Shown here: positions 1 to 51,586 of the stretch, in pieces
How positions within the stretch are numbered: the first letter of the stretch is position 1
Layout: every line of letters starts with the position of its first letter
IMG/VR virus record: IMGVR_UViG_3300037440_000142
Coordinates: 1-51,586 of that record
Strand: one strand, 5' to 3'
DNA length: 51,586 nucleotides
Source of the DNA: a virus
Taxonomy: Duplodnaviria; Caudoviricetes
Translations under genes and position numbers: made by a program
Notes under the pieces: generated by a model
Seen by the model: only the letters and a program-made list of their open reading frames with translations
Databases searched by the model: none
What the model was told of the DNA's origin: nothing

Positions 1-96
1 GTACCATACGTCGGGCTTGTGGTAGCGGAAATCATCCGTTTGCCGCACGTTTTGCGGATCAAGCCGTAATCCATCGTCGTCAAATAGCTGACTCAT
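1..96 (-). CDS. Partial hypothetical protein, runs off the window start
   Basis: ATG at 96 preceded by GGAGG; open to base 1 (MSQLFDDDGLRLDPQ...VWY). Confidence 0.6.
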   Translation of the reverse strand, partial: MSQLFDDDGLRLDPQNVRQTDDFRYHKPDVWY

Positions 97-116
97 TTGT
101 TAGCTTCCTCCACGTT

Positions 117-440
117 TCATCTGTGCGCGTTGTCCATTTTCCTGTCATTGGCCGATTTTGTGCGCCAAACCTCAGCTTCGGCGAATAGCAGCTTCATGTA
201 CGTCTCTGCCGTCTTCCAATCCGCGTAGGAATTTTGTTTTCGTTCAATGGCGGCAAGGTAATCAGGATGGCGCTTTATCCATGAATCCTTTTCAGGGATA
301 GAGCTACCTACGGCATCGCCGTACAGAGATGCATAAGTAGACTTCAGGTAATCATCTGCTGTCGCCTGTGCGCCATATAGCCTGCCATAGTCTTTTGACT
401 TGGCTCGGGCCTGTTCTAGCAATCTATCAATGTCGGTCAT
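117..440 (-). CDS. Helical early protein, possibly UvsY-like recombination mediator
   Basis: All-helical 107 aa with C-terminal EVWRTKSANDR motif; near the SSB-like gene. Confidence 0.45.
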   Translation of the reverse strand: MTDIDRLLEQARAKSKDYGRLYGAQATADDYLKSTYASLYGDAVGSSIPEKDSWIKRHPDYLAAIERKQNSYADWKTAETYMKLLFAEAEVWRTKSANDRKMDNAHR

Positions 441-564
441 CGCTCAATCCTGTAGGGCGTATTTCAGGGACATGGACTATTACCAACAGTGATAAATAAC
501 AAAGCCGATGCCGGTTAGCGCCCACAACACAAGCTCGCCATATCGCCACCACCACTTGTCGAAC

Positions 565-759
565 TTAGTCACCGGTTTTATCCATCAGGTGTGCAAGTTC
601 CTTTCTGGCCGTCATGATGTTCGCATTGATCTCGTCGGCCACCATCGCGCCTTCGCGCAGACCGGCGTTTGCCAGTATCGTGAACAGGACCGGCACCGCC
701 TTGGCGGCCCCATCGAGTGCAATCCGTAAAAGCTCTAGTTCATGCGCATAATTAGTCAC
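565..759 (-). CDS. Hypothetical protein
   Basis: Overlaps the upstream ORF in the leftward operon. Confidence 0.55.
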   Translation of the reverse strand: MTNYAHELELLRIALDGAAKAVPVLFTILANAGLREGAMVADEINANIMTARKELAHLMDKTGD

Positions 760-1087
760 TGTTCTTCTCCGTCACAAAACCAACCCTATTATGCCTAGCC
801 GCCCATATATCCCATGCTGGACCTAGCTGTCCGGTTTTCAATGCTTCGCGTTCCCATGTTTCCCAAATTCCGCCCGCAGTTTTGGAGACAGAAAAAATCG
901 CAATCTGATCTTCATGGTTCATTTCCTCGAATGCCTCTTGTGCTGCACTCGCGTTCGGGGGGTCTTCGTTCAGAAATTGGAACACAGCCACAAGAATGTC
1001 CCTTTTATTCCTGCGGATTGCATCGCAAAGTTTCAGGAGCTTTATATCTCCTGATGGCTTTGCAATCATGAACGTCGTCATATCCAT
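752..1087 (-). CDS. Hypothetical protein
   Basis: Tightly packed in the leftward operon. Confidence 0.65.
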   Translation of the reverse strand: MDMTTFMIAKPSGDIKLLKLCDAIRRNKRDILVAVFQFLNEDPPNASAAQEAFEEMNHEDQIAIFSVSKTAGGIWETWEREALKTGQLGPAWDIWAARHNRVGFVTEKNSD

Positions 1088-1098
1088 GCGTCATGGAC

Positions 1099-1452
1099 TC
1101 AAAACGGAATCGAATCGTCAAAATCCATTTGTAGCGGTGTCACGATCCAGCCATGACCAAATCCCTTGGACGTGTAGTCCTTGGTGGTCAGGGCAATTTC
1201 CTTACCCGTCCATCCCTCACTGTTAGCTCCATAGGCGTTACAGAGAGTTTCAGTGTTGACCGAATTTAGGATCAGTCTCTTTTCCTTGCCGACAAAGTAA
1301 AGAGCTGGCTTGGAATTGGCCGGTTCCTTTTCTGAGGCTTCGTAATGCACGACCTCTACACGATCAATTGTCAGCTTCATGCTTTTTCCAATGAAGTCCT
1401 TAGCTTTCAGGTCATTGGTATTGCCTTCTTTGATAAAACCTTTCATGTCCAT
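1099..1452 (-). CDS. Single-stranded DNA-binding protein-like
   Basis: Acidic tail DFDDSIPF typical of SSBs; beta-rich core; GAGG SD before ATG 1452. Confidence 0.7.
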   Translation of the reverse strand: MDMKGFIKEGNTNDLKAKDFIGKSMKLTIDRVEVVHYEASEKEPANSKPALYFVGKEKRLILNSVNTETLCNAYGANSEGWTGKEIALTTKDYTSKGFGHGWIVTPLQMDFDDSIPF

Positions 1453-1871
1453 CGTAATTCCTCGTTGTCTATCCATTGAGTGTCTTGATCGAGTTGCAGC
1501 CACCACCACTGAAGCATGAGTTCTTGTTCTTCTGCTTCCTGGTAGTCGTTTTCTAGTTCGTCGTCCATTTTGGGTTGCGCCTCTGTGTGGAGTTACCGTT
1601 TTCGCGGTTGGTATTCTGACAGGCACCTGCGCCGACGCTTTGCCAGAAATTCAGACGTACATCTCGACCCGTAGATCGAGCAACAAGCGTCCTTGTGCAG
1701 CGGCGCATCGCACCATCCGCAAGCCCGACGGCTTAGGTATTGCCTCTCGTTTCTGGTCAGCTTTTCCATGCCGGCTTCGGGAAGCACTTCGGGCACATGG
1801 TTTGTTTCTCGGTGTAAGCAAATCTGTGTTGACACCACATGCAACGAGCAAAGACCAATGGAGTTGGCGCG

Positions 1872-2150
1872 CTATTCACCGGGCTTCACCTCTCTCCCGC
1901 AGTTATTGCAATAAGCAGCAAGGCCGGGCGGAATAATAAGCACCTCCAGGTTTTCGCATGAACAGTGTTCACATGGCCCAATTGGCCTCCCCACATTGCC
2001 GTTGAGCCGCCTTATCTCCATGTTTTGCTCAACGATAACGGACTCCATCGCTTCCATACGTCGAGCAGCCCGCTGAATTAAGGCTGGCGGGTAGCCATCG
2101 TCTGCGAGACGGGCGGCAAGGGCATCTAGTTCTTTGATAATTTCGCTCAT
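1872..2150 (-). CDS. Hypothetical protein with C-terminal zinc ribbon
   Basis: CEHC...CNNC motif. Confidence 0.55.
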   Translation of the reverse strand: MSEIIKELDALAARLADDGYPPALIQRAARRMEAMESVIVEQNMEIRRLNGNVGRPIGPCEHCSCENLEVLIIPPGLAAYCNNCGREVKPGE

Positions 2151-2155
2151 TCCAC

Positions 2156-2458
2156 TTACCCAACCTGCTTTCTCATCAAGCTAGGAAGTACTACATCAAC
2201 CAATTCATCCGTAATTTGCTTGGCAGCGGCCCTTATCGCTTCTTCTCTTACCGCCTCGTCGATTAGCTGATTCATGCGAGGATGGTTTTGCAGGGAATAC
2301 CATGCCTCGTTTAATGTCAGGTACTTTTCTCGCCAATCTTCGTCGATCTCGTACAACACAAAATCGCGGTCGCAGTCGTCCAGTTCTGGGACGAACTCAA
2401 GATCCGGTTCCTGCGGGCCATCGCTTATGCGGCACGGAATCAAATTGCGGTTTCTCAT
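2156..2458 (-). CDS. Hypothetical protein
   Basis: 4-nt overlap with the upstream gene. Confidence 0.6.
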   Translation of the reverse strand: MRNRNLIPCRISDGPQEPDLEFVPELDDCDRDFVLYEIDEDWREKYLTLNEAWYSLQNHPRMNQLIDEAVREEAIRAAAKQITDELVDVVLPSLMRKQVG

Positions 2459-3126
2459 ACATCAACCCATATTTTGTTCTTGCGAATCAACCAAGCCGTC
2501 CCATAGAGAAGGCCGTACTTCTTTGTGAAGTGTTTCAATGGCCGGTCACTGGCCCGTATCTCTCTAACAATTTGCGGGTTGACGACGTTGTTTCTTCTGT
2601 TACGACATTGCGTCTTGCTGCTGGCCCAGCGGCAATTACCCGGTTCGTAGTTACCATCGTTGTCCGGGTAGCGGTCTAACGATTTGCCTTCTGGCCGCTC
2701 ACCCATATCAGAGAGGAAGTTCTCGAAGCTGTTAAGCCAGCGGTCGCAAACCTTGATGCCGCGCCCGCCGTAGTTGTGGTAGTTGATGGCTTTCTCGTTA
2801 TAGCAGCGCTGTTTCATCGAGGTCCATATGTGGTAGGTCGATGTTCCTCTCATGCCGTGCTTCTTGTTGTGCTCGTTGTTTCGACGCGCTTCTTTCAGCA
2901 AGCATCCACAGCTTTTGGTGGTTCCGATCCGCATGGAACCGCCATCTACTTCGGCGATTGCGCCGCATCTGCATTGACATAGCCATCGGCTACGCCCCAC
3001 GTACCGAATCGCCGTCAAGCGACCGAACGTCAGCCCGGTCATGTCTACGATTGGCTGCCGTCGGCGCTTGCCTTTACGAACCAACGGCGGCAGTCCCAGC
3101 ATGATGATTTCGTCGTCGGGGCTCAT
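2455..3126 (-). CDS. Phage HNH-like endonuclease (AP2-associated family)
   Basis: FGRLT..WLCQCRCG..TKSCGC, W.SMKQRC, YGGRGIKVCDRW..FENFL.DMG, SLDR..NDGNYEPGNCRWA..Q..N; start moved to the ATGA overlap at 3126. Confidence 0.8.
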   Translation of the reverse strand: MSPDDEIIMLGLPPLVRKGKRRRQPIVDMTGLTFGRLTAIRYVGRSRWLCQCRCGAIAEVDGGSMRIGTTKSCGCLLKEARRNNEHNKKHGMRGTSTYHIWTSMKQRCYNEKAINYHNYGGRGIKVCDRWLNSFENFLSDMGERPEGKSLDRYPDNDGNYEPGNCRWASSKTQCRNRRNNVVNPQIVREIRASDRPLKHFTKKYGLLYGTAWLIRKNKIWVDV

Positions 3127-3410
3127 TCGATTACCTCGCGCACTAGGATGCAGTTGTTCATGTCCATCTGTGCGCTGCGATAACCAAATTCCTCTAGTGA
3201 ATAAACGTGCATAGAGTCCGTGTCGATGTAGAACTCGCGCGGCTTTGGCTTGATGCGGTATTCGTAGCGACTCCAGTCCCATGTCATCTCTCTGTGAAGA
3301 TGCCATTCGCGCGCGCTCATGCCTTCATACGCACGCGCCTGCTCAACCAACTCTCCATCGGCATAAGCCAGCATCACTTCTGCGGCCTTTCGTGTTTCGT
3401 CGCGATTCAT
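3123..3410 (-). CDS. Hypothetical phage protein
   Basis: AYADGE..EQ and WDW..YEYRIKP motifs common in phage early proteins. Confidence 0.65.
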   Translation of the reverse strand: MNRDETRKAAEVMLAYADGELVEQARAYEGMSAREWHLHREMTWDWSRYEYRIKPKPREFYIDTDSMHVYSLEEFGYRSAQMDMNNCILVREVIE

Positions 3411-3698
3411 GACACTTTCTCCAGCGGCTTCTGGCTGTATGACAACCCGGCTGCTATGAACACATTGTCGATTGCTTCTTGTTCGGAATCGGCATATTGC
3501 GTCAATTCCTCGTTATCATCTGGCCACGCACTCCAGCGATGGTTAAGGCGGTTGTAATCGGTAAGGACAATCATCAGATGTCCCCGTTATAGAATTCACG
3601 CACCCATTCAGCTATGAATCCAAGTAATCCAAACAATCCACAAGTACCGCCCATAACAGCTATAAGGGCGAATAAACGGGTGATGTAGTCGAGTTCGT

Positions 3699-4055
3699 TC
3701 ATGACAGTGCCTCTACGGGCGACAGCGCCGCGACACATGCTTCAATGATTGCCCGAGGAAGCGATTCGTGATGCACTATCACCGGACCCCAATCACTCGC
3801 ACTGCCCCACGCGGTAACAACGTATTCGCTATGATCTCGGTGCCATTCGAAACACCAGCACCTTTGCATCAGGGCACCGGCTAAGCGCAGATCCGTGACG
3901 AAAAATTGAACAGGAATGTACTGGCCGCAAAACCGAATGTGACTACGACCCTTCTCTTGATCGCCAAACCCCATCGCCAGAACCCCCTTCGCCAACTCCT
4001 CGTCGTTCATTTCTCGAACTCCCCACGTTCCATCATTGTCCTTACAATCCCCCAC
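3699..4055 (-). CDS. Hypothetical protein (start may be ~4010)
   Basis: C-terminal SLPRAIIEACVAAL resembles phage ABA-sandwich-type proteins. Confidence 0.5.
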   Translation of the reverse strand: MGDCKDNDGTWGVREMNDEELAKGVLAMGFGDQEKGRSHIRFCGQYIPVQFFVTDLRLAGALMQRCWCFEWHRDHSEYVVTAWGSASDWGPVIVHHESLPRAIIEACVAALSPVEALS

Positions 4056-4189
4056 TGTTCGTTTTGAAACAGTAAGGCCCTTGCCATTTCCGCCAGCATT
4101 CGTTCGTGATTTCGCTTGTATCGATAAGCAGAAAAATCAATGACGTTGCGGCGGTCGTTCCATTCGATGGCTGTGGTAAAATGATTCAC
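4007..4189 (-). CDS. Hypothetical protein
   Basis: Coupled overlaps with both neighbours. Confidence 0.55.
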   Translation of the reverse strand: MNHFTTAIEWNDRRNVIDFSAYRYKRNHERMLAEMARALLFQNEQWGIVRTMMERGEFEK

Positions 4190-4506
4190 AGGTTTTTCTC
4201 GATGTAATCGGCGATCATGGAGAAGTTGTTTTGTCGGTAGTGATCATTCATGACGGCAATACGCATTTCGGTTTCTGCGTCCAAGCCATCGCGATATTTG
4301 TTAGGCAGCAATCGCTTGAGCGGGATGCGGCAGCCTTTCGGGTAGTATGTGTAGCCGTCATTGCGTATTTGCCATTCCGCGCCCTGCACGTCGCACAAAA
4401 CACCAAGAGCACAAAACCGCTCCCCGTCATGTAAGTCACCACTGGTTTTCTGGTATTGCCCAGACCGCAGCGCCTTAATCCACTTCTGCTTTAACTGCTT
4501 ATCCAT
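4186..4506 (-). CDS. Conserved hypothetical phage protein
   Basis: WIKALRSGQY..G.LH..FCALGVLCD..IA.MND..F..IADYIE motifs. Confidence 0.7.
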   Translation of the reverse strand: MDKQLKQKWIKALRSGQYQKTSGDLHDGERFCALGVLCDVQGAEWQIRNDGYTYYPKGCRIPLKRLLPNKYRDGLDAETEMRIAVMNDHYRQNNFSMIADYIEKNL

Positions 4507-4651
4507 CACTCTTCCTCCAGTTCCGCCACTTCTTTCAACAGGTCTTGAACTTTCACGGCCTCTCGAAAAATACGTACCCACTCGCGAGTTCCTATCTGAT
4601 ATCGCCGCATTTCGGATTTCAGGGATTCGAGGCGATTTGGTAGATCAATAG

Positions 4652-4924
4652 TCATGGCGCTTCACCGAATCGAATTCCGTAACTGATTTGGTCAAGCGAA
4701 TCCTCGGCACTTGTCGGCCCAAGGGGCGGGCCAACCAGCAAGTGACTAACATGCTCGTATTCCACAAAAGTCCGCCACGTAACAGCCTTCCTCGCGCGGA
4801 ATGTGAATGTCGGGCTATCACCATAAAAACCCCCGTCAGCTACCTTCGTGCCTATAAGCACTTCGCTGGTAATGCCACAGCCGGAAAGGGTGGTGATTAG
4901 GGCTATTGCAATCAGGCGGTACAT
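4652..4924 (-). CDS. Putative lipoprotein, first gene under PL
   Basis: MYRLIAIALITTLSGC signal peptide and lipobox; GGAG SD; beta-rich mature part. Confidence 0.65.
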   Translation of the reverse strand: MYRLIAIALITTLSGCGITSEVLIGTKVADGGFYGDSPTFTFRARKAVTWRTFVEYEHVSHLLVGPPLGPTSAEDSLDQISYGIRFGEAP

Positions 4925-4959
4925 GGCTTCTCCGGGGGTGTTGGTTGGTCTATGGGAGG

Positions 4960-5000
4960 ATACTAAACCCATGTTTGGGCCGTGTCAACCCATGTTTGGG
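4960..5000 (-). promoter_or_regulatory. PL promoter with two operators
   Basis: Minus-strand TTGACA (4988-4983), 17 nt, TAGTAT (4965-4960); CCCATGTTTGGG at 4968-4979 and 4989-5000. Confidence 0.85.
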
Positions 5001-5233
5001 CCTTTTTTAATGTGACGGGGGTCGCGGCAAGCGTTTCATAGGGTGGTATGGTGGCCCTGAAATTTGACAACCCACACAGAGGGGTAGGGCAGTGACTAAA
5101 AACGTTCGGAGACAGATACACGACGACCTGTACGACGCGCTCAGGTCGGTAGAGACGTGGGGGGATCAGGGAGCTACTGGCGTATTACGGGCTGTAGCGC
5201 CTATGGTGGAGGGTTTGGCGGCCCTTCTGGATC

Positions 5234-5500
5234 TTACTCTTCGTCCGGCGGCATCAAAAGCTCGTAAGGGGAGCAGCGCAGGCCCATAGCCACCTGGGTC
5301 AGTACATCAACGGTAATTCCCACATCCGCAGCAAGCACCCGCTGCACCGTTGATTTGGAAGTGCCGATACGCTTGGCCAGTGATTCGACTCTGTTCGTGC
5401 CGTGGTTGAATTGCTGGGCAAGCCTTCGCTTAACATTCTCAGCCAATATCTCGCGCGTCTCCCGCGCAATGAATTTCGAACGCTTTGGCTGCTTCTTCAT
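5234..5500 (-). CDS. CI-like XRE HTH repressor, no peptidase domain
   Basis: LAENVKRR..LAKRIGTSKSTVQRV..TVDVLTQVAMGLRCSPYELL; divergent from a cro-like gene. Confidence 0.85.
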   Translation of the reverse strand: MKKQPKRSKFIARETREILAENVKRRLAQQFNHGTNRVESLAKRIGTSKSTVQRVLAADVGITVDVLTQVAMGLRCSPYELLMPPDEE

Positions 5501-5527
5501 AGAGATACAGCCTAATCTCCCTTTAGG

Positions 5528-5568
5528 CCCAATAGTGGGTTGCAAAAGCCCAAACAAGGGCCTATAAT
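5528..5568 (+). promoter_or_regulatory. PR promoter with two operators
   Basis: TTGCAA (5540-5545), 17 nt, TATAAT (5563-5568); CCCAATAGTGGG 5528-5539 and CCCAAACAAGGG 5549-5560. Confidence 0.85.
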
Positions 5569-5575
5569 CGCCGCC

Positions 5576-5776
5576 ATGAGTGAATCTCTGCACGATTACG
5601 TAATTTCCCAGTTGCTGGCCGCCAGAGGCCGCTGGCCCTCAGTAGAGCAGGGCAGCGGTGTCTCTGCGCGCACGTTCAGCAAGGTTGCGCGAGGCGAGGT
5701 CAAGTACCCGCGTGTCGGCACCATCGAGAAGCTGGCTAAGTATTTCCGACAGCAGGAGCAGGGCAGTGTCAATTGA
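5576..5776 (+). CDS. Cro-like HTH repressor
   Basis: 66 aa, SGVSARTFSKVARGEVKYPRVGTIEKLAKYF; directly after PR. Confidence 0.8.
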   Translation: MSESLHDYVISQLLAARGRWPSVEQGSGVSARTFSKVARGEVKYPRVGTIEKLAKYFRQQEQGSVN

Positions 5777-5846
5777 GTCTCCCGTTTTTTGTTTTATTCG
5801 GGGACGCGCAAATTATTCCAACTCAGATATGGCGTCAAGAAAAACT

Positions 5847-5883
5847 GGCCGTTTGGGCTCATAAAGCCAAACGGTCTTTTTTT
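5847..5883 (+). terminator. Intrinsic terminator after cro, possibly bidirectional
   Basis: CCGTTTGG/CCAAACGG stem followed by T7; A-run on the 5' side. Confidence 0.7.
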
Positions 5884-5938
5884 GTAAAACGTTGATTTGA
5901 CTTAAGAACCAGACAATAAGCGGGGCAGGGTGGAAGCA

Positions 5939-6322
5939 TCACTCATTGATAGCGACTTCTGGGGCCATATCCCACTTCTCGCTTATCCAGTCAGCCTGAC
6001 GTGGGCAGCGCAATTCAGATTGAAGGTGTGCGACTTGTTGCGCCATAAAACGAATCGACAAGATTTCTCCACGGGTAAATTCCTCCCCATGTGGCGCAAT
6101 CAATTTTCCATCTCGCAATCGCCATCCGGTCCACGTCGAATCTGCGACTTCCAGGTTTCCCGTAGTCACGAATTCAATCAATCGCAGGGCCGCATACGGC
6201 GGTTCTTCGCCACGCTTCCACCTTCTCGCCGTGGTGACATGAACTTTGGCTATTTTGGCTATAACTTCGGCAGTAATTCCGTAAAGGGCGTTATGCTCTT
6301 GTCGCGGCCAGAATGCTCGCAT
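5939..6322 (-). CDS. HTH + DUF3653 protein, XafT-like Xer recombination activator candidate
   Basis: N-terminal HTH (IAKIAKVHVTTARRWKRG..P..ALRL) then WTGWRLRDGKLIAPHGEEF, the DUF3653-type motif; next to a dif-like site. Confidence 0.75.
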   Translation of the reverse strand: MRAFWPRQEHNALYGITAEVIAKIAKVHVTTARRWKRGEEPPYAALRLIEFVTTGNLEVADSTWTGWRLRDGKLIAPHGEEFTRGEILSIRFMAQQVAHLQSELRCPRQADWISEKWDMAPEVAINE

Positions 6323-6376
6323 CGGCTTTTCCCTTGTTCTTTTTGGACAAGCATAGCACGGGTTCTGGCCATGTCT

Positions 6377-6404
6377 AGTACGTATAATGTATATCTAATC
6401 AAAC
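6377..6404 (+). other. dif-like Xer site, candidate attP
   Basis: AGTACGTATAA-TGTATA-TCTAATCAAAC vs E. coli dif GGTGCGCATAA-TGTATA-TTATGTTAAAT: 8/11, 6/6, 5/11. Confidence 0.7.
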
Positions 6405-6483
6405 ACTTACGCTCATTCAAGCGTAACAGTTCCAATCAGTTCCAAGACTCGCCCAGAACCCTTCTAGTACGAGCAAATTGCAA

Positions 6484-6723
6484 ATGAGTTCTGACCCGAA
6501 ATTACCTCTCGGGTCGTGCTTCTGTCGCTGCCCGGAATGCGGCGAATACTTCGCTTCCGAGACGTCATTCGACCTGCACCGCACCGGGAGCCATCAAAAA
6601 CGAGAACGCGCGTGTTTTGCCCCGATTGAGGTGCGAGACAAGCACTCCCGACCAATGCTCAGGCTCAACGAGAAGGGATATTGGGTGCTGACTATCCGAC
6701 CGAAGATTGAGGAGGCCGCATGA
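6484..6723 (+). CDS. FDxHR-type zinc-binding phage protein
   Basis: CRCPECGEYF..SFDLHRTG..RAC. Confidence 0.7.
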   Translation: MSSDPKLPLGSCFCRCPECGEYFASETSFDLHRTGSHQKRERACFAPIEVRDKHSRPMLRLNEKGYWVLTIRPKIEEAA

Positions 6724-7007
6724 AGATAAAACTCGGCCAACAGTGCTGGGTGGGCTGGGCTCACAAAAAAACTACCAAGTGCAAAGACGTGAATCGGCAT
6801 ATCTGCCGGGTAGTGACAGTTGACGGCGGACCCTTTGGCGCAAATGAGCCATTGCCAGGAGCCAGTGCCCGCATCAGTGAACGTAGTTGGCATATCGATA
6901 CCGGGGCTTATGTGGCGGAACGATTACTGACTCCGTTTCAACCGGATGAGGATTTGATATTTGACGAAGCCGGAATTGTCGTCGGCAAAGCCGGCGCGCT
7001 CACATGA
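6720..7007 (+). CDS. Hypothetical protein
   Basis: ATGA-coupled on both sides. Confidence 0.6.
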   Translation: MKIKLGQQCWVGWAHKKTTKCKDVNRHICRVVTVDGGPFGANEPLPGASARISERSWHIDTGAYVAERLLTPFQPDEDLIFDEAGIVVGKAGALT

Positions 7008-7267
7008 ACGTGACATGCACACATTGCGGTTGGGTTCATTTCGCCGTAACTCGCGAATTCGCAGAGGACAGTGTGTCTTTATTCAATGGCTATTACGAAA
7101 CCCTCACGCCTAAGAAACAACAACAATACTACGGCGGAAAGCCTTCATCCATTGCCGATTATACCGGATGCAAACGGTGTGGAAAGAATGATTTCCGGGT
7201 GGAAAGAGATGGTGATTGCCCGGTTGGTTGCACGATTTGTCCGGTTATTTTTGAGGACGTGACATGA
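7004..7267 (+). CDS. Cys-rich zinc-finger hypothetical protein
   Basis: CTHC...CKRC...CPVGCTIC. Confidence 0.65.
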   Translation: MNVTCTHCGWVHFAVTREFAEDSVSLFNGYYETLTPKKQQQYYGGKPSSIADYTGCKRCGKNDFRVERDGDCPVGCTICPVIFEDVT

Positions 7268-7355
7268 AAAGATTTCTATTCGAAGAAATTCCCCTCGCCT
7301 TCGCCATTTTCGTTGTGATTCTGGCAATGGTGTGTGTGGCGATGGTGGCTGTTTC

Positions 7356-8285
7356 GTGAAAGACATTGATGCGGTTGTAAAGTCTCTGGACTGGCACGTC
7401 GAGCACATCAGCGAATCTTGGCGGCAAAGTGTCGAGGGGATATTCGAGACGGGGCGCAGAGTTCAGTTCGCGCTTGATGAGTTGCCGCATGGCGAGAAAG
7501 CGGAGCTATGGCATAGGTTGCCATTTAACGAAGGGACCGGTGCGAAACTGCGAGCCATAGCCTCAAATGAAGGAATTCTTTCTTATCGGAAAGATTTGCC
7601 TCCGGCATGGACGACCATCTACGAACTGACTCTACTGGAAGATGATCTGTCCGCCTTCATGGAGAGCGGAGAACCGGTAGAGCAAAAGAAAATTCGAGCA
7701 TGGCGACGTGATAGAACAATTACACAGCGCCGCGCCCACCTCCAAGATCCTCAGTCACTACCCGCCGGCAAGTACCGCATCATATACGCCGACCCACCTT
7801 GGACATACGGTGACACTCGCGCTGGCCTGCAGGGTTACACCGGGGCCGATGAACACTATCCATTGATGAGTATAGCAGATCTTTGCGCACTTCCCGTTGA
7901 GGAATTGTGCATGGACGACGCCGTGCTGTTCCTTTGGGTTACCGCTCCGTTGCTGTACGACGCCTATGCCGTCATCAACGCATGGGGATTCGAATACAAG
8001 GCGCAGTTCATCTGGGACAAGGTGAAGCACAACGTTGGGCATTACGTATCAGTACGTCATGAGTTGTTGCTTATCTGTACGCGCGGACAATGTACCCCGG
8101 ACAGCAAGACACTACACGATTCGGTAGTTTCTATAGAGCGCGGCAAGCACTCAGAAAAGCCCGAACACTTCCGTGAACTCATAGACGGGATGTACCCGCA
8201 TGGGCCACGCATTGAGCTATTCAGGCGCGGCGATGCTCCGCAAGGCTGGGAGGTTTTTGGCAATGAAGCCAGCCGCGCGGCTTGA
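7356..8285 (+). CDS. MT-A70 family N6-adenine methyltransferase with N-terminal DUF3102-like region
   Basis: IIYADPPW, HYPLMS, LFLWVT, WGFEYK, HELLL, HSEKP, IELF..GWEVFGNE. Confidence 0.88.
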   Translation: MKDIDAVVKSLDWHVEHISESWRQSVEGIFETGRRVQFALDELPHGEKAELWHRLPFNEGTGAKLRAIASNEGILSYRKDLPPAWTTIYELTLLEDDLSAFMESGEPVEQKKIRAWRRDRTITQRRAHLQDPQSLPAGKYRIIYADPPWTYGDTRAGLQGYTGADEHYPLMSIADLCALPVEELCMDDAVLFLWVTAPLLYDAYAVINAWGFEYKAQFIWDKVKHNVGHYVSVRHELLLICTRGQCTPDSKTLHDSVVSIERGKHSEKPEHFRELIDGMYPHGPRIELFRRGDAPQGWEVFGNEASRAA

Positions 8286-8742
8286 GGCAGACCGAGAGAA
8301 GTACCAGAACGGCTACTACGCCGACAAACTGGAGCAGGGACTCCAGTTCCAGGACTTCGCCACGAGAGAACTGTACAAGCGCGGCATTGTCGTTGTCGGC
8401 TATGCCTCTCGTCGCTGGCAGAACGAGAAAGGCGAAAACATGCTGGGCGCTGAAATCAAGCGAGACGGCGAATTCAGAAACACTGGCAACTTGTACATTG
8501 AGATTGCCGAAAAGTCCCACCCGGACAAACCCAATTATACGCCGTCCGGAATTATGCGGGACGACAATTCATGGTTGTTTGTCATCGGGGACGAGCAAAC
8601 TCTCTACATTTTTTCAACTGTCTACCTCAGAAAGCTGATTAAGGCTCGTGGTTGGAGATTCGTTCAAAAGACAACCTCCCAAGCGCACCTAATGCCGCTT
8701 GAGGATGCTGAACGGTATTGCATTAGAAAGATAGAACCGTGA
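8263..8742 (+). CDS. Putative PD-(D/E)XK nuclease
   Basis: AEIKRD..TGNLYIE..PSGI motif; overlaps the methyltransferase stop. Confidence 0.55.
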   Translation: MKPAARLEADREKYQNGYYADKLEQGLQFQDFATRELYKRGIVVVGYASRRWQNEKGENMLGAEIKRDGEFRNTGNLYIEIAEKSHPDKPNYTPSGIMRDDNSWLFVIGDEQTLYIFSTVYLRKLIKARGWRFVQKTTSQAHLMPLEDAERYCIRKIEP

Positions 8743-8932
8743 GGGCGAACACGTAAAAAAGCGCGCGGTGTAGGGGTTAAGTAGTCAGGCACCGAATCAA
8801 TAACTGACTAGCCTAAATACGACGGATGGCTCCGACGGATTTGGGCTTCCTTACTCTCCAAATTCTGTTTGGGGGTAAGGGGGCCTTTACTCAGGATTCA
8901 CCAGCGGATTTGAACTTTTACTGGATACATGG

Positions 8933-9250
8933 ATGAAAACAGACATAGACCCTGACTTCCCTATCACCGAGAAAATGCGCGAGTGGGCTGCAATAAAAGT
9001 TCCTCGTGTAGATATCGACCTGGAGACAGAGAAGTTTATTGACTACTGGCTCGGACACGGCAAGCGCATGGCGAGTTGGGAAGCAACTTGGCGTAATTGG
9101 ATGCGGCGCGCACCCGACATGGGCGGCTGTTTGAAAGCTTTTGTACCGGCTAATCGAAAGCCACAGGAAGTAACCGAAGAACAGCTACAGAAGGACCGTG
9201 AACAGTGGCAAAGGGACATGGAAAGGCTGGGAGTGCGGGTAATCAAATGA
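8933..9250 (+). CDS. Minimal replication protein (DnaT-like domain as in the C-terminus of phage initiators)
   Basis: DF..TE.MREWA..ETEKFIDYW..K.MASWEATWRNWMRR. Confidence 0.65.
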   Translation: MKTDIDPDFPITEKMREWAAIKVPRVDIDLETEKFIDYWLGHGKRMASWEATWRNWMRRAPDMGGCLKAFVPANRKPQEVTEEQLQKDREQWQRDMERLGVRVIK

Positions 9251-9386
9251 AGTGTTGCATGGAATGCAAGGGTTCAAAGATTCTTGGAGTTGAAGTGAAT
9301 CCCTACTTTTTTAGCGACATTAATCGACGATTGTGGATATGCCGTGTTTGTGTTGATGCTGTTTTCAAACGATATCGGGAGAAGAA

Positions 9387-9587
9387 ATGCTAGACAAGAG
9401 ACTTCATAGGATTGGCAAGGTAACTATCAAGCCGGGAGGCATAACTGTCGAAGGCTTTCGCGCGGACGACTGCATGTGTCGTGAAGTCGCGATTCTCGGA
9501 ATGATGTGGGCTATTGACCAATTATGGACGGAAGTCAAAGCGACCATTGACCGTCCCGGTGGTAATGGAACGGCGGGGATTGATTGA
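9387..9587 (+). CDS. Hypothetical protein
   Basis: GGAG SD; coupled to the next gene. Confidence 0.5.
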   Translation: MLDKRLHRIGKVTIKPGGITVEGFRADDCMCREVAILGMMWAIDQLWTEVKATIDRPGGNGTAGID

Positions 9588-10003
9588 TGACCCCAACCGA
9601 ACTAGCAACCCTAGCCATAGGCTATGCATCAATGTTCTCTGGCTATCCCGTCCCGGACCATGCCGTGACTGTGGAATACGTACCCAATGCTTTCTTTGCC
9701 GAACACGTTTGTGGCGACGTGACGAAAAAGTGTGGCGTCTATGCCGCCTTCATGGACGGTGACGCGCCTTACACGCTGTATCTCGACGAACAATTCGAGG
9801 GCCAGCTTGATTACTACATCGCGAGTTTTGTAGTTCATGAGGCCGTTCACTACCTTGAATGGCACAGTGGCGCGTATGACACAAACAACTGCGACCACAG
9901 TTTGGCGCGGGAGCGACGCGGTTTGTACGTACAAAACCAGTACCTTGTTTTCAATGGGAAACGGCCGATTTTGAGAATGGTAAATGGAGCGTGCAAGAAA
10001 TGA
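9584..10003 (+). CDS. HExxH zinc-metallopeptidase-like protein
   Basis: LYLD..SFVVHEAVHYLE..ERRG..VQ. Confidence 0.6.
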   Translation: MMTPTELATLAIGYASMFSGYPVPDHAVTVEYVPNAFFAEHVCGDVTKKCGVYAAFMDGDAPYTLYLDEQFEGQLDYYIASFVVHEAVHYLEWHSGAYDTNNCDHSLARERRGLYVQNQYLVFNGKRPILRMVNGACKK

Positions 10004-10596
10004 AAAAGCGATGGACACCAGAAGAGATTGACTACATCCGGGCCAATTACGGACGTATGACGATTCGGGCCATTGCCGATTATCTTGGCCGTACTCATGC
10101 CAGCGTAGGAGCTTATGCAGACAAGCGCAAGTTAGGCAAACCAGTCAAGCCATGGACGGAAGAGGAAGAGGAATACATGGCGACCTGGTATGGCAAGAAA
10201 TCGTCTTGGCAGATTGCGCGACATCTTGGACGAACTTCTGGGAGTGTCAGGAAACGAGCACAGATGCGTGGATTAAGCGTGAACAACCAATACAAGGCCA
10301 AGGAGACAATTCTGTTCGGCAAGGTAATGAACGTTACCGAAATACGGGACTGGATGGGCGAGAACATGGATTACGTGCTGTCCCGTGCATGTCTTCTGGA
10401 CCGATTGAGACTAGGAAAGACAGATTGGGATTTGCTGGCAGCTCCGAACATTGCCAATTGCAAGCCCGAGAATCGTCCTGAAATATTCGTTATCACAGCC
10501 CTGTACGAATGGAAACGCTCACCGGAACTAAAGGCCTATTGCGGGCCAAGACGAAAGATATTGCCGGTGGCTTATCGGTATATGGAGGCGGCGTGA
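10000..10596 (+). CDS. DNA-binding protein with two HTH/Myb-like repeats
   Basis: WT.EE..Y...Y..IA..LGRT..SV occurs twice. Confidence 0.7.
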   Translation: MKKRWTPEEIDYIRANYGRMTIRAIADYLGRTHASVGAYADKRKLGKPVKPWTEEEEEYMATWYGKKSSWQIARHLGRTSGSVRKRAQMRGLSVNNQYKAKETILFGKVMNVTEIRDWMGENMDYVLSRACLLDRLRLGKTDWDLLAAPNIANCKPENRPEIFVITALYEWKRSPELKAYCGPRRKILPVAYRYMEAA

Positions 10597-10778
10597 TGGA
10601 GAAGAACAGTGGAAATTAATTGGTCATCACTTTTTGTTCATATTGGCCCGGTTGCTATACGTCCCGGTAAATACTGGATTGGGGTAGCTTCGGGTAATCG
10701 TTTCTGTACGAAGCAGCGCCGGACTGCCTCAAGGGCCATTGAGGATGCCAGAAAGATGGAGCAAGTCGGTGATAGGCA

Positions 10779-11081
10779 ATGACTGACAAACTCTGGAAAT
10801 CATGGGAACGCAAGATAGCCAAGTACATAGGTGGGGAGCGCATTCCTGTAAGCGGCAGACAACGAGGCTATGCACCGGATATCAAGCACGCCTGGTTGGC
10901 TGTCGAAATCAAGCAGCGGAAGAAACTACCAGAATGGATTGCGGACGCAATGAGACAAGCCGAAGCATCCGCCATTGGCGTACAGCTACCTGTTGTCATA
11001 CTCGCCGAGAAGGGCCAGGAAACGGGCGAGACCTATATCTTGTGTCGATTGAGCCAGTTTAGAGATCGGTGGATAGCGTGA
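10779..11081 (+). CDS. Holliday junction resolvase-like nuclease (Hjc-type)
   Basis: WERKIAKY..R.P.SG..PDI..VEIKQRK. Confidence 0.75.
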   Translation: MTDKLWKSWERKIAKYIGGERIPVSGRQRGYAPDIKHAWLAVEIKQRKKLPEWIADAMRQAEASAIGVQLPVVILAEKGQETGETYILCRLSQFRDRWIA

Positions 11082-11106
11082 CTATCAATTTCAGGGGCAT
11101 TGATGA

Positions 11107-11526
11107 ATGTTGATAGATCGCTATCAGTCTAATGACATCGAGAGTGCCATATCCTGTTGGGGCGCATGGGCACGTCGTACAACAGACAGATTAGGGTATC
11201 CGCGAACATCCTGCATTTCTCGAATGGTTGAACAAGTCAAGGTTTTCTCAAAAAAGGCAGATACAGAGAAAACACTGACAGCAAGGGGTAAGCAAACCAA
11301 ATCCATGAACGCGCCCAAAATCGGCTATGTAGACCCTCAGATAATGGCTATTGACCGTATTGTGGCGGATCTGTCGGGACGGCATAAGAAGGCCATTTAT
11401 AGACGATATCTTTGGCTTCAGCCGGACCGGATAGCGGCATTGCAGTTGAGGATGGACAGACACGAGTATACGGCGCTGGCTAATGATGCGGTAAAATATA
11501 TTGGAGATAGGTTGGGGGTTTTGTGA
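11107..11526 (+). CDS. Antitermination protein Q-like late regulator
   Basis: WGAWAR..LGYP N-terminus and C-terminal HTH; lies before the late promoter and terminator. Confidence 0.7.
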   Translation: MLIDRYQSNDIESAISCWGAWARRTTDRLGYPRTSCISRMVEQVKVFSKKADTEKTLTARGKQTKSMNAPKIGYVDPQIMAIDRIVADLSGRHKKAIYRRYLWLQPDRIAALQLRMDRHEYTALANDAVKYIGDRLGVL

Positions 11527-11543
11527 TGGAGAAGGTCTCGAAA

Positions 11544-11761
11544 TGACAACGCTGATAATTGAGGTTCCAGGCGGATTAGTCCGGGAAGCGCGCGAGGCCG
11601 CAGAGGAATTGTGCGGTGGCGGATCGTTGCAGTGGGAGTACATAGAAGGTGCTTGGACCGCCTATCCTAATACGAACGGCCCGCCTGTACGGGTCTATCG
11701 CGGTGTATACGACTTGCCGGGCAAGCTCGATCTGCCTGCGCCTGTAATCCACTCCCGGTAA
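11544..11761 (+). CDS. Hypothetical protein (start approximate)
   Basis: Open frame after the Q-like gene. Confidence 0.4.
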
Positions 11762-11770
11762 TAAACAGTG

Positions 11771-11944
11771 AATCTTTTGAGGATGGTGCGGCGTGGAAAG
11801 CAGACACGCTCGGTCGCTGAGAACAGCGTGGTGGAAGTCATCCTTCCCCCGTGAAGCACCACGGTATAGATAGTTGCCCATACGCGCGATAGATAAGGGC
11901 AAGTGCATAGCCGGAGTAGCGACCGGCCACCATCCTCAAAGGGT
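11771..11944 (+). ncRNA. tRNA-shaped structured RNA candidate
   Basis: 13-bp closing stem 11776-11788/11928-11940, D-like and T-like hairpins in tRNA geometry, plus three internal hairpins. Confidence 0.6.
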
Positions 11945-11949
11945 TTATA

Positions 11950-11974
11950 GCGTCCGTAGCTCAAATGGATAAAG
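11950..11974 (+). pseudogene. 5' fragment of a tRNA-Arg-like gene
   Basis: GCGTCCGTAGCTCAAATGGATAAAG resembles the bacterial tRNA-Arg 5' end (GCATCCGTAGCTCAGCTGGATAGAG); no anticodon or T arm follows. Confidence 0.45.
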
Positions 11975-12180
11975 AAATGAACTGGACAAAAGAACCACCG
12001 AGCGAACCGGGGATTTATTGGTATCGCTACGAAGACGACGACAGCCCTGAAATTGTCAGCGTATCTCTTGAGGCGTGGGGCGTTAGGCGCATCGGGTCAG
12101 ATGTCTTTGAAGATCTAGACGACTTTATCGACGACAACGATATTGAATGGTGGCCGGAGAGGCTGGTACCACCAAAATAA
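11965..12180 (+). CDS. Hypothetical phage protein
   Basis: WTKEPPSEPGIYWYR...W...L.PP motif. Confidence 0.65.
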   Translation: MDKEMNWTKEPPSEPGIYWYRYEDDDSPEIVSVSLEAWGVRRIGSDVFEDLDDFIDDNDIEWWPERLVPPK

Positions 12181-12218
12181 TAACTCCAGAGAGTAAACAC
12201 AACATCTAGCGAAGACTA

Positions 12219-12246
12219 TTGAACTTATTACTTAATGTGGTAGTCT
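12219..12246 (+). promoter_or_regulatory. Candidate late promoter (PR'-like)
   Basis: TTGAAC, 16 nt, TAGTCT with extended -10 TG; terminator ~80 nt downstream. Confidence 0.55.
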
Positions 12247-12322
12247 TACGTTACTTAGCTGCCGGCGCTATACCGGGACTGCCTCCGGGCCACTCCCGGA
12301 TAACTACGCCCCGAATAACCCC

Positions 12323-12348
12323 AAACCGCCCACCGAGGCGGTTTTTTT
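12323..12348 (+). terminator. tR'-like intrinsic terminator
   Basis: AAACCGCC-caccga-GGCGGTTTTTTT. Confidence 0.8.
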
Positions 12349-12363
12349 ATGCGCGAGTGATTT

Positions 12364-12927
12364 ATGGCCCGACCTCCCAGCCCAGAGCGAGAGGAGGCCG
12401 TAGCGTTAGGTAGGTCGCAGTATTCCACTGGAAGGCCGTGCAGATATGGGCACGTATCTAACAGGTACGTTAATGACCGTCTTTGCGTGGCGTGTAAGAG
12501 AGAGAAAAATGCCGCATTTCGTTCCGATAATCCAGGTTATCGAAGATCTTGGATAAAGGAAAATGGGCAAAAAGAAGCCGCTCTAAAGAGGCGTTGGCAG
12601 CAAAACAATCCGGAGAAAGTTAGGGAATCGTCTCGTAAGACACAGCGCAAGTACCGAGATGAATATCGACCCAGAAGAACCGCAGACGCTAATAAGAGGA
12701 GGTGCGCCAAGCTCCAGAGGGCCGTTTCTTGGGCCAACAATAAGAAAATTACTCGAATATACGAGCTGGCCAAATGGGCATCGCGGTTCACGGATGAGCC
12801 ATTGCACGTTGACCATATTATTCCATTGCAGGGCGAGAATATTTCCGGCCTGCACGTCGAAACAAATTTGCAAATTCTTCCCGCTAGCGAGAACTGCGCG
12901 AAGAAAAACTACTTTCCAAACCCCTGA
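12364..12927 (+). CDS. HNH endonuclease
   Basis: TGRPCRYGH..CVAC N-terminus; HVDHIIPLQG..SGLHV..NLQIL..N.AKKN. Confidence 0.88.
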   Translation: MARPPSPEREEAVALGRSQYSTGRPCRYGHVSNRYVNDRLCVACKREKNAAFRSDNPGYRRSWIKENGQKEAALKRRWQQNNPEKVRESSRKTQRKYRDEYRPRRTADANKRRCAKLQRAVSWANNKKITRIYELAKWASRFTDEPLHVDHIIPLQGENISGLHVETNLQILPASENCAKKNYFPNP

Positions 12928-13069
12928 TTAGGGGAGGAGAAAAGGTCAGGTAAAAGCCAGTGACACTAGTCACTTGCTGGCCCTGACCAACCCCGGTTTT
13001 CGCCGGGTTTTATTCCTATGACACGCTACGTCAAACGAGTCCGTAAACATTACGAACGGGACGATTTGC

Positions 13070-13260
13070 CGCGTGTATTCAGCCTTGGCCTGCGCCATGT
13101 AGACGATTGGAAGATTAGGTGGGCGGAGATGACCCGCCCAAAACCACGACTGGTTCACAGTTCGAATTGTGAAAAAATACCTTCCAGATAGTTCCATGGG
13201 GTGGTATGGTGCTTGACGAATGCCCGAACTGGCAGGGTTGCGGCCCCACCAGTCGGGACT
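13070..13260 (+). ncRNA. Candidate structured non-coding RNA
   Basis: Nested helices, a multiway junction and a GTTCGAA T-loop-like hairpin in a region lacking a credible ORF. Confidence 0.4.
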
Positions 13261-13292
13261 AACCACCAGCCGACCCCGTGGAGGGCCAACTA

Positions 13293-13484
13293 ATGGCTGC
13301 ATCAAGTCTAGCAATACTTGCACCCGAAAAGGGTAATTTCCTGACCCGCTTGTTTCGTCCACGGCAAAAGATATTGCCTGGTTCCGAATACGCTGTTGAG
13401 GATGGCGATAAGCATTTCCTGAACGGAATTGGCGATGTCTACGCCAGAAAACCAGACGGTCGAGTTTATGACTTGACCGAATAA
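13293..13484 (+). CDS. Hypothetical protein
   Basis: GGAGG SD before ATG 13293. Confidence 0.6.
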   Translation: MAASSLAILAPEKGNFLTRLFRPRQKILPGSEYAVEDGDKHFLNGIGDVYARKPDGRVYDLTE

Positions 13485-13506
13485 AGCCAAATCAAGATCA
13501 AATCAT

Positions 13507-13530
13507 AGCCCCGCTAGTCGGGGCTTTTTT
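13507..13530 (+). terminator. Intrinsic terminator
   Basis: AGCCCCG-ctagt-CGGGCT followed by a T run. Confidence 0.65.
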
Positions 13531-13543
13531 GTGGAACAAGTTA

Positions 13544-14254
13544 ATGCTCTACCTAGTTTCCGGCTACAGGCGTTCCGGAACATCGGCCTGTATGCGGGCG
13601 CTTCAGGAGGGATTACTTGAGGGGGCGGTGGCGTACCAGCCAAGTCAAGAAAAGATAGGTGCCGCGCCTCTGGATGGCTACGTTGCAAATCCGTCCGGGC
13701 TTCTTGAAGTCGGACAATACTGGTACATGCGGCCAAAGTTTTTGCGCGGCGTACCCGAAGGAACACTTTTCAAGTGCCTTTATGATGGCCTCCCGCACCT
13801 CCCGAGGAGAGACTACGTTGTGGTTTTCATGCGGAGAGACCCGCAAGAGATCGCCGCATCTTGTGCCCGCGTAGATCAGCATTTGCGACAAATGGGAGTG
13901 AAAGAGAATACAGAAAAGAATTTCCCATTTGATTGCTTCCGTCCGTATGACCAGGAAGACATCGATCACGTCATCGGCATTATGCAAGCCAGATCAGACG
14001 TTAGATTGATACAGGTTCAGTTTGCGGAAATGGTCAGCGATCCACTACGTATATTTCGTGATCTTGCGGAATATATTCCGCTTAATCCCGAAAAGTCAGC
14101 ATCAACAGTTATCCCCAGTTATTACAGGTTCAGAAATGGCAGCAGCAGCGAAAGCCGGGATGAGGGGCCACGCCCCGACGGTAAAGATAGCCCCGACCTA
14201 CAAGATAAGCGAAGCGGATGCCGCGAAGATAATCGGCAATCCAGAGCGCTTTAA
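13544..14254 (+). CDS. Sulfotransferase-like P-loop-fold protein
   Basis: LVSGYRRSGTSACMRAL (RSGTS PAPS-binding-type loop), NPSGLLE, VVFMRRDPQEIAAS, F..MV.DP. Confidence 0.7.
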   Translation: MLYLVSGYRRSGTSACMRALQEGLLEGAVAYQPSQEKIGAAPLDGYVANPSGLLEVGQYWYMRPKFLRGVPEGTLFKCLYDGLPHLPRRDYVVVFMRRDPQEIAASCARVDQHLRQMGVKENTEKNFPFDCFRPYDQEDIDHVIGIMQARSDVRLIQVQFAEMVSDPLRIFRDLAEYIPLNPEKSASTVIPSYYRFRNGSSSESRDEGPRPDGKDSPDLQDKRSGCREDNRQSRAL

Positions 14255-15638
14255 GTACGAGAAGTGCTGGAGTCTCAACGATTATCGCAAATATTCTCCC
14301 GGCGAGAATCTTGTAGACCTGTTCATTGAAACGGCCAATCCCAAAGAGGGCGAAACCCTTGTTGATTGGGGGTGTGGTACTGGACGAGCCGGCCTAAAAC
14401 TACACCAGCACGGCCTTGATGTAACGCTCGTAGACTTTGCCGGTAACTGTCTTGACGACGAAGTAAAGCAAGCACTCAACAGTAAGCTACGCTTTACCGA
14501 ACATGACTTATCAGTAAAGCGTCCTTTCCCATCGACATATGGTTTTTGTACCGATGTCATGGAGCATATTCCCGAGAACCAGGTGGATGCGGTTCTGGAC
14601 AATATACTCGAATACTCAAGGCACGTATTCCTGCAAATATCGACTGTAGACGACGTTTTCGGCGGTCATCCGAAGATTGGCGAAGACCTGCATGTAACGG
14701 TTCGCCCCTACCAGTGGTGGCTCAAGAAACTGGTATCGAAGGACGTTGTAGTCCATCACTCGAACGACTTGGGTAATGCGGCGATATTTTATGTCACCGG
14801 CTGGGGCAGTGTAAACCTGCACGGTAAGGGCGAAGTCAACATCGGGCCAGAGCAGATAATCGAGAACATGAAGGCCAATGCAAAGCATGGCTTTCAGCCC
14901 GTAAGGCCCCACGAACGGCAGGAGACTGAGCTTATCATCCTCGCTGGTGGCCCCACGCTTAACGATTTCGAGGATGAAATTGTCGATTTGCGCCGCTCAG
15001 GTATGCCATTGGTTACAGTCAACGGGTCCTACAAGTGGGCAATTGACAGGGACTTGAGTCCGTCGCTGCAACTGATAATCGACGGCCGTGAACACAACAA
15101 GCGATTTACCGAACAGGTACCTGGACTTACAGACAAGACCAAATACATCTGCGCATCACAATGTCATCCCGATGTCTTTACGGATCTTCCCAAAGACCGA
15201 ACTTACATGTGGCAGGTATCTATCGAGGATTCGTTGATACCGCACATCACAGAGCATTACGGGGAGATGTACAAGGACTGGCTTCCCTGTCCCGGTGGCT
15301 CAACTGTCACGACCCGCGCGCTATGCCTCCTGATGATGTTGGGCTATTACAAATTCCACATCTACGGATTTGACAGTTGCCTTTTTGACGGCAAGGGACA
15401 TCACGCATACGACCAACCCGAGAACGATAAACAGGCACAAATGGAAATCGTGGTTGCGAAAGGCACAGAACACGAAAGGAAGTTTCTGTGTAATCCGTGG
15501 CATGTATTCCAGGCAAGGGATTTTCAGGCAATGGTTTCGCGTGTGCTTAAAGACGCAAAGTTAGATGTAAAAGGTGATGGGTTGATTTCATATCTTATCG
15601 CGACTGGTGCGCGGATAGCTGATCAACAGACAGTTTAA
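14136..15638 (+). CDS. Class I SAM methyltransferase fused to Maf/DUF115-like transferase domain
   Basis: VDWGCGTG, CTDVMEHIP; then ILAGGPTL, VTVNGSY, ASQCHP, GGSTVTTRA..LGY..FHIYGFDSC. Confidence 0.75.
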   Translation: MAAAAKAGMRGHAPTVKIAPTYKISEADAAKIIGNPERFKYEKCWSLNDYRKYSPGENLVDLFIETANPKEGETLVDWGCGTGRAGLKLHQHGLDVTLVDFAGNCLDDEVKQALNSKLRFTEHDLSVKRPFPSTYGFCTDVMEHIPENQVDAVLDNILEYSRHVFLQISTVDDVFGGHPKIGEDLHVTVRPYQWWLKKLVSKDVVVHHSNDLGNAAIFYVTGWGSVNLHGKGEVNIGPEQIIENMKANAKHGFQPVRPHERQETELIILAGGPTLNDFEDEIVDLRRSGMPLVTVNGSYKWAIDRDLSPSLQLIIDGREHNKRFTEQVPGLTDKTKYICASQCHPDVFTDLPKDRTYMWQVSIEDSLIPHITEHYGEMYKDWLPCPGGSTVTTRALCLLMMLGYYKFHIYGFDSCLFDGKGHHAYDQPENDKQAQMEIVVAKGTEHERKFLCNPWHVFQARDFQAMVSRVLKDAKLDVKGDGLISYLIATGARIADQQTV

Positions 15639-15683
15639 TTCTTAACCCGCCCAAGGATGGGCGTAATTGTATAGGGACATACT

Positions 15684-16127
15684 ATGGCTGCTTCGGCATG
15701 GACTATTTTCGACAGGGCCAAACATTACATTGGCGATGGAACGATCCCGCTCTCAGGTGGGATATTCCGACTCTCATTACATCGTACTTCTGCGTCCGCA
15801 AATCTTGTGGGCAATATCACGATCTTTTCGTCTGTGGGCGAGCAGTGTTCTGGCGGCGGTTATGTCGCTCAGACATTGGCCTCTCACACATGGACTGCTG
15901 GCGCATCGGCGGGCCAGCAAAGATTCGATGCAGCAGATCCGGTATTTACTGCAAGCGCCTCGACGCTTAGTGCAGTCCGGTATGCAGTCATTCGACTGAG
16001 TTCTGGATCTACTACGTCTGGACTGCTGTTGTGCTATGCGGCTTTGAGTACCAGTGAATTCAATATCAGCACGGGTAACACATTAACGTTGCAGCTCGCA
16101 GCGACTGGTATCTTCACGCTCGCATAG
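15684..16127 (+). CDS. Small beta-rich virion protein (fibre-associated)
   Basis: SGGGY..L..FDAADPVFT..RYAVI..LLCY..G.TLTL..GIFTL pattern of phage fibre-module proteins. Confidence 0.65.
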   Translation: MAASAWTIFDRAKHYIGDGTIPLSGGIFRLSLHRTSASANLVGNITIFSSVGEQCSGGGYVAQTLASHTWTAGASAGQQRFDAADPVFTASASTLSAVRYAVIRLSSGSTTSGLLLCYAALSTSEFNISTGNTLTLQLAATGIFTLA

Positions 16128-16160
16128 CCTTGATTATAAGGGGCTTTTGGGGCGTCATGG

Positions 16161-17870
16161 ATGGCCAATACAACAATAATTATGAAGGGGCCGTTTCAGC
16201 CCAATAGCCCACCGGTTATTACTTCGACTCCTAACCCTTCATTTACTGAGGGTACTGCTGCCACACATAACATGTCGCAGCACTTCAGTGACGATGGTGT
16301 TACGACCGTTACTACGTCTTTACCACCTGGCGGGGCTCATCCCAGCGGGATTTCGTATAACGGCAATACGCACATATTGACGTATGACGGAGCGGGTGCT
16401 GCCACAAGCTATCAGAGGTCGCTGTCGGTAGATGACGGAGTAAATGATCCGGTTGTAAGCGATGAATTCACGATTGAAATTGTGGCTGGGGCCGCATCTT
16501 TCGGTGTTACGCAGACCGACCCCGGATATTTGACGATCATCCCCGGCATACGTGGATTCGGCACTGACACTGTAGGTGGTTCGGGTCGTCATTTAGGAAC
16601 GCCCACGACAACGGTTTTGTATGTCAACTCGTTGTCCACGGCTAATTCTGGATCTGGTGACTCTGGGACGCTGTTGTGGTGTCTGTCCCAGCCGTTTCCG
16701 CGAACTATCATTCCGGCGATTTCTGGATTGATTGAATTTCCGGCTGATCACATATTCCAGATTACAGAGCCTTTCATGACCTATGCGGGGCAGTGCGCTC
16801 CCGGAGTGGGTCTGCACGTGTACAGCACGAACCCTAGAATATTTGCCAGTGATGTGTTCATGGACCATCACAGTATGTTTATGGGGGATGCTACCGGGCA
16901 GGGTTCTGGCAATAACCTTCAAGTCGGAGGCGGCGGGAATAGTGTTGAACGAGTTGTAATAGCAAATTGCAATTTCTTTTTCGGGTGGGACGGGAACTAC
17001 CTGATTTTCAATAACAGCTCCAGCACTACAACCGATGTAACTTTTTGGCAGAACCTGTCGGCTATGGGTCAGCTCGATGCCTTCGGCAACGGTTCTCACA
17101 TATCACTGCAGCCCGGCATGCGCGCAACAGTGGCGCGGCAGTTGTGTATCAAAGTCAAAAGACGAAACATGCGAATCAATCGCGGTACGTGTGAGTCGTT
17201 CAATAATTTTGGCTATGACAATGATTTCAATATGGAGCACGACCCTATAGGCGATGGTGCTACAACCATAATGAATTTGCAGAACAACGCCGCCGTAAGC
17301 GGCCCCAATGGGCAAGATAGTCAGGGGTCGTTTCTTCTCTTCGAAGATTCTGGCGGCGTACCTCCATTCTGGAGTGATGGCGGTTATTGGTGCATTACCG
17401 GAAACAGAAAGTTTTCTGATTTCGTAAATGCGCTGGATGTTGACAATAGCACCGGAGATCCGATTCAGACAGTACCTCACGCGGATGCAATTTCTCCCGG
17501 ACGTGTAATGCGCACCATCGCCGACAGCGATGCGGAAATCATAGTATTTGCCAATGTCATGTCTACGCATTGTGGGGCATGGCCGGATGTACGTCTCTCA
17601 TACGTACAGAACATTGTTGATGAGATGCTTGATTACCTCAATGGAGGGGCTGATTCAGTAGCGCGCATAGGAAATCCTGCTGATGCGGGTTGGCCAATTA
17701 CCATAGCCTCAACGACCATAAACCACGAAACAACCGGCTCACATGGCGTAGCTGCTATACCGTCCGCATCGACTCGTGACGATGTAATGGCTTCTGGCTA
17801 CACAAGACTTGAGGAATGGTTGCACGCCCATCGGGACTTTGTGATGGGTACTACTGGTTGGCGTTTGTAG
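16161..17870 (+). CDS. Pectate-lyase-like beta-helix protein with N-terminal Ig/cadherin-like domain
   Basis: GFGTDTVGG..V..L..SGTL..PRTI..SGLI..TYAGQCAPG.G; C-terminal GYTRLEEWL. Confidence 0.72.
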   Translation: MANTTIIMKGPFQPNSPPVITSTPNPSFTEGTAATHNMSQHFSDDGVTTVTTSLPPGGAHPSGISYNGNTHILTYDGAGAATSYQRSLSVDDGVNDPVVSDEFTIEIVAGAASFGVTQTDPGYLTIIPGIRGFGTDTVGGSGRHLGTPTTTVLYVNSLSTANSGSGDSGTLLWCLSQPFPRTIIPAISGLIEFPADHIFQITEPFMTYAGQCAPGVGLHVYSTNPRIFASDVFMDHHSMFMGDATGQGSGNNLQVGGGGNSVERVVIANCNFFFGWDGNYLIFNNSSSTTTDVTFWQNLSAMGQLDAFGNGSHISLQPGMRATVARQLCIKVKRRNMRINRGTCESFNNFGYDNDFNMEHDPIGDGATTIMNLQNNAAVSGPNGQDSQGSFLLFEDSGGVPPFWSDGGYWCITGNRKFSDFVNALDVDNSTGDPIQTVPHADAISPGRVMRTIADSDAEIIVFANVMSTHCGAWPDVRLSYVQNIVDEMLDYLNGGADSVARIGNPADAGWPITIASTTINHETTGSHGVAAIPSASTRDDVMASGYTRLEEWLHAHRDFVMGTTGWRL

Positions 17871-18599
17871 ATGGCCATCAATACACCTGATGCGGTTACT
17901 TACGACGCACTATCTGTAGATACACCAGGCACGACGCACCCTTTCGCGCACACCGTATCTGCCGGTACAACGCTTCTGGTTGTCGCAGTATGGTCTCAAG
18001 CGAACGAGGTTCCTGGCTCTAACGGGGTTTCCTGGAATACTAGCGAGTCTTTGACTCTCGTTGATCGTCTGGACGGTGGTAGTTCCGGCTCCGACGATGT
18101 TGAAGTATCGGTTTTTGCAATAGTAAGCCCGACCGCGACGACGGCTAATATAGTTGTTGATACGGGCTCTGTTATCAACAACGCATCTGCGTATGCCGCG
18201 ATCAACATTACTGGTTCTGTGACTACTAGTGTAGCCGCCGCAATTCAGTTGCTATCTGAATCGTCCGATCTTGTTCCAGAGAACACTACATCTATCCACG
18301 CCAGCGGCGGCGATGCCGGAAACGGATTGTTTTTCATCGGCGGCGGTATCGGCGACGACATGATTCCAGCATCTAACGATGCTGGCTTTACTGAAATTCT
18401 TGAGGACAACACAGGCGGAGGGGCTGGCACCCCCGCTGATCTGTCGGCATATATTGCCGAACTTCTTGACGGCGCACCCTCTGCAATCACAGTGACATGG
18501 GCCGTCACAGATGAACATGTCGGAGGGCTGTTTGAGATCGTAGCTGCCGCAGCATCAGTAGATACAAGCATAACCGTACCCACAGGACCTTGGAGATAA
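17871..18599 (+). CDS. Beta-rich putative virion or adhesin protein
   Basis: A/T/S/G/V-rich; within the fibre module. Confidence 0.6.
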
Positions 18600-18602
18600 A
18601 CC

Positions 18603-20078
18603 TTGAAAAGTATTTGGCTATTGTTTCTTCCGGTAGTGTGTTTTGGTGCCGAGATTACTTTCACATCCGAGGAAATTGCAGATCTACAGGGCATACAAGG
18701 CCCGCAAGGTGAACAAGGCGAGCAGGGGCCACAAGGCGAGCCAGGACCCGCGGGCGAAGACGGATTGGATGGGGCCACCGGCCCAGTAGGACCGACTGGA
18801 GCAGACGGCACTACCATCACGGAACTGGATGGCACTTGTTCTGCCAGTGGCTTTGAATGGCCATGTAGTGAAGCCGGTATCGAACCAGAACCAGAACCGG
18901 ACCCAGAACCAGACCCCGCTTGTTTTGACGGATGTTTCCCATACGGATCTGGAAATTTCGAGTGCGCTGACCAACAGTTACAAGCTTGTTGGATAGATAT
19001 CCACACAGAGACTCAGGGCGCGGGTGGATTCTGGATTTATGAGGTGAGTGGCGAACCTGAGCCAGACCCCGGCCCTGATCCAGAACCCGAGCCGGATCCT
19101 GGTCCTGACCCCGATCCCGATCCTGATCCAGTCCCCGACCCAGATCCAGGCGAACCGTCTGCGTATCGTGGCATTCCAGATCCGAGCGCGTATTTCGGCT
19201 ATGACGTGTATGCCAATTACCCAGTTGATCAGGTCGTTACTGGAAACACAGCAACGATCTCCGGTCAGGGAACGGCGTCGGACCCGTATTTCGTGGACGC
19301 AACCGGTCTTAGTCGCAATGGTGGCCTGACGATCAGCGGTAGCTACGTCATTGTGCAGGGAGGCTTTGTCGATTATCCGAACACAGACGGTCCGGCATTG
19401 AGCTTTGGAGAGGGAACAACGTCCTGCCAGTTCTGTACTGTCCGAGACATGGAAGTATTCGGCAGTGACGCGAATTTCAACGCAGGTCATGACGCGGCGG
19501 TCGGGCTTGGCAGCAATAACGTCTGGCTGCGCGGCAGCATTCACGGCTTCGGCGACCGTCGCATTGAGGCACCGGAACAGGACTATCACGGAATAAAAAC
19601 ATTCGGCCCGAACGTATGGATTCTCGATGCCGAGATTTACGATGTATCCGGTGATTCTGTTCAGGTAGGCGATGCGAGCCGCGGCGCTGCGAGTAACGTC
19701 TACATCGGCGGCGGCTACATGCACCACAACCGCGAGAACGGCATTGATGTGAAGGACTCTCGAAACGTGGTGGTTTCCGGTGTGAAGATGGAAGGATTCC
19801 GCCCGACCGGTTCAAGTCCCGGAGAGGCGTTCATCATTCACGACGACGCCTTAGACGCAAAGATTCTCGACAACATCATTCTGGACTCTAACCTTGGCAT
19901 TGTTTCGTCCGGTGCGTCTGGCCATTTGATTGAAGGCAACAACATCACCGCGTTGTCAGAGGGCATTCAGTTGCGCAACACGAGCAACATCACGGTGCGG
20001 GACAACACCATTTCAGCACCCGTCTGTGTCAATCGTCAGAGTGGAGTAACCGGAACAGTACAAACTGGTTGCCAGTGA
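18603..20078 (+). CDS. Signal peptide + collagen repeat + Pro/acidic linkers + right-handed beta-helix protein
   Basis: [16 protein letters not shown]; ~13 G-X-Y triplets; (EP/DP)n runs; [11 protein letters not shown] and I.DN.I beta-helix repeats. Confidence 0.75.
19052..19150 (+). repeat. Coding low-complexity (E/D)P dipeptide repeat
   Basis: [32 protein letters not shown]; a shorter run near 18880-18917. Confidence 0.85.
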
Positions 20079-20084
20079 TAGTGT

Positions 20085-20684
20085 ATGGCTGTCGAGCTAT
20101 TTTTACTCCCGATGGAGGGCGCAGGCACTGCTGAAGATCCGATTCGGGCCAAGTATGTCATCGATCCACAGATAATCCGCCAAGGCACGATTCGGTTATC
20201 CAGGGTCGATCATGCTGTCGTCATGATCGAGGCAACGCAGGCGTATCTTGACTTTGTGCGGAGTCAGGCTGACGCCATCTCTCTCGCTACAGCACAGACA
20301 ATAGATAGCACAATAAACGGCGGGCAGCGCAATACGGTTCGCAATTGGCTGGAGAACAGGGGCATCCCGGCTCTTTGGATTCAGATCGGAGAGACGCGCA
20401 GGCAGGTGATTCGGGGCCTGATCGGTATGTTTCTGATCTCGCAGCGCCTTGAGGGTAAATTCGGGGAGGGATTCAGGCAGCGAGCTACGCGATACGGCAT
20501 AACCCTTGCGACGCAATGGTCGAATCTGCCGACAGCTGCGCAGGATGAGCTGTTAGACGTGGCGCGGGAATTCGGCATAGAGAATCCCGGACTTACGGCT
20601 ACATCACCGCTCCGTGATGTGCTGAAAGTGCTCGGCGACGGGATGCAGAACCGACGCTTCATGCTGTGCGGGATTGAAGTCTGA
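20085..20684 (+). CDS. Hypothetical protein
   Basis: TGATG-coupled to the next gene. Confidence 0.7.
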   Translation: MAVELFLLPMEGAGTAEDPIRAKYVIDPQIIRQGTIRLSRVDHAVVMIEATQAYLDFVRSQADAISLATAQTIDSTINGGQRNTVRNWLENRGIPALWIQIGETRRQVIRGLIGMFLISQRLEGKFGEGFRQRATRYGITLATQWSNLPTAAQDELLDVAREFGIENPGLTATSPLRDVLKVLGDGMQNRRFMLCGIEV

Positions 20685-22609
20685 TGGCATACGGCGATAG
20701 CTTATCGCCGGTCGCCAGCGATGCGTTTACCTCAATCGGCGGGGATTGGGAGCAGGGTCCGGGCAACTTCAATCCGATGTCCGTTACCGGAGGAGATGCG
20801 CATCCTACCAGCGGCGGTTCTCAGTCGGCCATACGTCGAATCACCGAAACGTTCGCTGACGATCAATACTCGCAGGCCATCTCAGGAGGGCAGACGCAGG
20901 GCCTGTCGGGTGTAGTCGTTCGTATGGCGGCTGCCGGAAACGCCTGCTATATCGGCACATCGCGCCAGTTTGATTCCAACTGGACGTTGATGGAGTACAA
21001 CACGTCCGGCCCCCCGACCGGATTTTCGCTGATCGCCTCGAACGCGACCAATTGGGCGCTACTGGCTGACGGCGACATGATCCGCATGGAAGCGGAAGGG
21101 ACCGAGCTCAGGTTCGGTTCAGATCGGACCGGGACCGATTTCGAGCGCATCAACACGACGGATGCCACGCTCACAACCGGCGATGTGGGCATATACGGCC
21201 TCGGGGCTGTTGGCACCAATAACCGCTTTGATAGCTGGGAAGGCGGGGATATATCGGCAGAAGCCGGTGGCGTAGAGATAGCAGTACCAGCTGGCGCATT
21301 GACGATAGTCGCCGATGCTCCTAGTGCCGAGATAGCTCACAACAGATCAGTACCTGTTGTTGCGATATTGATATCGTCCGATGTTGCGACGCGGATAGTG
21401 AACCACATCCGTGGCCCGCCCGTTGCGGGATTGGCACTTGAATCGGTTGCACCCTCTGTTGCACTGAGTGCCGCGATACCTTCGGGTTCATTAACACTCG
21501 CGGGCGTATCGCCCAGTGCAGAGCTAACGCACAACAGATCGGTACCTGTTGGTGCGTTAGTTCTGGCTGGAGTTGCGCCGGCTCTTTTGGTTGGCAGTAA
21601 TGTTGCTCCTGCAACAGCCAGCGTCACCTTTACCGGGATAGCGCCTACTGCCGAGATAACGCACAACCGGGCGGTACCTGTCGGTTCCCTGGCTTTAACT
21701 GGCCAAGCACCGACACAGGATACGACTGTTGGGCCCGATGTTGGCAGCGCCATCCTTACCGGGGTGGCTGGCTCTGCCGAGATCACGCATAACAGGGCCA
21801 CGGGTTCTGGCTCGTTAGCCTTCACCGGTAATGCGCCGACTGTAGTTATTACTGGGCCGGGCATTGAACCGGCCACGGCAGCGCTAAGTTTCAACACATT
21901 CGCGCCTGTTATTGGCGTTAGTGTGAGTCCAGCCGTTGGTTCGCTAGAACTCACGGGCGCAGCACCACAACGCGCTTATGGCCTTGTTCTTGAGGGCCAG
22001 CTACCGACCATAGCCATATCAGGCTCACAGGCGGTAGCTCCGGGTACGGTGGCCCTGACATTTACAGGGCTGGCACCAAGCGCAGAAATAGACCATTTCA
22101 GGTCTACAGGTGCTGGCTCGATAACGCTTGCCACGGCAGCACCCGTGGTGCTGGTGTCGCTCAGTGTTGCGCCCACTACCGGTGCTGTTGCGCTTACAGG
22201 GGCAGCTCCCGCACTAGGCGCTGGCATTGCTGTTGCTACTGGTGCGCTGGCGCTGGCATCAGATGCGCCCACCTTGGGTGCGCTTGCTTTTATTGCCATA
22301 CCTGTTGGTGGCTTATCCTTCACCGGGTTTGCACCATCACTTGCGATTGCCAATTCCGGTGTCTCGATAACCAATGAGACTGCCGTTGAGATCCCGAGTA
22401 ATTACGAGCAATGCGATTACACTGGTTTCAGGGTATTACCCGGTGAATTGGTCGAGACGGGTTATGGCCAATGGGTAAGGCCCGAGAGTTATGAGCCCAA
22501 ACATCCACAGGAATTTGTAAGGTCTGTTCCAGAGAGGATTAAGCGAGGACAACAGCGACCCGAGCAGCCAGATGTTTTTGTAGACACAGTAACAGCGGAC
22601 GATCTGTGA
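20684..22609 (+). CDS. Fibre-like protein: lectin-like N-domain, ~17 repeats of ~21 aa, C-terminal CD.TGF..HPQEFVR domain
   Basis: Repeats such as VPVGSLALTGQAP; shares its C-terminus with the next gene. Confidence 0.7.
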   Translation: MAYGDSLSPVASDAFTSIGGDWEQGPGNFNPMSVTGGDAHPTSGGSQSAIRRITETFADDQYSQAISGGQTQGLSGVVVRMAAAGNACYIGTSRQFDSNWTLMEYNTSGPPTGFSLIASNATNWALLADGDMIRMEAEGTELRFGSDRTGTDFERINTTDATLTTGDVGIYGLGAVGTNNRFDSWEGGDISAEAGGVEIAVPAGALTIVADAPSAEIAHNRSVPVVAILISSDVATRIVNHIRGPPVAGLALESVAPSVALSAAIPSGSLTLAGVSPSAELTHNRSVPVGALVLAGVAPALLVGSNVAPATASVTFTGIAPTAEITHNRAVPVGSLALTGQAPTQDTTVGPDVGSAILTGVAGSAEITHNRATGSGSLAFTGNAPTVVITGPGIEPATAALSFNTFAPVIGVSVSPAVGSLELTGAAPQRAYGLVLEGQLPTIAISGSQAVAPGTVALTFTGLAPSAEIDHFRSTGAGSITLATAAPVVLVSLSVAPTTGAVALTGAAPALGAGIAVATGALALASDAPTLGALAFIAIPVGGLSFTGFAPSLAIANSGVSITNETAVEIPSNYEQCDYTGFRVLPGELVETGYGQWVRPESYEPKHPQEFVRSVPERIKRGQQRPEQPDVFVDTVTADDL

Positions 22610-22610
22610 A

Positions 22611-23408
22611 ATGGCTGATCCAGTAGCAGGTTCGCTGACGCTTACGACCACAGACGTAGAGTTCACCAATAGTGGTGACATGCGCCTTGTTCTGACGGGA
22701 CACGCACCATTCATTCCGTCGAATACATCGATATCTGTTTCTGTTGGTTCTTTAGTCTTAACCGGCAATGCTCCAGAGCGGGCATATGGGCTTGTCCTAA
22801 CCGGAAATCAGGCATCGGTCCAGATAGATCATGTAAGGCTGATTTCGGGCGTTACGGCCGCGTTTACGGGCCGAGTGCCTACGGTTGTCATTGCGGCACC
22901 GCCGAGTTTTACGATATCACCGAATGCTGGCGCAGTTGGATTCACCGGGAATGCTCCTGAATTATTCTCCGGGTTACGCATTTCTCCGACTGTTGGCAGC
23001 ATAGCGCTAACAGGAAACCAGCCAACCAAGGCTGTTGACAACCTGATACACATGCCATTCCCGGCTGGTGCCGAGGATGCAGATCTCGTATTCGAAAGTG
23101 ACGCTGTAACCGCAACCCTATCAAGCACACAGGCTGTAATCGGCACAATGATAGTGAATCCCAACGCCACAACAGACGATTCGAGATATAATATCTGTGA
23201 TCGAACAGGATTCAGGGCACTACCTGGTCAACTGGTTGAAGACGGATACGGACACATGGTATTGCCCGAGCACAGGGATAGCCGACATCCACAGGAGTTC
23301 GTGAGATCACGGGGCGAGACATTCACAGGACCAAAGCGACCCGAACCCGCAGAGATACTTGACGTGGACGACCTATATCCTGATGGAGTGAGTGCAGATG
23401 ATCTCTAG
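22611..23408 (+). CDS. Short paralogous fibre-like protein
   Basis: ~7 GSL.LTG.AP repeats plus CDRTGF..HPQEFVRS..RPE..ADDL. Confidence 0.7.
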   Translation: MADPVAGSLTLTTTDVEFTNSGDMRLVLTGHAPFIPSNTSISVSVGSLVLTGNAPERAYGLVLTGNQASVQIDHVRLISGVTAAFTGRVPTVVIAAPPSFTISPNAGAVGFTGNAPELFSGLRISPTVGSIALTGNQPTKAVDNLIHMPFPAGAEDADLVFESDAVTATLSSTQAVIGTMIVNPNATTDDSRYNICDRTGFRALPGQLVEDGYGHMVLPEHRDSRHPQEFVRSRGETFTGPKRPEPAEILDVDDLYPDGVSADDL

Positions 23409-23409
23409 A

Positions 23410-23544
23410 TTGGCCGGTCTATCCCTAACAGGACTAGGGATAGTGGCCTACAGCTTTATTCTGAGTGTGATAGCAGGAATGCCATTCATACCATCAATGG
23501 CCATTGTCACTGTGGTCGTGTTGATTTTGGCCTTGAGGCGATGA
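23410..23544 (+). CDS. Small membrane protein
   Basis: 44 aa, two hydrophobic stretches, ends in RR. Confidence 0.45.
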   Translation: MAGLSLTGLGIVAYSFILSVIAGMPFIPSMAIVTVVVLILALRR

Positions 23545-23579
23545 GGCATTCAAGCGTTGTCATTGCCAGATCATAAATC

Positions 23580-23756
23580 ATGGTGACAATTGTAATATCC
23601 TCGCCAGTGGTTGCCGTATGTCTGTCTATGCTGGCCCTGGCCATCACGGCGCTTGTACCGGCCTTGATATTGTGGATGTTCAGTGGCCTGACATTTCTGG
23701 GCTCGTGGGCAGTGACAACGGGCGTATTAGTGGTACTTGGTGTGATTAGCAGATGA
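23580..23756 (+). CDS. Small membrane protein
   Basis: 58 aa, almost entirely hydrophobic. Confidence 0.45.
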   Translation: MVTIVISSPVVAVCLSMLALAITALVPALILWMFSGLTFLGSWAVTTGVLVVLGVISR

Positions 23757-23778
23757 GACAGTAGATTTCGAGGATGAA

Positions 23779-23997
23779 ATGAGCAAGCAGATAGTAGAAA
23801 TTGTATTCGAGCATAATGGGATATTTGTTGAAACTCTTGGTCAGCGCGTAAGTTATGAGGAGTACTTGGGTAGTTTGTCGAGTAAGAAAGACAAGGAGTA
23901 TGCCGGCATTTTTGTGTTTAACGCAATCAACGCCGCCGAGCGTGAATGTGGGTATGTAAGTATGCCAGATATTGCTTTGCCGAGCATTTGCGCATGA
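23779..23997 (+). CDS. Hypothetical protein
   Basis: GAGGA SD. Confidence 0.55.
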   Translation: MSKQIVEIVFEHNGIFVETLGQRVSYEEYLGSLSSKKDKEYAGIFVFNAINAAERECGYVSMPDIALPSICA

Positions 23998-24019
23998 TTA
24001 CCGAAGACATGGTGCAGGG

Positions 24020-24535
24020 ATGAATGGCAGCAAGTACACAGACGAAGATCGCAAGACCGCCGCAATACATTACGCCATCAAGGGCACATTAGCGGCTGTA
24101 GAGCGCGATACGGGCATACCCGATGCCACTGTCCAGGTATGGACCAAGACAGACTGGTGGGAGACATTGATCAGCCAAGCTCGTGCAGAAATGGAGGATC
24201 AATTCAGGGGCAAATGTCATCAAGTAGTAGAGAAGGCCACTAACGAGACATTGGATAGGCTAGAACACGGCGATTACATGCTGGATAAAGAAGGGAATAA
24301 GAAGCGCCTGCCAATGAAGGGTAGAGATACCGCAGTAATAGGGGCTATGTATTACGACAAGCTAAGGTTGAGCTTGAACTTGCCCACGTCCATCACAGCA
24401 GGGTCAGGATATAAAACTGCTATGAATAACCTGGCTGCTGAGTTCAAGCGCCTATCAGAACAGAACAGACGTGTAGTGGCGGTACAGGATAGTGGGGAAT
24501 CCGAGATATCCACAGGGGAAGAGCCCAACCCATAA
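24020..24535 (+). CDS. terS: Terminase small subunit
   Basis: N-terminal HTH (YTDEDR..G.L..V.R.TGIP..TV..W) plus helical core; upstream of terL. Confidence 0.7.
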   Translation: MNGSKYTDEDRKTAAIHYAIKGTLAAVERDTGIPDATVQVWTKTDWWETLISQARAEMEDQFRGKCHQVVEKATNETLDRLEHGDYMLDKEGNKKRLPMKGRDTAVIGAMYYDKLRLSLNLPTSITAGSGYKTAMNNLAAEFKRLSEQNRRVVAVQDSGESEISTGEEPNP

Positions 24536-24605
24536 TCAAGGGCTTACACACACAAGCTCATGTATGCACATGTGGGTATGGCTAGAACCCGCATGGTTGT
24601 GCGGT

Positions 24606-24633
24606 TGATAACATAATGACCATTATCTTCATG
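24606..24633 (-). other. Second Xer/dif-like site
   Basis: Minus strand CATGAAGATAA-TGGTCA-TTATGTTATCA; XerD arm 8/11 vs TTATGTTAAAT; inner ATAA-N6-TTAT intact. Confidence 0.55.
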
Positions 24634-24784
24634 CCATTCACACGCCTTGATTTATAGGGTGAAGTGGTAATTCTTGGATTGTCGATGGGTCCCATTTGAT
24701 GGGGGCGCCGGGGGCAAATTCCGTTACTGCACGAATCGTCATCACCCAGCTTCTCCTGCTGCTGAAATTTAAAAGGGGACTATT

Positions 24785-25198
24785 TTGAGCAGACTAGATC
24801 ACTTGCCAAGTCATGACTTGGTGAGTTCCCAGCTATTGGAATGGACGCGCCTTAGTCCGAAGCGCCCAGAGTGGAATCGGGACGGCTATAGGAGACTTAA
24901 GACGAATGATCCTGAGAGGCTTCGTAAGTACAGGCGGGCAAGTTATTTAAAGGGGGCCCGCCGAGGGGGCGGTTTTGAAACATGGCCAGTCTGCCCCGCA
25001 TGGGCAGATCGAAGGGTCATAAATGCTATTTATGCCAAAGCTCGTCGAATGACTCGATTGACGGGCATCGAGCACCACGTAGACCACATTATTCCGGTCA
25101 AGGGCAAAACAATCTGCGGTTTGCACGTCGAATCTAATTTGCAGATCCTTACCGCTGAAGAAAATAGGGCAAAGAGCAATTCTTTCGACGCACTCTAG
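24785..25198 (+). CDS. HNH endonuclease between terS and terL
   Basis: [32 protein letters not shown]. Confidence 0.85.
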
Positions 25199-25634
25199 AT
25201 AAGCCAATCCACGCACGCAATCCCGACTTGACCCTATGGGCCGGGTTTCGCGAGATCGTGCGTGAAATATGGGCTTCTAGAGTGTCACAGAAGCTAGTTA
25301 TGGACCCATCCGAATATCGTCTGTCAAGGGCCGATCAGCACTTTGACGAATTGAGTGAGATTATGAATCCCGAATCCGTACAGTTATTGCAGGCAATACT
25401 TTCGTATCTGGGATCGGTCGAGTTCTTTTTCCTGGTCTTTTTGTTTCTGGCGTATCGATTGGTTCGTAAATAGGAGTTAGCGATGGATGAGGAATATCTT
25501 CGTGGGATGCTGGAAAAGTACGCCCGCATTGTTGGCCACAATGAGGGCACTTACTTTCTCTATAAGAGTGAGTGGACAGACGAAGAATGGGCGGTATGGG
25601 TATCGATCCTTCCAGTCTTGGATATAGGGCTTGC

Positions 25635-27086
25635 ATGATCGATGCCGAAACCATTGATGGTTTCACGATAGGACTGTTAGCCGCCAATTACGATAATCCC
25701 CAGCCGATTCCAGACTTTCATCGTGAAATGTGGGAGCTGTGCTGTGATCCACATCCCAAAGTAGCCATTGCCGCCCCACGAGAACATGCGAAATCGACAG
25801 CGATAACTCACGCCTTTGTGCTGACAAAAGTTCTGTTTCGGGACAAGGAATTTGTCCTGATTGTGTCGGACACCGAGGGGCAGGCGGCAGAGTTTCTTGG
25901 GGATATCAGGAAGGAGTTAATTGAAAACGAGGCTCTTCGCAAGACATTCGGGGTCAAGAGGCTTCTCAAAGACACAGAAGCCAACATTATCTGTCAGATG
26001 GCGGACGGTCACCGATTCCGCATTATAGCTAAGGGTTCGGAACAGAAGGTTCGCGGCCTTAAATGGCGTGGCAAACGACCTGATTTGATTGTTTGCGACG
26101 ACTTGGAAAATGACGAGATCGTCATGAACCCGGAGCGGCGAGAGAAGTTCCGCAAGTGGTTCATGAAGGCTCTGATTCCGTGTGGGTCCGATACTTGCCA
26201 TGTGCGGGTTGTTGGCACGATTCTGCACCTGGATTCGATGTTGCAGCGCCTGATTAACAATCGGAACTGGAAACACCTGTTTTACGAGGCGCATAACCCG
26301 GATTTTTCCGAGATTTTATGGCCTGAGAAATTCCCCAAAGAGCGCCTGATGGCGATTCGTCAAGACTTCATTGACGAGGGCGATAGCGAGGGCTATGCCC
26401 AAGAATATTTGAACCGCCCGGTAGAAATAGCGAACGCTTTTTTCAACAAGGACTATTTCTATGACTTCGACCGGGAAAACGGCAAGGCATTGTTGCCCAA
26501 CCTTGAATACTTTGCCGCCGCTGACTTCGCCATATCTGAAAAAGAGAAGGCCGACTACACGGTTATATTGGTCGCGGGCGTTGCTCCTGACGGAACTCTC
26601 TATGTTGTTGACGCAAAACGCGGCAGATGGGACTCGGAAAGGATAATTGAAGAGCTGATTGCGACCCAGAAGCATTGGGAGCCGCATATTTTCACCTTCG
26701 AGACGGAAAAGATTGACAAGGCCATTGGCCCTTTCCTTGAACGGGAAATGATGCGTCAGAGGGTGTATCTGAACATCCATAAGGAAACTCCGGGCAAGTC
26801 GAAGGTACTTAGGGCCCGCTCGATACAGGGTATGCACAAAGCCGGTGCGATCAGATACGACAAGGAAGCCTCTTGGTATCCCGATTTCGAGTCCGAGTTG
26901 ATGATGGTGGCCGATTCGGGCCCTCGCGGCAAACATGATGATTACTTCGACACCTTTGCCTACATAGGGAAAACGATAAACCTCTATTTTGAGGCTCAGA
27001 CCGATGAGGAAATCGAAGAAGAGCGCTACGAAGACGAGTACGAGTCTTACATGGATATGGGGCGCTGCGCTACAACTGGGTATTGA
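25635..27086 (+). CDS. terL: Terminase large subunit
   Basis: Walker A APREHAKST, Walker B LIVCDDLE, VVGT, QEYLN, nuclease ADFA..ADYT..HDD..D. Confidence 0.93.
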   Translation: MIDAETIDGFTIGLLAANYDNPQPIPDFHREMWELCCDPHPKVAIAAPREHAKSTAITHAFVLTKVLFRDKEFVLIVSDTEGQAAEFLGDIRKELIENEALRKTFGVKRLLKDTEANIICQMADGHRFRIIAKGSEQKVRGLKWRGKRPDLIVCDDLENDEIVMNPERREKFRKWFMKALIPCGSDTCHVRVVGTILHLDSMLQRLINNRNWKHLFYEAHNPDFSEILWPEKFPKERLMAIRQDFIDEGDSEGYAQEYLNRPVEIANAFFNKDYFYDFDRENGKALLPNLEYFAAADFAISEKEKADYTVILVAGVAPDGTLYVVDAKRGRWDSERIIEELIATQKHWEPHIFTFETEKIDKAIGPFLEREMMRQRVYLNIHKETPGKSKVLRARSIQGMHKAGAIRYDKEASWYPDFESELMMVADSGPRGKHDDYFDTFAYIGKTINLYFEAQTDEEIEEERYEDEYESYMDMGRCATTGY

Positions 27087-27259
27087 AGAAATGGCGGCGC
27101 AGTGCGTCCATATAGCAAGCTATTTGCTTCGAGCGCGATTTCTTAACGTCACGCTCGATTTGATCTAGGAATGCGCGTTGCTTCGGAGTCAAGTAATAAT
27201 TCTTGGGGTTGGGCGGATTCTTTGGGCTCATGGACGAATTTTAGCACACGGATGGCAAA

Positions 27260-29446
27260 TTGGAACAAGAATTTAAATTCGATCTGACGAAGCTCCAGGA
27301 CGCCACCAATATCAACGAAATGCTCTCAGAGGAGCAGTCGCGTGAGATAGGACAGGAGGTCCACAAGGGCTACGACATCGACAAACAATCCCGCATGACG
27401 TGGGAAAAGAAGATGAAGGAGGCAACTGAACTTGCCCTCCAGATCGTACAGGACAAGTCCTATCCGTGGCCAAGCGCCAGTAATGTCAAGTTCCCGTTAT
27501 TGACGATTGCCTCGTTACAGTTCGCATCAAGAGCTTATCCGGCACTTGTTAAAGCTCCCGACCTTGTGAAATACCGGGTTCAGGGCAAGGACCCGGATGG
27601 ACAAAAGGCTTCTCGGGCCCAAAGAATCTCGACCCACATGTCCTACCAGCTACTGGACGAGGACGAGGGCTGGGAACCCGATCAGGACCGGGCTTTTCTG
27701 GCCCTTCCCATTCTGGGCTGTGTGTTCAAAAAGTCGTATTACGACACTGTTCTAGAACATAACTGTTCCCGCACGGTACTGCCGAAGAATCTTGTAGTTC
27801 ACTACTACACTCGCTCTCTTGAGGAATGTGAGCGAAAGACTGAAATCTTTGATTTGTATGAGCGCGAGATCAAGGAACGTCAGTTACGCGGCATATACAC
27901 CGAGATTGAAGACCTGGGCCCGGCCAGAATCCCGGATGTACGAGAGGAAGACAAACGACAGGGCCTGACACCGCCCATGGACGATAAAACACGTCCTCGT
28001 CAGTTACTGGAACAGCATTGCTATCTCGACCTTGATGGAGATGGCTACAAAGAACCCTATGTTGTTACGGTAGACGAATCGAGCAAGAAAGTATTTCGTA
28101 TCGTCGCGCGCTTCAAGAAGATCACGACAGAGCAATCAGTCAAGATCAAGGAACTGCAACAGCGCATCAAGGCGCTTGCGGAGGGCATACAGCAGCCAGA
28201 GGGCCAGCCTACTTTAGAGCAGGTTGCCAAGCTAAGGCAGGTAGAGGCAACCATTACTGCTCTGAACGAGCAAGTTAAGGCTCTGGCCGCAGAAAAGCCG
28301 AAAGTTCTCAGAATAGAGCCGGTAGAGCACTACACCAAGTATACGTTTATCCCGTCTCCCGATGGCGGATTCTACGATTTGGGTTTTGGCGCTCTTCTTG
28401 GTCCGCTGAATGACAGTGTAAACACGCTGATTAACCAGCTTATAGACGCTGGTAGCCTGCAAAACGGTTCCTGTGGGTTTATTGGAAAGGGCGCGAGAAT
28501 TCAGGGTGGCAAACTCAGGTTCTCACCCAATGAGTGGAAGCGAGTCAATGTTTCCGGCTCGGCTCTGAAAGAATCTATCGTGCCGCTGCCGATTAACCAG
28601 CCATCTGCGGTGTTGTTTAATCTTCTGTCTCTGCTCATCAACTATTCCGAGCGAGTGGCGTCGGTAAACGACGCGATGATGGGCGACAACCCCGGCCAGA
28701 ACACCCCTGCGTACAACATGAGTGCCATGCTGGAGCAGGGACTACAAGTATTCAATGGCATTTTCAAGCGGGTATATCGTTCATTCAGGAGCGAGCTGAG
28801 GAAGATATTCGACTTAAACGCCGTTTATCTCGACCAGGAAGTCTATTTTGAATATCAGGACGAACAAAACCGGGCCGTAAGAATCGACTACACGTCGGAT
28901 TCAAAGGATCTTATCCCCGCAGCCGATCCGAATGCTTTTTCCAACAAGGAAAAGCTGATGAAGGCCCAGATGCTGGCCGAAAGGTCCGCAATGGTGCCCG
29001 GATATGACCCCATCGTAGTTGAAAAGCGTTTGCTTGAATCTTTGGACATCCCGGACGCGGCAGAAGTCTACCCGCTGGTCCCGGAAATGGATGAAAACGG
29101 ACAAGAAACTGGAGGTATGACCCTCAAGTTCCCGCCGCAGGAAAATCCAGAAATCGCCCTGAAGAAGGCCGAGGAACAGAGGCGAACCCTGGAGGCCCAA
29201 GTTCGTCAAGCCGTGGATACGGCCAAAACTGAGGCCGACGTGTTACTCAAAGAGGCCCAGGTCGAGAAGATATATGCCGAAATCAAGATGATGGGCGAGG
29301 ACATAAATACTGACCGCATCGAATTGATTCAGAAAGAACTGAGCGACCGCAGAAAGTCTTTAGTGGAGATGGCGAAAATTGAAGATAACGCTAAGCAACG
29401 AGATGCTGACCGAGTGGCGCGAAAGTCCAGTAACGCTGCTGCTTAA
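27260..29446 (+). CDS. Portal protein
   Basis: 728 aa after terL; PWPSASNV..P.L..A..QF..RAY, FIP..DG.FY..GFG.LL; long C-terminal coiled coil. Confidence 0.88.
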   Translation: MEQEFKFDLTKLQDATNINEMLSEEQSREIGQEVHKGYDIDKQSRMTWEKKMKEATELALQIVQDKSYPWPSASNVKFPLLTIASLQFASRAYPALVKAPDLVKYRVQGKDPDGQKASRAQRISTHMSYQLLDEDEGWEPDQDRAFLALPILGCVFKKSYYDTVLEHNCSRTVLPKNLVVHYYTRSLEECERKTEIFDLYEREIKERQLRGIYTEIEDLGPARIPDVREEDKRQGLTPPMDDKTRPRQLLEQHCYLDLDGDGYKEPYVVTVDESSKKVFRIVARFKKITTEQSVKIKELQQRIKALAEGIQQPEGQPTLEQVAKLRQVEATITALNEQVKALAAEKPKVLRIEPVEHYTKYTFIPSPDGGFYDLGFGALLGPLNDSVNTLINQLIDAGSLQNGSCGFIGKGARIQGGKLRFSPNEWKRVNVSGSALKESIVPLPINQPSAVLFNLLSLLINYSERVASVNDAMMGDNPGQNTPAYNMSAMLEQGLQVFNGIFKRVYRSFRSELRKIFDLNAVYLDQEVYFEYQDEQNRAVRIDYTSDSKDLIPAADPNAFSNKEKLMKAQMLAERSAMVPGYDPIVVEKRLLESLDIPDAAEVYPLVPEMDENGQETGGMTLKFPPQENPEIALKKAEEQRRTLEAQVRQAVDTAKTEADVLLKEAQVEKIYAEIKMMGEDINTDRIELIQKELSDRRKSLVEMAKIEDNAKQRDADRVARKSSNAAA

Positions 29447-29657
29447 AGATCTTGTAGAGAAGCAGATCAAGGAACTTAAGGCAAGCAGGGCTGACGCATT
29501 TCACCCATTTGATCCGCAAAGAACCCAGGAAACGATGGCATCTATAGAGGGAGCCATTGATACATGGGAGATAGTAGCCAACCAGGTATTGGACGGCGAT
29601 TTCAGTTATGTCATGGAGGAAGCAGATGAACCAGTCAGGGATAACGCCGAAGGGTAA
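29379..29657 (+). CDS. Hypothetical head-module protein
   Basis: EW..SPVT motif; typical position after the portal. Confidence 0.6.
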   Translation: MKITLSNEMLTEWRESPVTLLLKDLVEKQIKELKASRADAFHPFDPQRTQETMASIEGAIDTWEIVANQVLDGDFSYVMEEADEPVRDNAEG

Positions 29658-30054
29658 TCGAGTTCTCGTATTACCCGACGAGATAGACGAAAAGGTATCT
29701 GAGGGTGGAATTTTCATTCCGCAACAAGTCCGCGATCAGCACGCAATGTCACAGACGACCGGTGTGTTTATTGCAGCCGGACCTGATGCGTGGACACATT
29801 CGATACAAATCAAGTACCGGATGATTGACGGCGCATGGAAGCCCGCCGAGAAGACCGTTACGGGATATTCCGAGCCATTCGCAAAACCCGGTGAGCGGGT
29901 GGTTTTTGCAAAGTTCGGAGGGTTGGATGTCAAGGGTGTCGATGGCAAGAAGTATCGCATCTTGAACGATGAAGACATTACCACCGGAGCCACAGAGGAA
30001 GTGGAATTTACCGATCTCAAGTCAAGGAAGGCATTAGGAGCAAGTCATGTCTAA
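29626..30054 (+). CDS. groES: GroES/Cpn10-like co-chaperonin
   Basis: P.GNRVLV..EK..GGIFIP..G..IAAGP..KPGERVVFAKFGG..DGKKYRILNDEDI. Confidence 0.85.
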   Translation: MNQSGITPKGNRVLVLPDEIDEKVSEGGIFIPQQVRDQHAMSQTTGVFIAAGPDAWTHSIQIKYRMIDGAWKPAEKTVTGYSEPFAKPGERVVFAKFGGLDVKGVDGKKYRILNDEDITTGATEEVEFTDLKSRKALGASHV

Positions 30055-30226
30055 TATTAAGCAGCTACTGATCGATCTCGGAGATTCTCACAAGGAGTTT
30101 GCGAAGGACCTACTGGTTTTTACAAACAAGGATTCTGATCCGAGAGCGGCCAAGATCGCGAGCGAGGCAATTGAGAAGTCACTTGCCGCCGCCGACGAGA
30201 TCTCGGCGCTTGTTAAGTCCATTTAA
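30047..30226 (+). CDS. Hypothetical protein
   Basis: AGGAG SD; 59-aa helical ORF. Confidence 0.55.
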   Translation: MSNIKQLLIDLGDSHKEFAKDLLVFTNKDSDPRAAKIASEAIEKSLAAADEISALVKSI

Positions 30227-30251
30227 TAATTTTTAGATAGGAGGCTCAGGG

Positions 30252-30992
30252 ATGAGCGAAGAAAGGAATTTTGAGACAGAAGCCCGTCAACAGGGCTGGG
30301 TAGGCAAGGAAGATTTCAAGGGCGATCCCGAGAAATGGACGGACGCGCAGTCGTTTGTCGAGAAGGGCGAGAAGATCGCCGGTATCGCGAACAAGCGCGC
30401 GAGGGAATTGAAGGATCTTCTAGACCAGACGCGCGAAACCAATCGTCAGGCTAGTGAGCACTTCAAGAAAACCCTTGAGCGCGAGCGCAAGGAACACGAA
30501 TCCGAGATCAAGCGCCTTACCGAGGTTCGCAAGAAGGCAATTACAGACGGTGACGGAGATACGTTTACACGAGCCGACGAGCGCCTTAACGAGCTTCGTA
30601 AGGATACGCCCACAGAGGTTGATCCCGAGAAGGCTAAATATGACCGCCTTGCCACTCAATGGGCATCCGATAACGACTGGTACGGACAGAATGGAAAGCT
30701 CACTGGCTATGCGGACGGCATTGCCGAGCGCGTTGCCAACGAGGGCTACAGCGGGAAGGCGTATTTCACGGAGCTTACGCGCCGCGTGAAAGAGGAATTT
30801 CCCGAAGAATTCAAGAATCCTAACCGGGGCAAGGCCAATGGCGTTGAATCCGGTGGTGAGAAAGGAAGCAATAGCAAGGCTAAATCCTACGAGAATCTTC
30901 CGGCAGATGCGAAGAAAGCGTGTGACAAGTTCGTGCGCGACATTCCAAATTACAAGCGGGAAGATTATCTAAACACGTATGAGTGGGAGTAA
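30252..30992 (+). CDS. Capsid scaffolding protein
   Basis: EARQQGW..E.FKGDPEKW.DA..FV; charged coiled coil; upstream of the capsid genes. Confidence 0.7.
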   Translation: MSEERNFETEARQQGWVGKEDFKGDPEKWTDAQSFVEKGEKIAGIANKRARELKDLLDQTRETNRQASEHFKKTLERERKEHESEIKRLTEVRKKAITDGDGDTFTRADERLNELRKDTPTEVDPEKAKYDRLATQWASDNDWYGQNGKLTGYADGIAERVANEGYSGKAYFTELTRRVKEEFPEEFKNPNRGKANGVESGGEKGSNSKAKSYENLPADAKKACDKFVRDIPNYKREDYLNTYEWE

Positions 30993-30996
30993 GAAC

Positions 30997-31452
30997 ATGA
31001 CAAACGCAAGGAAGCAAACACAAAAGGAAGGGAAGCGAGAGCGAGTTCCGTTCGGTGCGAATCGACAGAAACTCTCAGTCAGACAGAATTTTCCGGGTTA
31101 CGTGTTGCGATGGGTCAACGACACCGAGAGTCGTCTTGAGGAAGCGCAGGCGGGCGGATATGTATTCGTCTCCAAAGCGGAGCTTGGCGAGACTCTTGGC
31201 GAAGGACAGATTCATCAGGAAAACACGGACCTGAATTCACGAGTCAGCAAAGTCGTAAGCAAGGGGGTTGATAGCCCCATTCGTGCTTACCTCATGAAGA
31301 TCAAGGAAGCCTGGTACAAGGCCGATCAGAAGGAAAAGGAGTTGCGCAACCAGGAGGTTGACAACGCTATCCAGAGAGGCCGTGCCGGTGGCGCTGCAAT
31401 TGACAATCAGTATACGCCAAGGGGTGGGGGTATAACTCTCCAGCGCCCGTAA
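30997..31452 (+). CDS. Conserved head-module protein
   Basis: PGY..RWVND..R..GGY.FV..AYLMKI..WY. Confidence 0.7.
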   Translation: MTNARKQTQKEGKRERVPFGANRQKLSVRQNFPGYVLRWVNDTESRLEEAQAGGYVFVSKAELGETLGEGQIHQENTDLNSRVSKVVSKGVDSPIRAYLMKIKEAWYKADQKEKELRNQEVDNAIQRGRAGGAAIDNQYTPRGGGITLQRP

Positions 31453-31517
31453 GTTACTCGGGCATCTTTGGCCCGATTTCAATGCAGCTTTTCTTACATT
31501 TCAAAAGGAATTGAAAT

Positions 31518-32084
31518 ATGGCTAATGCAGATGCCCCTTTTGGTTTTCGTCCGGTAAGTGCCCAAGGAGGGCCATACACCGGAGTAACCTACAGGTGCTA
31601 TGTGCCGACTACAGCTTCGGAGGGTCCCCTGTTCGTAGGTGACGTTGTGACGCTGATCGGTAGCGCCTCGACCGACGGTTATCCGTCTGTCAAAGAGGCT
31701 GCTGCTACGGAAGAGGCGTATGGTGTTGTTGCATCGTTCGATGCTGAACCGACTAATCTCGGACTTCAGTATCGCGCGGCATCGACTGCACGATATGCAC
31801 AGATTGTTCCGGTTCGGAATAATTTCTTCGTAGCGCAGTTCGACGGGGTTAGCGAAGCCAACGATGTAGGTACTAATACGATCTATGTTGTTGGTGCGGG
31901 CTCGACGGTTACGGGACGTTCCACCACGGAACTTTCTGCGACTAGTGTCGGTACGTCTATCGCTGACGAAATCAAAATCATTGCCTTCCTCGACTCACCG
32001 GACAACGATCTCACCTTGACGAATGCCAAGGCGATTGTTCAGTTCAACGAGCCGCAGCTTGGCTATAGAACGGTAGGAGTATAA
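31518..32084 (+). CDS. Capsid decoration/cement protein
   Basis: MANADAPFGFRPV..LFVGD.V..GST.TG.S; immediately upstream of the major capsid gene. Confidence 0.7.
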   Translation: MANADAPFGFRPVSAQGGPYTGVTYRCYVPTTASEGPLFVGDVVTLIGSASTDGYPSVKEAAATEEAYGVVASFDAEPTNLGLQYRAASTARYAQIVPVRNNFFVAQFDGVSEANDVGTNTIYVVGAGSTVTGRSTTELSATSVGTSIADEIKIIAFLDSPDNDLTLTNAKAIVQFNEPQLGYRTVGV

Positions 32085-32087
32085 GGC

Positions 32088-32993
32088 ATGGCCGTTATTA
32101 CAACTGGCGCCCATCCCAAAGCACTCTGGCCGGGTGTCTATGGCTGGTTTGGGGCAAAGTACAACGAGCACGACAAGGAATATACCCAACTGTTCGATAT
32201 CAAATCTTCGAGTAAGAATTTCGAGGAACTGGTTGAGAACAAGGGATTTGGTCTCGCACCCGTCAAGCCGGAAGGCTCATCGACGGTGTACGAAGGTCAG
32301 CTCCAGGGTTATACCTCGCGGTTCTTGCATGTCGCATATTCTCTTGGTTACGTCGTAACCAAAGAGGAGCTGGCGGATAACCTCTATTCAGAGGTCTCCA
32401 GTGCCCGTGCAGAAAATCTCGCGTTCTCGGTACGTCAGACAGAGGAAAATGTTGGTGCAAACGTGTACAACCGGGCAACAAACGGTACGTACACGGGCGG
32501 CGACGCAGTGTCGTTGCTTTCCGCATCTCATCCGTCCGATGCTGGCAATCAGTCCAACATTATCAGCGTAGCGGCAGACTTTTCCGAGGCTGCACTTGAG
32601 GATTTGACCATTCAGATCATGAATGCGTTGAGCCCCAAGGGCCTTAAGATAAGCCTTCGCCCAACCGCCCTGATTGGTCCGGTCAATCTTGTGTATGACT
32701 TCGAGCGTGTCCTGAAGTCTACTCTTCGGACTGATTCGGCCAATAATGATCTCAACGCTCTGCGAAGCGTCGGCATCATACCGAAAGCGGTTGTCAATCA
32801 TTACCTCACGGATACTGACGCATGGTTCCTCCGAACCGATGCGCCGAAGGGTCTGTGCTGGTTTGATCGTGCTGCGGTCGAGTTCTCTAAGGACGAGGAT
32901 TTCGATACCGACAATGCTAAGGCGAAAGTTTACCGTCGCTTTTCGACCGGATGGTCGGACTGGCGCGGTGTCTACGGCTCTGCCGGAGCCTGA
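32088..32993 (+). CDS. Major capsid protein
   Basis: LWPGV..WFG..Y, FGLAPVK.EG, Y.LGY.VT.E..DNLY, NHYLTD.DAWFL.TD, R.S.GWSDWRG.YGS.GA; strong terminator follows. Confidence 0.9.
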   Translation: MAVITTGAHPKALWPGVYGWFGAKYNEHDKEYTQLFDIKSSSKNFEELVENKGFGLAPVKPEGSSTVYEGQLQGYTSRFLHVAYSLGYVVTKEELADNLYSEVSSARAENLAFSVRQTEENVGANVYNRATNGTYTGGDAVSLLSASHPSDAGNQSNIISVAADFSEAALEDLTIQIMNALSPKGLKISLRPTALIGPVNLVYDFERVLKSTLRTDSANNDLNALRSVGIIPKAVVNHYLTDTDAWFLRTDAPKGLCWFDRAAVEFSKDEDFDTDNAKAKVYRRFSTGWSDWRGVYGSAGA

Positions 32994-33004
32994 GTTAGCA
33001 AACA

Positions 33005-33031
33005 GGAAGGGGCTTCGGCCCCTTTCTTTTT
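33005..33031 (+). terminator. Intrinsic terminator after the capsid gene
   Basis: AAGGGGC-TTCG-GCCCCTT followed by TCTTTTT. Confidence 0.85.
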
Positions 33032-33082
33032 CACTGTAACTTTTTCTACGGACCCTAACGGGTTTACAGGGATGTAATTGAA

Positions 33083-34003
33083 ATGAGTGATTATCCGAAT
33101 GGATTTGCACAGGGGATTACGATTCGCGGCGTGCCGCTGACCGTATCTAACCCTGGACAGGTGTTCTGGGTGAACGGATCGTCCGCCCTTGCACCGAGAG
33201 GAATTGGCGGCTCTAACGGCAATCCTGGTACGTACCAGAAGCCGTTTGCCACTATCGACTACGCCGTTGGAAGGTGTACCGCTAATCGCGGTGACATTAT
33301 CATGGTTATGCCGGGACATTCGGAGACGATTTCGTCTGCGACTTCTCTGGTACTTGACGTGGATGGTGTGGCTGTTATCGGTCTTGGAACTGGTTCGGAT
33401 CGTCCTGACCTGAACTTCAGTAATACCGCAGGATCGGTCGAGATCGATGGAGCCAACGTCACCCTCTACAACCTGACTTTCACTGCTGATGTATCGGCGG
33501 TCGTGGTTGGTGTGAATGTGGATGGTAACTACGCGACTATCGACAATTGCGAGTTCAACTTCAACGAGACCGGTGATGATTTTGTCACCATGATCGATGC
33601 TGATGCTGTTACTGGCACCGCTATCACAAATAGCCGATTCATTTCGGAAGCAATAACCGGGGCGGCTGAAGCCATTCGTATCGACACCGTACCTGAGGCT
33701 GTAATCACTGGAAACTTTTTCTCTGGTGATTTCTCGGATGGAGCGATTATAGGAGAAGGCGCTGCTTCACTTCGTATTCTTATTGCAGACAATTACGTCT
33801 ACAACTCTGATACGACTGGTGGAGAGGGCATTGACCTGAACGTCGCATGTACTGGCCTGATCGTCAATAACAGGCTCGGCTCTCTGTTCACCACAGCACC
33901 GGAAACCACTTTCGATCCTGGTTCTTGCCTGTGTCTTGAGAACTATTGCGCGAATGCAATTGATGAGTCAGGAACTATTGTTCCGCCGACTATCAGCACG
34001 TAA
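33083..34003 (+). CDS. Beta-helix virion protein (head spike or fibre candidate)
   Basis: PFATIDYAV..ANRGD.I.V.PGH.E followed by parallel beta-helix repeats. Confidence 0.7.
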   Translation: MSDYPNGFAQGITIRGVPLTVSNPGQVFWVNGSSALAPRGIGGSNGNPGTYQKPFATIDYAVGRCTANRGDIIMVMPGHSETISSATSLVLDVDGVAVIGLGTGSDRPDLNFSNTAGSVEIDGANVTLYNLTFTADVSAVVVGVNVDGNYATIDNCEFNFNETGDDFVTMIDADAVTGTAITNSRFISEAITGAAEAIRIDTVPEAVITGNFFSGDFSDGAIIGEGAASLRILIADNYVYNSDTTGGEGIDLNVACTGLIVNNRLGSLFTTAPETTFDPGSCLCLENYCANAIDESGTIVPPTIST

Positions 34004-34071
34004 TCGAACGCCGCCTTCATAGAGCCGCCCCGAAAGCGGCTATCAGGGAGGAATCACGGTAAGTAGGTGCT

Positions 34072-34097
34072 TGGGGCCTTCGGGCCCCATTCTTTTT
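34072..34097 (+). terminator. Intrinsic terminator
   Basis: TGGGGCC-TTCG-GGCCCCA followed by TTCTTTTT. Confidence 0.8.
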
Positions 34098-34111
34098 AGC
34101 TAGGAGAGACA

Positions 34112-34720
34112 GTGAAGGTTGCCATCCTCGCCAACGGGCGAACGAACCAGAACTACACCAACAACCCCACGATCACGAAATACGATCAGTTATGGGGTCT
34201 TAACCAGATAGCGACATGGAAGGGTATCAAATTAGATAAATGCTTCGTCATGGACGACTTGAAGCTACGAATGCCTTACTACGCCGGACAGGATTTTGTC
34301 GAGTGGCTGAAAACCTACGACCGGCCAATTATAACCTCTAGGGCATATCCTGAGTGGCCTACGTCAGAGGCGTACCCGATAAAGGAAGTGGCTCACTATT
34401 TCGGATTGCCATTGGGCATTTCGATGTATTCGACTCCCGATTACATGATTGCCCTTGCGATCATGGGTGGGGCCACTCGTATTGACCTGTTCGGAGTCGA
34501 TATGGTGGATAAGGGACTTCCCGAAATGATTATGGGCACCGCGCAATGGATAGGCGCGGCCCATGCAAGGGGAGTTCTGGTAAGGACGTTTGTCGGCAGC
34601 ATCTTCCAGTTCGTAACCAATCCCGGTGTGGGCATGGAGTGTGGCCTGTATGGCTATGCCAAGAGACCGCGTATCGAGGATCTGGTTAACACGGATTACT
34701 ACGCGGAGTGGGCGCAATGA
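34112..34720 (+). CDS. Maf/DUF115-like putative transferase
   Basis: VAILANG..WGLN..F.MD..YP..YMIALAI..G..I.LFGVDM..G.A..RGV.V. Confidence 0.55.
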   Translation: MKVAILANGRTNQNYTNNPTITKYDQLWGLNQIATWKGIKLDKCFVMDDLKLRMPYYAGQDFVEWLKTYDRPIITSRAYPEWPTSEAYPIKEVAHYFGLPLGISMYSTPDYMIALAIMGGATRIDLFGVDMVDKGLPEMIMGTAQWIGAAHARGVLVRTFVGSIFQFVTNPGVGMECGLYGYAKRPRIEDLVNTDYYAEWAQ

Positions 34721-34992
34721 AGGGGTCATACTTTGAATGCGCCCTTGCTCTTAATGATGCGCGAATAAAGGTTGAGCAGTATCGCAAGTTGCTACTGACA
34801 GAGCTTCGGCGGCAGCAATGGGGCGATGACGCTATTGATGAAATGTTGCAAGAGGCTGGACTGCCATTGTTAGGGCAAGGGCCCTGCAAAGTGTGCGGAG
34901 AAATCCAGTACCACCGAGGAAGCTGCGCAGATCAGAACGCCCTTCTTGATTACCCGTATGGCAAATATCCTGTGGAACAGGACTCGCGATGA
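34717..34992 (+). CDS. Hypothetical protein
   Basis: ATGA-coupled on both sides; CKVC..H..C motif. Confidence 0.5.
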   Translation: MKGSYFECALALNDARIKVEQYRKLLLTELRRQQWGDDAIDEMLQEAGLPLLGQGPCKVCGEIQYHRGSCADQNALLDYPYGKYPVEQDSR

Positions 34993-35726
34993 GAGCCGTT
35001 AGGCTGCTCGAATATGCCCTGACCAAAGAGCCACAGACAGTATTAGATGTAGGCGGCGGACAGGGCTCACATGCTATCTCGTTTCTGGCTCATGGATGCC
35101 GGGTAACGGGTCTGGACGTAAGAGAGCCGAAAAGGCCGTTACAGCACCCCCTGTACGAGCAAATCCTGTCCCCCTACGAAAAGGCGGATTTGGGAGATAG
35201 AAAGTTTGACATGGTGTGGTGTTCTCACACTCTCGAACACGTCCCGAACGTACAGCATTTCCTGATCTTCCTTCGTCACTATCTGAAGGAAGACGGCTAT
35301 CTTGCAATCGCAGTACCAACCAGCAGACAGAATCGAATACACATAGGGCATTTGTCCTTATGGACTCCAGCTCACCTGATTTACAACCTGATATGTGCTG
35401 GCTGGGATTGCAAGAAGTCCGAGTGGTATACGGAATATCTGTCTATCGGACTGATTGTGCAAAAAACAGCGGAGATAGATCTTAGCTGGCGCACGTCATT
35501 GCCGAGCGAGATTTTCGACTTGAACCGGTACACACCCAAATCAATGCACCACGAGGACGGCGCATGGTGGGGTAATAACTGGCCAGAGCCGTTCGAATCC
35601 AATCGGATTCAGGATCCGCCGTTCGTCACGATAGGACATGCAAAAACATCAATGGAGCCAGAGATCAAATTGGCCTTTGGCCCTAACCCTGCTTTGAGGA
35701 AAAGGAATGGCACACAAATTACTTGA
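34989..35726 (+). CDS. Class I SAM-dependent methyltransferase
   Basis: VLDVGGGQG, VTGLD, FDMVWCSHTLEHV, LKEDGYLAIAVP, GHL. Confidence 0.85.
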   Translation: MRAVRLLEYALTKEPQTVLDVGGGQGSHAISFLAHGCRVTGLDVREPKRPLQHPLYEQILSPYEKADLGDRKFDMVWCSHTLEHVPNVQHFLIFLRHYLKEDGYLAIAVPTSRQNRIHIGHLSLWTPAHLIYNLICAGWDCKKSEWYTEYLSIGLIVQKTAEIDLSWRTSLPSEIFDLNRYTPKSMHHEDGAWWGNNWPEPFESNRIQDPPFVTIGHAKTSMEPEIKLAFGPNPALRKRNGTQIT

Positions 35727-36045
35727 TGCGGCTGCTGCTACAGGAGCCAGTTCGTCCGTCAAGGTCGGATCTACACCCGCGAAGCATACCGTACACGCGA
35801 CGATGGGCGGCACCGTCGTTGCTTCGGCTGTTACGGTAGACCTTGAGGGCAGTCTGGACGATGCAACCTGGTTCACGCTGGCTTCTCACGCCTTTTCTGC
35901 GGGAGAGATAACTGCCGAACAGGCGATGTTCCACGTGGTCGATAAGCCGGTCCGGTATGTAAGGGCCAATCTCACCACGCTGACTGGCGGTACTGACCCA
36001 ACTGTTACGGTTTTGTATGAGCCCGGCGACTTTGTGACGCCGTAA
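35707..36045 (+). CDS. Small beta-sandwich virion protein
   Basis: VDLEGSLDDATWF..RYVRA. Confidence 0.65.
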   Translation: MAHKLLDAAAATGASSSVKVGSTPAKHTVHATMGGTVVASAVTVDLEGSLDDATWFTLASHAFSAGEITAEQAMFHVVDKPVRYVRANLTTLTGGTDPTVTVLYEPGDFVTP

Positions 36046-36209
36046 TGGCTACAGAAATTTACCAGCCCATGCAGCCTACTGTGACAACCGTTGTGTATGG
36101 TCTTGGAACTGATGTTACAGGCTCGTCTGTTTACGATGATCCGAATGACGTGGTGTTCGCCGGCGACCTGCATCTTGCCGGACAGAATGTCTCGATAGAG
36201 GTTGCGTGA
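36045..36209 (+). CDS. Small putative virion protein with one G.L.L.G repeat
   Basis: TAATG and TGATG coupling on both sides; C-terminal AGDLHLAGQNVSIEVA. Confidence 0.55.
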   Translation: MATEIYQPMQPTVTTVVYGLGTDVTGSSVYDDPNDVVFAGDLHLAGQNVSIEVA

Positions 36210-37135
36210 TGGCGGTATCTGGCTCCAAGAATTTTGCCGTTACGAGAGCGCAGATAATCGAGGGTGCGTTACGCAAACTAGGAGAATACGATCAGGGCGT
36301 GGCTCCTTCTGGTGATGACACGGCAGCAGCAGCCTTTGCCTTGAACTCAATGGTTAAGGAATGGGTGGCCGATGGAGCGGACTTGTTTCTCAGGGATGAG
36401 ATCACCCTTTTTTTACAACCCGGAACGACCAATTATTCATTGGGCGGAACCGCCAATGCGACACTCTCATACGTAGAAACGACGTTAAGTGCCGCCGCTG
36501 CGTCTGGTGCTACCACTATCAGTCTGACATCAACTACCGGCATGACTGCCGCTGACAATATCGGAATCAAGCTTGATGATGACTCAATTCACTGGACAAC
36601 CATATCGGACGTTAGCACAACCACAATTGCTTCTGGACTTGCTAGCGCAGCATCTTCTGGAAATAAGGTCTATACCTACACCACGGCAGCCGGAAGACCG
36701 CAAAAGATCCTGTTTGCCTACAGGCGCGATGTAAACGGGTTAGACACGGAAGTCACTATCGTTGGTGAGAACGAATATCAACGACAGTCGGACAAGGATT
36801 CGTCCGGCCCGCCTGTAGAGCTTTACTACCGCCAAACCCTATCCAGCGGGACCCTGTTTGTATGGCCCACAGACGGGGGCGCTACTTGGGACAAGCTGAT
36901 ATTGATTTCTCAGTTTGTACCCGATGACTTCGATACTGCGTCGAACAATCCAGGATTTCCGATTGAATGGACTAACGCCCTTGTGTGGGGATTGGCAGCG
37001 GAACTTGGACCGGAATATGGCATTGGAGGGCGCGAGTTGCAGGGATTATGGGCGGTATCTCAACAGAAGCTCGACAAGATGCTTGATTATGATGTCGAGG
37101 GAGCTTCAGTGATCTTCGGCCTAGATGTTCGATAG
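36209..37135 (+). CDS. Head-tail adaptor (P22 gp4-like) with inserted beta domain
   Basis: II..ALRKLG..LN.M..W, G.P..YY..L.VWP, FP.EW..AL.WGLA.EL.PEYG. Confidence 0.75.
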   Translation: MAVSGSKNFAVTRAQIIEGALRKLGEYDQGVAPSGDDTAAAAFALNSMVKEWVADGADLFLRDEITLFLQPGTTNYSLGGTANATLSYVETTLSAAAASGATTISLTSTTGMTAADNIGIKLDDDSIHWTTISDVSTTTIASGLASAASSGNKVYTYTTAAGRPQKILFAYRRDVNGLDTEVTIVGENEYQRQSDKDSSGPPVELYYRQTLSSGTLFVWPTDGGATWDKLILISQFVPDDFDTASNNPGFPIEWTNALVWGLAAELGPEYGIGGRELQGLWAVSQQKLDKMLDYDVEGASVIFGLDVR

Positions 37136-37143
37136 GTGTCGCC

Positions 37144-38583
37144 ATCAAAGTTCCGATTGTAGGCGGGGCCTATCAGGGCCGCTCGTCCAATGTCGCGCCC
37201 GAGACCTGCTTAAACTGGTATTACGAGAAAACCAAGGATGGTGAATGTCTCGTAAATACTCCGGGCGATACTGTCTTTGCAACTCCCGTTGCAGCGGAAG
37301 TAAGGGGCGGTATCGAATACAACGGGATTGCTTATTTCGTTGTTGGAGACACCCTATACGAGGTTAATTCTGTCGGTTCGTCTACATCGAGAGGAACGCT
37401 GAACACTTCAAGCGGACGAGTTTCGATGTCCCACAACGGAGTCAGGACGGGTGCTAATCAACAAATTATGATTGTTGATGGCACTGCCGGCTATATCTAC
37501 GACAACACCACGTCCACGCTGACGGAGATTGCCGATGTAGACATGGTAGCGGCGAGTGTCGTTACCTTTCTCGACGGATATTTCGTCTTTGTGCAGACCA
37601 ATTCGGACAGGTTCTGGATTACCGGCCTGTATGACGGCACTACCATTGACGAAAACGACTTTGCAACAGCCGAAGGCGATCCAGATCAATTGCAGGCAGT
37701 CATAGCCGTAAATCGCGACTTGCTATTGCTCGGCAAAACCACTTGTGAAATCTGGTACAACTCTGGCGACCCCGATAATACGTTCCAGCGGTTCCAGGGC
37801 GGATTTGTACAGACAGGTTGTGCCGCCAAGTTCAGTGTCTCAAGATTTGACAACACGGTTATTTTCCTTAGCAGGAATGATCGTGGGCACGGATTGGTTG
37901 TGACATTGGGAGATGGTTACGCGGCTCAGGTCGTTTCCTCTCCAGAAATGAACTACCAGATCGCGCAATACACCACAATAGAAGATGCTTTTGGTTATGT
38001 TTATCAGACCGAGGGGCATGAGTTCTATGTGCTGACATTTCCCACCGCGAAGGCAACGTGGGTATATGACGCCTCAACACAACTCTGGCACCAGCGAGCA
38101 CACACCATAGGCGGGGTCTTTCCTAACCGGGAAAGATACAACTGCCATGTGTTTGCATTCGGCAAGCACCTGATGGGCGATTACTCGAACGGAAACATTT
38201 ATGAGCTTGATTCGTCTGTCGGTACGTCGAACGGAGTAAGGATTCCCAGAGAACGAATCACGCCTAATCTCACGGATGAGGAAAAACGAATCAGGATTGC
38301 CGCTTTTCAACTAGACGTTGAAGAGGGTACCGGAGACCCGAATGAGACTACCGACAAGTCAATATGGCTGTCTTACTCGAAAGACGGGGGGCACACCTAC
38401 TCAAACGAAATAGAACGTTCCATAGGCGATGCTGGAGAGTATTCCTCGCGAGTTATATGGAGACGTCTTGGACACGCCCGCAACTGGATATTCCGAATCA
38501 GGACATGGACGCCTAACAGGATCATCATTAAAGGCGCTTACGCAAAACTACACGGTGAAGAAAAGAAACCGGGACAGACCTGA
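37144..38583 (+). CDS. P22 gp10-like tail hub (packaged-DNA stabilisation); probable ATC start
   Basis: DGYFVF, FATAEG.PD, EIWYN.G, GHEFYVLTFP..TWVYD..T..WH, S.DGGHT.S, W.RLG; gp10-like sequence continues in frame upstream to 37144. Confidence 0.85.
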   Translation: MKVPIVGGAYQGRSSNVAPETCLNWYYEKTKDGECLVNTPGDTVFATPVAAEVRGGIEYNGIAYFVVGDTLYEVNSVGSSTSRGTLNTSSGRVSMSHNGVRTGANQQIMIVDGTAGYIYDNTTSTLTEIADVDMVAASVVTFLDGYFVFVQTNSDRFWITGLYDGTTIDENDFATAEGDPDQLQAVIAVNRDLLLLGKTTCEIWYNSGDPDNTFQRFQGGFVQTGCAAKFSVSRFDNTVIFLSRNDRGHGLVVTLGDGYAAQVVSSPEMNYQIAQYTTIEDAFGYVYQTEGHEFYVLTFPTAKATWVYDASTQLWHQRAHTIGGVFPNRERYNCHVFAFGKHLMGDYSNGNIYELDSSVGTSNGVRIPRERITPNLTDEEKRIRIAAFQLDVEEGTGDPNETTDKSIWLSYSKDGGHTYSNEIERSIGDAGEYSSRVIWRRLGHARNWIFRIRTWTPNRIIIKGAYAKLHGEEKKPGQT

Positions 38584-39014
38584 TGCCGTTTCAAAGAGTT
38601 CAGTTAAACGGAATAAAGGTCCCTGATAGAACCATAACTGGTGCTCTACCACCTCCTGAACCGGGCGTCTCTCAGTCGGAAGATGGCATTATTGTCGGAT
38701 CAGTCGCTGATCCGGCTGGGATCAAGGCTGGCACGGAGGTAGTAGTAACCCTTCCCGGTCCAAAGGAAATTCTGTTCGATTCCAGGGGCATCATGACGCC
38801 ACGCTGGTACAGGTTCTTTTCGGAACTACACCGTAGAACAGGCGGGACACGTGACAACGTGAATTTTGTCCCGGCCCTCAGAAAACTACCGCTAGAACCG
38901 TTCGCGTTGATGATTACAGGGCCCGCGCCAACCGCACAGATAGTCCACATCAGAATGATGGGAGTTGGATCGCTTGCCATTACTGGCATAGCACCAACCG
39001 TTGCAGTCGCTTAA
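38583..39014 (+). CDS. Tail accessory protein
   Basis: D.RG.MT..WYRFF..L motif typical after gp10-like genes; two C-terminal L.ITG.AP repeats. Confidence 0.6.
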   Translation: MPFQRVQLNGIKVPDRTITGALPPPEPGVSQSEDGIIVGSVADPAGIKAGTEVVVTLPGPKEILFDSRGIMTPRWYRFFSELHRRTGGTRDNVNFVPALRKLPLEPFALMITGPAPTAQIVHIRMMGVGSLAITGIAPTVAVA

Positions 39015-39025
39015 ATGGATTTAAT

Positions 39026-40195
39026 ATGACGACTATCTCTCGTGTAACTGCCAAGCAGATGCATCAGAAAACCGGGCTCAGGACAGCCCTTGGCTATGCC
39101 CTGCCGAAAGAAGACAAGATCCTCATTCGTAAGGGACTGCCAAAGGATCTGGAAAAAGAGGTTCTTGGGCACGAAGAGAAGCATATTGGGAGGGGCGAGG
39201 AGGGGCCGTTTCTCGGTGCGCTTCTCGGTGCCGGGGCGAGTATTCTCGGGGGGATATTTGGTTCTCGTTCAGCCGACAGGGCCACTGACGCACAGGTAGC
39301 GGCCTCCGATGAGGAAATACGTTTTGCCCGCGAATCTCGCGACATGGCGCGCGCAGATGCGGCTCCTTATAGAGAGGCTGGATACACCGCTTTAGACGCC
39401 TTAATGAGTTTGACGGGGTTAGGTGGCGGGTCCAAGGCAAGCGCACCCAAAAGGCCCAATATAGGGGGTCGTAGGGGCATTGTTGCATCCGATTATCTGA
39501 GTGGCCTTGGTGGGCGTCGTGCCGTGGCTCGTTATGGCGGCGGTCCCGTTTACAACATCAACGAGATGGGCCCGGAGTCGCGTTATGAGGGCGGCTCCTA
39601 TACTCGCAATCCAAGGCCGCAGACTATTGAGCCAGGAGGTATGGGATACATACATCCTCGTGTCAATGGTGGTCCTGTCGGTTTTGTCCCCAGAGGACTA
39701 ACGGGTGGGTTTGGCAGTTTACCCGGTGGAAGTAATGCTGGACCCATTAAGCAACCCCCACAGCCCGGTGGACCGCCGACAGAGAATCCCGGTGGCGTAG
39801 AGGGCGGATTCAATTTCCAGACAGATCCGGGATATGAGTTTCGTGTAGACGAGGGTATGCGGGCACTTGATCGCGGAGCCGCCGCATCCGGTGGATTGCT
39901 TTCCGGTGGTTATGCAAGACGCGCCATTCGTTACGGGCAGGACTACGCATCGAACGAATACACGAACGTCTACAACCGCATTGCCAATATAGCGGGTCTT
40001 GGGCAGGTATCTGCAGGTCAGTCGGGTCAAGCTGCTTTATATGCCGGGGCACAGATGGGAAATGCCGCATCCAATGCCGGGGCCGCTCGTGCATCTGGAT
40101 ATACCGCACAAGGCAATGCACGGGCTAATGCCATTAATCAGATCGGTCAACTTCCGTGGGATGAAATCTTCAAGGACAAAGAGGGCACTATCTGA
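39026..40195 (+). CDS. DNA ejection protein (P22 gp7-like)
   Basis: APY..AG..AL, FQTDPGYEFR..EG.RA..AAA.GGLLSG, RYGQDYAS.EY..GLGQ. Confidence 0.8.
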   Translation: MTTISRVTAKQMHQKTGLRTALGYALPKEDKILIRKGLPKDLEKEVLGHEEKHIGRGEEGPFLGALLGAGASILGGIFGSRSADRATDAQVAASDEEIRFARESRDMARADAAPYREAGYTALDALMSLTGLGGGSKASAPKRPNIGGRRGIVASDYLSGLGGRRAVARYGGGPVYNINEMGPESRYEGGSYTRNPRPQTIEPGGMGYIHPRVNGGPVGFVPRGLTGGFGSLPGGSNAGPIKQPPQPGGPPTENPGGVEGGFNFQTDPGYEFRVDEGMRALDRGAAASGGLLSGGYARRAIRYGQDYASNEYTNVYNRIANIAGLGQVSAGQSGQAALYAGAQMGNAASNAGAARASGYTAQGNARANAINQIGQLPWDEIFKDKEGTI

Positions 40196-41490
40196 TGGGC
40201 GTGTACGACGTAGCCGCTAATCAGGTTCTTGCCCAGCCTGTTTCCGCTTTCTATCAGGGAAGGGCTATTCGTTCTGGCTTGAAAACCGACGAATTGCAAC
40301 AGGAAAGGCTACAGCAGGATATTGACCTTGCTCCTACAGCAATGGCTATTGAGGCCCAAAAAGCGGGCAATGCATCTACCAAGAACATGATCGATATGGC
40401 CAAGCTCCAGATGGAGGTTGGTAAGCGCGGCGTTGAGGCCCTGACTGATGCTTATGCAAGCGGTCTTGCGGCGTTCGATGAAACCGGAGATCCCGCACAA
40501 GCCTACGAAGTGGCGGCGAATAAGTTGGCTCAGATAGATCCGTCCATTGAACCGGAAGAGGCCCGAGCCAAATTAGACGAAGCTACCGGGGGTGTATTCG
40601 ATCCTAAAGCCGTCAAGTCATTCCTGATGACGGCTGAAAAGCATCTTGAGATACAGGCGGCTAATGAAAAGTTGACCACCGATGAAAAGCTCATTGAGAA
40701 CCTTGATGTAGACCCGGAACTCAAGAAACAACTCCTACTCGACATCGCGAAGAAGAAGGGGGCCATCGTCGGGAGAACCCCAGAGGACGTGGCTATATTC
40801 GGAGGATCCGGGGACAAGGTTACTGACCGCAATACAGCGGAAATTGTGGTTTCTGCGGAGAACATGATTTCGTCAGTACAGCGTATCGGAGAACAAATCG
40901 AAAAGATGCCACAAGCGTCTATGGGCCTTCCCGGTACTGCGGCTAGATTGATCGACAATACTGCCAATGCAGTTATGGGATTTGGCGAATTGTTCGGTGG
41001 TACGGCGATGATCGGGGATCAGGAAGTTAGCGATAGCCTTCTTTTGGATGCCAAACTCTATCAGGACATGTTCCAGGGACCCGCCGCCCAATCTGCCGCA
41101 TTGCAAGCTAATGAGATCGGCCTTGCCTATGCTCTAGCACGCTCTGCAAACCCTGACGGTCGAATATCGGACGCTGACGTTCGAGCCCAACTTGGCCGGG
41201 TAAAACTCGGCGGTTCCAGCAAAACACAAATACAAGCCGCAATGCGAGAAGTTGAGCGGGAGGTAATGGTAAACACTGCTAACTACATGCGTATCCACAA
41301 GTACAGCCAAGACCCGGAGGGAAAAGTTTATTACGACTCTTTGATGGAGAAGATTGAGAAGATTGACGCCACCAAAACAGATTCTGGTGGTGCAATTTCT
41401 ACCGTAACCAGCAAAGAAGATTACAACAATATCAAATCTGGCGACCTCTATTACGTAGAGGGAGAGGACAAGCCAAGGCGGAAGCAATAA
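40195..41490 (+). CDS. Putative DNA ejection protein
   Basis: Helical; GRISDADV motif; follows the gp7-like gene. Confidence 0.6.
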   Translation: MGVYDVAANQVLAQPVSAFYQGRAIRSGLKTDELQQERLQQDIDLAPTAMAIEAQKAGNASTKNMIDMAKLQMEVGKRGVEALTDAYASGLAAFDETGDPAQAYEVAANKLAQIDPSIEPEEARAKLDEATGGVFDPKAVKSFLMTAEKHLEIQAANEKLTTDEKLIENLDVDPELKKQLLLDIAKKKGAIVGRTPEDVAIFGGSGDKVTDRNTAEIVVSAENMISSVQRIGEQIEKMPQASMGLPGTAARLIDNTANAVMGFGELFGGTAMIGDQEVSDSLLLDAKLYQDMFQGPAAQSAALQANEIGLAYALARSANPDGRISDADVRAQLGRVKLGGSSKTQIQAAMREVEREVMVNTANYMRIHKYSQDPEGKVYYDSLMEKIEKIDATKTDSGGAISTVTSKEDYNNIKSGDLYYVEGEDKPRRKQ

Positions 41491-44007
41491 ATGGCTGAAC
41501 AACCGTGGCTCAAAGATCCCGTTGTCGATGCTCCGTGGTTGAATGATCCAATCGTTGATGACGGTTCCGAAAAGAGTCCAATCGACCTTGGCAAAGTATC
41601 TAGCATCGGCGGAGGATATTTCAGCGGCCTTAATATGGAAGTGGATGCTCCTGGACAGGAATTAGCATCCAAGGGCATAGACGTCACTACTGGTGCGCCT
41701 ACGGGACGTATGGTTGCGTCATTCTCGAAAGATGAAAACTACGCCGCTCAGTATCTGAAAAAGGCCCTGTCTGAGTATTACGGTGGCGATATTCAAATAC
41801 GTAAAGGCCCCGAGTCGGGTGAAATTGAATTCTTAAATCCCGGCACTAACCGATGGACCCTTGCCGATGAGGCGGCATCGTCAGTCGCGGATTTTGCAGA
41901 TATGACGGGCCACACAATCCCTGTGGGATTGGGTGCTGCTGGTTTCATGCTCGGATCTATAGCGGGTCCAGCCGGAGAATACGCTGGCACCGCAGTGGGG
42001 GCTGGTTTTGGCGAGGCGGCTCGTCTCAAGATCGGAGAGAAAATAGGCGCAAACGAAAGTCTTACGTCAGAGGAAATGGCAAGTCAGGCCGTTAGTTTGG
42101 CCGCTTGGGAAGTGGCGTTTCAGGTTGGCGGTGCAGGATTGGTTCAACTTGCAAAATTCGTGCGTCAATTCATTTCGCCTCCTCCGATGAGTGCAGACGA
42201 GGCCCGTATAGCGCTTATCGAGATGGGGAAGAGCCGCCAACTTGCGGCGGATGTGGAAGCACTTTCCGGTCAAGAATTTGCACCGACTACAGGTCAGTTG
42301 TCAGGAAATGAAGTGTTGCTCGGGCTACAAACCGCATACAGCGGAGATAGCATTGAAGCCTCGGTACAACTGACACGAAGATTAAACCGCAACGAAACAT
42401 CTCTTGAAGCCGCCTTCGATCATATCAATCCGGTTGCAGACGATGCTTATCTCGCCGGACGTGAAGTAGTTGGGGCGGCTGGTGAAAGGATAGATCCGAT
42501 CCTTGAGGGCGCAGAGGCCGGTGTGTCGCGCGCCACGCAACAGGCCGAAGTAGCTCTTGCGTCTGTTCCAGAAGTTGGAGAACAAGCCGCTGGACGGGAG
42601 ATGCGGGCACAGTTTCTGGCTGCCCGCGATCAGGCGAAAGCCGCAGAGGTAAAGGCCTACTCCGATTATCAGGAAGCCTATGGCCTTCGTGGCGCACAGT
42701 CTGAGGTAAGGATACCGATATCCGAGGGCTTTCGAGCGCATATCAATAATCTGGATAAAGAGCGGGTCAATGCAATCTTTGCCGGTCAAGCGACGGGCAA
42801 GTCACAGCTTCTATCCGAGGCTTTCTTGGAGGGGGAGATTGACCTGCATCAACTTGAAGAGGGTATCAAATACCTGCGCCGGGTATTACGCAAGCAAGGA
42901 ACTACTGTAGCAGCAGACGCACCGACAAGGGATGTCATTCGTCTCAAGGATGAGATGGTGTTGCTGCGAAACGAATATCTCGAAGCCACTAATCCAGCAT
43001 TGCTGGCGCTCGCAGAAAATGCTGAGGCGGCTGCCGCCAAACGGGCACAGGATTTCGATAAAGGCGTGTTGGGCGCGATCATCCAGAAGAAGGATGGCCA
43101 GTACATGCTTAACGATACCCGCGTGTTTGCCTACGTCATCAAGAGCAACGACGAGGAAGCGGCACAGCACTTTGCGAGGATAGTCGGACAAGACCCCGGC
43201 GCTATGGTAGCCGCAAAGGGCGGTCTATGGTCGTTGTACAAGAAACAAGTGGCCCCAGAAGGACTGCCAGATCCAAAACTGCACAAGAAGTTCATGCGGG
43301 ATCATGACAACGTAATCAATGCGCTATTTTCGGAAGCTGAAGTCAAGCGCATGAACCAGCTTGGTGATATGGGCAAGGTTGTTGAACGGGCCGCTCAAAG
43401 GTACTCGAATCTGGTTAAGGGACTGAAACAAACCTTTGCCGGAAAGATTCGAGACACGAGCCCAGAGAATCTGACTTCAACCGTATTTTCCAGGAATTTC
43501 TCAGCGGTAGAAACCCGACGCCTTACGGACATGCTGGACGCTGGCGGGGCAGGAGATCAGTTTCGGGAGGCTGTGGGTACGTACGTCCGCAACAAGATAT
43601 TCACGAATAACAGGATCAACGCCAATAACATTGACAGGTTACTTCAAAGAGACGGAGAAAAGCTGAAAAATATCTTCGGCCCAGAGTACGTACAGAACCT
43701 GCACAAGATTCATGAAGCGTCTTTGATGATAAACCAGACAGCAAAGGGCCTTGTTCCACGTAAAACAAATGCCTTCACGGATTTGATGCGAGTTTTGTTT
43801 GCCCCACCCCTCACACAAAGAGGAAGGGCACAAACACTGGTAGTGAATCTTCGAAGTGATGCTGCCAAGCGAGCTATTGGCGAAGCGGTAATGGACCCGA
43901 AGAAACTTGAGGCTATTGTCCGCCTTGAAGCAGTAGACAGGAATTCAAAGAGAGCTGCCAGGGCGATGTCCGCGTTAGGCGGATATTCCGTATTTGCCGA
44001 CGAATAG
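41491..44007 (+). CDS. Large putative DNA ejection protein
   Basis: 838 aa, Ala-rich helical, with a Gly-rich membrane-like segment. Confidence 0.6.
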   Translation: MAEQPWLKDPVVDAPWLNDPIVDDGSEKSPIDLGKVSSIGGGYFSGLNMEVDAPGQELASKGIDVTTGAPTGRMVASFSKDENYAAQYLKKALSEYYGGDIQIRKGPESGEIEFLNPGTNRWTLADEAASSVADFADMTGHTIPVGLGAAGFMLGSIAGPAGEYAGTAVGAGFGEAARLKIGEKIGANESLTSEEMASQAVSLAAWEVAFQVGGAGLVQLAKFVRQFISPPPMSADEARIALIEMGKSRQLAADVEALSGQEFAPTTGQLSGNEVLLGLQTAYSGDSIEASVQLTRRLNRNETSLEAAFDHINPVADDAYLAGREVVGAAGERIDPILEGAEAGVSRATQQAEVALASVPEVGEQAAGREMRAQFLAARDQAKAAEVKAYSDYQEAYGLRGAQSEVRIPISEGFRAHINNLDKERVNAIFAGQATGKSQLLSEAFLEGEIDLHQLEEGIKYLRRVLRKQGTTVAADAPTRDVIRLKDEMVLLRNEYLEATNPALLALAENAEAAAAKRAQDFDKGVLGAIIQKKDGQYMLNDTRVFAYVIKSNDEEAAQHFARIVGQDPGAMVAAKGGLWSLYKKQVAPEGLPDPKLHKKFMRDHDNVINALFSEAEVKRMNQLGDMGKVVERAAQRYSNLVKGLKQTFAGKIRDTSPENLTSTVFSRNFSAVETRRLTDMLDAGGAGDQFREAVGTYVRNKIFTNNRINANNIDRLLQRDGEKLKNIFGPEYVQNLHKIHEASLMINQTAKGLVPRKTNAFTDLMRVLFAPPLTQRGRAQTLVVNLRSDAAKRAIGEAVMDPKKLEAIVRLEAVDRNSKRAARAMSALGGYSVFADE

Positions 44008-44028
44008 TTTTCCACGGATGGAGACTGC

Positions 44029-44544
44029 ATGGCTTTCCCGATTCTCGGTTCACCGAAACCGTCATTTTTTGACAGTTCCGGTTCCCCGCTCGCGAGCGGA
44101 ACTTTATCAATACTAGATCCTGATACGGATGAGAACAAGGCGTCTTACCCGACTCTGGCAAACGCAGATGCTGAGACAACCCCAAACGATAACCCGCTAA
44201 CCCTTAACGCAAGAGGAGAGCCCGCTACAGGTCTGTTCGGGCGTGACGGACATTCATACAAGGTTGTCCTGAAAGACTCCGACGACGCAACGATATATAC
44301 CATTGCCAAGGTGTCACTGCCCGGTGCCGTGACCCTTGAGAGTTCGACAAAGAATCCAACTCCTGCGTCCGTTAGTTTGAGCGGACAGACACCTACCGTA
44401 GCCAATACGTCCATCGCATTTACAAGGTCCGCAACGATAGTGGAAGACTTTACATTGGATGCGAGCGCATCCGCGACGGACACGAACAACAATAACGTAT
44501 TGGCTGCACTTATAGGTGTTCTACAGGGGAAGGGCTATATCTGA
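44029..44544 (+). CDS. Short protein with a tailspike virion-attachment domain
   Basis: FFDSSGSPL.SGT..NDNPLTLN.RGE..YKV.LKDSD, paralogous to the N-terminus of the next gene. Confidence 0.7.
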   Translation: MAFPILGSPKPSFFDSSGSPLASGTLSILDPDTDENKASYPTLANADAETTPNDNPLTLNARGEPATGLFGRDGHSYKVVLKDSDDATIYTIAKVSLPGAVTLESSTKNPTPASVSLSGQTPTVANTSIAFTRSATIVEDFTLDASASATDTNNNNVLAALIGVLQGKGYI

Positions 44545-46490
44545 TGTCTTTCCCACTCATCCACCCCGCTTTGCAGTTTTTCGACTCAAGCGGGAGTCCA
44601 CTGGTGTCCGGGACAATCGAGTTCAGGAGTCCTACTGACAACACCCTGATTGACTCATTTCCTACGGCGGACGATGCGGACGCACAAACCAATGCAAACG
44701 ACAATCCGCTAACCCTTAATTCAAGGGGCGAGGCAGCAAACGGGCTCTATCTTGAGGACGGAGTTAAGTACAAAGTCATTCTTAAGGATTCTGACGGATC
44801 AACAGTCTGGACTCGTGACGATGTGCGCAGCCCGATATTGGCGCATGACACGACTCAGGCTGAAACAGATGCTGGTATTACGCCTACAGATAAGCAATTC
44901 TTACCCGGAGATCCCAGGCGCTATGGCGCCACCGGAGATGGCACAACGGATGATGCCGTCGCGTTGCAAAAATGGCTTGATGTTGGAGGCGCCCTTACTG
45001 GTGTAAGACTCACATTTCGTACCACTGTTCAGCTTGAAGTTACGAAAAGTAACACCTTCATTTCAGGTCATGGAATGAAGATCGTTCACGATACTGGCAC
45101 GGATGAAACAGTTTTGATTGCCAGTGACCTTACAAACGTAACGATTACTGGTCTTGAGATAGATGGCCAGAAATCGCAGAAATCAGTTGTTGGTGTGGCC
45201 TCATCCTATGGAATAGAAGTCACCGGCAGTCAGAGAGTACTCATCTCACAGTGTTACGTCCATGACACCTACGAGCACGGAATCAGAACGGGTGCATTTG
45301 ATAACGATGATGTAAACGAAACGACCGAGGTAATCATAACCGACAACATAGTTGTTGGCTGTGGTAACTCAGCAAACAGTCGCGGCTATGGCATATGGAA
45401 TTTCGGCCTTGTCAAAAGACTGGTGGTATCTAACAACCACGTCATAGATTGCATAGCCGGGGGAATTTCAACCGACGAAACATCCTCCGGGGCCCTGCCG
45501 GACCGAACGAATTTCGACGTAGTGTTTTCGAATAACTTCGTTCGTGTTGATGACACCGTTGTTGGATCTGTTGGAATAAGGTTCGAGGGTACTGGACGCG
45601 GATCAATCACCGGTAATGTGGTTGCTGAGGCATACCACGGATTGGTTCTTGCCGAGGGCCAAGCGGCAGACGGATTAACCAGTCAACTAACCGTATCGGG
45701 GAACATATTTCGCGGATCGGAACACGGCACAAGAATAGTCAACGTCCGCGACATTGTTATCACCGGCAATCTGTTTGAAATGTATCAGGACGGAGGAACC
45801 GGAGGTATAGAAATATTCAGCGGAACTACCGGAGAGGCGTGTGCCCGCATTTCTGTCTCGGACAATATTGTCCGTTCTTTTGAGAACGGAATTCGCATCG
45901 GTGTCAATACATCCAATAGCGATACTTCAACCGAGATGTCAGTTACGAACAATCAGGTGTTTTATACCGGGGTGGCACCCGCATCTGGCCCTCACGGAAT
46001 CCGTGTAAATAACACTTCAGACAGCGTTATCAGGGGCAATCGAGTGTTTGCATTCGACAGTGGGCTTACCTCTCTGGATGGCGCGACATGGGATTCCAAC
46101 GAGGCATTTGATTGTGAGACACAGGGAATGCAGGTAAGTGGAGCAACTACACGAATAATTCGCGGCAACATCATGAACAACTGTGATTTAGCCATTGTTT
46201 CGAGCGCGAATCTATACACCACATTCTTTCTGGAAAATCACGCAACCACTGTTACGGGTGATTTCAACACAGCCTATAAGCGCAGCAACTATGGCGATGC
46301 AGGATTTGCCGATATGCAGGCCGCAGCCACGGTTATTGCGGATGTTGCTTCTACCCTTAACACGGTATCCAAGCATGTCGGAATGCTGATATGGGACACC
46401 ACTAATAATCGCTTGATGCGGGCTCGTGCGGCCACTGCGGCTGGCGTGTGGGACGCTATTGATGGCTCTACTTCGGTAACCCCGTCATGA
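44544..46490 (+). CDS. Tailspike with beta-helix depolymerase-like domain
   Basis: Attachment domain, then RYGATGDGTTDD..ALQ and many I.GN beta-helix repeats. Confidence 0.85.
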   Translation: MSFPLIHPALQFFDSSGSPLVSGTIEFRSPTDNTLIDSFPTADDADAQTNANDNPLTLNSRGEAANGLYLEDGVKYKVILKDSDGSTVWTRDDVRSPILAHDTTQAETDAGITPTDKQFLPGDPRRYGATGDGTTDDAVALQKWLDVGGALTGVRLTFRTTVQLEVTKSNTFISGHGMKIVHDTGTDETVLIASDLTNVTITGLEIDGQKSQKSVVGVASSYGIEVTGSQRVLISQCYVHDTYEHGIRTGAFDNDDVNETTEVIITDNIVVGCGNSANSRGYGIWNFGLVKRLVVSNNHVIDCIAGGISTDETSSGALPDRTNFDVVFSNNFVRVDDTVVGSVGIRFEGTGRGSITGNVVAEAYHGLVLAEGQAADGLTSQLTVSGNIFRGSEHGTRIVNVRDIVITGNLFEMYQDGGTGGIEIFSGTTGEACARISVSDNIVRSFENGIRIGVNTSNSDTSTEMSVTNNQVFYTGVAPASGPHGIRVNNTSDSVIRGNRVFAFDSGLTSLDGATWDSNEAFDCETQGMQVSGATTRIIRGNIMNNCDLAIVSSANLYTTFFLENHATTVTGDFNTAYKRSNYGDAGFADMQAAATVIADVASTLNTVSKHVGMLIWDTTNNRLMRARAATAAGVWDAIDGSTSVTPS

Positions 46491-46659
46491 GCCCTGTATA
46501 CAAAGCCCTTGCGGGTGCGGGTGTATTCCTGAACAGCACCGGTGCTGCCTTTAATGGCTTTGCGGCTGCACAAACTGGTTCAACCGGACTGGCCGTTCTG
46601 TGCCTGGTGAATCTGTTGTTTGCCGTATTCCTTATTTTGCTATTCCCGTGGGATGCGAA

Positions 46660-47073
46660 ATGATTCCACAGCTAATAAGTGACCTCAAGTCCGATGAGGG
46701 CTGGAGGCCGTATGCATACAAGGATTCCGAAGGGTTGCTGACTATCGGTTACGGATTCTTGGTAGATCCGGCCAAGGGAGTTGGATTGCCACGTCACATT
46801 GGCGATATGTGGCTGACTCATGCAGTTCAAGAAAGGGCGTCTGAGTTATTTGATCGTATTCCGTGGCTCGAAGATCAACCGGAGGAAGTACAGAGGGCCC
46901 TGTGCAACATGGCCTACCAGTTAGGAGTTTATGGCGTATTGAAGTTCCGAAAGATGCTGTATGCGCTTGAACACGGAGACCGAGCCGAGGCGGCAATTCA
47001 TGCATTGGATTCGCTATGGGCCAAACAAACTCCGGAACGTGCAGAGCGCATTGCGGCCCTGATATCGCCATGA
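46660..47073 (+). CDS. Endolysin, GH24 (T4-lysozyme-like)
   Basis: DEGWR..AYKDSEG.LTIGYG, NMAYQLG, F.KML.AL, DS.WAKQTP.RA. Confidence 0.9.
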   Translation: MIPQLISDLKSDEGWRPYAYKDSEGLLTIGYGFLVDPAKGVGLPRHIGDMWLTHAVQERASELFDRIPWLEDQPEEVQRALCNMAYQLGVYGVLKFRKMLYALEHGDRAEAAIHALDSLWAKQTPERAERIAALISP

Positions 47074-47369
47074 TTCAGGAACTACAGGAATATTGGGAGG
47101 CAATAGCCGGTTCAACTGCGGTCGCCTCGACACTTTCATATTTCGGCGTAAGCACATTCAAGAGAATAGGACGCCTGGAGGTAGAGAAGGCCGACCGTCA
47201 CGAGGTTACGAGACTTATTGACATGATTGATAAGCGCCTGGAAAAGAACAACGACGATGCCAGCCAAAGCCGTAGGGAATTACACGCAAAGTTCGATGAC
47301 TTCGCGAAAACACAGGCACAAATCAATCTGGATATGGCAAGGGTTGCCGGGCGGTTGAATGGGAAATGA
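47070..47369 (+). CDS. Membrane-anchored lysis-module protein (holin-like candidate)
   Basis: N-terminal hydrophobic segment plus coiled coil; coupled to the endolysin. Confidence 0.45.
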   Translation: MIQELQEYWEAIAGSTAVASTLSYFGVSTFKRIGRLEVEKADRHEVTRLIDMIDKRLEKNNDDASQSRRELHAKFDDFAKTQAQINLDMARVAGRLNGK

Positions 47370-47638
47370 CGGTTATTCCGAAATTTCGTACCAGTGGTTG
47401 CCCATTGGCATCATGGTTATCGTTATTCCGAAATCTGCCACTCCTGTTCTTACTCGCCTGTGCCCCGCAAACAGAATACGACAGACAGGACCGGCTTAAC
47501 AGGGCACAAGACGAATTCGCCATGAGGGAAGAGGCTTGTAATAGAGCTGGTGGATTTATGGTTATTCCGCGTTACGGGTCTCCAAGATTTGAACCCGATG
47601 CGCGAGAACTGGAAATGGCTACTTGCGGGAGATTATGA
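47366..47638 (+). CDS. Putative lipoprotein
   Basis: LLFLLAC lipobox-like motif. Confidence 0.45.
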   Translation: MTVIPKFRTSGCPLASWLSLFRNLPLLFLLACAPQTEYDRQDRLNRAQDEFAMREEACNRAGGFMVIPRYGSPRFEPDARELEMATCGRL

Positions 47639-47793
47639 CGGTGGCCGGGCGCTACTCCGGCTCTGGCAACCATCAGAGTCTCGTTATTCCACACCCCACA
47701 TTTGTGTTGCGTGGCCGAGTGTCGCCCGCTCTACGCGCGTGTCTGCTTTCCACGCCGCACCGTCGATAACGATTATACACTGAGGAAAACCAA

Positions 47794-48198
47794 ATGAGAA
47801 TGTTTTTAATGGCCGCATTAGCGGCTTTTTCTTTATCTGCCTGTGCCGTTCTAACCGAAGGCAATGCAGATGCCAAGCTAATCGTTCAATACAGCGTTAT
47901 CAAAGTTGCGGAGAATGACAAGGCAAAGGCCGCGCGTATTGCGGAGATTGCTACCGAAGTCAAGAAATACTCCGGCGGAGAGACGCTTATCACGGTTGAA
48001 CTCCTGGTTGAGGCGATCCGAAACGAGATCCGCTGGGATGAATTGGACGCCGCAGATGCATTGCTGGTGAATGCATTGCTTGAGCGCCTGCGATCAGAAC
48101 TCGTAGAACGTCTCGGAGACGGTGTATTGCCAGAAGACTTACGTCTTGCTGTTGATGTGTTGGCCGGGTGGATTATCGAAGCCACGCTGTTAGTTTGA
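47794..48198 (+). CDS. Putative lipoprotein (lysis module)
   Basis: MRMFLMAALAAFSLSAC lipobox; GAGG SD. Confidence 0.7.
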   Translation: MRMFLMAALAAFSLSACAVLTEGNADAKLIVQYSVIKVAENDKAKAARIAEIATEVKKYSGGETLITVELLVEAIRNEIRWDELDAADALLVNALLERLRSELVERLGDGVLPEDLRLAVDVLAGWIIEATLLV

Positions 48199-48199
48199 G

Positions 48200-48586
48200 A
48201 TGGCCCCGCTCAATGTCGAATACCTGTCAGACGGTAAATGGAGACTGACAGGCGAACTTGCCTACACCCATTACGACTACGGCACCATTGTTGTCCCCAC
48301 AGGAACTGTCACTGATTTTGACAGCATTCCAAGGCTGCCATTTGCACATTGGTTGCTTAAGAACAGCACGGTAACGGGTGCAGTAGTTCATGACTACCTG
48401 TATTCCACAGGATGCATCAACGATGACCCCATAACCCGCGCACAAGCCGATAAGGTGTTTTTGGACGCCATGAAAGATGAAGGGGTCGGTTGGTGGCGTC
48501 GTCGGATGATATGGACGGGTGTTCGTACAGGCGGATGGATTGCGTGGAACAAACACCGGGACAGGGACGAGCCGACGTTTATCTAA
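48200..48586 (+). CDS. DUF1353 family protein
   Basis: VP.G.VTD..SIPR, AVVHDYLY, AD.VF..AM, GVR.GG. Confidence 0.85.
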   Translation: MAPLNVEYLSDGKWRLTGELAYTHYDYGTIVVPTGTVTDFDSIPRLPFAHWLLKNSTVTGAVVHDYLYSTGCINDDPITRAQADKVFLDAMKDEGVGWWRRRMIWTGVRTGGWIAWNKHRDRDEPTFI

Positions 48587-48749
48587 TGGTCTGGATCGTC
48601 TAGTGGCAAAGACCCGACATTGTAAGTCGGGAACGGAGTGTTCGATTCCTCCTCCAGACCAACCAATACCTCATATTTTATCTATATGTCCCGAGGATTT
48701 GTAACCTCACTCTTTACCAATAACTCAGTGTCACTCTGAGGATTACTCA

Positions 48750-48893
48750 ATGGATTGGCCAAGCTTCATTGCTGGAATGTTCCTACTTCCGGCCTTGATG
48801 TTTGTTTGTTACTACATCGTCCCTGAAATATCCCGGCTGTTTCGCTGGGTGTCTCAGAAACTATTCAATCTGTTTAACAGGTGGGCCGGATGA
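48750..48893 (+). CDS. Small membrane protein
   Basis: GAGG SD; one transmembrane segment; ATGA overlap with the next gene. Confidence 0.5.
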   Translation: MDWPSFIAGMFLLPALMFVCYYIVPEISRLFRWVSQKLFNLFNRWAG

Positions 48894-49123
48894 AGGTAGT
48901 TGAGGTGCTTTGGGATGATGCCTTTATAGACACTTGCGACATCTCTCTGAAGAAAGCTCGGAAGCTGAAACCAATCAGACGCAGTACAGTCGGCTTCTTA
49001 GTAGCAAATAACGATACCGGCCTTGTTCTCGTGACGGACAAATACGAAAAAGATAAAAAGTACGTCAACACACCCATGGTTATTCCTCATGGCATGATTG
49101 TCGAATGGTGGGAGTACAAATGA
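48890..49123 (+). CDS. Conserved hypothetical phage protein
   Basis: V.V.WDDA..STVGFL..IP.GMI. Confidence 0.7.
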   Translation: MKVVEVLWDDAFIDTCDISLKKARKLKPIRRSTVGFLVANNDTGLVLVTDKYEKDKKYVNTPMVIPHGMIVEWWEYK

Positions 49124-49239
49124 AACAGGCTTTCAAAACCGCAATAGCGATGGTAATTGTCCTCGCTGTAGTCGCAGTCCTGATATATCAGTCCTTCTGG
49201 ACCGGCGTGCTGTACGGCTATTTGAGCGCATTCTGACTC

Positions 49240-50001
49240 GTGCGAACTCGCCATCTCTGGATTCCCGACGCGCAGGTCAGGGAGGGAGTCCCAACCAAGC
49301 ACATTGAAGCGCTTGGGAATTACATCGAAGAAAAGCGCTTTCCGAAAATCATAGTTGCAGGTGACTGGTGGGACATGCCCACCACGAGCAATTTTAACAC
49401 AGCCAAGGAGCAGGAAGGGCTTCGCGTTGTCGATGACATAGAGTCCGGCAATCGGGCGATGAACTTGCTATGGAAGGCCGTAAACAAGCGCAACAAGAAA
49501 GTAGCGGGATGGAAAAAGAAGCAGTACGCGCCAGAGAAGTATTTCCTGTTCGGCAATCACGAGGTCCACCTTGAGAGACTTTGGCAGAAAGATCCGAGAT
49601 TGGAGGGCTTGATTGGCTACAACCTGCTAAACCTGGAAGGATTCAAGATTTACCAATTCCGCGAGATCCTTGAACTGGACGGTATAGGCTACAGTCACTA
49701 CTTCTACAACTCGTCTTCGGGCAAGCCATTCGGCGGAATGATTGAGACGCGTCTCAAGAATATCGGATTCAGCTTCACTCAGGGCCACTCTCAAGAATTC
49801 GCATACGGCGAGAGACAGTTACCTAACGGTAGGCGTCTGTTTGGGTGTGTTGCCGGGGCGTTCTACATGCACAACGAGGACTACAAGGGCCCGCAAGGCA
49901 ACAAGCATTGGCGCGGCGTAATCGTCAAGAACGAAGTGAAAAACGGCGAGTACGACATTATGAAGATATCCATCGACTACCTGTTGCGTAAATATCTGTA
50001 G
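49240..50001 (+). CDS. Calcineurin-like metallophosphoesterase
   Basis: IPDAQ, GDWWD, GNHE, SHY, GHSQ motifs. Confidence 0.85.
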   Translation: MRTRHLWIPDAQVREGVPTKHIEALGNYIEEKRFPKIIVAGDWWDMPTTSNFNTAKEQEGLRVVDDIESGNRAMNLLWKAVNKRNKKVAGWKKKQYAPEKYFLFGNHEVHLERLWQKDPRLEGLIGYNLLNLEGFKIYQFREILELDGIGYSHYFYNSSSGKPFGGMIETRLKNIGFSFTQGHSQEFAYGERQLPNGRRLFGCVAGAFYMHNEDYKGPQGNKHWRGVIVKNEVKNGEYDIMKISIDYLLRKYL

Positions 50002-50048
50002 CGAGTTTAGAAATCGTTCGAAAGGTACAGCTACAATGGACAATTCTT

Positions 50049-50456
50049 ATGTTCGATAAACCGCACCAAACACGGACTTATGTTCACGATAAGGCGGGCC
50101 AATGTGGAGATATCTGCTGTTCTCGAATTGAGAACGAACGTAGCGAATCTGAGAACGCGGAACACACCCCACAGGGTATGGCTACAGAATATACCCTAAA
50201 TGGTATACCAAGATATTTGAGCGATGCCGGAGAAACTTATATGCCCGGTGGGAATGTTGATATGCAGAGCCACATCGCACCTGACGAATTATCTACAAAA
50301 GTAGATAAGATCAAGGCCCGCATCAGCCACATGCGCTGTTATTCTGGGCTGCAAAAATATCCTTATGACGAGGGAATAGAGGGACTTAAAACCAGCTTGA
50401 TATGCACACTCAATATCTTGAGTGATGTTGTGAGCTTGTTGAAGGAGAAGGGTTAG
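50049..50456 (+). CDS. Hypothetical protein
   Basis: Open frame that converges on the leftward genes. Confidence 0.4.
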   Translation: MFDKPHQTRTYVHDKAGQCGDICCSRIENERSESENAEHTPQGMATEYTLNGIPRYLSDAGETYMPGGNVDMQSHIAPDELSTKVDKIKARISHMRCYSGLQKYPYDEGIEGLKTSLICTLNILSDVVSLLKEKG

Positions 50457-50662
50457 GGCTCTTTATCTGTCTCGACCGATTCTGAGTGCAGCGCGAAAAT
50501 CTCGTTCCCCAACCTTTGGTTTTCCTCCCGCAGGCCCTCGATTTCGTCGGCGGCTTCTTTGCACAATGGGCCAATCTCGATATCTGCACCATCAGTTGCC
50601 TTGATGGCATAAGTGTTCGAGCACAATCGTAAGCGTGTCGTTAGGGCGCGTTTGTCAGCCAC
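50453..50662 (-). CDS. Hypothetical protein
   Basis: AGGAG SD; EAADEIE.LR motif. Confidence 0.6.
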   Translation of the reverse strand: MADKRALTTRLRLCSNTYAIKATDGADIEIGPLCKEAADEIEGLREENQRLGNEIFALHSESVETDKEP

Positions 50663-50705
50663 TGTCCTTCTCCTGTACTGAATTTTACCACAAACCAGGT
50701 ACTAA

Positions 50706-50880
50706 CATGGACGAACACGAAGTCTGTCGAAAGCAAATCCAGAAGCTCGAATCTGAACTTAACGAATCCCACGAACGGGAAGCGGAACAGGAAATCGAGC
50801 TCGCGGAAAAGGATCAGCTCATTGCAGCCTTAACTGCGGAGCTTATGCGGTATCGTGTCGATCGGGAATTTGCTGCTTAG
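50706..50880 (+). CDS. Small coiled-coil hypothetical protein (start approximate)
   Basis: MDEHEVCRKQIQKLE... coiled coil. Confidence 0.4.
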
Positions 50881-51063
50881 TTCTGCTTCGTCAATGAACT
50901 TACGTAGGCGCATTTCCCTGCCGTTCTCCAGCATCCAGTCCGGCGAAACCCCACCCAGCATCGGGTTATCTGTCCTGAACCACATGGCAGCCTTTTCGCT
51001 ATTGTTGCCAAGAAGATTTTTGACACGCTCAAAATGTGGATATCTTTTCCCCATATCAATCAT
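50830..51063 (-). CDS. Xre/MbcA/ParS antitoxin C-terminal domain (DUF2384-like), stand-alone
   Basis: LLG..EKA..WF...NP.LGG.SP..ML..G; GGGAG SD. Confidence 0.75.
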   Translation of the reverse strand: MIDMGKRYPHFERVKNLLGNNSEKAAMWFRTDNPMLGGVSPDWMLENGREMRLRKFIDEAELSSKFPIDTIPHKLRS

Positions 51064-51069
51064 CTCCCG

Positions 51070-51249
51070 TTATGCAGCATCTTGTGGCTTAAGGCTTGAA
51101 ACATCTTGCCTGTACCGCCATTCGACTATTGCTCTATTCGCCACGAATACAGGACTAGTGTAGCCGCCACGAATAGCTGCGATATAGACCTCCCTCCAGA
51201 ATTCATCTTCATTGTCCGACAAAAATCTCCTGCTTGTTTGTAATGGCAT
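51070..51249 (-). CDS. Hypothetical protein
   Basis: GGAG SD; MPLQTSRRFLSDNEDEFWREVYIAAIRGG... Confidence 0.55.
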   Translation of the reverse strand: MPLQTSRRFLSDNEDEFWREVYIAAIRGGYTSPVFVANRAIVEWRYRQDVSSLKPQDAA

Positions 51250-51381
51250 TCAATTCTCCAATATAAGTCCTAACGTACAATCAGACACTCTAGAACAGCC
51301 AATCCACGCACGATCTCGCCTAATCAGTACCATGGGTGCGGGTAGGGATATTGGGGCTAGAATGGCGGTTTTTGACTGCTC

Positions 51382-51586
51382 TATTCCTTCTCCGGGAATA
51401 GCTTGTTGTGCAATTCCTCCCCAACACGCTTGGCGTGGTCGATGTCCTCTTGCGTCCAAACGTCGCTGTCCTTCTCCGACTGTCGCTGTATCCGAGCTTC
51501 GAGAGCTTCCCGTGCCGCCTTCGGTATCTGGCTTTCCCACATGACATACCAGCCCATGAAGTCGGCTACCTCCTGAACGTAGTCGC
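51382..51586 (-). CDS. Partial hypothetical protein entering from the window end
   Basis: Open frame DYVQEVADFMGWY...LFPEKE* with no stop to the window edge. Confidence 0.5.

What the first reader, a model, noticed from the sequence alone, without database searches (positions are those of the whole stretch)
5939..6404. Integrase-less tailed phage with an XafT-like gene beside a TLC-type dif mimic: candidate host-XerCD integration system
Seen: a lysogeny switch but no tyrosine or serine integrase. A lone antisense gene encodes HTH + W.GWR..G.L..P.G..F (DUF3653-type). About 55 bp upstream of its start lies AGTACGTATAA-TGTATA-TCTAATCAAAC: XerC arm 8/11 and core 6/6 to E. coli dif, XerD arm degenerate (5/11). 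Established: the Vibrio satellite TLC-phi integrates at dif through an attP with a defective XerD arm, using XafT (HTH+DUF3653) to activate XerD without FtsK; the Xer-exploiting elements I know are mostly filamentous phages, satellites and islands. Inference: this ~52-kb P22-like phage has replaced int/xis with an XafT-attP cassette and lysogenises at chromosomal dif.
Basis: partly seen in the sequence, partly recalled or inferred. Interest (0 to 1): 0.9.

Follow-up and report, generated by a model that had tools for sequence, protein, structure and literature searches.

The report
Tailed phage with XafT-like dif-integration cassette
A roughly 52-kb tailed phage with no integrase of its own carries a small XafT-like gene next to a mimic of the bacterial chromosome's dif site, a pairing shared by dozens of related phages, so it most likely enters the host chromosome by borrowing the host's XerC/XerD recombinases, a strategy so far described for filamentous, satellite and tailless phages.

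Summary
Gene 5939-6322(-) passes Pfam's DUF3653 threshold. A dif-like site lies at 6377-6404, 54 nt upstream: XerC arm 8/11, centre 6/6, XerD arm 5/11. It is the only such site in the window.

The pairing is conserved. 79 of 93 evaluable homologous loci have a site with conserved XerC arm and centre, a degenerate XerD arm, and the XerC arm facing the gene. Background is 2 hits in 1.36 million positions. 55 of 57 distinct sites keep T at position 1 or G at position 5 of the XerD arm. That is the published requirement for XafT-driven integration.

The window is a tailed, P22-type phage with no recombinase found. 15 of 17 related virus records lack both recombinase families, including two complete circular genomes.

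In eight bacterial genomes the same module lies integrated at dif with the predicted junctions, but only as 1-3.5-kb elements. No integrated tailed prophage was found. The window is a linear contig. A close homologue sits in an integrase-bearing element.

Best reading: TLC-type XerCD integration, confidence about 0.7. This is a new variant of a known kind.

The parts
5939..6322 (-). XafT-like gene (127 aa): N-terminal HTH-like three-helix bundle plus DUF3653 domain
   Evidence: Pfam PF12375 at 32.4 bits against cut-off 22.4 and 33.3 bits in six frames. 20 metagenome homologues of 45-72% identity with invariant W64, W67 and P77. AF2 model with pLDDT 81.
6377..6387 (+). [quoted passage not shown]
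   Evidence: 8/11 to the recalled E. coli dif. In 57 distinct sites of relatives, positions 3, 5, 8, 10 and 11 are invariant and positions 6 and 9 nearly so. The CGTATAA variant is shared with the dif of a Woeseia MAG.
6388..6393 (+). Central region TGTATA, the presumed crossover region
   Evidence: 6/6. Each of the six positions keeps the dif base in 86-100% of the 57 distinct sites. It is identical to the centre of chromosomal dif sites found in genomes.
6394..6404 (+). Degenerate XerD-side arm (TCTAATCAAAC), with T kept at the first innermost position
   Evidence: 5/11. This arm has low information content across relatives except G at the fifth position, 79%. T1 satisfies the published rule for XafT-driven integration.
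6350..6377 (-). Promoter-like site for the XafT-like gene (TAGACA, 16 nt, TATGCT, with TG before the second hexamer), between attP and the gene
   Evidence: Consensus scan; pattern match only. After recombination at the centre it would stay with the gene.
6402..6431 (.). Hairpin overlapping the outer end of the XerD-side arm
   Evidence: Inverted repeat I13 and a terminator-like call on the minus strand. Function unknown.
5840..5883 (+). G+C-rich hairpin followed by a T run, downstream of the cro-like gene and before the 3' end of the XafT-like gene
   Evidence: Inverted repeat I2, 17-nt arms, 82% complementary; sequence read. A role as terminator is inferred.
5234..5593 (-). cI-like HTH repressor candidate (true start probably internal)
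   Evidence: Pfam HTH_3 at 7.9e-5; phrog_4583 'transcriptional repressor' at 5.9e-7.
5540..5776 (+). Cro-like HTH gene, with a promoter-like site at 5540-5568
   Evidence: phrog_9425 at 2.9e-11 and HTH_26 at 4.5e-4. Promoter-like TTGCAA, 17 nt, TATAAT.
25572..27086 (+). Large terminase subunit (shows the genome is a tailed phage)
   Evidence: phrog_38 at 4.3e-89 and 2.0e-91 in six frames.
27260..29446 (+). Portal protein
   Evidence: phrog_1216 at 1.1e-18.
37426..46490 (+). P22-type tail and ejection block: head closure Hc3 (37426-38583), DNA-ejection protein (39026-40195), tailspike (44544-46490)
   Evidence: phrog_578 at 1.1e-103, phrog_598 at 3.4e-38 and phrog_2234 at 4.8e-10.

Best explanation
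The cassette 5939-6404 is a TLC-type Xer-exploiting integration module carried by a tailed temperate phage.

Inferred sequence of events:
1. The injected genome circularises. The XafT-like protein is made from its own promoter, which lies between attP and the gene.
2. Host XerC binds the well-conserved XerC arm of attP. The XerD-side arm binds XerD poorly.
3. The DUF3653 protein activates XerD without FtsK and stabilises a synapse between attP and the host's dif, as shown experimentally for XafT of TLC-phi.
4. Strand exchange across the identical TGTATA centre inserts the whole phage at dif.

Predicted prophage: host, then [host XerC arm-centre-degenerate phage arm], then 6405...51586/1...6376, then [phage XerC arm-centre-host XerD arm], then host.

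Consequences of that layout:
- The junction next to the XafT-like gene is a complete dif that can still resolve chromosome dimers.
- The other junction is crippled. FtsK-driven Xer recombination therefore does not excise the prophage, and excision again needs the factor.
- Integration separates cI, cro and the XafT-like gene from the rightward early genes that start at 6478.

Shown here: family membership, the site, its conservation and asymmetry, the absence of a recombinase, and integrated small elements with this polarity. Inferred: binding to XerD, the order of strand exchange, integration of this phage, and the regulatory consequences.
For: 1. DUF3653 match above Pfam's cut-off.

2. Conserved pairing. 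79 of 93 evaluable loci (the window, 18 viral and 77 metagenome loci, 3 of them with too little upstream sequence) have a site with at least 11/13 matches to the inner XerC arm plus centre. It lies within 170 nt upstream, with the XerC arm towards the gene. The same criterion hits 2 of 1,355,384 other positions in the same loci.

3. Asymmetry. Among 57 distinct sites, information content is high at positions 3-17 and low in the XerD arm, except for G at the fifth innermost position (79%). 55 of 57 have T1 or G5, against 44% expected for random bases; the window has T1. In V. cholerae, XafT integrated almost any attP that kept the dif base at the first or fifth XerD-arm position (PMC9226527, sections 15 and 19).

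4. Host tracking. The dif of a Woeseia MAG is TATGCGTATAA-TGTATA-TTATGTTAAAT. Its first 17 nt are identical to the attP of six window-like loci (L022, L023, L025, L026, L027, L030). These place the site 54 nt from the gene, exactly as in the window. The window shares the CGTATAA variant.

5. No integrase. None in the window. 16 of 17 related virus records have no PF00589 hit and 17 of 18 have no PF00239 hit. G001 is complete with a 62-nt terminal repeat and is sipho-like, with terminase, portal, major head and tape-measure proteins. It shares the window's tail-fibre genes at 81-96% amino-acid identity. G001 and G009 are complete and lack both families.

6. Integrated form of the module. In 8 genomes (G055, G204, G167, G413, G232, G594, G554, G761) the gene lies between an upstream site with XerD arm 8-11/11 and a downstream site with XerD arm 1-5/11. 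The XerC arm faces the gene, and the sites are 0.9-3.5 kb apart. In 4 of 5 genomes searched, the only dif-like 24-mer in the genome is the one beside the gene; the fifth had none.

7. Candidate junction. L042 is a 1351-bp metagenome contig whose gene is about 74% identical in DNA to loci L045 and L047-L049. It has an 11/11 XerD arm. No phage locus aligns upstream of its position 70.

8. Published precedent. XafT (HTH plus DUF3653) activates XerD, and DUF3653 genes cluster at dif (PMC6744903, passages). [quoted passage not shown]
Against: - No integrated tailed prophage with this module was found. I searched 401 genomes of the order, 400 of the class and 267 of the family of the Woeseia MAG, and two scans of IMG/VR. 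The integrated cases are 1-3.5-kb elements. One element next to dif in G229 looks small and filamentous-like.
- In the source run, a single 11,478-nt contig runs straight across attP. No alternative junction appears.
- The window is a linear contig. It ends at an assembly branch: a 180-nt unitig at 36x depth against 10x for the phage. That is the place where an int gene might lie.
- G002 has a tyrosine recombinase and G008 a 258-aa resolvase-type ORF alongside the module.
- The closest genome-borne homologues (45-48% identity, two copies in one Woeseia MAG) have no dif-like site upstream. One lies in a roughly 10-kb element with an HK97-type capsid gene, a DUF5906 primase-like gene and a tyrosine integrase. 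Six window-like metagenome loci also lack the site. DUF3653 proteins are therefore not always tied to dif.
- The window's XerC arm differs at 3 of 11 positions from the only candidate host dif in hand. The real host is unknown.
- The T1/G5 rule was measured with TLC-phi XafT in V. cholerae and is extrapolated here.
Confidence: 0.7

Rival explanations
1. The site and factor serve the phage's own DNA rather than chromosomal integration. Host XerCD, activated by the DUF3653 protein, would recombine two copies of the phage site. That would resolve multimers of an extrachromosomal (plasmid-like) prophage, or help circularise a terminally redundant genome. This is the role of cer/psi on plasmids and of Cre-lox in P1 (both roles recalled).
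For: No integrase was found, and no integrated tailed prophage either. The only assembly evidence shows the unintegrated form. Many early genes have no recognisable family, so an unrecognised plasmid-maintenance system is possible.
Against: - No ParA, ParB, protelomerase or plasmid-replication family appeared in the Pfam scans.
- The centre is identical to chromosomal dif and the XerD arm is degenerate. As I recall them, cer and psi have a well-kept XerD arm, a divergent centre and accessory sequences. The discussion of PMC9226527 mentions only a few degenerate positions in such sites.
- The same module with the same polarity is found integrated at dif in 8 genomes.
- The published model needs one XerD bound to a true dif, which makes attP x attP recombination less likely.
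Confidence: 0.13
2. The DUF3653 protein is only a transcription regulator of the lysogeny region. The phage integrates with a recombinase encoded beyond the contig break, or does not integrate at all, and the dif-like sequence has no recombination role in this genome.
For: The contig is linear and breaks where int would be expected. The protein has an HTH. Close homologues occur in an integrase-bearing element without a dif-like site. G002 has both the module and an integrase.
Against: - An operator would not be expected to copy the XerC arm and centre of the host's dif in 57 distinct variants, nor to follow host-lineage variants such as CGTATAA.
- Complete circular relatives G001 and G009 lack recombinases.
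- The XerD-arm pattern fits the experimentally derived requirement for XafT-driven recombination.
Confidence: 0.07
3. The cassette is a selfish mini-IMEX of the 1-3.5-kb kind seen at dif in genomes. It rides in tailed-phage genomes for dispersal and gives the phage no lysogeny function.
For: Elements of 0.9-3.5 kb, flanked by two sites and too short for more than a few genes, exist at dif in 8 genomes, once as a tandem array. In the window the gene is a lone antisense gene between a hairpin and the rightward early genes.
Against: - Each phage locus has one site, not the two that Xer-mediated insertion would leave.
- With a single site on a circular genome, any attP x dif event integrates the whole phage. 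In its consequences this rival collapses into the main explanation.
- The near-universal absence of integrases in the carriers suggests that the phages depend on the cassette.
Confidence: 0.05

Closest known systems
TLC-phi satellite of Vibrio cholerae: XafT plus attP (Midonet et al. 2019, PMC6744903; Miele et al. 2022, PMC9226527)
   Same: An HTH + DUF3653 protein is encoded beside a dif-like attP whose XerD arm is a poor XerD site while the XerC arm and centre match dif. There is no own integrase. The XerD arm keeps the first or fifth innermost dif base.
   Different: The carrier is a roughly 52-kb tailed dsDNA phage, not a small satellite of a filamentous phage. Similarity to XafT was judged only through the Pfam family; XafT's own sequence was not compared. 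Binding to XerD, XerD-first exchange and integration are untested.
[quoted passage not shown]
   Same: Repressor, XafT homologue and dif-like attP are clustered, and the module moves between unrelated virus types. Here it occurs in podo-like and sipho-like genomes.
   Different: In those phages the repressor and xafT flank attP and become the terminal genes of the prophage. Here attP lies between the XafT-like gene and the rightward early genes, and the repressor pair sits on the far side of the gene. The hosts are sediment and soil bacteria, not Vibrio. The capsids are tailed.
Filamentous Vibrio phages VFJ and VCY
   Same: They are the only GenBank phage records (4 records, 2 phages, of 50,697) with a tblastn match to a protein of this family. 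The match is to the L003 homologue, at 27-30% identity over 81-83% of it.
   Different: They are 7-8.5-kb inoviruses. The window's own protein and the L019 homologue found no GenBank phage at all.
Plasmid multimer-resolution sites cer and psi (XerCD with accessory proteins)
   Same: A host XerCD site carried on an extrachromosomal replicon.
   Different: As I recall, cer and psi have a good XerD arm, a divergent centre and about 180 bp of accessory sequence, and no XafT. Here the centre equals dif, the XerD arm is degenerate, and a DUF3653 factor is encoded alongside.
Lambda- and P22-type Int/Xis integration
   Same: A temperate tailed phage with divergent cI-like and cro-like genes and P22-type late genes.
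   Different: No tyrosine or serine recombinase was found. The candidate attP lies inside the early region, next to cro, rather than between the late genes and int.

Membership tests
DUF3653 / XafT-like proteins | Match to Pfam PF12375 above the gathering score | tested here: met
   32.4 bits against 22.4, E 1e-7, residues 58-98 on profile positions 3-43 of 66; 33.3 bits in six frames. Only the first two thirds of the profile are covered.
DUF3653 / XafT-like proteins | XafT architecture: an XRE-type HTH N-terminal to DUF3653 | tested here: inconclusive
   The AF2 model (pLDDT 81) shows a three-helix bundle at 18-54. Foldseek gives XRE-family regulators only at E 0.4-3. Pfam reports no HTH family at E up to 0.1.
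DUF3653 / XafT-like proteins | Gene lies next to a dif or dif-like site | tested here: met
   54 nt in the window. 79 of 93 evaluable homologous loci carry a site. Most genome hits have a dif-like site within 1.5 kb.
DUF3653 / XafT-like proteins | Binds XerD and activates its catalysis without FtsK | not testable with these tools
   This needs pull-down and in vitro recombination, as in PMC6744903.
[quoted passage not shown] | attP with XerC arm and central region matching the host's dif | tested here: inconclusive
   The window scores 8/11 + 6/6 against both the recalled E. coli dif and the Woeseia MAG dif; its host is unknown. Six window-like loci are 17/17 identical to the Woeseia dif.
[quoted passage not shown] | Degenerate XerD arm that still keeps the first (T) or fifth (G) innermost dif base | tested here: met
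   The window's arm is 5/11 with T1. 55 of 57 distinct sites meet the rule (rule).
[quoted passage not shown] | No self-encoded integrase | tested here: met
   for the window, with the linear-contig caveat. 16 of 17 relatives lack PF00589 and 17 of 18 lack PF00239.
[quoted passage not shown] | Found integrated at dif between a functional and a crippled hybrid site | tested here: inconclusive
   Met for 0.9-3.5-kb elements carrying the module in 8 genomes. For tailed phages there is only one short candidate junction, L042. None was found in 1,068 genomes sampled.
[quoted passage not shown] | Integration depends on XerC, XerD and the factor | not testable with these tools
   A genetic or biochemical assay is required.
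P22-like short-tailed phages | P22-type late genes (terminase, portal, tail hub/closure, ejection proteins, tailspike) in that order | tested here: met
   PHROG matches for TerL, portal, Hc3, DNA-ejection protein and tailspike, in that order along 25.5-46.5 kb. The P22 gene order itself is recalled.
P22-like short-tailed phages | Sequence relatedness to P22 or its recognised relatives | tested here: not met
   Megablast of window 1-25000 found no GenBank phage. The relatedness is at the level of PHROG families only.
cer/psi-type multimer-resolution sites | Conserved XerD arm with a divergent central region (as recalled) | tested here: not met
   Here the centre is the dif centre, each position at 86-100% in 57 distinct sites, and the XerD arm is the degenerate part.

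The most novel reading that the evidence does not exclude
XafT-like gene + dif-mimic cassettes define an unrecognised class of tailed-phage IMEXs. These are sipho-like and podo-like Caudoviricetes of sediment and soil bacteria that have no integrase and lysogenise by hijacking host XerCD at dif. In the window's lineage attP lies between cro and the rightward early genes. Integration would therefore physically uncouple the lytic early operon from its promoter region, making factor-driven excision a precondition for lytic development.
Probability: 0.55. Interest if true: 0.85.

Novelty: new variant of a known kind. Interest (0 to 1): 0.75.

Why it matters
Xer-exploiting integration is described for filamentous phages, their satellites, genomic islands, microviruses and tailless double jelly-roll phages. 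The papers I could search treat tailed phages as integrase-dependent.

If tailed phages of 40-55 kb also lysogenise at dif through a XafT-like factor, several things follow:
- 'No integrase' would stop being a safe argument that a tailed phage is virulent or plasmid-borne.
- dif would become a site to inspect for large prophages.
- The portable repressor / XafT / attP module would be shown to cross between all major bacterial virus morphotypes.
- The published XerD-arm rule for XafT would gain an independent natural test set of 57 distinct sites.

Tried and rejected
1. Co-fold of the Woeseia MAG XerD (residues 36-327) with the window protein's alignment. The verdict was 'no answer' (score 0.01 against a mark of 0.32). 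This is neither support nor evidence against binding.

2. Laying the source run's contigs on window 1-12000. Only one run, the probable source, holds the stretch. One contig spans attP and no integrated junction appears. Contigs drop rare variants, so this shows presence of the free form only.

3. Searches for an integrated tailed prophage:
- the A1 profile over 401 genomes of the order, 400 of the class and 267 of the family of the Woeseia MAG;
- up to 60 kb fetched beside the gene in five genomes (the G154 fetch missed its site by about 55 bases);
- tblastn of window and relative phage proteins against these flanks, which found only the DUF3653 gene;
- the window's Hc3 protein over the order, 5 hits, none linked to dif;
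- PHROG scan of the element beside dif in G229, which is small and not a recognisable tailed phage.

4. An IMG/VR scan for a full dif junction pattern. It returned mostly 5-12-kb proviruses. An HMM built from A1 hit only records of at most 13.8 kb among the 80 loci examined of 114 or more stretches. A second IMG/VR scan with alignment A3 returned the same records.

5. GenBank phages: no megablast match, and no tblastn match for the window protein or for L019's.

6. Rejected idea: the site is just a -10 box, since TATAAT lies inside the XerC arm. No plus-strand promoter was called there, and the conservation covers the full 15-17 nt of the dif half-site.

7. Rejected idea: a second, hidden site flanks the cassette. 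None is present in the window or in the relatives' flanks.

8. Literature. Searches brought up no tailed-phage IMEX. Searches were swamped by taxonomy papers and say little. The DUF3653 tree and tables of PMC6744903 and the data sets of PMC12715192 could contain tailed prophages that I could not see.

Full report
WHAT THE WINDOW IS

The window is one whole IMG/VR virus record of 51,586 bp. It is classed 'linear' (no end repeats), with a CheckV completeness estimate of 100%. G+C is 51.4%.

The gene layout is lambdoid. A leftward block runs from 117 to 5593. Divergent HTH genes lie at 5234-5593(-) and 5540-5776(+). Everything from 6478 to 51544 is rightward.

PHROG matches show a tailed phage with P22-type late genes:
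- large terminase, 25572-27086, 4e-89
- portal, 27260-29446
- head closure Hc3, 37426-38583, 1e-103
- DNA-ejection protein, 39026-40195
- tailspike, 44544-46490

A lysozyme gene lies at 46600-47073. No GenBank phage matches window 1-25000 at the nucleotide level.

THE OBSERVATION

The lone antisense ORF 5939-6322 encodes 127 aa with the motif W.GWR..G.L..P.G..F. It passes Pfam's curated threshold for DUF3653: 32.4 bits against 22.4, and 33.3 bits in six frames. An AlphaFold2 model built on 21 homologues (pLDDT 81) has an N-terminal three-helix HTH-like bundle, a beta hairpin and two helices. Fold matches to XRE regulators are weak. The best viral fold matches are uncharacterised proteins of uncultured tailed phages.

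Fifty-four nucleotides upstream lies AGTACGTATAA-TGTATA-TCTAATCAAAC, at 6377-6404. The site is unique in the window, with 0.03 expected at up to 3 mismatches.

A promoter-like site on the minus strand (6377 to 6350) lies between the site and the gene.

IS IT MORE THAN CHANCE? COMPARATIVE EVIDENCE

The protein has 20 metagenome homologues at 45-72% identity. Scans with their alignment gave 18 viral loci, 77 metagenome loci and 2 loci in one Woeseia MAG.

I scored the 170 nt upstream of each viral and metagenome homologue, and of the window's own gene, for the inner XerC arm (7 nt) plus centre (6 nt):
- 79 of the 93 loci with enough upstream sequence have at least 11/13 matches, always with the XerC arm towards the gene.
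- The same criterion hits 2 of 1,355,384 other positions in these loci.
- The 79 positives comprise 57 distinct 28-mers.
- Conservation is near total from position 3 to 17 and collapses in the XerD-side arm, except for G at its fifth position, 79%.

The 14 negatives are:
- L002, which has a weaker site (8/11 + 6/6);
- L004 and L017, where the arrangement is inverted and a good XerD arm faces the gene;
- six window-like loci with no site (L028, L029, L031, L032, L034, L037);
- L052, L075, L085, L095 and L098.

Ten window-like loci place the site exactly 54 nt from the gene, as in the window. L027 is syntenic with the window: site, gene, cro-like gene, cI-like gene.

A TEST AGAINST PUBLISHED BIOCHEMISTRY

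Miele et al. 2022 (PMC9226527; I read the abstract and sections 15 and 19) assayed 190,528 attP variants. XafT integrated almost any site that kept the dif base at the first (T) or fifth (G) innermost position of the XerD arm. FtsK needed a near-canonical arm.

My selection criterion did not use the XerD arm. Yet 55 of the 57 distinct sites have T1 or G5, where random bases would give 44%. The window's site has T1.

The same paper reports that attP sites deviating from dif escape FtsK-driven excision (title of its section 17). That would explain why the arm is kept degenerate.

HOST TRACKING

The Woeseia MAG has one dif-like site, TATGCGTATAA-TGTATA-TTATGTTAAAT. Its XerC arm and centre are identical, 17/17, to the attP of six window-like loci. 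The CGTATAA variant is also in the window. Among the genome sites seen it occurs only in this MAG and in G204. An operator for a phage regulator would not be expected to follow the host's dif in this way.

ARE THE CARRIERS INTEGRASE-LESS TAILED PHAGES?

The window has no PF00589 or PF00239 match in six frames. No recombinase, transposase or partition family appeared in the Pfam scans of its ORFs.

Of 17 related virus records, 16 have no tyrosine recombinase; among those at least 90% complete, 9 of 10 have none. Of 18 records including the window, 17 have no resolvase-type domain. The exceptions are G002, with a 306-aa tyrosine-recombinase ORF, and G008, with a 258-aa resolvase ORF.

G001 (55,284 bp) has a 62-nt terminal repeat and so is a complete circular assembly. 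It is sipho-like, with terminase phrog_9 at 9e-111, portal, major head protein and tape measure. It has neither recombinase family. It shares the window's tail-fibre genes at 81-96% amino-acid identity, so it probably has the same or a similar host.

G007, G009 and G011 (about 40 kb) share the Hc3 protein with the window. G007 and G011 also share the tailspike and lysozyme, and G007 the ejection protein. The cassette therefore sits in at least two different tail types.

IS THE MODULE SEEN INTEGRATED?

Yes, but only in small elements. 24 of 401 genomes of the MAG's order and 11 of 400 of its class have homologues. Most have a dif-like site within 1.5 kb.

In eight genomes (G055, G204, G167, G413, G232, G594, G554, G761) the arrangement is: a site with XerD arm 8-11/11, then the gene with the XerC arm proximal, then a site with XerD arm 1-5/11. 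The two sites are 0.9-3.5 kb apart. In G554 this occurs as a tandem array. That is the polarity expected if a circle carrying [degenerate arm-centre-XerC arm, then gene] recombines with dif.

In G279, G413, G232 and G055 the site beside the gene is the only dif-like 24-mer in the genome. G086 had none.

For tailed relatives I found only L042, a 1351-bp contig with an 11/11 XerD arm 35 nt upstream of a gene. That gene is about 74% identical in DNA to loci L045 and L047-L049, and L047 also carries a tailspike-like gene. No phage locus aligns upstream of position 70 of L042.

EVIDENCE ON THE OTHER SIDE

- No integrated tailed prophage was found.
- The source run shows only the unintegrated form. 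It also shows that the contig's left end is an assembly branch, a 180-nt unitig at 36x against 10x. A missing segment at the 51586/1 junction cannot be excluded.
- The two Woeseia homologues have no site upstream. One lies in a roughly 10-kb element with an HK97-type capsid gene, a DUF5906 gene and a tyrosine integrase. Members of this protein family can therefore have a role not tied to dif.
- The co-fold with XerD gave no verdict.

MECHANISM AND RIVALS

The best-supported reading is TLC-type integration. XerC binds the conserved arm. The DUF3653 protein activates XerD and stabilises the attP-dif synapse. Exchange across the shared TGTATA centre inserts the phage at dif. This leaves a working dif next to the XafT-like gene and a crippled site at the other end.

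One consequence, which is inference only: integration would place cI, cro and the XafT-like gene at one prophage end and the rightward early genes (6478 onward) at the other.

Rivals:
- Xer-mediated resolution or circularisation of the phage's own DNA (about 0.13).
- A regulator-only role, with an integrase lost at the contig break (about 0.07).
- A passenger mini-IMEX (about 0.05). With a single site per genome this has the same consequence as the main reading.

COMPARISON WITH WHAT IS KNOWN

XafT of TLC-phi is HTH + DUF3653. It activates XerD, and DUF3653 genes cluster at dif in beta- and gammaproteobacteria (PMC6744903, passages).

[quoted passage not shown] A 2026 preprint suspects a PM2-like IMEX (passages).

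The only GenBank phages with any tblastn match to this family are the inoviruses VFJ and VCY. My six literature searches brought up no tailed-phage IMEX. Supplements were closed, so I cannot say that no DUF3653 list contains one.

VERDICT

I rate it a new variant of a known kind, with confidence 0.7 in the mechanism and interest 0.75.

Noticed in passing
L102:17928-19549 and L103:1-8001 (G018 contig C66, about 57.9-68.0 kb); second copy near L021/L128 (contig C1, about 132.6 kb): The genome-borne homologues closest to the window protein (45-48% identity) sit in a Woeseia MAG with no dif-like site upstream, each preceded by a small ORF with hydrophobic stretches. On C66 the neighbourhood holds an HK97-type capsid gene, a DUF5906 primase-like gene and a tyrosine integrase within about 10 kb. 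It looks like a satellite or small prophage.
   Followed up: partly
L111, L114, L108, L275, L276/L285, L277; G413:C3:444356-446434; G232:C67:65651-69157: Elements of 0.9-3.5 kb lie at the chromosomal dif of eight genomes. Each has a DUF3653 gene between a full dif and a site with a degenerate XerD arm. In G554 two units stand in tandem.
   Followed up: partly
window 1-109: In the source run the left end of the contig is covered by a separate 180-nt unitig at 36.6x depth, against 10.3x for the phage. It has 10 differences and runs on into unlike sequence. A repeat or variant region broke the assembly here.
   Followed up: no
window 18603-22609 and G001 22265-24930: Tail-fibre-like genes are 81-96% identical in protein between the podo-like window phage and the sipho-like G001, while the rest of the two genomes is barely related. 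This looks like a recent exchange of a host-range module across tail types.
   Followed up: partly
window 7332-8285 and 13529-15638, plus one unlocated ORF: An MT-A70 methyltransferase lies at 7332-8285. A 538-aa protein joins a SAM-methyltransferase domain to an MptE-like domain (14022-15638), overlapped by an ORF with a weak sulfotransferase match (13529-14254). A Cpn10 (GroES-like) match occurs in one of the 45 ORFs scanned together; which ORF it is was not determined.
   Followed up: no
window 2455-3306(-): A 283-aa protein with no Pfam match has homologues (37-51% identity) in several other cassette-bearing phage loci, twice in G011. From its sequence I suspect an HNH/AP2-type nuclease, but this was not tested.
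   Followed up: no
alignment A5, columns 57-88 (window about 6432-6459): In the window-like group a conserved palindrome-like block TTCTG...CAGAA, followed by TTGAAAAG, lies 30-60 nt beyond the XerD-side arm. In the window, 17-nt inverted arms at 6360-6376 and 6445-6461 bracket attP. This may be an operator or accessory sequence.
   Followed up: no
G002 (record of L003), 39394-39831(-): One related 41-kb phage record carries both the cassette and a 306-aa tyrosine-recombinase ORF about 6.5 kb away. That is about the size I recall for XerC and XerD. Whether it is an integrase or a phage-borne Xer-like enzyme was not examined.
   Followed up: no
L004:9898-9925 and L017 about 2930-2960: Two homologous loci, one of them a 5-kb provirus record, have the site inverted relative to the gene. 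A near-canonical XerD arm faces the gene and the XerC side is degenerate. This suggests a different subclass of the module.
   Followed up: no
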